Positions 1 to 36,940 of a stretch of DNA of 36,940 nucleotides are shown here, one piece after another. The notes beneath the pieces were generated by a model. It made no database searches. It saw only the letters and a list, made by a program, of their open reading frames with translations, and was not told the DNA's origin. Source of the stretch: Bacilli bacterium. Its GTDB lineage: Bacteria > Bacillota_I > Bacilli_A > RFN20 > CAG-826. Location of the stretch: positions 1 through 36,940 of the forward strand of contig JAILRR010000097.1 in assembly GCA_024698065.1 (NCBI GenBank), read 5' to 3'. The position numbers were made by a program, and so were the translations under genes. Each line of letters opens with the position of its first letter. Position 1 is the stretch's first letter.

Positions 1-5
1 ACGGA

Positions 6-581
6 ATGGTTGAAACAAATGACCATAAATTCATCTTCATCAAAAGGCATAACAAAGTGTCCATCGCTAAGAACACATGGCAGACCTCAATTGGAGCGTC
101 TTTGAAAACCATATACGCTTTAAACGAAAACAAGACAGTGGATACCTCTAGCATCAAGAACGCGATGATCGAGGAGATGATCCACGAATTCAATCTTAAG
201 AATCTCAAGAATCTTAAGGAAAAAGAGGCAGAAATGAGGGAAAAATTTTCATTCGAAGAAAATGTTCTCTATTTCTACAGAGACTTATTGGAATGTGGAA
301 AGCCTCAGTTGATGTTCCATTATGAGCTTCCTCTTAGCAGTAGCGAATTAGTGGAGGCATTCACGAGTGGACTAAAGGCTGCGAAAAAGAATAAAGACAC
401 ATTTAACTTATATTGCGATATCGATGGACATAATCTTTTACTCATTGACAGGGAAGATATGAAGAAACTGTATCTTACACCTGATGGTTTTGCTTATAAG
501 AAGAAATTCTACAAATCGGTTCCTAGTGCAGTGGCGACCATAAGGATGCTCGTTGCCAACCTTAACGGGGAGACACTTTGA
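6..581 (+). CDS. hypothetical protein, possibly truncated at the 5-prime end by the window edge
   Basis: ORF track 6..581. The frame stays open back to the window start, so the ATG at 6 may be internal. A/T-ending codon style. No motif I recognise. Confidence 0.45.
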   Translation: MVETNDHKFIFIKRHNKVSIAKNTWQTSIGASLKTIYALNENKTVDTSSIKNAMIEEMIHEFNLKNLKNLKEKEAEMREKFSFEENVLYFYRDLLECGKPQLMFHYELPLSSSELVEAFTSGLKAAKKNKDTFNLYCDIDGHNLLLIDREDMKKLYLTPDGFAYKKKFYKSVPSAVATIRMLVANLNGETL

Positions 582-602
582 GCGAATATTTTTGGGCGCT
601 AA

Positions 603-782
603 ACCAACCACTTGAAGTATGGCAATAATGTCATGTTCGTTGGATCTGATTGGCAGGGAACGGATAAGTGGAACAAGTTTGAAGAAGAACTTGCCAAAAT
701 AGGATGCAGGGTTGAGTGCCTTCCCCATGCGGATGGAATTAGCAGCACAATCCTAAGAGACAAGTTAAACAAAAAGGATTAG
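603..782 (+). pseudogene. C-terminal remnant of a TagD-like (glycerol-3-phosphate) cytidylyltransferase
   Basis: My own translation of 603-779 gives TNHLKYGNNVMFVGSDWQGTDKWNKFEEELAKIGCRVECLPHADGISSTILRDKLNKKD, with a stop at 780-782. This resembles the last third of TagD-type cytidylyltransferases (V-F-V-G-x-D-W-x-G ... LP-x-x-x-GIS-[ST]-T). An in-frame TAA at 600-602 closes the frame upstream and the N-terminal HxGH nucleotidyltransferase part is absent. Confidence 0.55.
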
Positions 783-808
783 GTTGTCTTATCTTCATAT
801 AATCTGTT

Positions 809-857
809 GAAGCGGTGGTTCCATAAGTGATTCATGGAGTGTCCGCTTCTTTTTTTT
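809..857 (+). terminator. intrinsic terminator retained downstream of the tagD-like remnant
   Basis: GAAGCGG (809-815) pairs with CCGCTTC (843-849), with additional internal pairing, followed by a T8 run (850-857). Confidence 0.6.
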
Positions 858-898
858 GTTAGAAAAACAACGTAAACATAAAAAACGTGCCAGAACTA

Positions 899-928
899 TT
901 GAAATGAGAAAGGCAAAAATGTAAGAAT
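899..928 (+). promoter_or_regulatory. candidate sigma-A promoter for the four-gene cassette
   Basis: TTGAAA (899-904), then TG-n-AAGAAT (920-928) as an extended -10 at 17-18 nt spacing, about 110 nt upstream of the ATG at 1038. Read by eye only. Confidence 0.25.
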
Positions 929-1037
929 TGTAAATGCCGTTAATCCCAATTCTTATCGCTCACTTGCAAATGGGTAGCGGTTATTTCTGAAGACGACAAA
1001 AACATATTCGGGGCGGGAAAAATTTGAGGTTAATAAA

Positions 1038-1445
1038 ATGGGTAATTACAAAAATTTAGAAACAATCAAGACGCTAGACTGTGATAATAAAATAGCTTTG
1101 AGAATTAAGTTGAAACAAATTGCTAATTTCGAATTCGAAAATTGTTATCAAGATGCAATTGTTAAACTAGGTTCTCACGTATCCCTAAGAGCGTCTGGAG
1201 CACCAACTGTCGATAATGTTGTTTTTGAAGGACAATACGCTATCACACGGCCCTTTCCAAACAATAAACTTGCTTTGGGCGATGCAAAAGATTTTTTGAA
1301 TGAGTTCGATTCTGTCATTGGTTTTACTTATAAACTCTATGAAGAACTGCAGCATCAAAAAGCAAAGGAAGAGGAAATAAAAAAACAAAAAGCTGAAGAG
1401 CGTAAAAAAGAAATAGATAAGTTGGACGATTTCTTTAACAATTAG
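1038..1445 (+). CDS. small hypothetical protein (135 aa) with a Lys/Glu-rich helical tail; first gene of the cassette
   Basis: ORF track. GAGG-containing purine-rich stretch (TTTGAGGTTAATAAA) immediately upstream of the ATG. C-terminal KAKEEEIKKQKAEERKKEIDK. Only 35 nt upstream of the ATPase gene on the same strand. Confidence 0.6.
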   Translation: MGNYKNLETIKTLDCDNKIALRIKLKQIANFEFENCYQDAIVKLGSHVSLRASGAPTVDNVVFEGQYAITRPFPNNKLALGDAKDFLNEFDSVIGFTYKLYEELQHQKAKEEEIKKQKAEERKKEIDKLDDFFNN

Positions 1446-1480
1446 TGACTTTGTTGTCAGCAAACTAAAGGCGAAACATC

Positions 1481-3694
1481 ATGATTAAGTCAATCAATTT
1501 AAAGAATTGCACTCCTTATAATTGTGCTGAAATAACCGATTGCAAGAGCATTAATTTCATCTTCGGATCTAATGGAAGCGGAAAATCAACAGTTTCGTCT
1601 TTTTTGGCAGGCGCCTCTGACGTAAGATACAGCGAATCTTCTATAGATTGGTATTCTGAGAATCATGAAACCATTTGCGTTTACAACAAAAACTTCAGGA
1701 AAGAAAATTTTAAACAAACTATTCCAGGAGTTTTCACTTTAGGCAATGGGACAATAGAAGACATCGAGAATCTAGAAAAGCTCAAAGCGGATCATGGCGA
1801 CTTACTAAAAGAGATTGCGGGTTTATCGGGTTCTTTAGACAAAAAAGAAGAAGAAATTGCAAATCGCAATCAAAAGTTTGCCGAAGATGTTTGGCGCGGG
1901 ATATTAAAAAAATATGAGGCTGATTTCCAAAAAGCGTTCGATGGTTTTAGAGGAAACAAGGAAAAGTTCCGTTTTGAATTAGAACGTAGGTTTACTGAAA
2001 AAGCCGGAAACGTCTGCGTGTTTGATGATTTAAAGAAGAGAGCCAAGGCTCTTTATTCTGGGAAAATGAGCAAGTGTCCAAGCATAGCTCTCGAAATTGA
2101 TGATTTTTGCAAAAGAATAATTGAAATAAAAAATGATCCAATATGGTCCGTTTCAATAATTGGAAACGACGATGTGGATATAGCTGCCTTGATAAAAAAA
2201 TTTGACAATTCTTCATGGGTTAACCAAGGCCTTAAGTATTTGGATGAAAACAGCAGTGTTTGTCCTTTTTGCCAGCAAGAAACTATTACAAATGACTTTA
2301 GAAAGAAAATCGAAGAGTTCTTCAATGAGGAATATTCGAATAACGTTGCTAAAATTAACAACCTGAAACAAGAGTACATAGAGTTATGCAATAAGATTAA
2401 AGCTGTGATTGGTGATTCCGTTCCGTATGGTGAACCCACAACATCCGAGGTTTCCGGTTTGGACTTCGAAGACTTTCAAAATAAGCTATTGCTTTTGCAA
2501 AGCGCGATCGAAAAAGACTCATCTGAAATAAGCAAAAAGATAAATAACCCAGAAACGAAGATCGAGATTGTTGGTATTGGAGATGAGATAGATCGACTTA
2601 AGGCGATTATTTGCGAAGCGAATGAACGTATAGATAAACACAATTTGCTTGTTGATAACCAAAAAGCAGAAGAGGAACAATTGACCAATGATATTTGGGC
2701 GTCTTGTATTCATTGGAACGAATCCATTATTAAACGGTTCCTTGAGGATTCTTGCGATCTCAAAAAAGGATTTGAAGGAATTAAGAAGGCGAGAGATGAA
2801 AAAAGAAAAAAAGCGTTGGAACTTGAGAACTTGATTGTAGAAAAAGGGAAGAGTATTACAAGCGTTCAGCCTACGGTTGATGAGATAAACAGGTCGCTAA
2901 AAGCCTATGGATTTGATAGCTTTTCCATTCAAAAAGCCGGAACTGAAGACAATTATTATTGTATAAAAAGGAAAGACGGAAGCCCTGCCGAAGGAACTTT
3001 AAGTGAAGGCGAAGAAACCTTTTTAACCTTTTTGTATTTTATGCAAATGACCAAGGGATCATCGGATCCAGAACATGTTTCAGATGAAAAGATAATAGTT
3101 TTGGATGACCCTATTAGTAGCTTGGATAGTAACATTCTTTATGTAGTGGGTGCGTTGGTAAAGAATCTAACAAAAGACATCAAAAAGGGTATAGGTAATG
3201 TCAAGCAGTTATTCGTTTTGACACACAATGTGTTTTTTCATAAAGAGGCTTCATTCATCGATGGCAGATCAAAAGAATGCGACGATGTAAATTATTGGAT
3301 TATTAGAAAAGACGAAGGAATCTCGACAATAAAAAGTTATGGGAGAAAGAACCCTATATCCACTTCCTATCAATTACTTTGGGCAGAGTTAAAAGAAGGA
3401 GGGTCTCTCATCACAATTCAAAATACGATGCGCAGAATCATCGAAAACTACTTTGGAATAATTGGCGGCAGACTTGATGAGAAATTGATTGACGGTTTTG
3501 AAACCATCGAAGAAAAGACCATCGCTAGATCTTTGCTTTATTGGATCAATGATGGTTCCCATAGCATTCCAGATGACCTCTATATTGATTCTTTTACCGA
3601 TGCGGTTCCGAAATATAAGAGCGTTTTTAAAGAGCTATTTGTTAGAAGCAACCATTTAGCTCATTACAATATGATGATGGGAATTGATGACTAG
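1481..3694 (+). CDS. AAA_13-type ABC/SMC-like ATPase with a CxxC zinc hook and a C-terminal PrrC/RloC-like (HEPN-type) anticodon-nuclease-like domain
   Basis: Walker A GSNGSGKST (aa 29-37). Long helical insert containing CPFC (aa 261-264, nt 2261-2272). LSEGEE signature. IIVLDDPISSLD Walker B/D-loop. C-terminal MRRIIENYF (R651/R652, E655) and GSH (H694), matching the Arg/Glu/His layout of PrrC/RloC nucleases. Confidence 0.8.
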   Translation: MIKSINLKNCTPYNCAEITDCKSINFIFGSNGSGKSTVSSFLAGASDVRYSESSIDWYSENHETICVYNKNFRKENFKQTIPGVFTLGNGTIEDIENLEKLKADHGDLLKEIAGLSGSLDKKEEEIANRNQKFAEDVWRGILKKYEADFQKAFDGFRGNKEKFRFELERRFTEKAGNVCVFDDLKKRAKALYSGKMSKCPSIALEIDDFCKRIIEIKNDPIWSVSIIGNDDVDIAALIKKFDNSSWVNQGLKYLDENSSVCPFCQQETITNDFRKKIEEFFNEEYSNNVAKINNLKQEYIELCNKIKAVIGDSVPYGEPTTSEVSGLDFEDFQNKLLLLQSAIEKDSSEISKKINNPETKIEIVGIGDEIDRLKAIICEANERIDKHNLLVDNQKAEEEQLTNDIWASCIHWNESIIKRFLEDSCDLKKGFEGIKKARDEKRKKALELENLIVEKGKSITSVQPTVDEINRSLKAYGFDSFSIQKAGTEDNYYCIKRKDGSPAEGTLSEGEETFLTFLYFMQMTKGSSDPEHVSDEKIIVLDDPISSLDSNILYVVGALVKNLTKDIKKGIGNVKQLFVLTHNVFFHKEASFIDGRSKECDDVNYWIIRKDEGISTIKSYGRKNPISTSYQLLWAELKEGGSLITIQNTMRRIIENYFGIIGGRLDEKLIDGFETIEEKTIARSLLYWINDGSHSIPDDLYIDSFTDAVPKYKSVFKELFVRSNHLAHYNMMMGIDD

Positions 3695-3765
3695 AATCCA
3701 TATGAGATTAAACCAAGAATACGCCTTCGATCTTAGTTGGCGCATTAAATGGTAAGTCAGCAGAC

Positions 3766-5055
3766 ATGGTAAGGAATAGCTACTATAAATGCGATTTTTG
3801 CGACTGCACCGTGAGATTTAGGTCTCAAATAGGTGCTTTTAATATTCCTATAAACGTCTATTGTCCTAAGTGCAATTGCCACATCTCGGGTGTGATCGAC
3901 ATTGGTGATGATCCACAATCAATCAGAGAGCATGTCATAGGCGCTAGCGAAATAGAAAGCGATGAGGCTGAGTATACTTTAGAGCTTTCAACCGAATTCC
4001 TTGTTGATAAATGCAAAAAGAACAGCAAGAGCGACAAGCCAGAATTGACTATGTTCCTTAGGAGCGGACCTCTTGATGAGAAAAGAACTGAAAGAAGGGT
4101 AGAGCTTTTGACTTTTGTTCGTGACGCCGATTATTGCATAAACACCATTGAGAATCTGTACAACTTGCTTGAGAACGACGATGTTGATTTGATAAGAAAA
4201 TATTTCTTAGAGAGCAGCAACGGTTTTGTTAATTCATTTAGAGAAAACATCGATTATAACAAAGTGATTAATAAATTAGACGCTATGCTAGCGGTCAAGC
4301 ATTTTGTTAACTCTCTATTAACTCCTTTGATGCCGGAAGGCGTGTTTAGAAAGTTATATGACATCATGAACGTAAAGGTTAGGGGAATTGTCCAAAGTCA
4401 TACGTCTGCATTCATGGATTTTTTAAAACAGTTGGATGGCGATAGCGTCGAAGCATATCTATACAGAATTCCTAAATTTATAGTCGACTATATAAAAGTG
4501 GTTGGGCAACTCATCCCATTGTATGACAACTATTCAAAGTTTGATTCGATCGATCTAAATAAAAGTGGTATTTCAACTATGTCGGTTGATGAAATGGTGG
4601 TTATTTATAAGAAAGGGTATGAGCTCCTTTGCGATTCCATTGATCTAATCGTTGCCCTTAATAATATTAGCCATCACGGGACATACGATAACTTTGGTTG
4701 TGGAAAAGTTGACTTCGACAAAAAACTGAATGGATATCCTTCAAAATACGTAAAGTATCAAGAAGTAACAAACAACGATTATGATTTGTTTGATGGTTTA
4801 AGGGGCAAGTTAAACAATATTATAAGAAATGCCGAGGGCCACAATTCGATCAGAATTGACGGACTAAATCAAAACATCACTTTCACAAACAAGCGCAAAG
4901 GGAATGTTGACACATATACAATTTCATTTTTGGAGTTCGGTAAAAACTGCATAGATTTGTTTGTGGCAATTCTACATATTTGGGAATTCTATTACCAAAC
5001 GATAAAGTTCAAATCCGTTTTTATAGATGAGATGACGTTGAATTATGGAAAATAG
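3766..5055 (+). CDS. zinc-ribbon protein with a C-terminal HEPN-like R-x4-H motif (429 aa)
   Basis: CxxC (C9, C12) and CxxC (C33, C36) at the N-terminus. IIRNAEGHNSIR places R354-N-A-E-G-H359 (nt 4825-4842) in a predicted helical C-terminal part. Same strand, 71 nt after the ATPase gene. Confidence 0.65.
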   Translation: MVRNSYYKCDFCDCTVRFRSQIGAFNIPINVYCPKCNCHISGVIDIGDDPQSIREHVIGASEIESDEAEYTLELSTEFLVDKCKKNSKSDKPELTMFLRSGPLDEKRTERRVELLTFVRDADYCINTIENLYNLLENDDVDLIRKYFLESSNGFVNSFRENIDYNKVINKLDAMLAVKHFVNSLLTPLMPEGVFRKLYDIMNVKVRGIVQSHTSAFMDFLKQLDGDSVEAYLYRIPKFIVDYIKVVGQLIPLYDNYSKFDSIDLNKSGISTMSVDEMVVIYKKGYELLCDSIDLIVALNNISHHGTYDNFGCGKVDFDKKLNGYPSKYVKYQEVTNNDYDLFDGLRGKLNNIIRNAEGHNSIRIDGLNQNITFTNKRKGNVDTYTISFLEFGKNCIDLFVAILHIWEFYYQTIKFKSVFIDEMTLNYGK

Positions 5056-5087
5056 AATAGAATTTTTGGTAGTGTAGAGAGTTTATA

Positions 5088-5615
5088 ATGGGCGATTTCT
5101 TAGATTTCATTTCAAATTTCATAGAAATAACTGGCGATTCTGTAGCAGATTCAATAATTCTCGCCGTCATTGGCGTGGTTGCCTTTTTAGTTGCTTTTGG
5201 GATTGTTGGGATGATATTTGACGCTTTAGGAATCTACGACTCAGATTTGATGAGCGGTGCCCATTGGACCATAAGAATAATCGTCTTCCTTGGCCTATCG
5301 TTCGTCTGCATTCTAATGGCTAAGTTCATAAAATGGCTTTTCAGTTTTCAGTGGTGGATCTATCTCATCGCAGGATTGTTGCTTGTAGGCACAATAATCC
5401 TTACGTTTGTGATTAGGCACAAACTAATGAAGAAAAAAGCGGAACAAGCAAAGAAAGAAAATGACAACAGAACCATTGAAGCAAAAAGCATAGATAAAGA
5501 TCATTGCCCGAGATGCGGTGGGTTGCTAGTTAAACGTCATGGACCATACGGTGATTTCTATGGATGTGAGAATTACTCGAGAAGCAATTGTAGATACACA
5601 AGAAAGTTTAAATAG
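5088..5615 (+). CDS. 3-TM membrane protein with a C-terminal topoisomerase-type C4 zinc finger
   Basis: Three hydrophobic segments (SIILAVIGVVAFLVAFGIVGMIF, WTIRIIVFLGLSFVCILMAKFI, WWIYLIAGLLLVGTIILTFVI), then a basic linker and CPRCGGLLVKRHGPYGDFYGCENYSRSNCRY (C140, C143, C160, C168), which matches the zf-C4_Topoisom pattern. Confidence 0.75.
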   Translation: MGDFLDFISNFIEITGDSVADSIILAVIGVVAFLVAFGIVGMIFDALGIYDSDLMSGAHWTIRIIVFLGLSFVCILMAKFIKWLFSFQWWIYLIAGLLLVGTIILTFVIRHKLMKKKAEQAKKENDNRTIEAKSIDKDHCPRCGGLLVKRHGPYGDFYGCENYSRSNCRYTRKFK

Positions 5616-5681
5616 AGGCTTTTTATTTGCCTTCTCTTTCGTTCTTTCACATACTCTTATTGGAAAGACCGGAATGCAGGC

Positions 5682-6479
5682 ATGAAAAGAAATAGATTTT
5701 TCGGTAAATATTACAAGTTCATCAGTGATGATTCTTCTTTTTCTTTTGCGGTTATCATAAGTACCGCTAACGAAGGTGATATGCTTCAAGTCATAACATC
5801 TCATAAAGCGTTCCTCATCAATAACACTAAATCAGTAGAGGTCAAAGGAAGCATAATCACCTTCGATATCAATCAAGATGATCTTGTGATCAAAGGGGAA
5901 TTAACACTTGGAGAACTTCATCCACTTAAGAAGAAAGTGATGGGTCCATTCACATATCTCCCAATGGAATGTAGGCATGAGATATATTCCATGTACCATG
6001 AATTGAAGGGAACACTTCTGATTAATGGCAAAGAAGTATATTTCAACAAAGGCAGGGGATATATCGAAGGTGACAGTGGCACTAACTTCCCAAAGAAATA
6101 TGTTTGGTATAACAGTGTCACCGAAGATATAACCGCGACCTTCGCTTTAGCGAGCATCCCTCTTTTCGGTTTCATCCATTTCACTGGGATCCTTTGCTTC
6201 ATAAAGACAAAGGACAAGGAATACAGGCTCTGCACATATAATGGAGCAAAGCTAAAGAAGATCTCCGAAGACGAAATCATCATCAAGAAAGGGAAGTATT
6301 CCTTTGTCCTTAATATCAAGAATGAAGGAGGACATCTCCTTAAAGCACCGGTGAAAGGTGATATGGTGAGGTACATAAAGGAAAACCTTAATGTACCAAC
6401 CTCATTCAGACTCTTGAAAAAGGATGAGACTCTTATAGAAGTGAATGATCCTATATCGTCACTCGAATATATGTGGTGA
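5682..6479 (+). CDS. tocopherol-cyclase-like family protein (bacterial homologue of unknown function)
   Basis: N-terminal FFGKYYKF (compare FEGWYFK) and GYIEGDSGTNFPKKYVWYNS (compare GYxEKDWGxSFPxxWxWxQxN), recalled from the tocopherol cyclase family. Codon style is closer to the core genes. Confidence 0.5.
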   Translation: MKRNRFFGKYYKFISDDSSFSFAVIISTANEGDMLQVITSHKAFLINNTKSVEVKGSIITFDINQDDLVIKGELTLGELHPLKKKVMGPFTYLPMECRHEIYSMYHELKGTLLINGKEVYFNKGRGYIEGDSGTNFPKKYVWYNSVTEDITATFALASIPLFGFIHFTGILCFIKTKDKEYRLCTYNGAKLKKISEDEIIIKKGKYSFVLNIKNEGGHLLKAPVKGDMVRYIKENLNVPTSFRLLKKDETLIEVNDPISSLEYMW

Positions 6480-6670
6480 CACTGGCTGTTTTCAATAAAG
6501 CTTTCGCTTCTTTTGAGTCTGTTAACCAGGTTATTAATTCGTTTTAACTGAAATTTAACAACAAACTATGCCTCTATTTTCTTAATTAGGTATAATTAAG
6601 GGGATTGCTAGACATTTCTAGATAGAAAACGCTGTTATCTCTAAACATTTGAAAAAGGAAAAAAATACAT

Positions 6671-8119
6671 ATGGAACAAGAAACTTCAATCGTTAAAGAA
6701 GAAAAAGGTTTTACCTTTGCCGACTTCTGGTATGTCATCAGAAAGTTCTGGATTCTCATTGCCGCTATAACTCTCGTGGCAACGGCGGCAGGAACCATCT
6801 ATTCGTTTGCCAGCACCAAACCAAGCTATAGATCGTCCTCAAACGCCATCGTGGCGGTTGAAAGCGAAACCCAAGCCGGAACCCAGGATGTCGATTACGA
6901 TAAGTCCTTACGCGTGGTCAACACCGTCGGCGAATTCGTTCATCAAGAATTCGTCTTGGAAAGCGTTGCCAAGGAATATAACGTCAGCGTCGGTTATCTC
7001 GCTGGCGGAGTCAGCGCTTCCGTATCTTCCTCTTCCTTCATCATCACCGTCAGTTTCGTTGACGCTGATCCCGATAACGCTCAGAAATATTGCGACGCCA
7101 TCGTCAAGAGCCTCATCAAAGTCTGCGAGAACGATGAAGCCGTCAAAAAACTTAAGGTTACAGTATCGCAAACAAGCCCTGCCTCCCCAGGTGCTTTGAA
7201 CACTTCCAGCAAGAAACTCTATATCATCGCTGGCCTAGGCGGTGGTTTGGTCCTTGGCGTTATCGCCGCCTTCATTGCTGAAGCAGTGGCCAATAAATTC
7301 TCTTCCAAGAGTGATGTCGAAGACCACTTCCCAGATATTGCCGTCATCGGTAAGTTCTATCAGAACAAGTGCATGGAAGATAGAAACAAGAAGTCCCATA
7401 GAAGAAGAGCCGCTAAACTCGTTGGCAACACCGTCCGTGAGCTTGAGCCGTATAACACCCTCCTTTCCAATATCTATTACGCGAACCCAGAGAACCCATA
7501 TAAAGCGGTCCTCGTCACCTCAACCGAGCCGGAAGACCTTAAGACCACAACGGTCGCTAACCTCGCTTACTGCGCTGCCACCAATGGCAAGAAGGTCGTC
7601 CTCATCGACTTCGATGTCAGAAAACCAACCATCCATCGTACCTTCAGAGTCGAGAAAGAAAACGGTCTCATCGACTTCATCGGTGGAACTTCCAAAGAGG
7701 AAGACATCATCAAACACAGTGAGTCTGGCGTTGATATCATCACCCCAGGTCTCAATGTCGTTAACCCAGTCGTCCTCATCCAGTCTGAGAAGATCGCTAG
7801 CCTCATCAAATCCCTCAAAGAGAAATACGACTATGTCTTCATCGACACCCCACCAGTCGGCGTCTGCAACGACGCTCTCGTTTTAAGCAAAGTCGCTGAT
7901 GGTGTCGTCTTCAATATCGCTCTTGCGATAACGAAGAAATCCGCTGCCGAGGAATCGGTCAAATCCCTTAGACAATATGGGGCGAAGATCATTGGCCTTA
8001 ACCTCACCAAATATCCTCTCCACGCCAAAAACGAGAGAAACGCTTCCTATTATTACAACTATTACAACACCGATTCTTCCGAAGGGGAGAAAGAGGCTGT
8101 TACCGCTGAAAAGAAGTAA
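6671..8119 (+). CDS. Wzz-type chain-length determinant fused to a BY-type protein-tyrosine kinase (CpsC/CpsD-like) with an atypical Walker A
   Basis: N-terminal TM (FWILIAAITLVATAAGTIY) and a second TM (LYIIAGLGGGLVLGVIAAFIA). Kinase part has VLIDFDVRKP (Walker A-prime), VFIDTPPV (Walker B) and a C-terminal Tyr cluster SYYYNYYN. Walker A reads TEPEDLKTT rather than the usual PGEGKST. Confidence 0.85.
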   Translation: MEQETSIVKEEKGFTFADFWYVIRKFWILIAAITLVATAAGTIYSFASTKPSYRSSSNAIVAVESETQAGTQDVDYDKSLRVVNTVGEFVHQEFVLESVAKEYNVSVGYLAGGVSASVSSSSFIITVSFVDADPDNAQKYCDAIVKSLIKVCENDEAVKKLKVTVSQTSPASPGALNTSSKKLYIIAGLGGGLVLGVIAAFIAEAVANKFSSKSDVEDHFPDIAVIGKFYQNKCMEDRNKKSHRRRAAKLVGNTVRELEPYNTLLSNIYYANPENPYKAVLVTSTEPEDLKTTTVANLAYCAATNGKKVVLIDFDVRKPTIHRTFRVEKENGLIDFIGGTSKEEDIIKHSESGVDIITPGLNVVNPVVLIQSEKIASLIKSLKEKYDYVFIDTPPVGVCNDALVLSKVADGVVFNIALAITKKSAAEESVKSLRQYGAKIIGLNLTKYPLHAKNERNASYYYNYYNTDSSEGEKEAVTAEKK

Positions 8120-8125
8120 CCGAAG

Positions 8126-8794
8126 ATGATTGATATCCATAACCATATCCTCTATGGAGTTGATGATGGCTCCAAAGACCTTGAGATGTCTTTAGCCATG
8201 CTCAAAGAGGAAATGGATAATGGGGTCAGTCTCATCTATCTCACTCCGCATCAGAACAAGAACACTTTGACTGGGACCATCCTTAGGGACAGGTACCAGT
8301 CTTTTTTGTCTGAAGTCAAAGAGAAGGGGATCGATATGGATATCCGCTTAGGCGCGGAAATCTATTATTACCCTGGACTCAAACAAGACCTCATCTCTGG
8401 CAAAGCCCTCACGATGGATGATTCCAAATACGTCCTTGTCGAATTCTCAACGAGAACGGAAACCAATATCTCTGAGATCATCTATGAGCTTAGTGTGGCA
8501 GGATATAAGCCAATCGTCGCCCATATCGAAAGATATCCTTATCTCAAGAAAGCCGATTATTTCGATATCAAAGATGCAGGGGCGCTCATCCAAATTAATG
8601 CAGGCTCTTTTTCTCATTTCTCCATGAGAGGAATCATCAAATATCTTCTTAAGAATGATCTTGTCGATTATGTTGCTTCGGATGCGCATGATCCAATAAA
8701 GAGAAAAGTCGATTTCTCTTTCGTTCATGGCTACATCAAAAAGAAATATCCTTCTTTTTATACAAAGCTGATTGAGATGAAGAAGATTGGCTAA
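8126..8794 (+). CDS. PHP-family Mn-dependent protein-tyrosine phosphatase (CpsB/YwqE type)
   Basis: MIDIHNHILYGVDDGSKD N-terminus, IVAHIERY, and ASDAHD near the C-terminus. Starts 6 nt after the kinase gene. Confidence 0.85.
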   Translation: MIDIHNHILYGVDDGSKDLEMSLAMLKEEMDNGVSLIYLTPHQNKNTLTGTILRDRYQSFLSEVKEKGIDMDIRLGAEIYYYPGLKQDLISGKALTMDDSKYVLVEFSTRTETNISEIIYELSVAGYKPIVAHIERYPYLKKADYFDIKDAGALIQINAGSFSHFSMRGIIKYLLKNDLVDYVASDAHDPIKRKVDFSFVHGYIKKKYPSFYTKLIEMKKIG

Positions 8795-8886
8795 GAACGC
8801 TCTTTATTTGCTCTAATAAGCCAAAATATTGCAACTATAGAATCATATTAGGTTTTGTAGATAGATGATTTGTGCACGATGAAAAC

Positions 8887-8948
8887 GCAACGCAAAATTT
8901 TTCGTTGCAGATACATTGCAAATTTGAAACGAAAGAATCTCTTTCGTT
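8887..8948. promoter_or_regulatory. two operator-like inverted repeats in the 338-nt leader of the HTH-glmM gene
   Basis: GCAACG (8887-8892)-N10-CGTTGC (8903-8908) and AACGAAAG (8928-8935)-N5-CTTTCGTT (8941-8948). The related octamer ATTGCAAC occurs at 8828-8835 and 9101-9108, and ATTGCAAA at 8915-8922. Confidence 0.3.
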
Positions 8949-9132
8949 GCATTTCGTGTCCTGAAAAGCTTTTTAGAGAACCTCTCACCCTTTATATCCT
9001 TAATATTAATATATTCATTCTATGTAAAAATTTGTTACCGCAACTACTATTTACATTCCTTTTGCCAAGAAAAACCTGTAGAATATCGTTAATTGAGTAA
9101 ATTGCAACCTAGAGTTGACGAGGGAAACAGCT

Positions 9133-10773
9133 ATGACAATTGCAGAAAAATTAATCCATCTCAGGATGAATGCCTCTTTGTCCCAACTTGATTTGGCCAA
9201 TGCTCTCAAAGTGAGCCGCCAATCAGTCTCCAAATGGGAAAAAGGCGAATGCGTTCCATCCCTCGACAAAGCCTTAGAGCTTTGCTCTCTTTTCAAGATC
9301 AGCATCGATGAACTCGTCAATGAGTCCATCGTCATCAACAAAAAGGAATCCAAGAAAGAAGAAGTGCCAGAAGAAGGGAATCATTATTTCGGCACTGACG
9401 GCTTTAGAGGCGAATCGAACAAAAACCTCACCGTCATGCACGCTTTCCAGACTGGAAGATTCCTTGGCTGGTATTTCAACCAACCTCAGTTCGCTAAGCT
9501 CCATGCTGGGCAAGAGAGACCGAGGATCTGCATCGGCAAAGACACAAGAAGGTCCTCATACATGTTTGAGTACGCTTTATGCGCAGGTATCACTAGCAGT
9601 GGCGCCGATGCCTATATCCTCCATGTCACCACGACCCCAAGTGTCTCTTATATCACTAGAAGCGAGCACTTCGACTGTGGTGTCATGATCACCGCCTCCC
9701 ATAACATCTTCTACGATAACGGAATCAAGGTTCTTAACCACAATGGCGAGAAGATGGAAGACGATGTCGCCCATTTGATTGAATGCTATATCGACAAGAA
9801 GTTCGACAAGCTTGGACTTCCTGGTGCGACAGACCTTCCATATGCCGAGCGAGAGAACATCGGCAAAGTCATCGACTTCGAAGAAGGAAGAGCGAGATAC
9901 ACCGGTTACCTTATTTCAACTATCCCAACCTCATTTAGAGGTTTGAGGATCGCTCTTGATACCGCTAACGGCGCTTCCTGGGCCATCGCCCCTCAGGTCT
10001 TCAAGACCTTAGGCGCCGATATCACCGTCATCGGTGATGAGCCAAATGGCCTTAACACCAACAAAGACTGCGGCTCAACCCATATCGAGAAACTCGTCGA
10101 ACTCGTCAAAGAAGGCAAGTTCGATGTCGGATTCGCTTTCGATGGCGATGCCGATAGATGCTTAGCCGTCGACAAAGACGGTTCCCTCATCGATGGCGAC
10201 AAGATCATGTATATCCTTGGTCTTAGACTCAAGAGACATAGAACGCTCAAGAATGATGTCGTTGTCTCAACCATCATGTCTAACAGCGGTTTCGCCAAAG
10301 CTCTTGAGGATGTTGGCATCAAAACCGTCCAGACCGCAGTCGGTGACAGATTCGTCTATGAAGAGATGATGAAAAATGATTACTGGATCGGTGGAGAACA
10401 AAGCGGTCACATCATCCTCAGAAAATACCAGAATACAGGTGATGGCATCTTGACTGCTCTCAAACTCACAGAAGAGATGCTCGATACTAAAAAATCCTTA
10501 GGAGAGCTTTCTAGTGCCGTCCACGAATTCCCACAACAGCTTGAGAACGTTCGCGTCATTGACAAGAAAGCCGTCCTCGCTGACAAAGAGATTGTTGAGA
10601 AAGTCGAGAAGATCAACAAAGAGATCAAAGGCAAAGGCCGTATCCTTCTCCGTGAAAGTGGAACCGAGCCAGTCGTCCGTATCATGCTTGAGTCCGATGA
10701 CAAAGAGATGAACCAAAGATACATCGACACCATCAAGGCCATGATCAAAAAGGGAGGATACATCGGTGAGTAA
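9133..10773 (+). CDS. glmM: phosphoglucosamine mutase with an N-terminal XRE-family helix-turn-helix domain (fusion)
   Basis: The ATG at 9133 has GAGGGA 7 nt upstream, whereas the track start at 9115 is a TTG. aa 1-60 is HTH_XRE-like (LSQLDLANALKVSRQSVSKWEKGECVPSLDKALELCSLFKISIDELV). This is followed by GlmM motifs YFGTDGFRG, ITASHNIFYDNGIK, FDGDADR, GGEQSGH and RESGTEPVVR. Confidence 0.85.
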   Translation: MTIAEKLIHLRMNASLSQLDLANALKVSRQSVSKWEKGECVPSLDKALELCSLFKISIDELVNESIVINKKESKKEEVPEEGNHYFGTDGFRGESNKNLTVMHAFQTGRFLGWYFNQPQFAKLHAGQERPRICIGKDTRRSSYMFEYALCAGITSSGADAYILHVTTTPSVSYITRSEHFDCGVMITASHNIFYDNGIKVLNHNGEKMEDDVAHLIECYIDKKFDKLGLPGATDLPYAERENIGKVIDFEEGRARYTGYLISTIPTSFRGLRIALDTANGASWAIAPQVFKTLGADITVIGDEPNGLNTNKDCGSTHIEKLVELVKEGKFDVGFAFDGDADRCLAVDKDGSLIDGDKIMYILGLRLKRHRTLKNDVVVSTIMSNSGFAKALEDVGIKTVQTAVGDRFVYEEMMKNDYWIGGEQSGHIILRKYQNTGDGILTALKLTEEMLDTKKSLGELSSAVHEFPQQLENVRVIDKKAVLADKEIVEKVEKINKEIKGKGRILLRESGTEPVVRIMLESDDKEMNQRYIDTIKAMIKKGGYIGE

Positions 10774-11431
10774 CATCAAAGTCAAAGATTTATACACTCC
10801 AAGCGGAATCGACTATATCGATGATTATGTCTTCTCCAAGGAATATCCTTGGGAACTCCTTGGAGGCATCAAAGAATACATCAAATCCCTTATCGAAAAA
10901 GGCATGCCTGGATTCGATAAAATCCAACCAGATGTCCTTATCGGTCAGGATACGACGATCGCCAAAACCGCGACCATCATCGGTCCAACCATCATCGGTC
11001 ACAACGTTGAGATAAGGCCTGGCGCCTATATCAGGGGAGCGGTTATCGTCGGAGATGAATCCGTCGTCGGAAATAGCTCTGAGCTTAAGAACGCCATTCT
11101 CATGAAACACTGCCAGTGCCCTCACTATAACTATGTCGGCGATTCCATCTTAGGGAACTACGCCCACACAGGCGCAGGCTCAATCCTCTCCAACCTTAAG
11201 AGCGACAACAAACCTGTCGTCATCCATAACGAAGGGGAGAACATTGAGACAGGTATCAGAAAGATTGGCTCATTCTTAGCCGATCACGCTGATATCGGAT
11301 GTGGTTCCGTCCTTAACCCAGGAACCATCATTGGGCAAAACACCCAAGTCTATCCTTTGACCATGTGTAGAGGGGTCTACGCGCCAAATTCAATCGTCAA
11401 AGGAACCAAAGAAATCGTAAAGAAGAGGTAA
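10766..11431 (+). CDS. left-handed beta-helix (hexapeptide-repeat) acetyltransferase resembling the GlmU C-terminal domain
   Basis: GTG start overlaps the glmM stop by 8 nt, with AAGGGAGGA upstream. Hexapeptide-like repeats (IGPTIIGHNVEIRPGAYIRGAVIVGDESVVGNSSELKN ... YVGDSILGNYAHTGAGSILSN ... IGCGSVLNPGTIIGQNTQV). Confidence 0.7.
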   Translation: MSNIKVKDLYTPSGIDYIDDYVFSKEYPWELLGGIKEYIKSLIEKGMPGFDKIQPDVLIGQDTTIAKTATIIGPTIIGHNVEIRPGAYIRGAVIVGDESVVGNSSELKNAILMKHCQCPHYNYVGDSILGNYAHTGAGSILSNLKSDNKPVVIHNEGENIETGIRKIGSFLADHADIGCGSVLNPGTIIGQNTQVYPLTMCRGVYAPNSIVKGTKEIVKKR

Positions 11432-11437
11432 AGCAAC

Positions 11438-12160
11438 ATGAAAGTTATCGTTGGAGATGAGAAAAGCATCTCACAGATGATCGCTGACGAATTCGTCAAA
11501 GTGGTCAAAAACAAACCAAACGCCGTTCTTGGCTTAGCGACTGGAACTTCTCCACTCCTTGTCTATGCCGATATGGCCGAAGCCTACAAGAAAGGCGAAG
11601 TCTCTTTCAAAGACTGCAAGTCCTTCAACCTCGATGAATATGTCGGCTTAGAAGGAACCCACAACCAGTCATACAGATATTTCATGACTGAGAATCTTTT
11701 CAAGCATATTGATATCAAACTTGAGAACACCCATGTCCTTCTTGGCGTTGGTGATTACAAAGCCTACATGAACCAATATGACAAAGAGATCGAAGATGCC
11801 GGTGGCATCGATATCCAGATCCTTGGCATCGGAAGCGATGGCCATATCGCTTTCAATGAGCCAGGAACCTCCTTCGATTCCTTAACTCATGAAACCGAAC
11901 TCACTGAACAAACCATCAAAGACAACAGCCGTCTTTTCAATGATATCAGTGAGGTTCCTACCCGCGCTGTCACGATGGGTCTTGCTTCCATCATGAAAGC
12001 GAAGAAGATCGTGCTCATCGCTACTGGCAAAAACAAAGCCAAAGCCGTCTATGGCCTCATCAAAGGCGAGATGAGCGAAGACATGCCTTGCTCCATCCTC
12101 CAGAAACACCAAGACGTCACCGTCTACGTCGACGAAGAAGCCTACTCCTTAGTTAAGTAG
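11438..12160 (+). CDS. nagB: glucosamine-6-phosphate deaminase
   Basis: LGLATGTSP, FNLDEYVG, ILGIGSDGHIAFNEPG. 240 aa. AAGAGG RBS. Confidence 0.9.
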   Translation: MKVIVGDEKSISQMIADEFVKVVKNKPNAVLGLATGTSPLLVYADMAEAYKKGEVSFKDCKSFNLDEYVGLEGTHNQSYRYFMTENLFKHIDIKLENTHVLLGVGDYKAYMNQYDKEIEDAGGIDIQILGIGSDGHIAFNEPGTSFDSLTHETELTEQTIKDNSRLFNDISEVPTRAVTMGLASIMKAKKIVLIATGKNKAKAVYGLIKGEMSEDMPCSILQKHQDVTVYVDEEAYSLVK

Positions 12161-12217
12161 CCCCCTTGTTTTTATTGGGGGCGGCTTTTCTAACTACCGC
12201 CCCCTTTTCTCTTTTTA
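12160..12217 (+). terminator. terminator with an overlapping alternative hairpin (possible attenuator) between nagB and gdhA
   Basis: Hairpin 1 is GCCCCC (12160-12165)/GGGGGC (12177-12182). Hairpin 2 is GGGGGCGG (12177-12184)/CCGCCCCC (12197-12204), followed by TTTTCTCTTTTT (12206-12217). The two hairpins share the G-run and so are mutually exclusive. Confidence 0.5.
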
Positions 12218-12234
12218 AGAAAGGAATATACACC

Positions 12235-13569
12235 ATGAAGTACATTGAAGAGATCATCGAAAAAGTCAAAGCCGAAAACCCAGATCAACCTGAGTTCCTC
12301 CAAGCCGTCAAGGAAGTCCTTGAGAGCTTAGAGCCAATCATCTCCATGAACGAAGAGAAGTACCGTAGCCAAAAGCTTCTCGAGAAACTCGTCGTCCCTA
12401 ATAACATCGTCAAGTTCGATGTCAAATGGATGGATGACAATGGAGTGGAGCAAACCAACAAAGGATATCGCGTCCAGTTCAACAACGCCGTCGGTGTCTA
12501 TAAAGGTGGCCTCCGCCTTCATCCTTCCGTCAATCTCTCCATCCTTAAGTTCTTAGCCTTTGAGCAATGCTTCAAGAATGCCTTAACCGGTTGCCCAATG
12601 GGCGGTGGCAAAGGAGGATCTGACTTTGATCCTAAAGGCAAGAGCGAAGCTGAGGTCAAACGTTTCTGCATCGCCTTCATGGATAAGCTCTATCCACATA
12701 TCGGCGTTGGTGTCGATGTCCCAGCCGGCGATATCGGTGTCGGCGGAAGAGAGATCGGCTTCATGGCCGAGGAATATAAGAAACAGACCGGTACCTTAGG
12801 CGGTGTCCTTACTGGCAAACCTCTTTCGATGGGTGGTTCCTTATGCAGAACCGAAGCGACCGGTTATGGTCTTGTCTACTTCGCCGAAGAGATGCTTAAG
12901 AAGAGGCATGATTCCTTTGAAGGAAAGACTGTCGTCGTTTCTGGTTCAGGAAACGTCGCCATCTACGCGATTGAGAAGTGTGAGCAGCTTGGTGCGAAAG
13001 TAGTGGGCTGCTGCGATTCCTCTGGTTGGATCTATGACAAAGATGGCATCGATGTCGCTCTCTTGAAAGAGATCAAAGAAGTGAAAAGAGAAAGACTTTC
13101 TTCATACGCTGCGGCTAGACCAAGCGCTGAATATCACGAAGGCAAAGGCGTCTATTCCATCAAGTGTGACATCTATATGCCATGCGCCACTCAGAATGAA
13201 CTTGATCTTGAAGGTGCTAAACTCCTCGTCAAGAATGGCTGCTTCGCTGTCTGCGAAGGTGCGAACATGCCAACAACTAGAGAAGCAACCGAATACCTTC
13301 TTGCCAACAAAGTCTTATTCACCCCAGGCAAAGCTTCTAATGCCGGCGGTGTCTCTTGCTCCTACCTTGAGATGGTTCAGAACGCCAATAACGAATCCTG
13401 GCCATTCGAGAAGGTCGATATGAAGCTCAAAGAGATCATGGTCAACATCTTCCATAACGTTGATGAGGCCGCAAAAGAAGTAGGGCAGGAAGACAACTAC
13501 GTTGTCGGCGCGAACATCGCTGGCTTCAAGATCATCTATGACGCCATGTCCAAAAAAGGACTTCTCTAA
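12235..13569 (+). CDS. gdhA: glutamate dehydrogenase (hexameric GdhA family)
   Basis: I chose the ATG at 12235 (MKYIEEIIEKVK...) because the track start at 12166 lies inside the terminator hairpins. Motifs include GCPMGGGKGGSDFDPKG and a GSGNVA dinucleotide fold. Confidence 0.9.
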   Translation: MKYIEEIIEKVKAENPDQPEFLQAVKEVLESLEPIISMNEEKYRSQKLLEKLVVPNNIVKFDVKWMDDNGVEQTNKGYRVQFNNAVGVYKGGLRLHPSVNLSILKFLAFEQCFKNALTGCPMGGGKGGSDFDPKGKSEAEVKRFCIAFMDKLYPHIGVGVDVPAGDIGVGGREIGFMAEEYKKQTGTLGGVLTGKPLSMGGSLCRTEATGYGLVYFAEEMLKKRHDSFEGKTVVVSGSGNVAIYAIEKCEQLGAKVVGCCDSSGWIYDKDGIDVALLKEIKEVKRERLSSYAAARPSAEYHEGKGVYSIKCDIYMPCATQNELDLEGAKLLVKNGCFAVCEGANMPTTREATEYLLANKVLFTPGKASNAGGVSCSYLEMVQNANNESWPFEKVDMKLKEIMVNIFHNVDEAAKEVGQEDNYVVGANIAGFKIIYDAMSKKGLL

Positions 13570-13585
13570 TCAAACACAAAAAAGG

Positions 13586-13616
13586 AATCCCCTGATGAAT
13601 CAGGGGATTTTTTTCT
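13586..13616. terminator. bidirectional intrinsic terminator between the convergent gdhA and lipoprotein genes
   Basis: AATCCCCTGA (13586-13595)/TCAGGGGATT (13600-13609), a 10-bp stem with a 4-nt loop. An A-run lies upstream and a T-run downstream. Confidence 0.8.
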
Positions 13617-13726
13617 TGCCTCTTGTTCTATATTGATGGGTGTCATTCAACTTGAATGTACAGACTGTACAAACAAGTTTGAGAACCATGAATAATCGCC
13701 CTATTGTGTTCGTGAGGCAAAGACCT

Positions 13727-14152
13727 TCATGAGACGTAATAAAAAAGGCTTAGATCTTTGACGGCAATATCGTCGAAATCAACGAATTGAGTGCATTCAA
13801 AATCATAGAAGAAGGAGTTGATATAATATGCCCCGGTGCCTCCCAACACTCTTGATAAATCGGGGTTGAGCAATCTATCGTAAGTCGCGGTTTCCCCTCT
13901 TCTTATGATTGGTTCTCCATTTTTGACGGTGAACGTGGTGTCGAACCTCGCGCCTTCGGGAATATTCGTTTGTCTATTCATAAAAACTTCATAGACATAC
14001 ATCGTGGACTCGCCTTCGTATGAGGTTGCGGCAACGCTTTCGAAAGAAGAGGAAGATTCGCTTTTTAAAAGGCCGGACTCTTCCGCAACACTAGGGGCGG
14101 GGGCGCATGCTGAAAGGATTGCCGACGTTGCAATCAATAGTGCCTTTTTCAT
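13727..14152 (-). CDS. lipoprotein of unknown function
   Basis: I chose the ATG at 14152 (MKKALLIATSAILSAC, lipobox LSAC) with GAAGGAA upstream. The track start at 14185 adds 11 residues that do not look like signal peptide. Confidence 0.65.
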   Translation of the reverse strand: MKKALLIATSAILSACAPAPSVAEESGLLKSESSSSFESVAATSYEGESTMYVYEVFMNRQTNIPEGARFDTTFTVKNGEPIIRRGETATYDRLLNPDLSRVLGGTGAYYINSFFYDFECTQFVDFDDIAVKDLSLFYYVS

Positions 14153-14203
14153 TTTTTTGTTCCTTCTTTCTTGAATAACGTTCATTGATTTGTTGTTTTT
14201 TTG

Positions 14204-14231
14204 TAAAAGAGGCGAGTTTGAGCTCGCCTCT
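14204..14231 (-). terminator. hairpin downstream of the lipoprotein paralogue array
   Basis: AGAGGCGAG (14208-14216)/CTCGCCTCT (14223-14231), a 9-bp stem. The U-run on the minus strand is short (TTTTAC). Confidence 0.4.
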
Positions 14232-14246
14232 CCTTCTTTGCCGTTG

Positions 14247-14879
14247 TTAGTATTCGACTCCGCCCCACTCAGTGACGGTGAATCCGGTTCTTTCGTAATG
14301 GGTCAAGGTTTGTTCCTTAATTGGAGTCTCTTCACTCACTTTCTTGATGTGAATAAGGGTTCGGATCATTGAAGTAGGCTCAATTGAGAATGATAGAGGA
14401 CACTCCTCATTTCTCTCTTCGGTCTGCTCGAAGTAGACAAGGGACTTCTCATTGTTCTCAAGGATCGGGAGCCAGTACATGATGAACTCATCGACTTCCT
14501 TGTTCGTATAGCCGATGAAATCCATCTTCTCCTCTAAGAAGGATATCGCGTTCTCTTTGGTGACATAGAATCCTTCATCAAAGTCACAGCTGTAGTTAGA
14601 GATCTCATCGAAATACAAGGCGTAATACTCTCTATCGTTTCCAGGGAGAGTGAATGTTCCATCTTCCTTGAGATGGATGTTCCAACCGTCCTCATACTTA
14701 GGGTAGGTGGTTACGAGCCTCTCATCTTGGAGGTATGTGACCTCAAGATCCATCTCTTCATCAGGGTAGAAGTAGATGATTGGCTTTCTACTCATTGGTC
14801 CTGAAGATTTGTCTTTGCAGTTTGTGCAACCTCCTAGTACGATCCCAAATAAAGCCAACAATAGAAACTGTTTCTTCAT
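14247..14879 (-). CDS. lipoprotein, tandem paralogue 1 (unknown family ending TEWGGxEY)
   Basis: ATG at 14879 (MKKQFLLLALFGIVLGGC, lipobox). Conserved core: KPIIYFYPDEEMDLEVTY...YPKYEDGWNIHLKEDGTFT...EFIMYWLPILENNEKSLVYFEQTEERNEECPL...FTVTEWGGVEY. Confidence 0.8.
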   Translation of the reverse strand: MKKQFLLLALFGIVLGGCTNCKDKSSGPMSRKPIIYFYPDEEMDLEVTYLQDERLVTTYPKYEDGWNIHLKEDGTFTLPGNDREYYALYFDEISNYSCDFDEGFYVTKENAISFLEEKMDFIGYTNKEVDEFIMYWLPILENNEKSLVYFEQTEERNEECPLSFSIEPTSMIRTLIHIKKVSEETPIKEQTLTHYERTGFTVTEWGGVEY

Positions 14880-14896
14880 GGTTGTTTTTTCCTTTT

Positions 14897-15595
14897 TTAA
14901 TATTCTGTTCCGCCCCACTCGGTGACGGTGAATCCGCTTCTATTGTAGTGAATTAGGCTCTGTTCTTGAATATCAGTTTCTTCATCTACTTTCTTGATAT
15001 GGATGATTGTCCTTATGAGAGTGTCCGGAGCAACGGAGAATCCTAATGGGCATTCCTCGTTTCTTTCCTCGGTCTGCTCAAAGTAGACAAGGGACTTCTC
15101 ATTGTTTTCAAGGATAGGGAGCCAATACATGATGAATTCATCGCTCTCTCTATCTGTGTATCCGATGAAATCCATCTTTTCTTCTAGGAAAGATATCGCG
15201 TTCTCTTTGGTGACGTAGAAACCTTCAGTGAAATCGCACACATAGTTAGGAGCCTCATCGAAGAAGAGCGCGTAATATTCTCTGCCACTCGTTCTGGTTG
15301 TGAAAGTCCCATCTTCTTTGAGGTGAATGTTCCAGCCATCCTCATACTTAGGGTAGGTGGTCATCAGCCTTTCTTCGTTGAAGTAGGCGACAGTCAAGTC
15401 CATCTCTTCCTCAGGGTAGAAGTAGATGACCGGTTTCTTCACTACCTGACGGGAACTTGAATGGTTCCCATTCGGATGGTGTTCCTCCTCTTCGATGCAT
15501 GTGCATTGAGCGGAACCGTCCTCAGTTTCTGGCTGAGCTTTGCAGCCCGTAAGCAAAAAGGCAAACAAAGGGAATAAAAGAATGTGTCGTTTCAT
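14897..15595 (-). CDS. lipoprotein, tandem paralogue 2
   Basis: ATG at 15595 (MKRHILLFPLFAFLLTGC) with GGAGGAG upstream. The core is near-identical to paralogue 1 at both protein and nucleotide level. Confidence 0.8.
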   Translation of the reverse strand: MKRHILLFPLFAFLLTGCKAQPETEDGSAQCTCIEEEEHHPNGNHSSSRQVVKKPVIYFYPEEEMDLTVAYFNEERLMTTYPKYEDGWNIHLKEDGTFTTRTSGREYYALFFDEAPNYVCDFTEGFYVTKENAISFLEEKMDFIGYTDRESDEFIMYWLPILENNEKSLVYFEQTEERNEECPLGFSVAPDTLIRTIIHIKKVDEETDIQEQSLIHYNRSGFTVTEWGGTEY

Positions 15596-15653
15596 ATGTT
15601 TCCGCTCCTCCAGAAAATAAGACGATTGGCTGAGCGGAAATCGCTCAAAAGGG

Positions 15654-16499
15654 TCAGTATCTTGTTCCGCCCCACTCAGTGATTGTGAAACCATTTCTGT
15701 CATAATGGGTCAATTGCTCTGGAGCGATGCTCACTGGCCCATCAACGGCCTTAATGTGGATCATCGTTCTGATGAGGGTGTCTGGCTCAGTCGAGAAAGT
15801 GATAGGGAACTCGTTATTGCATTCCTCGGTCTGCTCAAAGTAGACAAGAGACTCTTCATTGCTCTCAAGGACAGGGAGCCAATACATGATGAACTCATCG
15901 GCCTCACGGTTTGTGAATCCCATATAATCGAGCTTCTCTTCTAAGAAGGACATGGCCATGTCACTCGTGACATAGAAGCCTTCATCGAAGGAACAGATAT
16001 ATTCGGAATTGGCTTCGTAATATAAAGCGTAATATTCTCTTGGGCTTCCTGGGACGGTTAAAGTGCCATCCTGAGCGATATGGATATTCCATCCTCCATC
16101 ATATTCAGGATATGTTGTCGTAAGAAGATCGTCCCTGACCACAGTGACAGTCATATCCATCTCTTCCTCAGGGTAGAAGTAGATGATTGGCTTAGCCATT
16201 TTAGGCTCTGAGTACGGTTCCTTAGAAGAGTCTTTTGAACTCTTCTTTTCTGTTGAGGGGACGAAAGGATTAGGCGGTATGGTGATTTTGGAATGGCTGC
16301 TTTCTTCTAGGAACGATGAAGAGTCCTCTTCCGAAGACGAAGAGTGAAGAGATGTTATTGGGTTATTTCCTCCAGTGCCCCTGGTGGTTAAGATCTCACC
16401 TTGGCTACTGCTAGAAGTCTTTCGAATGTCTTTTTGCGTTCCAACGCACCCCGATAAGAGAAGGGCTATTAAGGGTAGTAATGCAGCTTGTTTTTTCAT
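15654..16499 (-). CDS. lipoprotein, tandem paralogue 3, with a Ser-rich low-complexity linker
   Basis: MKKQAALLPLIALLLSGC lipobox, AGGAGAA RBS, an SSSS/EEDSSS linker, then the same conserved core ending FTITEWGGTRY. Confidence 0.8.
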   Translation of the reverse strand: MKKQAALLPLIALLLSGCVGTQKDIRKTSSSSQGEILTTRGTGGNNPITSLHSSSSEEDSSSFLEESSHSKITIPPNPFVPSTEKKSSKDSSKEPYSEPKMAKPIIYFYPEEEMDMTVTVVRDDLLTTTYPEYDGGWNIHIAQDGTLTVPGSPREYYALYYEANSEYICSFDEGFYVTSDMAMSFLEEKLDYMGFTNREADEFIMYWLPVLESNEESLVYFEQTEECNNEFPITFSTEPDTLIRTMIHIKAVDGPVSIAPEQLTHYDRNGFTITEWGGTRY

Positions 16500-16688
16500 A
16501 AGGTCTTTTCTCCTTGTTTAAAAACAAGACGATTGAGTTGCCTAAAACCGCTAAGAGGAGAGAATTTGCCCTTTGAAGGGGCTAAAAATCCCTCTTCGTC
16601 CCCAAACTTTTATATAGAATGAATTCTGAAAGGGCTTACCTTCATTTTTCTATAGAAAAAGTCATGGATGCATATTAAATTGTGAAGT

Positions 16689-17906
16689 ATGAAAAAAGCA
16701 TTTATCTCAAACCGTTCCAAATCCTCCCTCAACAAACATGACATTTTGACAATCTCCGGTCTTGCTAACAAAGACACTAAGAAAGGTTTCAAAACCATCA
16801 ACGCCTCCGTCGGAGCCTATTACGACGAAAAGAAGAAGTTTGGAAGGGTCCCAACGATTGAGAACGCCATCAAAGAGAAATTCTCCGAGAAGATGGCCTA
16901 TGCTTCAGTCACGGGATATGAGGAATATAAGAAAGGCATCTTGAGTTACGCTTTCGGGGAAAGACTTAAGACCATAAAAGAGAAGAATGAGACCTTCTTT
17001 GGTGCGACTTTGGGCGGAACCGGAGCCCTTTCGATCGCTTTCAATTTGTTCACCGATGAAGATAGCGAGGTCTTGCTCCCAGATGTCATGTGGTCAAACT
17101 ACAAGCTCATCGCCAGCAAGGCGCATTGCTCATATAGAACATACAAGCTCTTTGATGAATCCGATAACTGGAACCTTAGCAGCATCAAAGAAGAAGTCGA
17201 TCGTGAGATCACGAGAAAAGGCAGAGCCCTTCTTCTCATCAACGACCCATGTGAGAACCCAACCGGTTACAGCATGTCCAAAAAAGAATACGAAGACCTT
17301 TTCGCCTACCTTAACAAGAAAGGCGAAGAAGGTTCCCTCATCGTCGCCTTCGATATCGCTTATTACAACTTCTCAAGCGGGGAATGTCCTCTCTTTGAGA
17401 TGCTTGAAGGGGAACTTAACTTCCTTCCAATCATCGTCTTCTCTTGCTCCAAATCGTTTGCCATCTACGGCTTTAGATGCGGCGCCTTCATCGCCCTTTG
17501 CCCAGACAAAGAAAGCAAAGAAGATATCGGCAATGCTTTCAGAGCCCAAGTTAGAGGCACCGTCTCTTCCCCAGTCGGCCCAGTCCTTCATTCCGTTGGC
17601 GAGACTCTCCTCGACGAAGAAAAGGTCAAGGAAGTCGCTAAGGAAATCAATGTCAACAAGATGGCCCTCGTCGAAAGAGGAAATTACCTTACTTCCCTTC
17701 TTGATGAAGCGGGCATCAAACATTACCCATACAAATCAGGCTTCTTCCTCACCCTTAAGGTTGAGAATGCCGTCGCCACTTTCGACGCTTTAGCGGGCAA
17801 GCATATTTATGTCGTCCCAATCGACGAAGATAAGGTCAGAATCGCCCTCTCTGGCATCACCACGACTGAGTGCAAAGAACTCGTCGACGCATTGAAATCG
17901 CTTTAA
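16689..17906 (+). CDS. class I (AspC/TyrB-type) aspartate/aromatic amino acid aminotransferase
   Basis: INASVGAYYDEKKKFGRVPTIENA N-terminal pattern and the PLP-lysine motif SCSKSFAIYGFRCG. 405 aa. Confidence 0.85.
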   Translation: MKKAFISNRSKSSLNKHDILTISGLANKDTKKGFKTINASVGAYYDEKKKFGRVPTIENAIKEKFSEKMAYASVTGYEEYKKGILSYAFGERLKTIKEKNETFFGATLGGTGALSIAFNLFTDEDSEVLLPDVMWSNYKLIASKAHCSYRTYKLFDESDNWNLSSIKEEVDREITRKGRALLLINDPCENPTGYSMSKKEYEDLFAYLNKKGEEGSLIVAFDIAYYNFSSGECPLFEMLEGELNFLPIIVFSCSKSFAIYGFRCGAFIALCPDKESKEDIGNAFRAQVRGTVSSPVGPVLHSVGETLLDEEKVKEVAKEINVNKMALVERGNYLTSLLDEAGIKHYPYKSGFFLTLKVENAVATFDALAGKHIYVVPIDEDKVRIALSGITTTECKELVDALKSL

Positions 17907-17908
17907 TC

Positions 17909-17932
17909 CCGAAAGAGTATCCTTTCGGCTTT
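17909..17932 (+). terminator. weak hairpin after the aminotransferase gene
   Basis: CCGAAAG (17909-17915)/CTTTCGG (17922-17928), followed only by CTTT. Confidence 0.3.
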
Positions 17933-17961
17933 GATGCGCTTTGTATTACTATTAAGCAGAA

Positions 17962-19152
17962 ATGGATCCATTTGTTCTTATAGCCATCATCGTCGGTTCC
18001 TTAGCAGCGCTAGGTATCCTTCTTTTCGTTATCTCCCTTATCATTAAAAAGAGAGCGAAGAAAGAAGTGGACCCTAACGAAGAGATGGCCATCGCTTTCA
18101 AAGAGATCCCCGCTTTAGACGAGGAAGATGAAAAGAGACTCGTCGAAGTCAAAGACAAAGAACTCATCAAAAGGATCAATGTCAGCGTCCCTGGCGCTTT
18201 AAAAGCGGTCGCAGGCGCAGATATCTCTAGCGCGATAGGGGAAGTCACCGGCTCAGGAAGCGTCTTCCAGGCTGTTATCCCTGCCGTCAGCAAAAGTGAG
18301 ACCGTTGTCACTAGTACCGCGGTTCTTTCATCAAGCGCTGCCGACAAATTTAGCCGTGTCACCGCTTTAAGCGCGGCTAATGCCGCAATGGGTGTCGCCT
18401 CGATGGTCGTTGGTCAGTATTTCATGTCGCTCATTGACGCAAAGCTCAAGGACCTTGGCTCAACGATTGAGAAAATCACTTCTTTCCAGCAAAGCGAATT
18501 CCGTAGCAAGGTGTACGCTCTTGTCGCGGAGACCCAAAAGATCAGCACCTTCCAGGTAGAGACTCTTGAGAACCATGAGCTTAGAGCAAGAGAGCTCTCT
18601 CATCTTCGTTCCTTGGAACATGAATGCGTTGAGCTTCTTGGTCAGGCCAATCTTTCTCTTCAAGAAATCTCTAGCAAGCGTGAACCTGACTTCAAATCAT
18701 ATGAAGCCGCTATATCTCAAGCAGAAAGTTGGTACGACTACCAACAGATTCTTCTTAAGGTCATCAAAGAGATATCTGACCTCACATATGTTTTGAACCT
18801 AGGCGCCTTGTCGAGAGAGAACTGCAACGCTCTTTCGATCCCATACACCAAGCAATCCGAAGAAAGCCTCCTCAAACTCAAAGGCTGGCATGAAGAGAAT
18901 ACGAAACGCTTAGGAGTCAATCTCGAAGAGAGCAAAGTCAAAAGAAGTGGTCTCAAAGGCGTGCTCATGAAGCCTCTTGGCCTCATCAACAAGAACCTCA
19001 ATTACAAAGAAGTCTCTTCGACCACCATCAAGAACATCGAAAGACAAAGTGGCATCGAGGCCAAAGAAGATGTCGTTGAAAGTGACCTCTATAAAGAAGA
19101 CGTCACTCTCATTGCCAAAGACGGCAAATATTATTACCTTCCAAAGAAATAA
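17962..19152 (+). CDS. membrane-anchored protein of unknown function (396 aa)
   Basis: N-terminal TM (FVLIAIIVGSLAALGILLFVISLII) followed by KKRAKKE, a second hydrophobic stretch (AANAAMGVASMVVGQYFMSLI), then a long helical region. Core-like C-ending codons. Confidence 0.7.
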   Translation: MDPFVLIAIIVGSLAALGILLFVISLIIKKRAKKEVDPNEEMAIAFKEIPALDEEDEKRLVEVKDKELIKRINVSVPGALKAVAGADISSAIGEVTGSGSVFQAVIPAVSKSETVVTSTAVLSSSAADKFSRVTALSAANAAMGVASMVVGQYFMSLIDAKLKDLGSTIEKITSFQQSEFRSKVYALVAETQKISTFQVETLENHELRARELSHLRSLEHECVELLGQANLSLQEISSKREPDFKSYEAAISQAESWYDYQQILLKVIKEISDLTYVLNLGALSRENCNALSIPYTKQSEESLLKLKGWHEENTKRLGVNLEESKVKRSGLKGVLMKPLGLINKNLNYKEVSSTTIKNIERQSGIEAKEDVVESDLYKEDVTLIAKDGKYYYLPKK

Positions 19153-19153
19153 A

Positions 19154-19191
19154 AAATGTCCCCGTTTCCGAGGACATTTTCTTTTTTTTTT
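19154..19191. terminator. bidirectional intrinsic terminator
   Basis: AAATGTCC (19154-19161)/GGACATTT (19172-19179) followed by a long T-run, with an A-run upstream. It could serve the plus-strand gene and, ancestrally, guaA from the other side. Confidence 0.75.
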
Positions 19192-19196
19192 GCTTT

Positions 19197-19255
19197 TTAT
19201 TCGAACTCGATGGTCGAAGTTGGTTTGTCAGTCGCATCGAAGAGGACGCGGTTGA
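19197..19255 (-). repeat. displaced copy of the last 18 codons plus stop of guaA (att-like direct repeat, left)
   Basis: 59 nt identical to 25010-25068 except for 2 positions (19209 G vs A, 19230 A vs G), both synonymous in the guaA frame (...NRVLFDATDKPTSTIEFE*). Similarity continues about 11 nt into the 3-prime UTR (TTTTGCTTTTT). Confidence 0.9.
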
Positions 19256-19466
19256 GGAAACAAGGCGATGTTTTCTTAACACACATCGCAACGTCTTGAT
19301 GCAACTGTCGTGATTTCGTCAAAGTCTCAAAAGAAATCACTTGGAAACACAATAATTGAAAGATTTTGCCTAATGCAAAATCCAATTGGTCCGGATAGAT
19401 AACGCATTTAATCATCATTGATTTTTTTTCAATAAAAAATTATCGTAAAAAAAGGTGGTAAAACGA

Positions 19467-21644
19467 ATGAAAAATTTTCTAGTTACATTGATTGTCTTCT
19501 CCTTGCTTTCGAGCGCGAATTTACACATTGAAAAGAAGACAAATCGAATCAACAACGATTACGAGGCCTGCCTTAAAGCTGAGACTCCAGAGAAATCTAT
19601 GCTTGATGCACAGCATGTTCCCGGTGAGCTCATTGTCACGGTGGATGCCAAAACCAGTCGCGACGTCATTTGTGGAACTAAGAAATCGGAGGAATTAATT
19701 GAAGACTTCAACTGCGATGAATACGAATGTCTTTCTCAAGAATTGATAGACTCTAGATGTTCTTTGAGCGTCAACCGAGATATTCATGTGTCATATTTGA
19801 TTCGCTATGAGGATAAAACGGATGAACATTTGTATGATGCTTTATGCAATATTAAGAAAAACAGCTCGGTTGATGCAGTCGAACCGAATTACATTCGTTT
19901 GAGCAATTCTGTCGATAATCCAGTTGACGAGTATTATTCAGAACAATGGGGATTAAGAGCGATAAACGCTCCTGCTGTTTGGCATAGATATGGAACGGGT
20001 TCGTACGAAAAAACGCGCATTGGGATTCTAGACGATGGTGTATCTCCACACGAGGACTTGTGTATTGACGCTTCTTTAAGCCGTGACTTTTCGGCTGGCG
20101 GGGATAGGTACGGCATTGGGCATGGCACTCATGTCGCCGGAATCTGTGGAGCAATTGGCGATAACACCAAGATAGAAGGAGGTGTTGAAAGCGGCGTTGG
20201 TGTTGTTGGTGTTTGCCAAAAAGCAACGGTCGTTGATTTAAAGGTCGCCAGCAAGGTATGGATTAAAGACAATACCATACCTGCAGGAGGCTATTATAGC
20301 GATCGTTCAAGCGATTCGACGGTACTTAAAGCAGTAAATTATGCGATTTCGAAATGGGAAACGTCTCAGCGTATTTCTGTCTTGAATTATTCGTATTCTG
20401 GATACTCCAATAAATATGTCACTCTTTTTGGCGATTTCACAGTAAGAAACCCAGTAAATAGAAACATCCTTTTGTCATTTAGATCGTTCCCTGGAACGGT
20501 TGTCTGGAGCGCTGGTAATGATGGAGAGGCTCGTGGGGATAATGGTTTTAGGTACTGCCCTAATTTGATTTCTGTCGGTTCGATAGACGAAACTGGAGAG
20601 ATAAGTGGTTTTTCTAATTGGGGGCCGTCGGTAAACATTTATGCCCCTGGCGGGAATATCTTTAGCACATTCAGAGACAACCAATATGTGGCGAAAAACG
20701 GCACTTCGATGGCCGCTCCGTTTGTTTCCGGTGTCGCCGCTTACCTTTATTCTAAGTTTCCCGGCATCACAGCAAGACAGGTAAAAGATGCCATAGTGGA
20801 GTCTGTTAATTACGAAAAAGTTATCCATGCTGGCAATGGAATATTGGAACCGATTAAGAAACTTGATTTTTTGGCAGCATACAATAAGGCCTATGGGTTG
20901 TTTAACGAAACCGATAATTATCCAATAAAACTTGAAATGCTTAACTGCGAGGGCGACAAGTGGAAAATACTAATTCAAAATACTGGCAAAAGCACTTTGA
21001 AAATCGCATATCCGGAATCCAACTGTTCGGAACAGGATGTTACCGTGTTTTCATCAAACAATTGCAAAACACTCTCCTTGAGTGGCAAATCATCAAAAAC
21101 CATAGAAATAACATATGACAAAAATAAGGGGATGTGTTTTCCTGTTGGCGTTTACTCAAACGGCGTCAGGAAAATAACCTATCTTTATTGTTCTTCTGTG
21201 GCTTGGAACGTCGACACTGATTTCCTACTCTTTGATATGAATTACACAACAAGCTCTGTGCCAGGAAAACACCTTAACAGGGCTCCACAACCTGGTTTGG
21301 ATTTTGAGATAAAGTCATCGAGAATCAACTGGTTTGTAAGGGATTGGAAAATAACGATCAAAAACAACATTAACGTGGCTGTCGATGTGATGTACAACAG
21401 CAAGATGTGTTTTTATGGCGACGGGCTTGACTGGAAGAATCTTGCCGACGTTGAACAAATGTCTCTTTCTTCATACGGAACCTCATCGGAAATATGGATT
21501 AATGCTAATGGCACGGCGGATGCTATCGCCATGTGTCTTGTCTATATCGATGATTACGGTCTTAAAAGAGGATATGTTTCCGTTGCCAATGGTATCAAAG
21601 ACAATGGGCATGGTACACTTGGTCATAAGACGATCTCTCTTTAA
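19467..21644 (+). CDS. secreted subtilisin-like (S8) serine protease with two C-terminal repeat domains
   Basis: I chose the ATG at 19467 (MKNFLVTLIVFSLLSSANL signal peptide) with AAAGGTGG upstream. Catalytic motifs are IGILDDGV (Asp), HGTHVAGI (His), SAGNDG (oxyanion Asn) and GTSMAAPFVSG (Ser). Two related C-terminal modules of about 110 aa carry KWKILIQNTG and DWKITIKNNI. Confidence 0.85.
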   Translation: MKNFLVTLIVFSLLSSANLHIEKKTNRINNDYEACLKAETPEKSMLDAQHVPGELIVTVDAKTSRDVICGTKKSEELIEDFNCDEYECLSQELIDSRCSLSVNRDIHVSYLIRYEDKTDEHLYDALCNIKKNSSVDAVEPNYIRLSNSVDNPVDEYYSEQWGLRAINAPAVWHRYGTGSYEKTRIGILDDGVSPHEDLCIDASLSRDFSAGGDRYGIGHGTHVAGICGAIGDNTKIEGGVESGVGVVGVCQKATVVDLKVASKVWIKDNTIPAGGYYSDRSSDSTVLKAVNYAISKWETSQRISVLNYSYSGYSNKYVTLFGDFTVRNPVNRNILLSFRSFPGTVVWSAGNDGEARGDNGFRYCPNLISVGSIDETGEISGFSNWGPSVNIYAPGGNIFSTFRDNQYVAKNGTSMAAPFVSGVAAYLYSKFPGITARQVKDAIVESVNYEKVIHAGNGILEPIKKLDFLAAYNKAYGLFNETDNYPIKLEMLNCEGDKWKILIQNTGKSTLKIAYPESNCSEQDVTVFSSNNCKTLSLSGKSSKTIEITYDKNKGMCFPVGVYSNGVRKITYLYCSSVAWNVDTDFLLFDMNYTTSSVPGKHLNRAPQPGLDFEIKSSRINWFVRDWKITIKNNINVAVDVMYNSKMCFYGDGLDWKNLADVEQMSLSSYGTSSEIWINANGTADAIAMCLVYIDDYGLKRGYVSVANGIKDNGHGTLGHKTISL

Positions 21645-21662
21645 GGTGAAAACCAAGTTCCT

Positions 21663-24600
21663 ATGTTCATACTACGAAATCTTATAAAAGAATATCCGGG
21701 TGGAAGGGGCAACCGACCAATTGTTGCCCTTAACATCGGCTATTTGTCTCTTCCTGAATCGGGAATGGTTTTCGTCGTTGGGAAATCGGGCAGTGGCAAA
21801 TCCACTTTGCTCCATCTCCTTGGCGGCCTAGACAAGCCAACTAGCGGCGATTTGCTTATTCATGGTAAAAATGCCTCTTCCTTTTCGGAAAGGGATTTAG
21901 ATAGCTATCGCAACTCATGTGTCGGCTTCGTTTTTCAAGATTTTGGCTTGATTGATGAATTTACAGTGCGACAAAACATTGGGTTTGCTCTAGAACTGCA
22001 AAGCGAGAAAAGTGACGAAGAAAAGATCGCGAGCGTCCTCAATTCCTTGGAAATGCCTGGTTTTGATGATAGGCGCATCGATACATTGTCTGGCGGCCAA
22101 AAACAAAGAGTCGCCATAGCTAGGGCCCTCGTCAAAAACCCTTCCGTCATTTTGGCTGATGAACCAACTGGCGCATTGGATGAAGAAAGTGGCAACGGCG
22201 TTCTTTCGATTCTTAGAAAACTCAGCAAAGAGAAACTTGTGGTCATCGTAAGCCATGATACGGAGGCGGCCAGAAAATACGCTGACAGAATTATCGAGCT
22301 CAAAGACGGCAGAATTGTCAAAGATACTGTCGATAGCGAAGAGAAAGAAGCGGACGAAGAACGTGCCAACCTTACACTTCGCAAATCGAGAATCCCTTTT
22401 CTCAAAGGATTAAAAATCGGTCTTTCAGCCGCGATCCATAAACCGCTTAAACTGGTTACCTGCTCCATGCTTGTCGCCTTTGCTTTGTCTTTCTTTGGGC
22501 TTGTCACAACGCTGACCTTTTTCGATGATGCAAGAGCAAGGACGGGCGTAGCTACGACGATGCATTGCGAAAGCGACTTGTTTCAGAAAAATGCCATTTT
22601 TGAGGTAACGAATTCGGAATACGATTACCGAAGTGGACAAACGGTGAAAAGTGAAAAAACAACTGAGACCGCAGGTGTGATGAGCAGTGACCAAGATGTA
22701 GCGAAGTTAAACGCCTCCTCCAAAACTGGCTTGGATTTTGCGGGAGTTTTCGGAAAAGACCTCTATTCTTTTCAGTACAAAAACGGCAGTGACCTAGAAG
22801 ACCCTCTCGTGTTTGATCAACTGCATTCATTCCTTTCTTTTTCTGGTTTTATCGATTGCGGAGAGACTTACCTTGCAAGAAATGGAATGTCCATGCTGTT
22901 TGGAACATATCCAACCGCGTCAAATGAAATTGCTATTTCCAAATACCATAGCGAGATACTTGCTAAATCAAATCCCGAACTCTTTGATGGCGAAATAAAA
23001 AACGTTATAGGAACCGAATTATCCATCGATTTTAAAAATTACACTTTGAATAGCGACAAATCTCTTTTCACCATTACTGGCATCGTCGATACCGGTGAGG
23101 TCAACAATTATTACCTTGAACGCTACGAAAAGGGGAATCATACGCTCGATAGCAAGGACATAGAAATGCTTACTGAGTATCTAAGGGGTTCATTCCATTG
23201 CCTCGGTTACGTTTCTTCTGTTTTTGCCGAGACGTTCCATGACGTTTTTGCTGAAGGTCTCTCGTCGCTTTATTCGCATAAAGGCGTCTATTTTGCCGGT
23301 ATTGAATTAGAAGAAAACGAAAGCAGCATAAGACCAAGCGCCGATAGTTCACTTGGATTCGTCTTACCAAAATACACGGACATGGAACAATATAGTTTCT
23401 ACGCGCCCGATGGTGAATCCCTCACATTCGAAGAACCAGCGTCCAATGAGATTTATGTGGATGGCAGCTACTATGAAGAGAAAACCTACCGTAAGCTTAA
23501 GGATTTCTTGCTAAGCGTTTTTGTCTGCGTTCATGATGCTTTTTTTGAGTACAAAATGCTGCCTGAGGCTGATAGTTATTTTGCAAGTACCGAAAACCTC
23601 GCCTTCTTCAATCATGCTTTATCACTATTCGAAAGTTTTGATTTGGATTCCTTCGAGTTGGCTATAAAGAGTGATCGATTCGAAAACAATGTGAAATTGG
23701 TAATCAACAGTTTTGCCAAATTGTCGTTCGAGCGAATGTACATCAAATATGTTTTGGCGAGCATGAACTCTCTCAACGCAAGCGGTCATTTTGGTATCGA
23801 GGACCTTTCTTTGGATTCTGAATTTATGTCCCAGTATGGTCTTAAGGTTGATAACTGTGGCCTTTCCGAGGAGTTTGATTCAGAGGTATTTGATGGCTGT
23901 TACGAATACATTAAAAGTCATCCAAGTCTGCGGCTTTTCGCCAGAAAAGCTCTTTGTTATGAACTTTTCTTATCGCTCGACAAATCCAATACTTACAAGG
24001 ACATTTATGAAAAAGTGAGCCTTATGGTTCTAAATGGAAACGGAGACGCCGTGTCACAATCTGATTGGGACGACCTTCTTTCGGCTTTTGATTCGCTTTG
24101 TTCTGACGAGGAAAACCTTGAGTTTATAGAAATGCCTTTTGCCAAAAATAATCTTGTGGATTATGAGAGGGCATATTCCGACAGGCCTTTTGAATACTCG
24201 ATTGAGTGTCCACATGACCTTTTCTACGTCAACCATCTTGGGGTGAAGGGAAAGCTTACCGTAAAAGGCTATTACCTAACAAGCGGCAGGAAGGATGGGG
24301 GCGCTCAATTATATTTCGCGAATGAAGATTTCCTGAGGAGTCTGACTATCGCACCTAGCTATGTCAACACAAAAACATATTCGACTGATTATAAAGACGT
24401 CGATGGTGGTAAATACAATTATGTGATCACCAAGACGGATTTTAGTTTTAGGCAAGTAAAAGAAATCTGCATGAAAGGGGAAGGCTTTGAATATAGGTTC
24501 ACAAACGCCTTGATGTATAGGGTTGACTATTTCATAACCGTCATGTGGACCATGTGTATGGTTTTTGCCATATTGGCTGGAGTCCTTGGCTTTTTCGCGG

Positions 24601-24953
24601 TTCTGTTGCTAGCTACTTTTATTGCTTCTTCCGTAGATTACAAGAAGAAGGAAGTCGGCATTATAAGGTGCCTAGGCGGAAGAGAAAAAGACGTATTCTT
24701 GATCTTTGCTTCCGAAGGCATGGTAATCACTATGGCATCCGTCATCTTGTCGGTTGTGCTTTCCCTAATTGAATGCTTCTTCATCAACCGTTTTGCCTTT
24801 GGAGAGACCTTTGGCGCGAATTTGCTCTATTATGGTCCGCTAAATGTGCTGACGGTCTTGATTTGCTCGATCGTTATTGCCTCGCTTGCTACTTTCCTTC
24901 CGATCCACAAAAGAACGAAAATGGCACCTTCTGTCGCCTTACGTAAGGAATAA
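21663..24953 (+). CDS. fused ABC ATPase / FtsX-type permease (MacB/FtsEX architecture) with an unusually large extracytoplasmic domain
   Basis: GKSGSGKST, LSGGQKQRVAIARAL, ILADEPTGALD and VSHD in aa 1-220. TM1 is near aa 262-287. About 665 non-hydrophobic residues follow. Then three C-terminal TMs (from about aa 956) with an FtsX-like layout. Confidence 0.85.
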   Translation: MFILRNLIKEYPGGRGNRPIVALNIGYLSLPESGMVFVVGKSGSGKSTLLHLLGGLDKPTSGDLLIHGKNASSFSERDLDSYRNSCVGFVFQDFGLIDEFTVRQNIGFALELQSEKSDEEKIASVLNSLEMPGFDDRRIDTLSGGQKQRVAIARALVKNPSVILADEPTGALDEESGNGVLSILRKLSKEKLVVIVSHDTEAARKYADRIIELKDGRIVKDTVDSEEKEADEERANLTLRKSRIPFLKGLKIGLSAAIHKPLKLVTCSMLVAFALSFFGLVTTLTFFDDARARTGVATTMHCESDLFQKNAIFEVTNSEYDYRSGQTVKSEKTTETAGVMSSDQDVAKLNASSKTGLDFAGVFGKDLYSFQYKNGSDLEDPLVFDQLHSFLSFSGFIDCGETYLARNGMSMLFGTYPTASNEIAISKYHSEILAKSNPELFDGEIKNVIGTELSIDFKNYTLNSDKSLFTITGIVDTGEVNNYYLERYEKGNHTLDSKDIEMLTEYLRGSFHCLGYVSSVFAETFHDVFAEGLSSLYSHKGVYFAGIELEENESSIRPSADSSLGFVLPKYTDMEQYSFYAPDGESLTFEEPASNEIYVDGSYYEEKTYRKLKDFLLSVFVCVHDAFFEYKMLPEADSYFASTENLAFFNHALSLFESFDLDSFELAIKSDRFENNVKLVINSFAKLSFERMYIKYVLASMNSLNASGHFGIEDLSLDSEFMSQYGLKVDNCGLSEEFDSEVFDGCYEYIKSHPSLRLFARKALCYELFLSLDKSNTYKDIYEKVSLMVLNGNGDAVSQSDWDDLLSAFDSLCSDEENLEFIEMPFAKNNLVDYERAYSDRPFEYSIECPHDLFYVNHLGVKGKLTVKGYYLTSGRKDGGAQLYFANEDFLRSLTIAPSYVNTKTYSTDYKDVDGGKYNYVITKTDFSFRQVKEICMKGEGFEYRFTNALMYRVDYFITVMWTMCMVFAILAGVLGFFAVLLLATFIASSVDYKKKEVGIIRCLGGREKDVFLIFASEGMVITMASVILSVVLSLIECFFINRFAFGETFGANLLYYGPLNVLTVLICSIVIASLATFLPIHKRTKMAPSVALRKE

Positions 24954-24966
24954 AGTTGGCACAAAG

Positions 24967-25000
24967 AAAAGCGGCCTACGAAGAAGCCGCTTTTTGTTTT
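24967..25000. terminator. bidirectional terminator shared by the ABC gene and guaA
   Basis: AAGCGGC (24969-24975)/GCCGCTT (24986-24992) followed by TTTTTGTTTT, with an A-rich stretch upstream. Confidence 0.7.
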
Positions 25001-25009
25001 GCTTTTTTC

Positions 25010-25068
25010 TTATTCGAACTCAATGGTCGAAGTTGGTTTGTCGGTCGCATCGAAGAGGACGCGGTTGA
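25010..25068 (-). repeat. guaA 3-prime end copy within the functional gene (att-like direct repeat, right)
   Basis: Partner of 19197-19255 (57/59 identical). Confidence 0.9.
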
Positions 25069-26326
25069 CGCCTTTGACTTCGTGGGTGATGCGGTAAGAG
25101 ACCTTTCTGATGAGGCTCATTGGGATATCGCTCACTTTAGCAGTGCAGAAGTCGATGGTGTCGACAGCCCTTAAGGCAATCGCGTAGTCATAGCTTCTGT
25201 CTCCATCGGCGATGCCAACGGATTTGATGTTGGTAAGGACGGCGAAGTACTGCGATGGGCGTTTGATTCCGCTCTTCTCGATCTCTTCTCTCCAGATGAG
25301 ATCAGCATCACGGAGGATGTCGAGTTTCTCTTTACGGAGTTCACCAAGGCAACGAACGCCGATGCCTGGGCCTGGGAATGGCTGACGGGAGACTTGCTCT
25401 TCTGGTAAGCCAAGGTATCTGCCGACTTCACGGACTTCGTCTTTGAATAAGTCTTTGAGAGGTTCAACTAAGCCAATGAATGGGAGGTCCTTTGGAAGAC
25501 CGCCGACATTGTGGTGGCTCTTGATGAGTTTGCCTTTGCCCATGCCAGACTCAATGCGGTCTGGGTAGATGGTGCCTTGAGCAAGATATGCGCCTTCGGC
25601 ATTGCCAGTTAAGGCTTCGGCGAAGACATCGATGAAGGTCTTGCCGATGATCTTTCTCTTTTGCTCAGGATCGGTGACACCTTTGAGGTTATCAAGGAAA
25701 AGCTGTTCTCTATCGAGATAATGGAAATCGAGAGGGAGGTCTGGGTTGTTATCGAAGGTCGCGCAGACTTGCTCTGGCTCACCTTTTCTAAGTAAGCCAT
25801 GGTTGATGAAATAGCAGTGGAGATTCTTGCCGATCGCTTTAGCGATGAGGGCAGCGGTAACCGCGGAATCAACACCACCAGAGAGAGCGCAGATGACTTT
25901 CTTGTCGCCGACTTGCTTTCTGATCTGTTCGATCATGCCTTCGGCGAAGGATTTGCCATCCCAGTTCTTTTTGGCTTTGACGATGCCAAAGAGGAAGTTC
26001 TCAAGATCTTTGTTCTCTCCTTCTTCGGAGAATTCGCCAACTGAAACGTTGGAAGGGAGCTTGTCCCCGAATTCTTTCTTCACGAGCTTAGCGCCATAGG
26101 TAACGGCTAAGATCGGTTTATTGAGTTCATAGACCCAAGAAGGAAGAGAAGCGCTTTCTTCTTCGAAGCAATCGCCAAGGACGATGCCTTCGACGTCTTC
26201 GCTCTTAATGGCTTCGATCTCCTTGTCATAGGCGGCGATCTCAGAGTAAACGTGGCTTTCTCTGATGCGACGGGCGATCACTTGGGAAGCGTGACCACCG
26301 AAGTCGACGACGATGATTTTCTCCAT
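25010..26326 (-). CDS. guaA: GMP synthase with an intact ATP-pyrophosphatase/dimerisation part and a shortened, probably inactive glutaminase domain
   Basis: PP-loop CALSGGVDS, KSHHNVGGLP, QPFPGPG and a C-terminal ...KPTSTIEFE. The N-terminal part aligns to class I GATase, but PILAVTYG replaces P[VI]LGICYG and the FHPE His/Glu segment is missing. 438 aa. Confidence 0.9.
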   Translation of the reverse strand: MEKIIVVDFGGHASQVIARRIRESHVYSEIAAYDKEIEAIKSEDVEGIVLGDCFEEESASLPSWVYELNKPILAVTYGAKLVKKEFGDKLPSNVSVGEFSEEGENKDLENFLFGIVKAKKNWDGKSFAEGMIEQIRKQVGDKKVICALSGGVDSAVTAALIAKAIGKNLHCYFINHGLLRKGEPEQVCATFDNNPDLPLDFHYLDREQLFLDNLKGVTDPEQKRKIIGKTFIDVFAEALTGNAEGAYLAQGTIYPDRIESGMGKGKLIKSHHNVGGLPKDLPFIGLVEPLKDLFKDEVREVGRYLGLPEEQVSRQPFPGPGIGVRCLGELRKEKLDILRDADLIWREEIEKSGIKRPSQYFAVLTNIKSVGIADGDRSYDYAIALRAVDTIDFCTAKVSDIPMSLIRKVSYRITHEVKGVNRVLFDATDKPTSTIEFE

Positions 26327-26330
26327 TTAA

Positions 26331-27470
26331 TTATGGCCTCCAGTAGTTAGAACTCTCTTTTTCAAGGGTGACATCGTGAGGATGGCTCTCCTTGAGAGAT
26401 GATGAAGTGATGCGGAGGAATTTGGCTTCCTTCTGAAGGGTTTCGAGGTCTTTGGCACCTTCATAACCCATACCTGCGCGGAGACCGCCAAGAAGTTCGA
26501 AGATGACGTCAGAGGCTGAGCCTTTGCAAGGGACAAGGGCCTCAACGCCTTCGGCGACGAGTTTCTTATGTGGGTCTTGGAAGTAACGGTCACTAGAACC
26601 ATTGGCCTGTGCCATGGCGGCTAAAGAGCCCATGCCACGGTACTGCTTATATTTCTTGCCATTGATGATGACGGTGTTGCCAGGAGCCTCGGCAGTGGAA
26701 CCGAAGATGGCACCGAGCATGACTGAGTCAGCGCCAGCGACGATGGCTTTGACGATATCGCCTGAGTAGCGGATGCCGCCATCGGCGATGAGAGGGATTT
26801 TATGTTCTTTGCAAGCTTTGGAGCATTCCATGATAGCGGTGATCTGTGGAACGCCCATACCGGAGATGACACGAGTGGTGCAGATGGAGCCAGGGCCCAT
26901 ACCGACCTTAATGGCGTCTGCGCCATTCTCGGCTAAGGTCTTGGCGCCTTCGTAAGTGGCGACGTTACCAGCGACGATATCGATGTTTGGGAAAGCTTTC
27001 TTGAGGTCCTTAAGGGCTTCAACGACGTTTTTGCTATGGCCATGTGCGCTATCGAGGATGAAGAAGTCGGCTCCCGCTGCGGCGAGGGCTTTCGCTCTTT
27101 CGAGTTTCTCAGCCTTGATGCCAAGAGAGGCACCGACGATGAGTTTGCCATTCTTATCTAAGTTGGCGTTTGGATATTCTTCTAAAGAAACGAGTGTGTC
27201 CTTGACCATCTTGATCTCGGCTGCTTGGGCTTCGATCGACATATTCTTATGGATGACGCCGACTCCGCCGTTTTCGGCAAGGGCGATCGCCATTTCGTGT
27301 TCGGTGACGGTGTCCATGGCGGCACTCATCAAAGGAACGTTGAGGGTGAGATTTCTAGTGAGGCGGGTTTTTAGCGACACCATGTCAGGTGTGATTTCGC
27401 TATACCTAGGGATGAGGAGAACATCATCGAATGTAAGGCCGAAGCCTACGATTTTGTCGTCAAATTGCAT
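26331..27470 (-). CDS. guaB: IMP dehydrogenase lacking the CBS/Bateman subdomain
   Basis: [10 protein letters not shown], catalytic [32 protein letters not shown] and ESHPHDV. 379 aa. Only about 19 residues lie between KMVK and LIVGASLG, where CBS pairs normally sit. AGGAGG RBS. Confidence 0.9.
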
Positions 27471-27960
27471 TTAAGCCACCTCCTTCTGTAACAAAAATTT
27501 TTGGGCTCTTTTTATTACGAATCATTATACCTTCCATATAATGGAGGGGAAAACCATTTCTGAGTGAAAGCGGTTACTACTCAAAATACATTTAAGAAAA
27601 AACTTAAATAAGTGCACACCCAAAAAAGAGGCAAAATCAACAGCTCAAAACAGAGCCTTTTGTACACAGCGTTAGTATTTATTCAGATTGTAGCAAGTCG
27701 TTTTGAAAGTGGCGGATTTTCCTTATCAAATTCGTTACTTTCAAACTGGGTGAAAATATGACGGAAAACATATTTACAAAATTTGATTTAAAGTAGGGGA
27801 CATCGGCTCGAATACGCATTTGAAAAGAACATTTTTACCTTGTTTTTGGGTGGTGGCTTTTACACCGGAGAATATTAAAGCATCCCTCTACCGATTTACC
27901 GATTTTTCGTCACCAAATCCCAAATTTGGACCAAATCGCATAACGCGCATATCATCTTTA

Positions 27961-27989
27961 TTGCTAAAAGGATTAGCCGCGACTAAAAT
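27961..27989 (+). promoter_or_regulatory. candidate sigma-A promoter of the xyl operon
   Basis: TTGCTA (27961-27966)-17 nt-TAAAAT (27984-27989), about 105 nt upstream of the xylA ATG. Confidence 0.35.
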
Positions 27990-28041
27990 AAAATCCATAA
28001 ACATAAGTTTTGTCCATGAGGGGAAAACAAATGCCATTGGC

Positions 28042-28055
28042 TGAAAGCGCTTTCA
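28042..28055. promoter_or_regulatory. catabolite-responsive element (cre, CcpA operator) upstream of xylA
   Basis: TGAAAGCGCTTTCA is a perfect 14-bp palindrome that matches the cre consensus TGWAANCGNTNWCA at every defined position. It lies 39 nt upstream of the xylA start. Confidence 0.65.
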
Positions 28056-28093
28056 CCTTTAGAATGGACACAAACACAAGGAGTTAACAAGAA

Positions 28094-29419
28094 ATGGAAT
28101 ACTTCCCATTCGTCAAACAGGTCCAATACAAGGGCCCATCCTCAACTGAACCATTTGCGTTCAAATATTACGATGCCAACCGCATCGTTCTTGGCAAACC
28201 AATGAAAGATTGGATGCCATTCGCTATGTCCTGGTGGCACAACCTCGGTGCTGCTGGCACCGACATGTTCGGTGGCAACACCATGGACAAGTCCTGGGGC
28301 GTCGATAAAGAAAAAGACCCAATGGGCTATGCCAAAGCCAAAGTTGATGCCGGCTTCGAATTCATGAAGAAGATGGGCATCGAATATTACTGCTTCCACG
28401 ATGTCGACCTCGTTCCAGAGTGCGACGACATCACCGTTATGTACCAGAGACTCGACGAAATCGGCGACTACCTTCTCAAGAAGCAGAAGGAAACCGGTAT
28501 CAAACTTCTTTGGTCAACCGCCAACGCCTTCGGACACCGCCGTTTCATGAACGGTGCTGGTTCCAGCAACTCCGCCGAAGTCTATTGCTTCGCCGCCGCC
28601 CAGATCAAGAAAGCTCTCGAGCTCTGCGTCAAACTCGGTGGCAAAGGCTATGTCTTCTGGGGTGGACGTGAAGGCTACGAAACCCTTCTCAACACCGACA
28701 TCAAGTTCGAAGAAGAGAACATCGCCAACCTTATGAGATGCGCCCGTGACTATGGCCGCAAGATCGGATTCAAAGGCGACTTCTACATCGAACCAAAACC
28801 AAAAGAGCCAACGAAACATCAGTATGACTTCGATGCCGCTACCGCCATCGGATTCCTCCGCAAGTACGGTCTCGACAAAGACTTCAAGATGAACATCGAA
28901 GCCAACCACGCCACCTTAGCTGGCCACACCTTCGAACACGAACTCCGTATGTCCGCCATCAACGGCATGCTCGGTTCCATCGACGCCAACGAGGGTGATA
29001 CCCTTCTCGGATGGGATGTCGACAGATTCCCAGCCAACGTTTACAGCGCCACCTTCGCTATGCTCGAAGTCATCAAAGCCGGCGGTCTCACCGGTGGCTT
29101 CAACTTCGACGCCAAGAACCGTCGCGCTTCCAACACCTATGAAGATATGTTCAAGGCTTTCGTCCTTGGCATGGATACCTTCGCTTTAGGCCTTCTCAAT
29201 GCCGAAGCCCTCATCAAAGATGGCCGCATCGAGAAGTTCGTCGAAGATAGATACGCCACCTTCAAGTCTGGCATCGGCGCCAAGATCCGCGACCACTCTG
29301 CCACCCTTGAAGATCTCGCTGCCCACGCTCTTGAAGCCAAGGTCTGCGCTGATCCAGGCAGTGGCGACGAGGAAGAACTCCAGGAAATCCTCAACCAGGT
29401 CATGTTCGGTAAGAAATAA
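28094..29419 (+). CDS. xylA: xylose isomerase
   Basis: 441 aa. [16 protein letters not shown] and [24 protein letters not shown]. Confidence 0.95.
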
Positions 29420-30882
29420 TGGACCACTACATTGGCATTGACCTAGGGACAAGCGCCCTTAAGGCTTTATTTGTCCGCGAAGACGGAAAAATCCTTGCCA
29501 AAGCCAGCGTCCCTTATGATTGCTCACACCCACACGAATTCTGGTCTGAGCAAGAACCTTCCCTCTGGTTCAACGCTTGCAAACAAGCTGTTAAAGAATT
29601 AGTGCGCGTCACCGGCCATAGCGATGTCAAAGCAATCGGCATCGCCGGCCAGATGCATGGCCTTGTCATGCTCGATAAGGATGACAAAGTCCTTCGTCCA
29701 GCTATCCTCTGGAACGATGGAAGAAGCCAGGAAGAAACCGATTATCTCAACAACAACATCGGCAAGGCGAAGTTAACCGAATTAACCGGCAACATCGCCT
29801 TCGCCGGTTTCACTGCCCCAAAAATCCTCTGGGTCAAAAAGCATGAGCCAAGCGTCTTCGCTGCTACGAAGAAGATCATGCTTCCAAAGGATTACCTCAA
29901 CTACATGTTGAGCGGCAAATTCGTCACTGATTACAGTGATGCCAGCGGCTTCTTGCTCTTAGATGTCAGGAACCGCAAATACTCCAAAGAAATGCTCGAA
30001 ATCTGTGGCATTACCGAAGAGATGATGCCAGAGCTCCATGAGTCTAGCGACGTCATCGGCACCCTCAAAGAAGAATTCGCCAAAGAGTTCGGAATTGAGC
30101 CTGGATGCAAACTCGTTGCTGGCGCTGGAGACAACGCTGGCTCCGCGATTGGTACCGGAACCATCGGCGAAGGAAGATGCAATATCTCCCTTGGCACCTC
30201 CGGAACCATCTTCATCTCATCATCCCATTTCTGCCCAGACGTCAAAAACGCCCTTCATAGCTTCTGCGACGCTGCCGGTGCATACCATCTTCTTGGCTGC
30301 ACTCTTAGCGCTGCCAGTGCTCGTAAGTGGTGGTTAGAGCAGATCAGAGAGACCGAAGACTTCGCCAAAGACGAGATCGATGTCAAAGGCGCGAAGGAGA
30401 GCAATGTCTTCTTCATGCCATACCTCGCTGGCGAACGTTCCCCATATAACGATGTCAAAGTGAGAGCCGCTTTCCTTGGCTTAGACTCCACGACCACCAA
30501 GGCCGATATGTCTAGAGCCGTCATGGAAGGTGTCGCCTTCTCCCTCAAGGATTGCCTTGACGCCGCCAAAGAAGACGGCGCTTGCCCACAGATGGCCACC
30601 ATCTCTGGCGGAGGCTTCCGCAGTGAGGAGTGGTGCCAGATCTTCGCTGACATCTTCGAGATCCAGCTTTCCAAACTCGACGGCAACGAAGGACCATCCT
30701 TCGGTGGCGCCATCCTTGGCATGGTTGGAGATGGAAAATATGAGTCTTGCGCCGCTGCGGCTGCCAAGATCATCAAGAAAGCGAAAGTCTACTTCCCAAA
30801 CGAAGCGAAGTTCGCTTACTACCGCGCCAAACACGCCAAATATAAGAGCATCTATCCTCTTATCAAACAGATAGAAGACTAA
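29419..30882 (+). CDS. xylB: xylulokinase (FGGY family)
   Basis: IGIDLGTSALKA N-terminus and FGGY-type C-terminal GGG motif region. The start overlaps the xylA stop by 1 nt. Confidence 0.9.
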   Translation: MDHYIGIDLGTSALKALFVREDGKILAKASVPYDCSHPHEFWSEQEPSLWFNACKQAVKELVRVTGHSDVKAIGIAGQMHGLVMLDKDDKVLRPAILWNDGRSQEETDYLNNNIGKAKLTELTGNIAFAGFTAPKILWVKKHEPSVFAATKKIMLPKDYLNYMLSGKFVTDYSDASGFLLLDVRNRKYSKEMLEICGITEEMMPELHESSDVIGTLKEEFAKEFGIEPGCKLVAGAGDNAGSAIGTGTIGEGRCNISLGTSGTIFISSSHFCPDVKNALHSFCDAAGAYHLLGCTLSAASARKWWLEQIRETEDFAKDEIDVKGAKESNVFFMPYLAGERSPYNDVKVRAAFLGLDSTTTKADMSRAVMEGVAFSLKDCLDAAKEDGACPQMATISGGGFRSEEWCQIFADIFEIQLSKLDGNEGPSFGGAILGMVGDGKYESCAAAAAKIIKKAKVYFPNEAKFAYYRAKHAKYKSIYPLIKQIED

Positions 30883-30897
30883 AAAGGAGACTTATCG

Positions 30898-31686
30898 ATG
30901 TCAGAGAAGACGGTCTCGTTTGAGGAAGGTCGTTCGAATAGAGTTAACTACCTTTATCATCAAGACGATACGAATCTAACGTTTTCCGCCCATTTTCATG
31001 ACAGCTTTGAGTTCCTTTATTGCTACGAAGGCCTCTTAAAACTCTCAGTGGACAAACATGAGTTCACGCTTCACTCAGGTGAGGCTGCCCTCATTCTCCC
31101 AAACCAAATCCACCTTTATGAGACCGTTGGGTCTTCCAAAAGCTATCTTTGCATATTCTCTCCTGACCACGTCGATGCGTTTTACCCATCGACGGTCAAG
31201 GAGTGTGCAGCAAACCCTGTCTTCAAATTCGACCAATACCTGAATCTAATCGAGGACATAAAGCACTCCGGCGACCCTTATTTAGTCCGCAGTGCTTTTT
31301 ATTTCATCGCAAGCATCTACAACAAACTCCCAAAGGTGCCGCGTGAAAAGAAATTCACCACCCTTGTTGGGCAGGTTCTCTCCTACGTCGAAGAGAATTA
31401 TAAGAGCAACATCTCCCTTGATGACTTCTCGAAGAAAGTCGGTTACGACTATCACTATCTCTCTAACGTCGTCAATGACGGCCTCAAAGAAAACTTCAGA
31501 AGCTATCTCAACAGGTTCAGGGTCCAAAAGGCCATCGAGCTCTTAAAAAGAGACGATGTCCAAATTCAGGAAGTGGCAGAGGAGGTCGGTTATGACTCTT
31601 TGCGCACTTTCAACCGCAACTTCTTAAAAATAATCGGTAAGACCCCAAGGGATTACCGGGAGGAAATACTGGAGGAGAACAAATGA
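30898..31686 (+). CDS. AraC-family transcriptional regulator (cupin sensor plus HTH)
   Basis: N-terminal cupin-like FSAHFHDSFEFLY...GEAALILPNQIH. C-terminal double HTH (...VAEEVGYDSLRTFNRNFLKIIGKTPRDYR). Confidence 0.85.
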   Translation: MSEKTVSFEEGRSNRVNYLYHQDDTNLTFSAHFHDSFEFLYCYEGLLKLSVDKHEFTLHSGEAALILPNQIHLYETVGSSKSYLCIFSPDHVDAFYPSTVKECAANPVFKFDQYLNLIEDIKHSGDPYLVRSAFYFIASIYNKLPKVPREKKFTTLVGQVLSYVEENYKSNISLDDFSKKVGYDYHYLSNVVNDGLKENFRSYLNRFRVQKAIELLKRDDVQIQEVAEEVGYDSLRTFNRNFLKIIGKTPRDYREEILEENK

Positions 31687-33101
31687 AAAAGCAAGTATTC
31701 AATCCTTATTTGCCTTTAGATGAATATATCCCTGACGCTGAACCTCATATCTTTGGCGACAGAGTCTACATCTATGGCTCCCATGACCGTTTCAACGGCC
31801 ACGATTTCTGTGTCTTGGACCACATCACTTACAGCGCCCCAATCGATGATTTAAGTGATTGGCGTTACGAAGGCGTCATCTTCAAGAGAAAAGACGACCC
31901 ACATAATGGCAAGAACGGCAGAAGTCCTCTTTACGCCCCAGATGCCATCCAGGGCCCAGATGGAAAATATTATCTTTACTACTTCGCCGCTTACCATAAC
32001 GAGATCGGCGTCGCTGTCTGCGATACCCCATGCGGACAGTTCAAACCTATCGGTTATGTCCACCATGCCGATGGCACCCACCTTGGCAGAAAGAAAGGCG
32101 ATGGCTTCGCTTTCGACCCAGGCGTCTACGTCGAAGGAAATGACGTTTATCTCTACACCGGCTTCGGACCAGTCCATTACCCATTAACAATGGGCAAGCA
32201 GTCCAAAGAAGGCGCGACTTGCTGCAAGCTCGACAAAGACATGATGACCATCATCGGCGAGCCAAAGATCATCTGCAAAGTTAAGAGAAACAGCAAAGGC
32301 ACCGAATGGGAAGGCCACGAATTCTTCGAAGCTTCCTCCATGAGAAAGATCGGTGACAAATACTATTTCATCTATTCTTCCTTCCTCGGACACGAGCTTT
32401 GCTACGCTATCTCCGATAAACCAGATGGCGACTTCCACTTCGGTGGCACCATCATCTCAATCGGTGATATCGGCCTTGGCAACCACAAAGATCCAAAGAC
32501 CGCGAGCAACTTCACCGGCAACACCCATGGTTCCATCCTTACCATTGGCGACAAGCACTATATCTTCTATCACCGTCACACCAATAGAGATTGCTTCTCC
32601 CGTCAGGCTTGCGCTGAGCCAATCGAAATCGCTGCCGATGGCTCCATCAAACAAGTCGAAGTCACTTCCTGTGGCTTAAATGGTGGACCTCTCAAAGCCG
32701 AAGGCGCTTACCCAGCCTACATCGCTTGCAACCTCACTTCTCCAAAAGGCGGCAAGTTCATGAGCCCATTCAAGTGCCATGGCCACCCATATTTCACCCA
32801 GAGCAAAGATGAGAAGCCAGTCCCATATATCGCTAACGTCTTTAATGGCGTCAGAGCTGGTTTCAAATACTTCGACTTCAAGAATGAGAAAGTTGATTTC
32901 TCCCTTACCTTAAAAGGCAAAGCCGAAGGTTACTTCAAAGTCATCATCGATGACAAAGAAGTCGGCAAGGTTGAAGTTAAGCCATCCAAGGAACTCGCCA
33001 CCTTCAAGACCGAGATCAAAGTCGAGAAGGGCAAGCATGCCTTATTCGTCGAATATGTCGGCAAAGGCAAGTGCGAACTCCACACAATCGCCTTCAATTA
33101 A
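31683..33101 (+). CDS. glycoside hydrolase family 43 (beta-xylosidase/alpha-L-arabinofuranosidase type) with a C-terminal beta-sandwich
   Basis: NPYLPLDEYIPDAEPHIFGDRVYIYGSHD N-terminus, YAPD, and FFEASSMRKIGDKYYFIYS, typical of GH43 five-bladed propellers. ATGA overlap with the regulator gene. Confidence 0.8.
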   Translation: MKKQVFNPYLPLDEYIPDAEPHIFGDRVYIYGSHDRFNGHDFCVLDHITYSAPIDDLSDWRYEGVIFKRKDDPHNGKNGRSPLYAPDAIQGPDGKYYLYYFAAYHNEIGVAVCDTPCGQFKPIGYVHHADGTHLGRKKGDGFAFDPGVYVEGNDVYLYTGFGPVHYPLTMGKQSKEGATCCKLDKDMMTIIGEPKIICKVKRNSKGTEWEGHEFFEASSMRKIGDKYYFIYSSFLGHELCYAISDKPDGDFHFGGTIISIGDIGLGNHKDPKTASNFTGNTHGSILTIGDKHYIFYHRHTNRDCFSRQACAEPIEIAADGSIKQVEVTSCGLNGGPLKAEGAYPAYIACNLTSPKGGKFMSPFKCHGHPYFTQSKDEKPVPYIANVFNGVRAGFKYFDFKNEKVDFSLTLKGKAEGYFKVIIDDKEVGKVEVKPSKELATFKTEIKVEKGKHALFVEYVGKGKCELHTIAFN

Positions 33102-33118
33102 GCGATAACCTAAAAATT

Positions 33119-33147
33119 AAGACCCTGTTTCACAGGGTCTTTTTTCT
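33119..33147 (+). terminator. intrinsic terminator of the xyl operon
   Basis: AAGACCCTG (33119-33127)/CAGGGTCTT (33133-33141) followed by a T-run. Confidence 0.8.
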
Positions 33148-33164
33148 TCCGGATCATTTTTTTC

Positions 33165-33192
33165 TTGTTAAATATGTCGGATACGATATAAT
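33165..33192 (+). promoter_or_regulatory. sigma-A promoter of the marR-gpx unit; would give a leaderless or near-leaderless transcript
   Basis: TTGTTA (33165-33170)-16 nt-TATAAT (33187-33192). The ATG at 33199 lies only 6 nt after the -10 element and has no Shine-Dalgarno sequence. Confidence 0.45.
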
Positions 33193-33198
33193 GTAGGC

Positions 33199-33645
33199 AT
33201 GGAAAAGAATGAAAACGCCAAATTCGAGTCACTCTACCTCAGGAATCAAATCTGTTTCCCAACGTATGCGGTGGCGAACAAAATCCTAAGAAGGTATCAA
33301 CCTCTCCTTAAGGAACTTGATCTGACTTACACCCAGTACATCACGATGATGGTTCTCTGGGAGAAAAGGAAGGTCAACGAGAAGGATTTGGTGGAAGCCC
33401 TCTATCTCAAAGCCAACACCTTGACCGATCTCTTAAAGAAGCTCAAGGAGAAGGGCTATGTCGATATCGAAAAAGACAAAGAGGATAAAAGAAACATCGT
33501 TATCATTCTGACCGAAAAGGGCCTTGCTCTAAGAGAAAAGGCCGTGAGTGTCCCTTCTTGCATCTATCAAGACCATTGGCTCACAGATGAAGAATTTGTG
33601 ACATTCAGGGTCCTACTTGAGAAGATGCTTAAAGGCAATTGGTAG
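33199..33645 (+). CDS. MarR-family regulator, OhrR-like (single N-terminal Cys)
   Basis: LRNQICFPTYAVANK (compare the OhrR sensing Cys context) and winged-helix LTYTQYITMMVLWE...LKEKGYVDIEKDKEDKRNIVIILTEKG. Confidence 0.8.
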   Translation: MEKNENAKFESLYLRNQICFPTYAVANKILRRYQPLLKELDLTYTQYITMMVLWEKRKVNEKDLVEALYLKANTLTDLLKKLKEKGYVDIEKDKEDKRNIVIILTEKGLALREKAVSVPSCIYQDHWLTDEEFVTFRVLLEKMLKGNW

Positions 33646-33661
33646 ACAAAGGAGAAAAACA

Positions 33662-34210
33662 ATGAGCTCTATCTATGATTTGAATGTTACGCGCGCTGAC
33701 GGAAGCGAACTCTCGCTTAAGGAATTCGAAGGCAAAGTCATCCTTGTCGTCAACACCGCGACTGGCTGCGGATTCACCCCACAGTACGCCCCAATCGAAG
33801 AGATGTACAAGAAATACCACGAAAAAGGTTTTGAAGTCATCGATGTCCCTTGCAACCAATTCGCCGGACAGGCTCCAGGCAGCGATGAGGAAATCCATGA
33901 ATTCTGCACCCTCAAATATAACACCACCTTCCCTCAGATGAAGAAGAGTGACGTCAACGGTGAGAATGAGATCCCTCTCTTCAAATACCTTAAGAGCAAG
34001 AAGGGCTTCGAATCCTTTGGTAAAGGCCCAAAGGCTCTCATGATGAAAGCCGTCGCCAAGATGAAGGACCGCAAATACAAAGAGAACTCCGACATCAAAT
34101 GGAACTTCACCAAATTCATCGTCGACCGTAATGGCGAAGTCGTCGCAAGATTCGAACCGACCATCGACATGAAAGAAGTCGAGAAGTGCGTTGTCTCTTT
34201 ACTTGGATAA
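33662..34210 (+). CDS. glutathione peroxidase family (Cys-type)
   Basis: ATG at 33662 with AAGGAG upstream. VNTATGCGFTPQY, FPQMKKSDVNG and IKWNFTKFIVDRNG. Confidence 0.9.
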   Translation: MSSIYDLNVTRADGSELSLKEFEGKVILVVNTATGCGFTPQYAPIEEMYKKYHEKGFEVIDVPCNQFAGQAPGSDEEIHEFCTLKYNTTFPQMKKSDVNGENEIPLFKYLKSKKGFESFGKGPKALMMKAVAKMKDRKYKENSDIKWNFTKFIVDRNGEVVARFEPTIDMKEVEKCVVSLLG

Positions 34211-34273
34211 GAGATATAAGAGAAAATAAATTAACAGCCGACACATATATTCCAATTTAGGAGGAAAAAAAGA

Positions 34274-34720
34274 ATGACTAAAGTCGAATTCTTGAAAGAA
34301 CTTGCTAAAGGTTGGTTTGGCAATAGCCAGCAACATAGCATCCATGCCGAAATGTTAGCCGACAGAGGCTTCAAAGGCTTAGCCGAGAAGATCGCTGCCG
34401 AAGCCGAAGAGGAGTGGAACGAAGCCAAAGAGGTCAATAAGCGCCTCATTGAGCTTGGCGAAACCCCAGAGGTTGCTATCTCCGATTACCCAGTCATCAA
34501 AGACGTCAAAGAGATGCTTGAATACGATTGCAATGAAAGCGCTGCCGCTCTCCCAGCGATGTCTCAGGCCTTAGCCCTCTTCGCCGATGATTATGTGACT
34601 GCCAATATGATCCAGAAATTCATCGTCGATGAGCAAGATCACTATAACTGGGTGAGAGCCCATCTCAACCTCATCAAAGAGATTGGCTACGAGAACTATC
34701 TCATCGAGCAGATTGGCTAA
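34274..34720 (+). CDS. ferritin-like superfamily protein (bacterioferritin-like four-helix bundle)
   Basis: C-terminal VDEQDHYNWVRAHLNLIKEIGYENYLIEQIG resembles the Bfr ADEEGHIDWLETELDLIxKxGxQNYLQSQ. Some ferroxidase ligand positions appear substituted. AGGAGGAAAA RBS. Confidence 0.55.
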   Translation: MTKVEFLKELAKGWFGNSQQHSIHAEMLADRGFKGLAEKIAAEAEEEWNEAKEVNKRLIELGETPEVAISDYPVIKDVKEMLEYDCNESAAALPAMSQALALFADDYVTANMIQKFIVDEQDHYNWVRAHLNLIKEIGYENYLIEQIG

Positions 34721-34722
34721 TT

Positions 34723-35124
34723 ATGACTAACACCGAAAGAGTCTACGAGTTCCTCGAAGCAGCGGGAACTTACTACCTTGCTACCGTCGAAGGCGATCAA
34801 CCTCGTGTGAGAGCCTTTGGCACAGCACTTCTCTATGAAGGAAAGCTTTATATCCAGACTGGCAAAATCAAACCGGTCTCTAAGCAAATCAAAGCCAATC
34901 CGAAAGTCGAGATCTGCGCCTTCAAAGATGGGCAGTGGATGCGTCTAGCTGGAGTCCTCGAAGAGGATGACAGAAGAGAAGTCAAAAAAGCGATGCTCGA
35001 CAAGATGCCAGATCTTCGCGCAATGTATAACGAAGACGATGGCAACACCCAAGTACTTTACTTTAAATCAGGCGAGGCTACCTTCTCCTCGTTTGTTGCT
35101 CCCTCTGAAAAGGTGATCATCTAG
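34723..35124 (+). CDS. pyridoxamine 5-prime-phosphate oxidase-like FMN-binding family protein
   Basis: YYLATVEGDQPRVRAFGT...KLYIQTGKIKPVSKQIKANPKVEICAF is the typical PNPOx-like split-barrel pattern. 133 aa. Confidence 0.7.
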   Translation: MTNTERVYEFLEAAGTYYLATVEGDQPRVRAFGTALLYEGKLYIQTGKIKPVSKQIKANPKVEICAFKDGQWMRLAGVLEEDDRREVKKAMLDKMPDLRAMYNEDDGNTQVLYFKSGEATFSSFVAPSEKVII

Positions 35125-35147
35125 CGCCCTTTCAGAAACGTATATCG

Positions 35148-35180
35148 AAATGGCATCCTCCTTACAGGTGCCATTTTTAT
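35148..35180 (+). terminator. intrinsic terminator after the stress cluster
   Basis: AAATGGCA (35148-35155)/TGCCATTT (35169-35176) with a 13-nt loop, followed by TTTTTAT. Confidence 0.55.
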
Positions 35181-35291
35181 ATATTGGTTCGATTAGCGCT
35201 ACATAATACCAAAACTGTTAAGGATATTGACTTGCTCGCAATTTTTTATCGTTTCCTCAGTTGTTTTCAAAAGAAGGGATCAAGAGAAACA

Positions 35292-36812
35292 ATGAAAAAC
35301 AAAAAGAAGACGAGACGCATGGCGGCCTGGACCGCTTTCATGCTGCCCATCATGGTGATGGGGGCGGGGCGCATCGCCGCCGAAAGTGAGAACGATGCTC
35401 GAACGGAGGCTTCATTCATTCAAAAAGAAGAAGCCTGTGCTGCGGCAGGTCCGTCATCCTACTTCACTGGCTATGCCGCCGAAGAGGTTGACTATTATGA
35501 GCAGCCGAATTTCGTGAGGGACTACTTCAGGAACCTTGTCGAGCATTTCCCGACGAACAACTGCGGCAACTGCGGGTACACCGCCGCGGCGATGCTCCTT
35601 TGCTACTACGACACGTATTGGAATGGGAAGATAATCCCTGACCAGTTCAACAGCAGGCCATCCTACATCAATGACGTCAAGGATGACAAATACTCATCCC
35701 CAGGCATTGAGGACTATGCCGCCCCGATCTATTTGGACGAAAACGTGAAGAAACCTGATGAGAACTCCGACAAGAGCGAGATACTTAAGTATAACGCCTA
35801 TCTCGTTGATAAAGTCTATGGGCCGTATCTCAACGAGATGCTAAAACCTGAGATTCTTAAATTCAACCTAATCTCATATCTATATGATTTGGCTCTTGGC
35901 AACAATAAATCCGGAACGGTCTTATGGGATTTCGGTATCTATCAGCCTACCACCAAGACGAATATGGGCATGGTACGAGACCTGTTAAATCTCTATTTCG
36001 ATGAATTGGGTCTAGCGGGCCAAATAAAGGCAACAAGAGTTCACTATACAGATTTCAAAGATCCTTTTGGAGACCCGTCGCTTCCGAAGGGCCGAGAAAG
36101 ATTTCAAAAGCATTTACTTAGAGCGAAGGCGATAGAAAAACTCACGGAAGGGCAGCCAATTATATATAGGGGTAACCTAGCGAAAGACCCGACCGAATAC
36201 AGCAAAGACCAAGTCAATGTCAACGGCAATGGCCACGCAGCGATAGCTTACGATTATGATGAAGACAATAATCGAATAATCGGGCATATTGGCTGGAAGG
36301 GCGAAAAGGAATACAGCATGCTAGTCTTCGAGAAATCGTTTGATGATTTCACGGATATTATTTACCTTGAGGTAGATCCGTGCTTGAAATTCGACCATGG
36401 CAACGTCCGCTTCGACGCCAATGGCCATGACGCATTGGCATGCGATCTGCATTCGCATAAGCATGCCGATGACGACCGCCGCGCGAAGGTGAGCTACGGT
36501 GACCCCGAGTACCATGCCCTCCAGTGCATCTGCGGGGATGTGACATACGAGGAGCATTGCCACGATGCCATTGAGCCTTTCGACTCGCAGAATCACATAT
36601 TGAAATGCGCGTGCGGCGATGTTAGATATGAGGGGCACACCAAGGACGAGACCGTCTGGTACGACGGGCTCAGGCATGCCTATAAGTGCCATTGCGGCCA
36701 GATAGTCGGGACGGCCCCGCATCTCTATGTCCAGCAAGGGCTCACGAGGCTCGTGTGCAAAGGGTGCGGCGACGTCCGGCAGATCGACCCGCCGTTCATA
36801 TTAAACCCATGA
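35292..36812 (+). CDS. secreted papain-like cysteine peptidase (C39-like/C47-like fold) with C-terminal Cys/His repeat modules
   Basis: I chose the ATG at 35292 (MKNKKKTRRMAAWTAFMLPIMVMGAGRIAAE signal peptide). NNCGNCGYTAAAMLLCYYD supplies the nucleophile context and NGNGHAAIAYDYD the His context. The C-terminus has 3-4 modules of H-x-[LY]-x-C-x-CG-[DQ]-[VI]...H. Confidence 0.65.
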   Translation: MKNKKKTRRMAAWTAFMLPIMVMGAGRIAAESENDARTEASFIQKEEACAAAGPSSYFTGYAAEEVDYYEQPNFVRDYFRNLVEHFPTNNCGNCGYTAAAMLLCYYDTYWNGKIIPDQFNSRPSYINDVKDDKYSSPGIEDYAAPIYLDENVKKPDENSDKSEILKYNAYLVDKVYGPYLNEMLKPEILKFNLISYLYDLALGNNKSGTVLWDFGIYQPTTKTNMGMVRDLLNLYFDELGLAGQIKATRVHYTDFKDPFGDPSLPKGRERFQKHLLRAKAIEKLTEGQPIIYRGNLAKDPTEYSKDQVNVNGNGHAAIAYDYDEDNNRIIGHIGWKGEKEYSMLVFEKSFDDFTDIIYLEVDPCLKFDHGNVRFDANGHDALACDLHSHKHADDDRRAKVSYGDPEYHALQCICGDVTYEEHCHDAIEPFDSQNHILKCACGDVRYEGHTKDETVWYDGLRHAYKCHCGQIVGTAPHLYVQQGLTRLVCKGCGDVRQIDPPFILNP

Positions 36813-36940
36813 GAAAGATAAGACTTTTGAACAACATAGCCTTCGTTGTGGCCTTCCTTGCTTCCTGCTCATTCGGAGGAGGGGAGAGCGGATCGTCCCT
36901 GGATACCCAGGCTGCTTCGCTGACGCCTTCCGGATTTGAG
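36809..36940 (+). CDS. lipoprotein, partial at the 3-prime end (runs off the window)
   Basis: My own translation gives MRKIRLLNNIAFVVAFLASCSFGGGESGSS..., with lipobox LASC. ATGA start/stop overlap with the peptidase gene. Absent from the ORF track because only 44 codons are visible. Confidence 0.5.
   Translation, partial: MRKIRLLNNIAFVVAFLASCSFGGGESGSSLDTQAASLTPSGFE

Follow-up and report, generated by a model that had tools for sequence, protein, structure and literature searches.

The stretch of DNA analysed here (the window) comprises 36,940 nucleotides of contig JAILRR010000097.1 from a Bacilli bacterium (assembly GCA_024698065.1). Near its left end lie four open reading frames, designated g1 to g4, whose coordinates had been given exactly in a first-pass annotation made from the sequence alone; all are on the + strand and are separated by gaps of 35, 71 and 32 nt. 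The genes, their principal motifs and the flanking features are as follows:

697-779, + strand: left border of the insertion site, at the end of a short ORF (612-782) and conserved with locus L006
809-857, + strand: terminator-like hairpin (GAAGCGG...CCGCTTC followed by T9) which closes the upstream unit
1038-1445, + strand: g1, 135 aa, orphan protein with a K/E-rich tail
1481-3694, + strand: g2, 737 aa, RloC-type ABC/Rad50-like ATPase with a putative anticodon-nuclease domain (AAA_13; PADLOC PDC-S06)
2261-2272, + strand: CPFC of g2 (aa 261-264), candidate zinc hook
3431-3562, + strand: putative nuclease triad of g2, R651-x3-E655-x38-(S693)H694, which matches the RloC pattern
3766-5055, + strand: g3, 429 aa, N-terminal zinc ribbon and helical body, uncharacterised family, independently mobile
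3790-3873, + strand: zinc ribbon of g3, C9-x2-C12...C33-x2-C36 (alignments A1 and A2)
4825-4842, + strand: R354-N355-A356-E-G-H359 of g3, HEPN-style R-N-x3-H, candidate active site (alignments A1 and A2)
5088-5615, + strand: g4, 175 aa, approximately three TM segments and a C-terminal Top1-type C4 zinc ribbon
5682-6479, + strand: ORF5, 265 aa, low-GC, right-hand part of the island
6671-8794, + strand: resident flank, Wzz/tyrosine-kinase and CpsB capsule-regulation genes (Pfam Wzz and AAA_31; CpsB_CapC, E = 5e-59)

The low-GC block (approximately positions 1-6500) exceeds the four-gene cassette and includes ORF 6-581 as well as ORF5. GC3 was 0.28, 0.36, 0.41 and 0.42 for g1, g2, g3 and g4, respectively, whereas most of the other genes tested from the window lay at 0.55-0.66; the capsule-regulation genes of the flank gave 0.58 and 0.49. 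The impression of a horizontally acquired defence region recorded in the first-pass annotation is supported both by this low GC3 and by the defence-gene neighbours of homologues (described below). The terminator that it placed at 809-857 is legible in the sequence, but is missing from the list returned by a consensus terminator scanner, probably because of its long loop. The promoter-like site that it mentioned is likewise present (899-928), but carries no statistical weight, since such sites are rarer in the region than in shuffled sequences (10 found versus 18.7 expected). No terminator-like sites were found in the gaps between g1, g2, g3 and g4, while scans of positions 1-7000 gave no Rfam RNA families and no flanking att-like repeats. 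As the four genes are co-directional, with gaps of 32-71 nt and no internal terminator-like site, they may be co-transcribed here.

The left border shares 75.6% DNA identity (67% aa identity) with positions 2174-2259 of locus L006, just 3' of polysaccharide genes, and the cargo between this border and g2 differs between the window and L006. Positions 1474-5774 of the window are colinear with L006 (71.5% DNA identity), and the window and L006/7 were therefore counted as one lineage. ORF5 (76% aa identity to its L006 counterpart) is conserved together with g2-g4 in L006 only; its one Pfam match, to Tocopherol_cycl, is weak and falls under the curated cut-off. Variable defence cargo was found repeatedly nested at capsule-locus borders in gut Firmicutes.

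The g2 product had been described as an RloC/PrrC-type zinc-hook ATPase-nuclease, an identity borne out by both profiles and motifs. It matched Pfam AAA_13 over its full length (E = 3.1e-156, aa 15-720) and the PADLOC single-gene candidate PDC-S06 (PDLC04890; E = 4.9e-240, aa 1-736 on profile positions 1-725 of 732), and its C-terminal third matched the PADLOC PrrC model (E = 1e-9, aa 467-720); a PDB sequence search with g2 returned no matches. All of the motifs claimed for g2 are in place. The ABC motifs comprise Walker A GSNGSGKST (aa 29-37, G29-T37), the signature LSEGE (aa 507-511), the Walker B/D-loop IIVLDDPISSLD (aa 538-549) and the switch-His motif LTHN (around aa 580), and all were conserved in the 9 homologues, from across phyla, used for motif alignment, as were RRI[IL]E and [GN]SH of the triad. 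The ATPase is split by an insert (approximately aa 90-500, 35% charged residues) with CPFC at its middle, invariant in 9/9 of the aligned homologues.

RloC is a wobble-nucleotide-excising tRNase controlled by its zinc hook, its ATPase and DNA. By the published criteria, RloC proteins are 658-897 aa long (approximately twice the length of PrrC), possess the ABC-ATPase motifs, have the ATPase split by an insert whose central CX2C zinc hook lies between coiled-coil stretches, and carry the triad R-X3-E-X36-52-H, in which a serine often precedes the histidine (PMC2610378). At 737 aa, g2 lies inside this range, and its length, ABC motifs and C-terminal triad all agree with those criteria; with RloC of Geobacillus kaustophilus and Acinetobacter baylyi it shares its size class, its ABC motifs, a CxxC at the centre of the insert and an R-X3-E-X38-S-H triad. 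In these features the g2 protein fits the published RloC definition, and it is a candidate RloC-type anticodon nuclease. PrrC, the E. coli tRNA-Lys anticodon nuclease, has the R-E-H triad in common with g2, but is 341-416 aa in length, has no zinc-hook/coiled-coil insert and is always located within a type Ic R-M locus (PMC2610378). Identification of g2 as PrrC was rejected on all three counts: g2 is 737 aa long, the insert is present and no R-M gene lies beside it, its neighbours being g1 and g3 with no hsd genes within positions 1-9000.

Relatives of g2 are either stand-alone or adjoin type I R-M genes; g1, g3 and g4 were absent from 10/10 of the loci of these relatives (L013-L020, L071 and L072), one of which adjoins type I R-M genes. 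Such a neighbourhood is the classic RloC setting. By homology with the work on Geobacillus and Acinetobacter RloC, the Rad50-like ATPase head of g2, with its helical insert and CPFC hook, would keep the R-E-H nuclease at the C-terminus inactive until it is released by DNA damage or by the ends of phage DNA; the released nuclease would cleave tRNA anticodon loops, leading to a stop in translation and abortive infection.

The g3 gene has 26 close homologues, and an exhaustive profile search extended its family to 759 clusters (clustering at 50% identity), with proteins of 420-480 aa. The first-pass annotation had noted a zinc ribbon and an R-x4-H motif in g3; both are present, and the latter is invariant across the family alignments. 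All four cysteines (C9, C12, C33 and C36) are invariant in alignment A1, while in alignment A2 (72 diverse sequences) C36 shows at least 90% conservation and C9, C12 and C33 do not vary. R354, N355 and H359 are invariant in both alignments, although identity in A2 reaches down to approximately 18%; RNxxxH was found in 165/174 family members, and the R-N-x3-H motif is retained by the E. faecalis plasmid homologue. Strict invariance of this kind points to catalysis rather than mere binding.

The HEPN signature consists of R-x4-6-H with a polar residue after the arginine, and zinc-ribbon-HEPN fusions exist (PMC3710099). With the HEPN abortive-infection RNases (AbiD/F Abi_2, RiboL-PSP-HEPN and DUF4145 with its zinc-ribbon fusions) g3 shares the R-N-x3-H signature and a single-gene defence-island setting, but it matched no HEPN profile and Foldseek returned no HEPN structure; the HEPN label of the first-pass annotation was therefore downgraded to the level of the motif. 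The AlphaFold model of g3 is confident (pLDDT 90.6, pTM 0.91). Against the PDB, neither the full model (best E = 0.28) nor the C-terminal half (best E = 0.54) had a significant Foldseek match, and no HEPN entry was among the results for either; the full model also had no match among the viral folds of BFVD. As Foldseek may miss small helical domains, these negatives lower, but do not exclude, HEPN membership. Profile searches of g3 against Pfam, PADLOC, NCBIfam and PHROGs gave no matches, and a PDB sequence search with the g3 profile gave noise only (E >0.3). Single family members showed sporadic weak matches to Cas13a and CARF-HEPN models (E approximately 4e-4). Matches of g3 relatives to PADLOC PDC-S12 and E2 came only from a C-terminal SEC-C tail of approximately 25-60 aa, outside the protein body, and membership of the g3 family in either was rejected.

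A further comparison was with Rugutis (Grafakou 2024; Mosterd 2025). It is a single-gene Abi-like system of lactococcal plasmids with a SEC-C zinc motif and a confident AlphaFold model that has no PDB match (PMC11381338). A quarter of the g3 family carries SEC-C, and g3 is likewise without a known fold. The two differ, as compared by description, in that pUCCL633_059 is a 359-aa protein with N-terminal SEC-C, whereas the g3 family has an N-terminal zinc ribbon and 420-480 aa, with SEC-C C-terminal when present and N-terminal in 0/174. No L. lactis plasmid matches to g3 or its L. garvieae relative were found. An Enterococcus lactis SEC-C match, considered as a short Rugutis-like form, proved to be a remnant truncated by a mobV gene.

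Twelve g3 contexts were compared: the window, L001, L002/3, L004/5, L006/7, L008, L009, L021/22, L023-25, L026 and the plasmid loci L069 and L070. AAA_13 adjoins g3 only in the window and L006/7, and is absent in the 10 other contexts; in these others it is a lone gene surrounded by Shedu, AbiH, AbiE, Thoeris-like, Pycsar-like or R-M genes, or is carried on Firmicute plasmids. Homology of L004 to the window ends exactly at the ends of the g3 gene (3766-5055), and in L008, which holds the closest g3 relative (84%), the gene upstream encodes a GajB/UvrD-like helicase. Neighbours of g3 and g4 homologues included SduA_C, AbiH, AbiEii, Abi_2, ThsA_Macro, PycTM, YfbU, GmrSD, BREX PglZ/BrxL and SMODS. 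No relatives of g3 were recovered in a GTDB genome scan, and phage collections and IMG/VR gave no matches.

Relatives of g3 were also located on 35 plasmids, where recombinases, a relaxase, Fic and an AcrIIA9-family gene were among the neighbours. These neighbours, together with the lack of any fold or profile tie to a nuclease, would suit a non-immune role as a plasmid or mobile-element accessory, for example a nucleic-acid-binding regulator riding in variable regions. We consider such a role unlikely, as recognised defence genes are the immediate neighbours of g3 in 9/9 chromosomal contexts outside the window, the R-N-x3-H motif and zinc ribbon persist across the 72 aligned sequences, and g3 is absent from phage collections. 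Given the invariant zinc ribbon and R-N-x3-H, and the confinement of g3 to defence islands and Firmicute plasmids, motif and context indicate that g3 is most likely a self-contained abortive-infection RNase. It is possible, and we put it forward tentatively, that g3 founds an undescribed family of single-gene abortive-infection effectors of approximately 760 clusters, with a helical fold absent from the PDB and an RNxxxH metal-independent RNase site, as a divergent HEPN-like branch; possibly this is part of a wider family embracing SEC-C-type systems such as Rugutis. The g3 family occurs in Firmicute defence islands and on plasmids of Enterococcus, Lactococcus and Bacillus.

The description of g4 as a membrane protein with a Top1-type zinc finger was confirmed by three TM-like segments (aa 14-51, 57-87 and 83-114) and a Zn_ribbon_Top1 match (PF01396; E = 3.7e-10, 39.9 bits versus a Pfam cut-off of 32, aa 139-175). 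Its family comprises at least 380 clusters, compared with the 26 close homologues of g3, and g1, g2, g3 and ORF5 were absent from all of the approximately 25 g4 loci examined, where neighbours included PglZ-BrxL (BREX), ThsA, SMODS and FRG/DUF2971. The g4 product is thus a small zinc-ribbon membrane protein of a kind common in defence islands, and has no specific tie to g2 or g3. The view that g4 and ORF5 are mere resident flank was set aside, since the defence surroundings of g4 homologues elsewhere are unrelated and contain neither ORF5 nor capsule genes; it is at best a local explanation. For both g3 and g4, a role in defence is proposed through guilt by association.

Besides the window and L006/7, g3 and g4 are adjacent (32-nt gap) in L008, despite its different upstream gene. 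In both L004 and L024 another single-TM protein (234 and 238 aa, 39% mutual identity) directly follows g3, a hint that g3 might have a partner in the membrane. A two-gene module independent of the neighbouring RloC gene, in which a cytoplasmic zinc-ribbon/RNxxxH protein would act with a membrane zinc-ribbon partner, could account for these arrangements. It appears quite unlikely, however: the contexts in question belong to the three closest relatives (76-84%) and may represent a single chromosomal site, the close g3 family is outnumbered more than tenfold by the g4 family and g3 was never found in the approximately 25 g4 loci, and at least five g3 contexts, in addition to the plasmid copies, have no adjoining membrane protein.

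Profile searches with g1 gave no match in Pfam, PADLOC or NCBIfam and one weak match in PHROGs (phrog_16904, E = 0.023). Only 2 homologues were found among 5.8 billion proteins; neither lies near an ATPase gene, AAA_13, g3 and g4 were absent from 3/3 of the homologue loci (L010-L012), and g1 is itself missing from the colinear locus L006. It is an orphan outside any conserved set.

The first-pass annotation had proposed that g1-g4 form an undescribed four-gene system. As g1, g3 and g4 are not co-conserved with g2, an outcome that the annotation itself had listed as refuting, this claim is unsupported: AAA_13 lies beside g3 in one lineage of the 12 contexts, and the partners were found in 0/10 g2 loci, 0/~25 g4 loci and 0/3 g1 loci. 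Placement in an already named system, the annotation's second refuting outcome, applies to g2 only, through PDC-S06. The g2-g3-g4 order has nonetheless persisted while the proteins of the window and of L006 diverged by approximately 25-30%, a pattern consistent with selection for keeping the genes linked in this lineage. The same order, extended to ORF5 and held in both L006 and L007 at 69-77% aa identity, could also reflect, together with the shared direction, short gaps and uninterrupted spacing of the genes, a lineage-specific multi-gene system of g2-g3-g4 (with or without g1) in which an RloC-like sensor ATPase would be joined by a second RNase-type effector and a membrane component. This is very improbable, given that the arrangement is confined to one lineage while g3, g4 and the g2 relatives each occur elsewhere without the others, that g1 is missing even in L006, that the g2 family is a single-gene candidate in PADLOC, and that RloC is active on its own when expressed in E. 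coli (PMC2610378). We conclude, with a probability of roughly 80%, that g1-g4 are evolutionarily independent modules in a low-GC defence island (approximately 1-6500) inserted where a capsule/polysaccharide locus of a gut Firmicute ends.

A new RloC-centred four-gene system would, if true, have been notable; it is not supported by the comparative evidence. The region is instead a clean example of how closely packed genes in a defence island need not belong to a single system. The analysis also contributes a new gene of the RloC type, found in a gut Firmicute. The g3 family is a new item, covered by no Pfam or PADLOC family, and represents a testable candidate, being widespread on Enterococcus plasmids, with a confident model unlike solved structures and an invariant putative catalytic dyad.

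Four open reading frames, which a first-pass annotation had put forward as one candidate undescribed anti-phage system around an RloC/PrrC-like ATPase, were found on the + strand of the window, with intergenic gaps of 35, 71 and 32 nt (designated g1 to g4). The features of the region are as follows.

About 1-6500: low-GC block, wider than g1-g4, taking in ORF 6-581 and ORF5
809-857: terminator-like hairpin GAAGCGG...CCGCTTC, then nine T's
1038-1445, + strand: g1, 135 aa
1481-3694, + strand: g2, 737 aa
3766-5055, + strand: g3, 429 aa
5088-5615, + strand: g4, 175 aa
5682-6479: ORF5, 265 aa
Right of the low-GC block: capsule-regulation genes Wzz/tyrosine kinase and CpsB

The proposed terminator was visible on reading the sequence (hairpin and T9) and was absent from the consensus-scanner list. 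A promoter-like site was likewise present at 899-928, but it carries no weight since such sites were rarer than expected in the 7-kb region (10, where shuffles expect 18.7). The compositional contrast of the four genes is real, with GC3 values of 0.28, 0.36, 0.41 and 0.42 for g1 to g4 and of 0.55-0.66 for most other window genes tested. A further module may have been acquired at 19455-24953, where GC3 is again lower (0.42-0.45) and a gene for a 729-aa subtilase (Peptidase_S8) is followed by one for a 1096-aa ABC-ATPase/FtsX permease fusion. No terminator-like sites were found between g1, g2, g3 and g4 which, together with the short gaps, makes co-transcription of the four genes plausible here.

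The Pfam family AAA_13 covers the whole of g2 (E 3.1e-156), which also matched the PADLOC single-gene candidate PDC-S06 (E 4.9e-240); the PADLOC PrrC model aligns to its C-terminal third (E 1e-9), and phrog_2801, a phage protein family of unknown function, spans its full length (aa 5-734, E 8.2e-80). For RloC, the definition given by Davidov and Kaufmann asks for a protein of 658-897 aa with ABC motifs, a helical insert in the middle of which a CX2C lies, and R-X3-E-X36-52-H at the C-terminus, Ser often preceding the His (PMC2610378). The sequence motifs of the RloC/PrrC layout claimed for g2 were all located:

aa 29-37: Walker A
aa 261-264: CPFC
aa 507: LSEGE
aa 538: IIVLDDPISSLD
R651-X3-E655-X38-S693-H694: C-terminal triad

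Nine homologues (32-69% identity), drawn from Vibrio, Shewanella, Bacillus, Faecalibacterium and other taxa, retain every one of these motifs and, given this conservation and the fit to the RloC definition, g2 is predicted from its sequence to be an RloC-type protein. In Vibrionales SWAT-3 (loci L018 and L019) the RloC-type gene is split at 6001-7554 and 9850-10506 into fragments of residues 1-522 and 519-734, about 2.3 kb apart; as the arrangement is identical on two contigs, the gene was probably broken up by a mobile element.

Co-conservation of the partners with the ATPase had been set beforehand as the decisive test of a joint system. Close g3 homologues numbered 26 among 5.8 billion proteins, and of the 12 g3 contexts examined just two, the window and L006/L007, have an AAA_13 gene adjoining g3. 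In L006/L007 g3 is 76% identical, the DNA runs parallel to window 1474-5774 (71.5% identity, colinear) and the left border (window 697-779) is common to both. Due to this colinearity and shared border, L006/L007 occupy the window's own chromosomal site, in a related genome, and the two count as a single lineage. A true g2-g3-g4 system, for which the short gaps lacking terminator-like sites and an order retained across 23-31% protein divergence would speak, is considered very unlikely when set beside this single lineage.

The window and L006 are the same site with different cargo. The end of a short ORF of 56 aa (window 612-782), especially 697-779, matches L006 2174-2259 (76% at the DNA and 67% at the amino acid level), and from this border to the RloC gene the window holds g1, which is absent from L006, and L006 holds SatD, DUF3307 and a putative cyclase and PycTM pair. 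L006 carries two copies of the opening 31 codons of its ORF5 homologue (9919-10011 and 13094-13885), one on each side of an inserted segment of roughly 3 kb which encodes a 909-aa LRR/collagen-like protein; this looks like an insertion with target duplication.

In the nearest g3 relative (L008, 84%), g3 and g4 are adjacent with a GajB/UvrD-like helicase gene upstream, while in L004/L005 (g3 70%) DNA homology to the window begins and ends exactly at the g3 limits, 3766-5055. A module of g3 with a membrane partner would account for the adjacency of g3 and g4 in three contexts and for another single-TM protein after g3 in L004 and L024, whose islands are otherwise unrelated. These two proteins (L004 9330-10034, 234 aa; L024 8424-9140, 238 aa) are mutually homologous (39% identity), have a single N-terminal TM anchor each and had no match in any library searched. 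Such a module is nonetheless judged improbable. In L001, L002/3, L009, L021/22, L023-25 and L026 g3 stands alone amid defence-type genes (SduA_C (Shedu), AbiH, methyltransferases, DUF6577/AbiEii, GmrSD, RiboL-PSP-HEPN, PycTM, YfbU and ThsA_Macro), and its relatives on plasmids of Enterococcus and Lactococcus occur singly, beside recombinases.

The other genes were similarly dispersed. None of g1, g3 or g4 was found in any of 10 loci of g2 relatives (eight GTDB genomes and two plasmids), and the Shewanella ANA-3 relative lies next to the M and S genes of type I R-M, as in the classic 'restriction-linked ORF' arrangement of RloC. The g4 family comprises at least 380 clusters; approximately 25 loci with full-length homologues contained no g1, g2, g3 or ORF5, and g4 homologues lie after BREX PglZ-BrxL, before ThsA, or beside SMODS, Schlafen-type helicase or FRG/DUF2971 genes. 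Two g1 homologues exist in the whole database, spread over three loci, with none of the partner genes. As AAA_13 adjoins g3 in a single lineage among the 12 g3 contexts, and the partners are missing from the 10 g2, approximately 25 g4 and three g1 loci, the four genes are independent modules which happen to adjoin in one island lineage, and there is no support for reading them as an undescribed four-gene system.

The observation of g1-g4 itself was confirmed and the domain calls were largely right; g4, described as a 3-TM protein with a topoisomerase-type zinc finger, shows three TM-like segments and matches Zn_ribbon_Top1 (E 3.7e-10). In L027 and L037 (7001-7552) BREX brxL is followed, after about 25 nt, by a g4-family gene, the upstream ORF in L027 being a 184-aa BrxL-like fragment, and in L046 (6989-7528) brxL and g4 are separated by a SMODS gene; from this proximity, the g4-type membrane zinc-ribbon protein is possibly a recurrent BREX-adjacent accessory gene. 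There was no Pfam, PADLOC or NCBIfam match to g1, and one weak match in PHROGs (E 0.023).

What borders the capsule locus here is a defence island of mosaic make-up, with an RloC gene of known type, a membrane protein common in defence islands, an orphan and one gene from an uncharacterised family. Cargo of defence genes (Shedu-like, AbiH, Pycsar-like, ThsA-like, retron-like RT, RloC) was recurrently observed inside or bordering capsule/polysaccharide loci on gut-metagenome Firmicute contigs (window 1-6500; L001, L004, L006, L010, L021, L024), and this repeated nesting of variable cargo suggests such loci as hotspots where defence genes integrate.

Searches with g3 gave no match in Pfam, PADLOC, NCBIfam or PHROGs, and g3 was not found in phage collections. 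At E <= 1e-3 an exhaustive profile search gathered 759 clusters, 144 of them also at E <= 1e-30, and almost all are full-length (420-480 aa); Pfam and PADLOC recognise only zinc-ribbon and SEC-C fragments in the family, and matches to PDC-S12 and E2 were rejected as limited to the SEC-C tail. Residues C9, C12, C33, R354, N355 and H359 are invariant in 72 diverse representatives (to approximately 18% identity), C36 and E286 are nearly so, 165 of 174 members carry RNxxxH, and the C-terminal SEC-C tail is found in 46. The database gene call for g3 (P0001, 387 aa) begins at an internal Met and omits the N-terminal zinc ribbon; all homologues support the 429-aa start. Directly upstream of g3 homologues in L021 (6449-6940) and L022 (4672-5202) is a gene with a YfbU domain, as in Kamadhenu, a single-gene system of lactococci. 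On E. faecalis plasmid pJF1A-4353-3 (L069) an AcrIIA9-family Cas9 inhibitor (1105-1884) is annotated about 4 kb from a g3-family copy, one accessory region thus holding both offence and defence genes.

The AlphaFold model of g3 was confident (pLDDT 90.6, pTM 0.91), with a β-rich zinc ribbon as N-domain and a long, helical body; Foldseek returned nothing significant for the full model in PDB (best E 0.28) or BFVD (best E 0.06), nor for the C-terminal half modelled alone (pLDDT 84.4, best E 0.54). Of the HEPN-type motif claimed for g3, the motif itself stands, R-N-x3-H fitting the signature of Anantharaman et al. (R-x4-6-H, polar residue following R; PMC3710099), but neither profile nor fold searches placed g3 among HEPN proteins; motif and genomic context together make g3 a candidate RNase. 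[quoted passage not shown] Compared by published description, Rugutis differs from the g3-family architecture in its 359 aa and N-terminal SEC-C. The g3 family is uncharacterised, and merits an experimental test of its own.

Follow-up and report, generated by a model that had tools for sequence, protein, structure and literature searches.

A recombinase-free two-gene cassette between guaA and a copy of its 3' end at a variable locus of uncultured rumen Bacilli

In a 36,940-nt stretch of DNA from an uncultured, Erysipelotrichaceae-like lineage of rumen Bacilli (GenBank assembly GCA_024698065.1, contig JAILRR010000097.1; hereafter the window), a foreign two-gene operon with its own bidirectional terminator lies between a functional guaA gene and the displaced original guaA tail. 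The best explanation, which we hold with moderate confidence, is that the interval between guaA and a convergent aminotransferase gene is a recombination hot spot, and that recombinase-free cassettes enter it by Campbell-type crossover and leave it through the repeats at their ends. The locus comprises the following features, in window coordinates.

17962 to 19152, plus strand: gene for a 396-aa protein with no family match, another variable gene of the hot spot, which L007 and L087/88 have and most relatives lack
19151 to 19182, no strand assigned: old bidirectional terminator hairpin, from a terminator scan, folding at -19.1 and -11.8 kcal/mol on the two strands
19197 to 19255, minus strand: left (distal) copy of the guaA tail, the last 59 nt including the stop codon
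19256 to 19454, plus strand: non-coding stretch 5' of the protease gene, with 19256-19417 found in this lineage alone and 19418-19454 also present in the L075-type cassette
19455 to 21644, plus strand: cargo gene 1, a secreted subtilisin-family (S8) serine protease (Pfam Peptidase_S8, 8.7e-35), with its likely start at the ATG at 19467
21663 to 24953, plus strand: cargo gene 2, a MacB/FtsX-type ABC transporter in which ATPase and permease are fused (Pfam ABC_tran, 7.7e-32; FtsX, 1.4e-10)
24967 to 24994, no strand assigned: new bidirectional terminator, folding at -18.0 kcal/mol on both strands
25010 to 25068, minus strand: right (proximal) copy of the guaA tail, the true 3' end of the functional guaA
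25010 to 26326, minus strand: guaA, the target gene, encoding a GMP synthase of 438 aa (Pfam GMP_synt_C; NCBIfam PRK00074, 5.7e-153)

As an earlier note on this DNA had described, the insert is flanked by a direct repeat in which the two tail copies are identical at 57 of 59 positions, and both mismatches, read on the minus strand, are synonymous third-position changes (19209/25022, ATC/ATT, Ile; 19230/25043, ACT/ACC, Thr). No other direct repeat in 17000-28000 comes near this pair in length, the runners-up reaching at most 29 nt and at most 81% identity, and an A-rich similarity beyond the 59 nt extends it to 19178/24991 (78 nt, 88%). The left copy closes a 73-codon open reading frame that is guaA-like only in its final 18-19 residues, and its 59 nt hold no private substitution relative to any full-length guaA. 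Within a genome, lineage-specific tail variants are found in both copies. The earlier proposal that the copies descend from host and donor alleles is weakened by these observations: the copies differ at two sites only, the left one has no private change, and variants are held in common. Local duplication, recent recombination or gene conversion would account for the pattern at least as well. A foreign donor for the working guaA tail was also considered and rejected, the tail of the full-length L075 guaA and the remainder of that gene being equally near to the non-carrier L003; diversity at the guaA 3' end is not elevated. The window gave no Rfam or tRNA match, and an RNA gene or tRNA was rejected as the integration target. 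Exact-sequence look-ups of the window GuaA and aminotransferase returned no record.

Relatives without the insert give the orientation of these parts. At least six related contigs (L004, L082-L086) have an empty site, in which the guaA stop, the old terminator and the aminotransferase gene follow one another across a spacer of 44-56 nt; in the outgroup L087/88 the order is a 401-aa gene, the old terminator and guaA. The uninterrupted order of guaA stop, old terminator and neighbour in relatives upholds the earlier reading of the layout as an insertion that supplied a replacement end and terminator for the gene, the original end staying beside the old terminator. Because guaA in relatives that lack the insert runs directly into the terminator at 19151-19182, the left copy is the displaced original tail, lying beside the ancestral terminator, and the right copy and the new terminator arrived with the insert. 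Both terminators are strong hairpins with T runs on each strand. The ABC gene and the working guaA both terminate at the new one; the old one now ends the 396-aa gene, and in empty-site relatives it is common to guaA and its convergent neighbour. The old one is kept beside the guaA stop in L002, L004, L019, L082, L083 and L087, and the stem of the new one (GCGGC...GCCGC), there with a larger loop, follows the guaA stop in all carriers of the S8-ABC cassette (L021, L055, L069, L075 and L077).

The repeated architecture could in principle have been made by assembly, through a mis-join or a collapsed repeat, and the metagenome-type source of the contig and the breaking of short-read contigs inside the repeat speak for that. 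Against it, X1, X2 and X3, which are Logan contigs of independent runs in different studies, cross the junctions between unique and repeated sequence on both sides (19255/19256 and 25009/25010), the same architecture is found in independently assembled relatives (L075-L077, L021 and L069), and the copies can be told apart by two mismatches and by their flanks. We consider an artefact exceedingly improbable.

Seven states of the guaA/aminotransferase spacer were seen: empty, or holding the S8-ABC pair, a lipoprotein cassette, the 396-aa gene, a two-ORF cassette, a C39-like gene or an IS3 element. Close relatives thus differ in what lies between one and the same pair of conserved genes, and cassettes at the guaA site occur in both orientations. 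No integrase was found in the ~13 occupied related loci, and the ~25 related loci held no integrase, relaxase or conjugation remnant and no integrase-bearing element at the guaA site. An integron cassette array (CALIN) does not describe the locus either: there is no IntI, and the repeated hairpin is a local intrinsic terminator unique to the site.

The insert itself, in which the earlier note had seen no integrase, lacks a recombinase: the S8 and ABC genes are its only open reading frames, and Pfam, NCBIfam and PADLOC found no recombinase. Nor is there room for one, because the non-coding sequence amounts to only 199 nt and 56 nt. The protease has an extra C-terminal region of ~270 aa and matches subtilisin structures at 1e-21; the ABC protein, whose top NCBIfam and PDB matches are MacB, carries a very large domain (~670 aa) between TM1 and the FtsX domain. 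The codon usage of the cargo is foreign, with GC3 at 0.416 for the S8 gene and 0.452 for the ABC gene against 0.55-0.66 for core genes. In relatives the S8 gene always has the ABC gene alongside, and the pair also occurs at two unrelated loci in other lineages; the one of these that was checked (L078/79) has no flanking repeats. A defence role for the cargo was dropped, the PADLOC matches being only to a generic subtilase and ATPase. Searches of plasmids and phages gave similarity limited to the ABC ATPase motif, and no viral contig carried a guaA tail.

Between the left copy and the protease gene, 19256-19417 matches nothing else. Similarity to L075 begins at 19418, and 19418-19454 contains the ribosome-binding region. 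The unmatched part holds two 8-nt inverted repeats. The one reported earlier (19310-19317/19333-19340) exists but is not significant on its own, such repeats occurring at 0.18 per 200 nt in the window; a further inverted repeat lies at 19362/19375. The idea that 19256-19417 is a decayed longer guaA fragment came from a MAFFT alignment and a weak 12-residue match (IYPDQLDFALGK versus IYPDRIESGMGK, E=0.008) and was dropped as unsupported: nucleotide local alignment of the segment to guaA did not score above shuffles, the Pfam guaA match of the left-copy reading frame was limited to its last 18 residues, and guaA-tail profiles (nhmmer, hmmsearch), with the 59 nt masked, found no match in the segment.

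A duplicated gene end around foreign DNA calls to mind site-specific integration. On that account, a tyrosine-recombinase element entered the guaA 3' end with a replacement tail and later lost its integrase and transfer genes, so that the repeats are attL and attR and a matching integrase elsewhere could act on them. The layout is exactly that of such elements, with the replacement tail and new terminator proximal and the original tail and old terminator distal; homology ends at the stop codon; empty and occupied sites occur in strain-level pairs (for example, L004 versus L001/L006); and the guaA 3' end is a documented tyrosine-recombinase target, used by Tn5801, GIsul2, ATE-1 and a Brucella IncP island (PMC4844618, PMC5704250). 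As in Tn5801, GIsul2 and ATE-1, the target is the 3' end of the GMP synthase gene, which is left intact, and the insert lies between direct repeats (PMC4844618, PMC5704250).

The likeness to Tn5801, which the earlier note had invoked, fails at closer range. Tn5801 is ~25 kb, with an integrase beside guaA, Tn916-like conjugation and regulation modules, tet(M) and 11-bp repeats (PMC4844618); here 5.8 kb hold two cargo genes and no recombinase between repeats of 59 nt (up to ~590 nt in relatives), and a tyrosine integrase by guaA, Tn916-like modules or tet(M), and 11-bp core repeats are all absent. The broader suggestion of a cis-mobilisable element (CIME) or decayed island survives in part. The flanking repeats have the right form in the 57/59 guaA tail, and integration and transfer genes are absent, as in a CIME; no fixed core and, among ~25 related loci, no matching integrase accompany them. 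Streptococcal CIMEs have repeats that serve as att sites for a known ICE or IME family; in the ~25 related loci here no family of that kind was seen, and the repeats vary in length and position by cassette. Further evidence against this account is that remnants of integration or conjugation are missing from occupied and related loci alike, that the cassette consists of just two tightly packed genes, and that neither viral contigs nor plasmid and phage matches point to a vehicle. The repeats also differ in length and position and have no segment common to all cassettes. We regard a CIME or decayed element as somewhat unlikely.

The variation in the flanking duplications is considerable. The S8-ABC cassette also occurs in a sister lineage (L075-L077, L055 and X24). 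There, in contig X24, it is flanked by ~590 nt of guaA tail; L075-L077 and L055 have an X24-like tail with a 110-nt internal deletion (~480 nt); and the lipoprotein cassette of L001 and L006 has a tail flank of 36 nt (31/36 identical). The repeats of L019 (40 nt) and L002 (~33 nt) consist of the terminator only and begin after the stop codon. With flanks so varied, and terminator-only in some cassettes, no segment is common to all of them, and hence there is no common core. The old terminator was also considered as a dispersed repeat family behind the L019 and L002 repeats, an idea rejected on finding it at this site only in 234 kb of related sequence. The position of crossover varies too: the tail haplotype ACC TCA ACG ATT (synonymous) is proximal in L001, distal in L006 and native in the empty-site L082, and this shifting switch point speaks against one fixed core. 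The distal junctions differ as well, the window having 59 nt followed by 162 unique nt and L075 ~480 nt followed by 41 nt.

The histories of the genes around the site bear on another possibility, namely that the arrangement is static and dates from a single illegitimate event long ago. Break repair, for instance, or template switching, or a tandem duplication of part of the guaA region in which foreign DNA was caught beside the tail, would have produced it; descent would since have been vertical or together with the flanks, and gene conversion alone would keep the repeats alike, with neither circle nor re-insertion. A single origin is suggested by the proximal junction (guaA stop, new terminator, ABC gene), which is homologous in the window and L075 types. 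Divergence agrees, since between the window and L075 the cassette dS (0.7-0.8) is close to that of the flanking genes (0.58-0.62); the distal junction shows neither microhomology nor an att-like feature, and the sharing of lineage-specific variants by both copies within a genome is what gene conversion would give. On the other side, at least four different cassettes, each with its own flanking duplication, would need repeated rare accidents, and the distal junctions of the window and L075 are not the same. Between L021 and L075 the cassette diverges by 2.7% and guaB-guaA by 7.9%, so that cassette and core distances disagree. In trees built on 600-1800 columns of MAG contigs, carriers are scattered and not monophyletic by guaB-guaA, and the aminotransferase tree conflicts with the guaAB tree. 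We think a static event unlikely.

A recombination hot spot accommodates both the discordant histories of cassette, guaAB and aminotransferase and the lack of a dedicated recombinase, and it is from these that we infer recombination. A DNA circle carrying a copy of the guaA tail beside the cassette would insert by a single Campbell-type crossover, the work of the host homologous recombination system and not of an element-encoded site-specific integrase. Once formed, the islet may pass from lineage to lineage when ordinary homologous recombination takes place in the conserved flanking DNA, and it could be lost by recombination between the tail copies, which would restore the exact guaA-terminator arrangement. 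Gene conversion or repeated re-insertion would keep the repeats similar. The repeats look young and the cassettes old, judging by substitutions: the cassettes of the window and L075 stand at a dS of 0.7-0.8 against 0.58-0.62 for the genes beside them, whereas the left copy in the window has no private change in 59 nt, the guaA fragment of L075 has nine private changes in 481 nt, three at each codon position, and that of L055 has three. In the window, the repeat is down to 59 nt, and the islet is therefore probably stable now and only passively mobile.

Two observations count against Campbell-type entry. Homologous crossover over just 33-59 nt is inefficient, and in both tail-flanked cassettes the duplication stops exactly at the stop codon, which would suit an element evolved for gene-end replacement, in the manner of site-specific elements, better than arbitrary flanking DNA. 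In L055, the ABC 3' end, the new terminator, the guaA fragment and the protease 5' end are joined, the junction expected from a circle or a tandem copy, although this join could be an assembly chimera formed through the ~236-nt repeat. Searches for excision or circle traces in public runs, made on Logan contigs only, found contigs that break at the repeats and single-copy depth, with no excised form demonstrated. A more elaborate proposal, which we consider distinctly unlikely, is a cassette system that needs no integrase and uses the duplicated guaA tail or terminator as its working attachment sequence. Cassettes would loop out by the repeats and re-insert by RecA-type single crossover, the repeat would be both product and substrate, the L055 join would be the circle or tandem junction, and repeat lengths from 33 to ~590 nt would record the target DNA picked up.

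Several known systems resemble the hot spot in part. Neisseria minimal mobile elements are variable gene sets between conserved flanks that lack a recombinase and are moved by homologous exchange, as outlined in PMC3787668 (citing Saunders and Snyder 2002), and like them the guaA site holds differing gene sets between the same conserved flanking genes with no recombinase. They are not described with duplications of the end of a neighbouring gene, which several cassettes have here.

Gene-end replacement has a familiar form in phage 21 and e14 of E. coli, which integrate in icd. They carry a long copy of the target 3' end, so that the gene stays intact and the displaced tail becomes a pseudogene fragment, and they have their own integrase and a fixed crossover site. 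The ~590-nt fragment of the L075 type matches such gene-end replacement; the islet differs in having neither integrase nor fixed site. The structure is also that left by Campbell-type integration of laboratory suicide plasmids, in which a single homologous crossover places the insert between a complete gene and a 5'-truncated copy, and the repeats permit excision and amplification. Those plasmids are laboratory constructs, and the recurrent natural version with small cassettes is our reading of the sequence.

The islet is moderately interesting and largely an ordinary genomic islet. Its cargo, a secreted subtilase and a giant MacB-type exporter, is a conserved pair that moves between loci. The guaA/aminotransferase spacer, for which no fewer than six alternative contents were seen, is a well-defined hot spot in a little-known group of rumen Bacilli, and it could serve as a natural system for the gain and loss of small cassettes in uncultured gut bacteria. 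If recombination by the host is indeed responsible, gene-end duplications that look integrase-made can arise and persist without a site-specific recombinase, and this would urge caution before repeats of this kind are named att sites, or islets of this kind CIMEs, on sequence evidence alone.

Two direct repeats, at 19197-19255 and 25010-25068, bracket the islet in the window and are identical at 57 of 59 positions, as the earlier note had described; the next-best direct repeats in 17000-28000 reach at most 29 nt and 81% identity. Both mismatches are synonymous, since on the minus strand they read ATC/ATT (Ile, 19209/25022) and ACT/ACC (Thr, 19230/25043). The left copy ends a 73-codon ORF whose resemblance to GuaA is limited to the last 18–19 residues. 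Contigs from three independent public sequencing runs (X1, X2, and X3) span both unique/repeat junctions, so the duplicated structure is not an assembly artefact. The features of the locus are as follows.

19151-19182, old terminator hairpin with T runs on both strands, beside the left copy
19455/19467-21644, Peptidase_S8 gene
21663-24953, MacB-type gene fusing an ABC ATPase with an FtsX permease
24967-24994, new terminator hairpin with T runs on both strands, beside the right copy
25010-26326, minus strand, guaA (GMP synthase, 438 aa), whose actual 3' end is the right copy
26331-27470, guaB, upstream of guaA

The better-folding strand of each terminator gives -18 to -19 kcal/mol. Non-coding sequence between the repeat copies is limited to 199 nt and 56 nt, the two genes there are Peptidase_S8 and ABC/FtsX, and the insert has no recombinase. 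An 8-nt inverted repeat, also reported earlier, is present, although such repeats average 0.18 per 200 nt in the window. The stretch 19256-19417 was considered as a decayed longer guaA fragment and rejected; profile searches were blank there, and the repeat boundary at 19255/19256 is therefore sharp in the window.

The nearest relatives are MAGs of uncultured rumen bacteria that bear the label Bacilli or Erysipelotrichaceae and whose GuaA is 93–99% identical. In all of them, guaB-guaA and a class I/II aminotransferase gene face each other across a short spacer of highly variable content. The related contigs compared (L-numbers) hold the spacer in these states.

Empty (guaA stop, 44–56 nt with the old terminator, aminotransferase stop): L004, L082, L083-L086
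S8 protease and ABC transporter pair: window, L075-L077, L021, L069, L055
Fast-evolving lipoprotein gene: L001, L006, L007, L022
396-aa gene (17962-19152 in the window): window, L007, outgroup L087/88
Two-ORF cassette: L019
C39-like secreted protein, paralogue of window 35184-36812: L002
IS3-family element placed exactly in the loop of the old terminator: L003 (6773-6902), L005/L020 (7484-7597; L020 is the L005 contig)

The empty sites agree with the insertion that the earlier note proposed. Gene order in the outgroup (401-aa gene, old terminator, guaA) matches that in the window (396-aa gene, old terminator, 59-nt tail). It follows that the left copy is the guaA tail that stood there from the start and has not moved, and that the working tail and new terminator came with the cassette, as had been claimed. 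The L002 cassette (1871-3338) is a paralogue, promoter region included, of the C39-like gene found in the window at a distance of about 10 kb; at least one cassette of the hot spot is therefore of own-genome or close-relative, not foreign, origin. The lipoprotein gene is a mosaic (L001 11359-12198, L006 8759-9595, L007 9141-9935, L022 1188-1973): between L001 and L006 the promoter/signal-peptide end is conserved and the mature part is about 40–50% identical by eye, whereas the L007 body matches L001 with a different 5' end. The end of the IS3-family element reads TGAACTGAACCCC... and its ORF begins MASKGQKFKKYSPEF, with the contigs stopping soon afterwards.

The flanking duplications differ from cassette to cassette. 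In L075-L077 and L055, the same protease-transporter cassette has as its distal flank a guaA fragment of about 480 nt, a 138-aa ORF matching GMP_synt_C at 4.5e-28 and covering guaA codons ~246 to stop minus a 110-nt internal deletion; a contig from another public run (X24) carries the fragment without that deletion and hence at about 590 nt. The lipoprotein cassette in L001 and L006 is flanked by a tail of just 36 nt (31/36 identical), and the L019 and L002 cassettes by 40-nt and ~33-nt repeats of the old terminator that begin past the stop codon; this terminator had no further occurrence in 234 kb of related sequence. There is no segment that the flanking repeats of all cassettes share, and with lengths and positions varying in this way, the aligned repeats indicate that the duplication is not a fixed attachment site. 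Likewise, the synonymous tail haplotype ACC TCA ACG ATT, native to the empty-site genome L082, occupies the proximal repeat copy of L001 but the distal one of L006, a placement indicating that the crossover position is not fixed.

We propose a single crossover between the chromosome and a circle carrying a guaA tail, the product of which would be the arrangement seen: a full gene with the incoming end and new terminator, the insert, and the 5'-truncated original tail with the old terminator. That host homologous recombination made the arrangement is, in our estimation, an even call. A site-specific integrase would yield the same layout, and the islet could be a CIME-type remnant served by an integrase acting in trans, which we consider doubtful: homologous recombination fits better because about 13 occupied loci hold no recombinase gene or recognisable remnant, repeat lengths, positions, and switch point vary, and mosaicism is pervasive. 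Homologous crossover nevertheless has difficulties of its own, in that 33–59 nt is an inefficient crossover substrate, homology ends at the stop codon in both tail-flanked cassettes, and a source for the first circle has to be supposed. In contig L055 (REGX01377897.1), positions 1-1495 link the 5' end of the protease gene to the guaA fragment (110-nt deletion included), and this in turn to the new terminator and the 3' end of the ABC gene. This is a circular permutation of the islet, and thus, in k-mer contigs, either the junction of an excised circle or tandem copy, or a chimera that could have formed through ~236 nt of repeat.

Judged by divergence and tree topology, three parts of the locus (cassette, guaB-guaA, and aminotransferase) have different histories. 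L021 and L075 diverge by 2.7% in the cassette versus 7.9% in guaB-guaA, in a mosaic whose maximum, over 200 nt in the 3' part of guaA, is 20%. Carriers of the gene pair are not monophyletic in the guaB-guaA tree, non-carriers L003 and L005 lie 3–5% from L075, and the aminotransferase tree conflicts with the guaAB tree. The window aminotransferase (16689-17906) is an outlier, at 15–21% nucleotide divergence from all relatives versus 7–12% for its guaB-guaA; the hot spot is therefore a recombination boundary between differently inherited flanks.

By dS, the split between the cassettes of the window and L075 is old (S8 0.82, ABC 0.71; flanking aminotransferase 0.62, guaA 0.62, guaB 0.58), and the repeats look young by comparison. 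Every base of the window left copy is also found in some full-length guaA. In the L075 fragment, 9 of 481 bases are private (L055 has 3), spread 3/3/3 across codon positions as would be expected of an unconstrained pseudogene; the fragment differs from its own full-length guaA at 6/236 positions (3' block) and 17/238 positions (5' block). Each lineage may have received a separate recent insertion from diverged cassette variants, or gene conversion may keep the copies alike; under either option, recombination involving the repeats is ongoing. Gene conversion would also maintain a static product of one illegitimate event, a reading we find rather improbable.

The protease and transporter genes are adjacent in every case. 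Other lineages have the pair at two unrelated loci as well: in L078/79 it lies between a TMEM164-like gene and a DUF697 gene, where no flanking repeats were found, and in L080 it adjoins atpC. L078/79 and L087/88 come from the same two samples, and the guaA site of L087/88 is without the pair; matching divergence levels suggest one organism, and if so, that lineage holds the pair elsewhere in its genome. In codon usage the cargo stands apart from neighbouring core genes (GC3 0.42 and 0.45 versus 0.55–0.66; distance 0.21–0.24 versus 0.06–0.15). In the protease, a signal-like N-terminus and a subtilisin catalytic domain are accompanied by ~270 extra residues; the transporter resembles MacB in layout, and an unusually large domain separates its TM1 from its FtsX domain. 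PADLOC gave only generic hits on the cargo.

Elsewhere in the window, positions 1-6500 form a low-GC block of five genes (GC 0.35–0.39 versus 0.45–0.52; GC3 0.36–0.48). One of them encodes a 737-aa AAA_13 protein (1481-3694) with a 5e-240 match to PDC-S06, a candidate defence family of PADLOC, and its neighbours there have no family match. The block, which lies upstream of the capsule-type genes, is probably a defence islet acquired separately. The GuaA N-terminal glutamine amidotransferase domain is short by ~80 residues, with the nucleophile Cys replaced (ICYG to VTYG, aligned to PDB 7sbc), and the enzyme is probably unable to use glutamine. The adjoining IMP dehydrogenase is shorter than usual (379 aa; Pfam reports the catalytic IMPDH domain only, no CBS domain), and relatives share both lengths. 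Three to four tandem paralogous lipoprotein-like genes (13727-16499, minus strand; 70–84% nucleotide identity between copies) differ in copy number and sequence among relatives. The gene at 9115-10773 encodes a phosphoglucosamine-mutase-type protein fused at its N-terminus to an HTH_3 (XRE-type) DNA-binding domain, and relatives keep this fusion.

Several tyrosine-recombinase elements are documented at the guaA 3' end: Tn5801, which has 11-bp repeats (PMC4844618), as well as GIsul2, ATE-1, and a Brucella island (PMC5704250). The suggested likeness to Tn5801 fails, the target gene being the sole defining feature that the window shares. The likeness to a CIME holds formally, since repeats that include the target end and the absence of integration and transfer genes fit its description (PMC5704250), but we found no link to an ICE/IME family in about 25 related loci and no fixed core. 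The window behaves like minimal mobile elements or hot spots, in which variable content is exchanged homologously between fixed flanking genes (PMC3787668), and adds to them several cassettes bracketed by a duplicated neighbour gene end or terminator.
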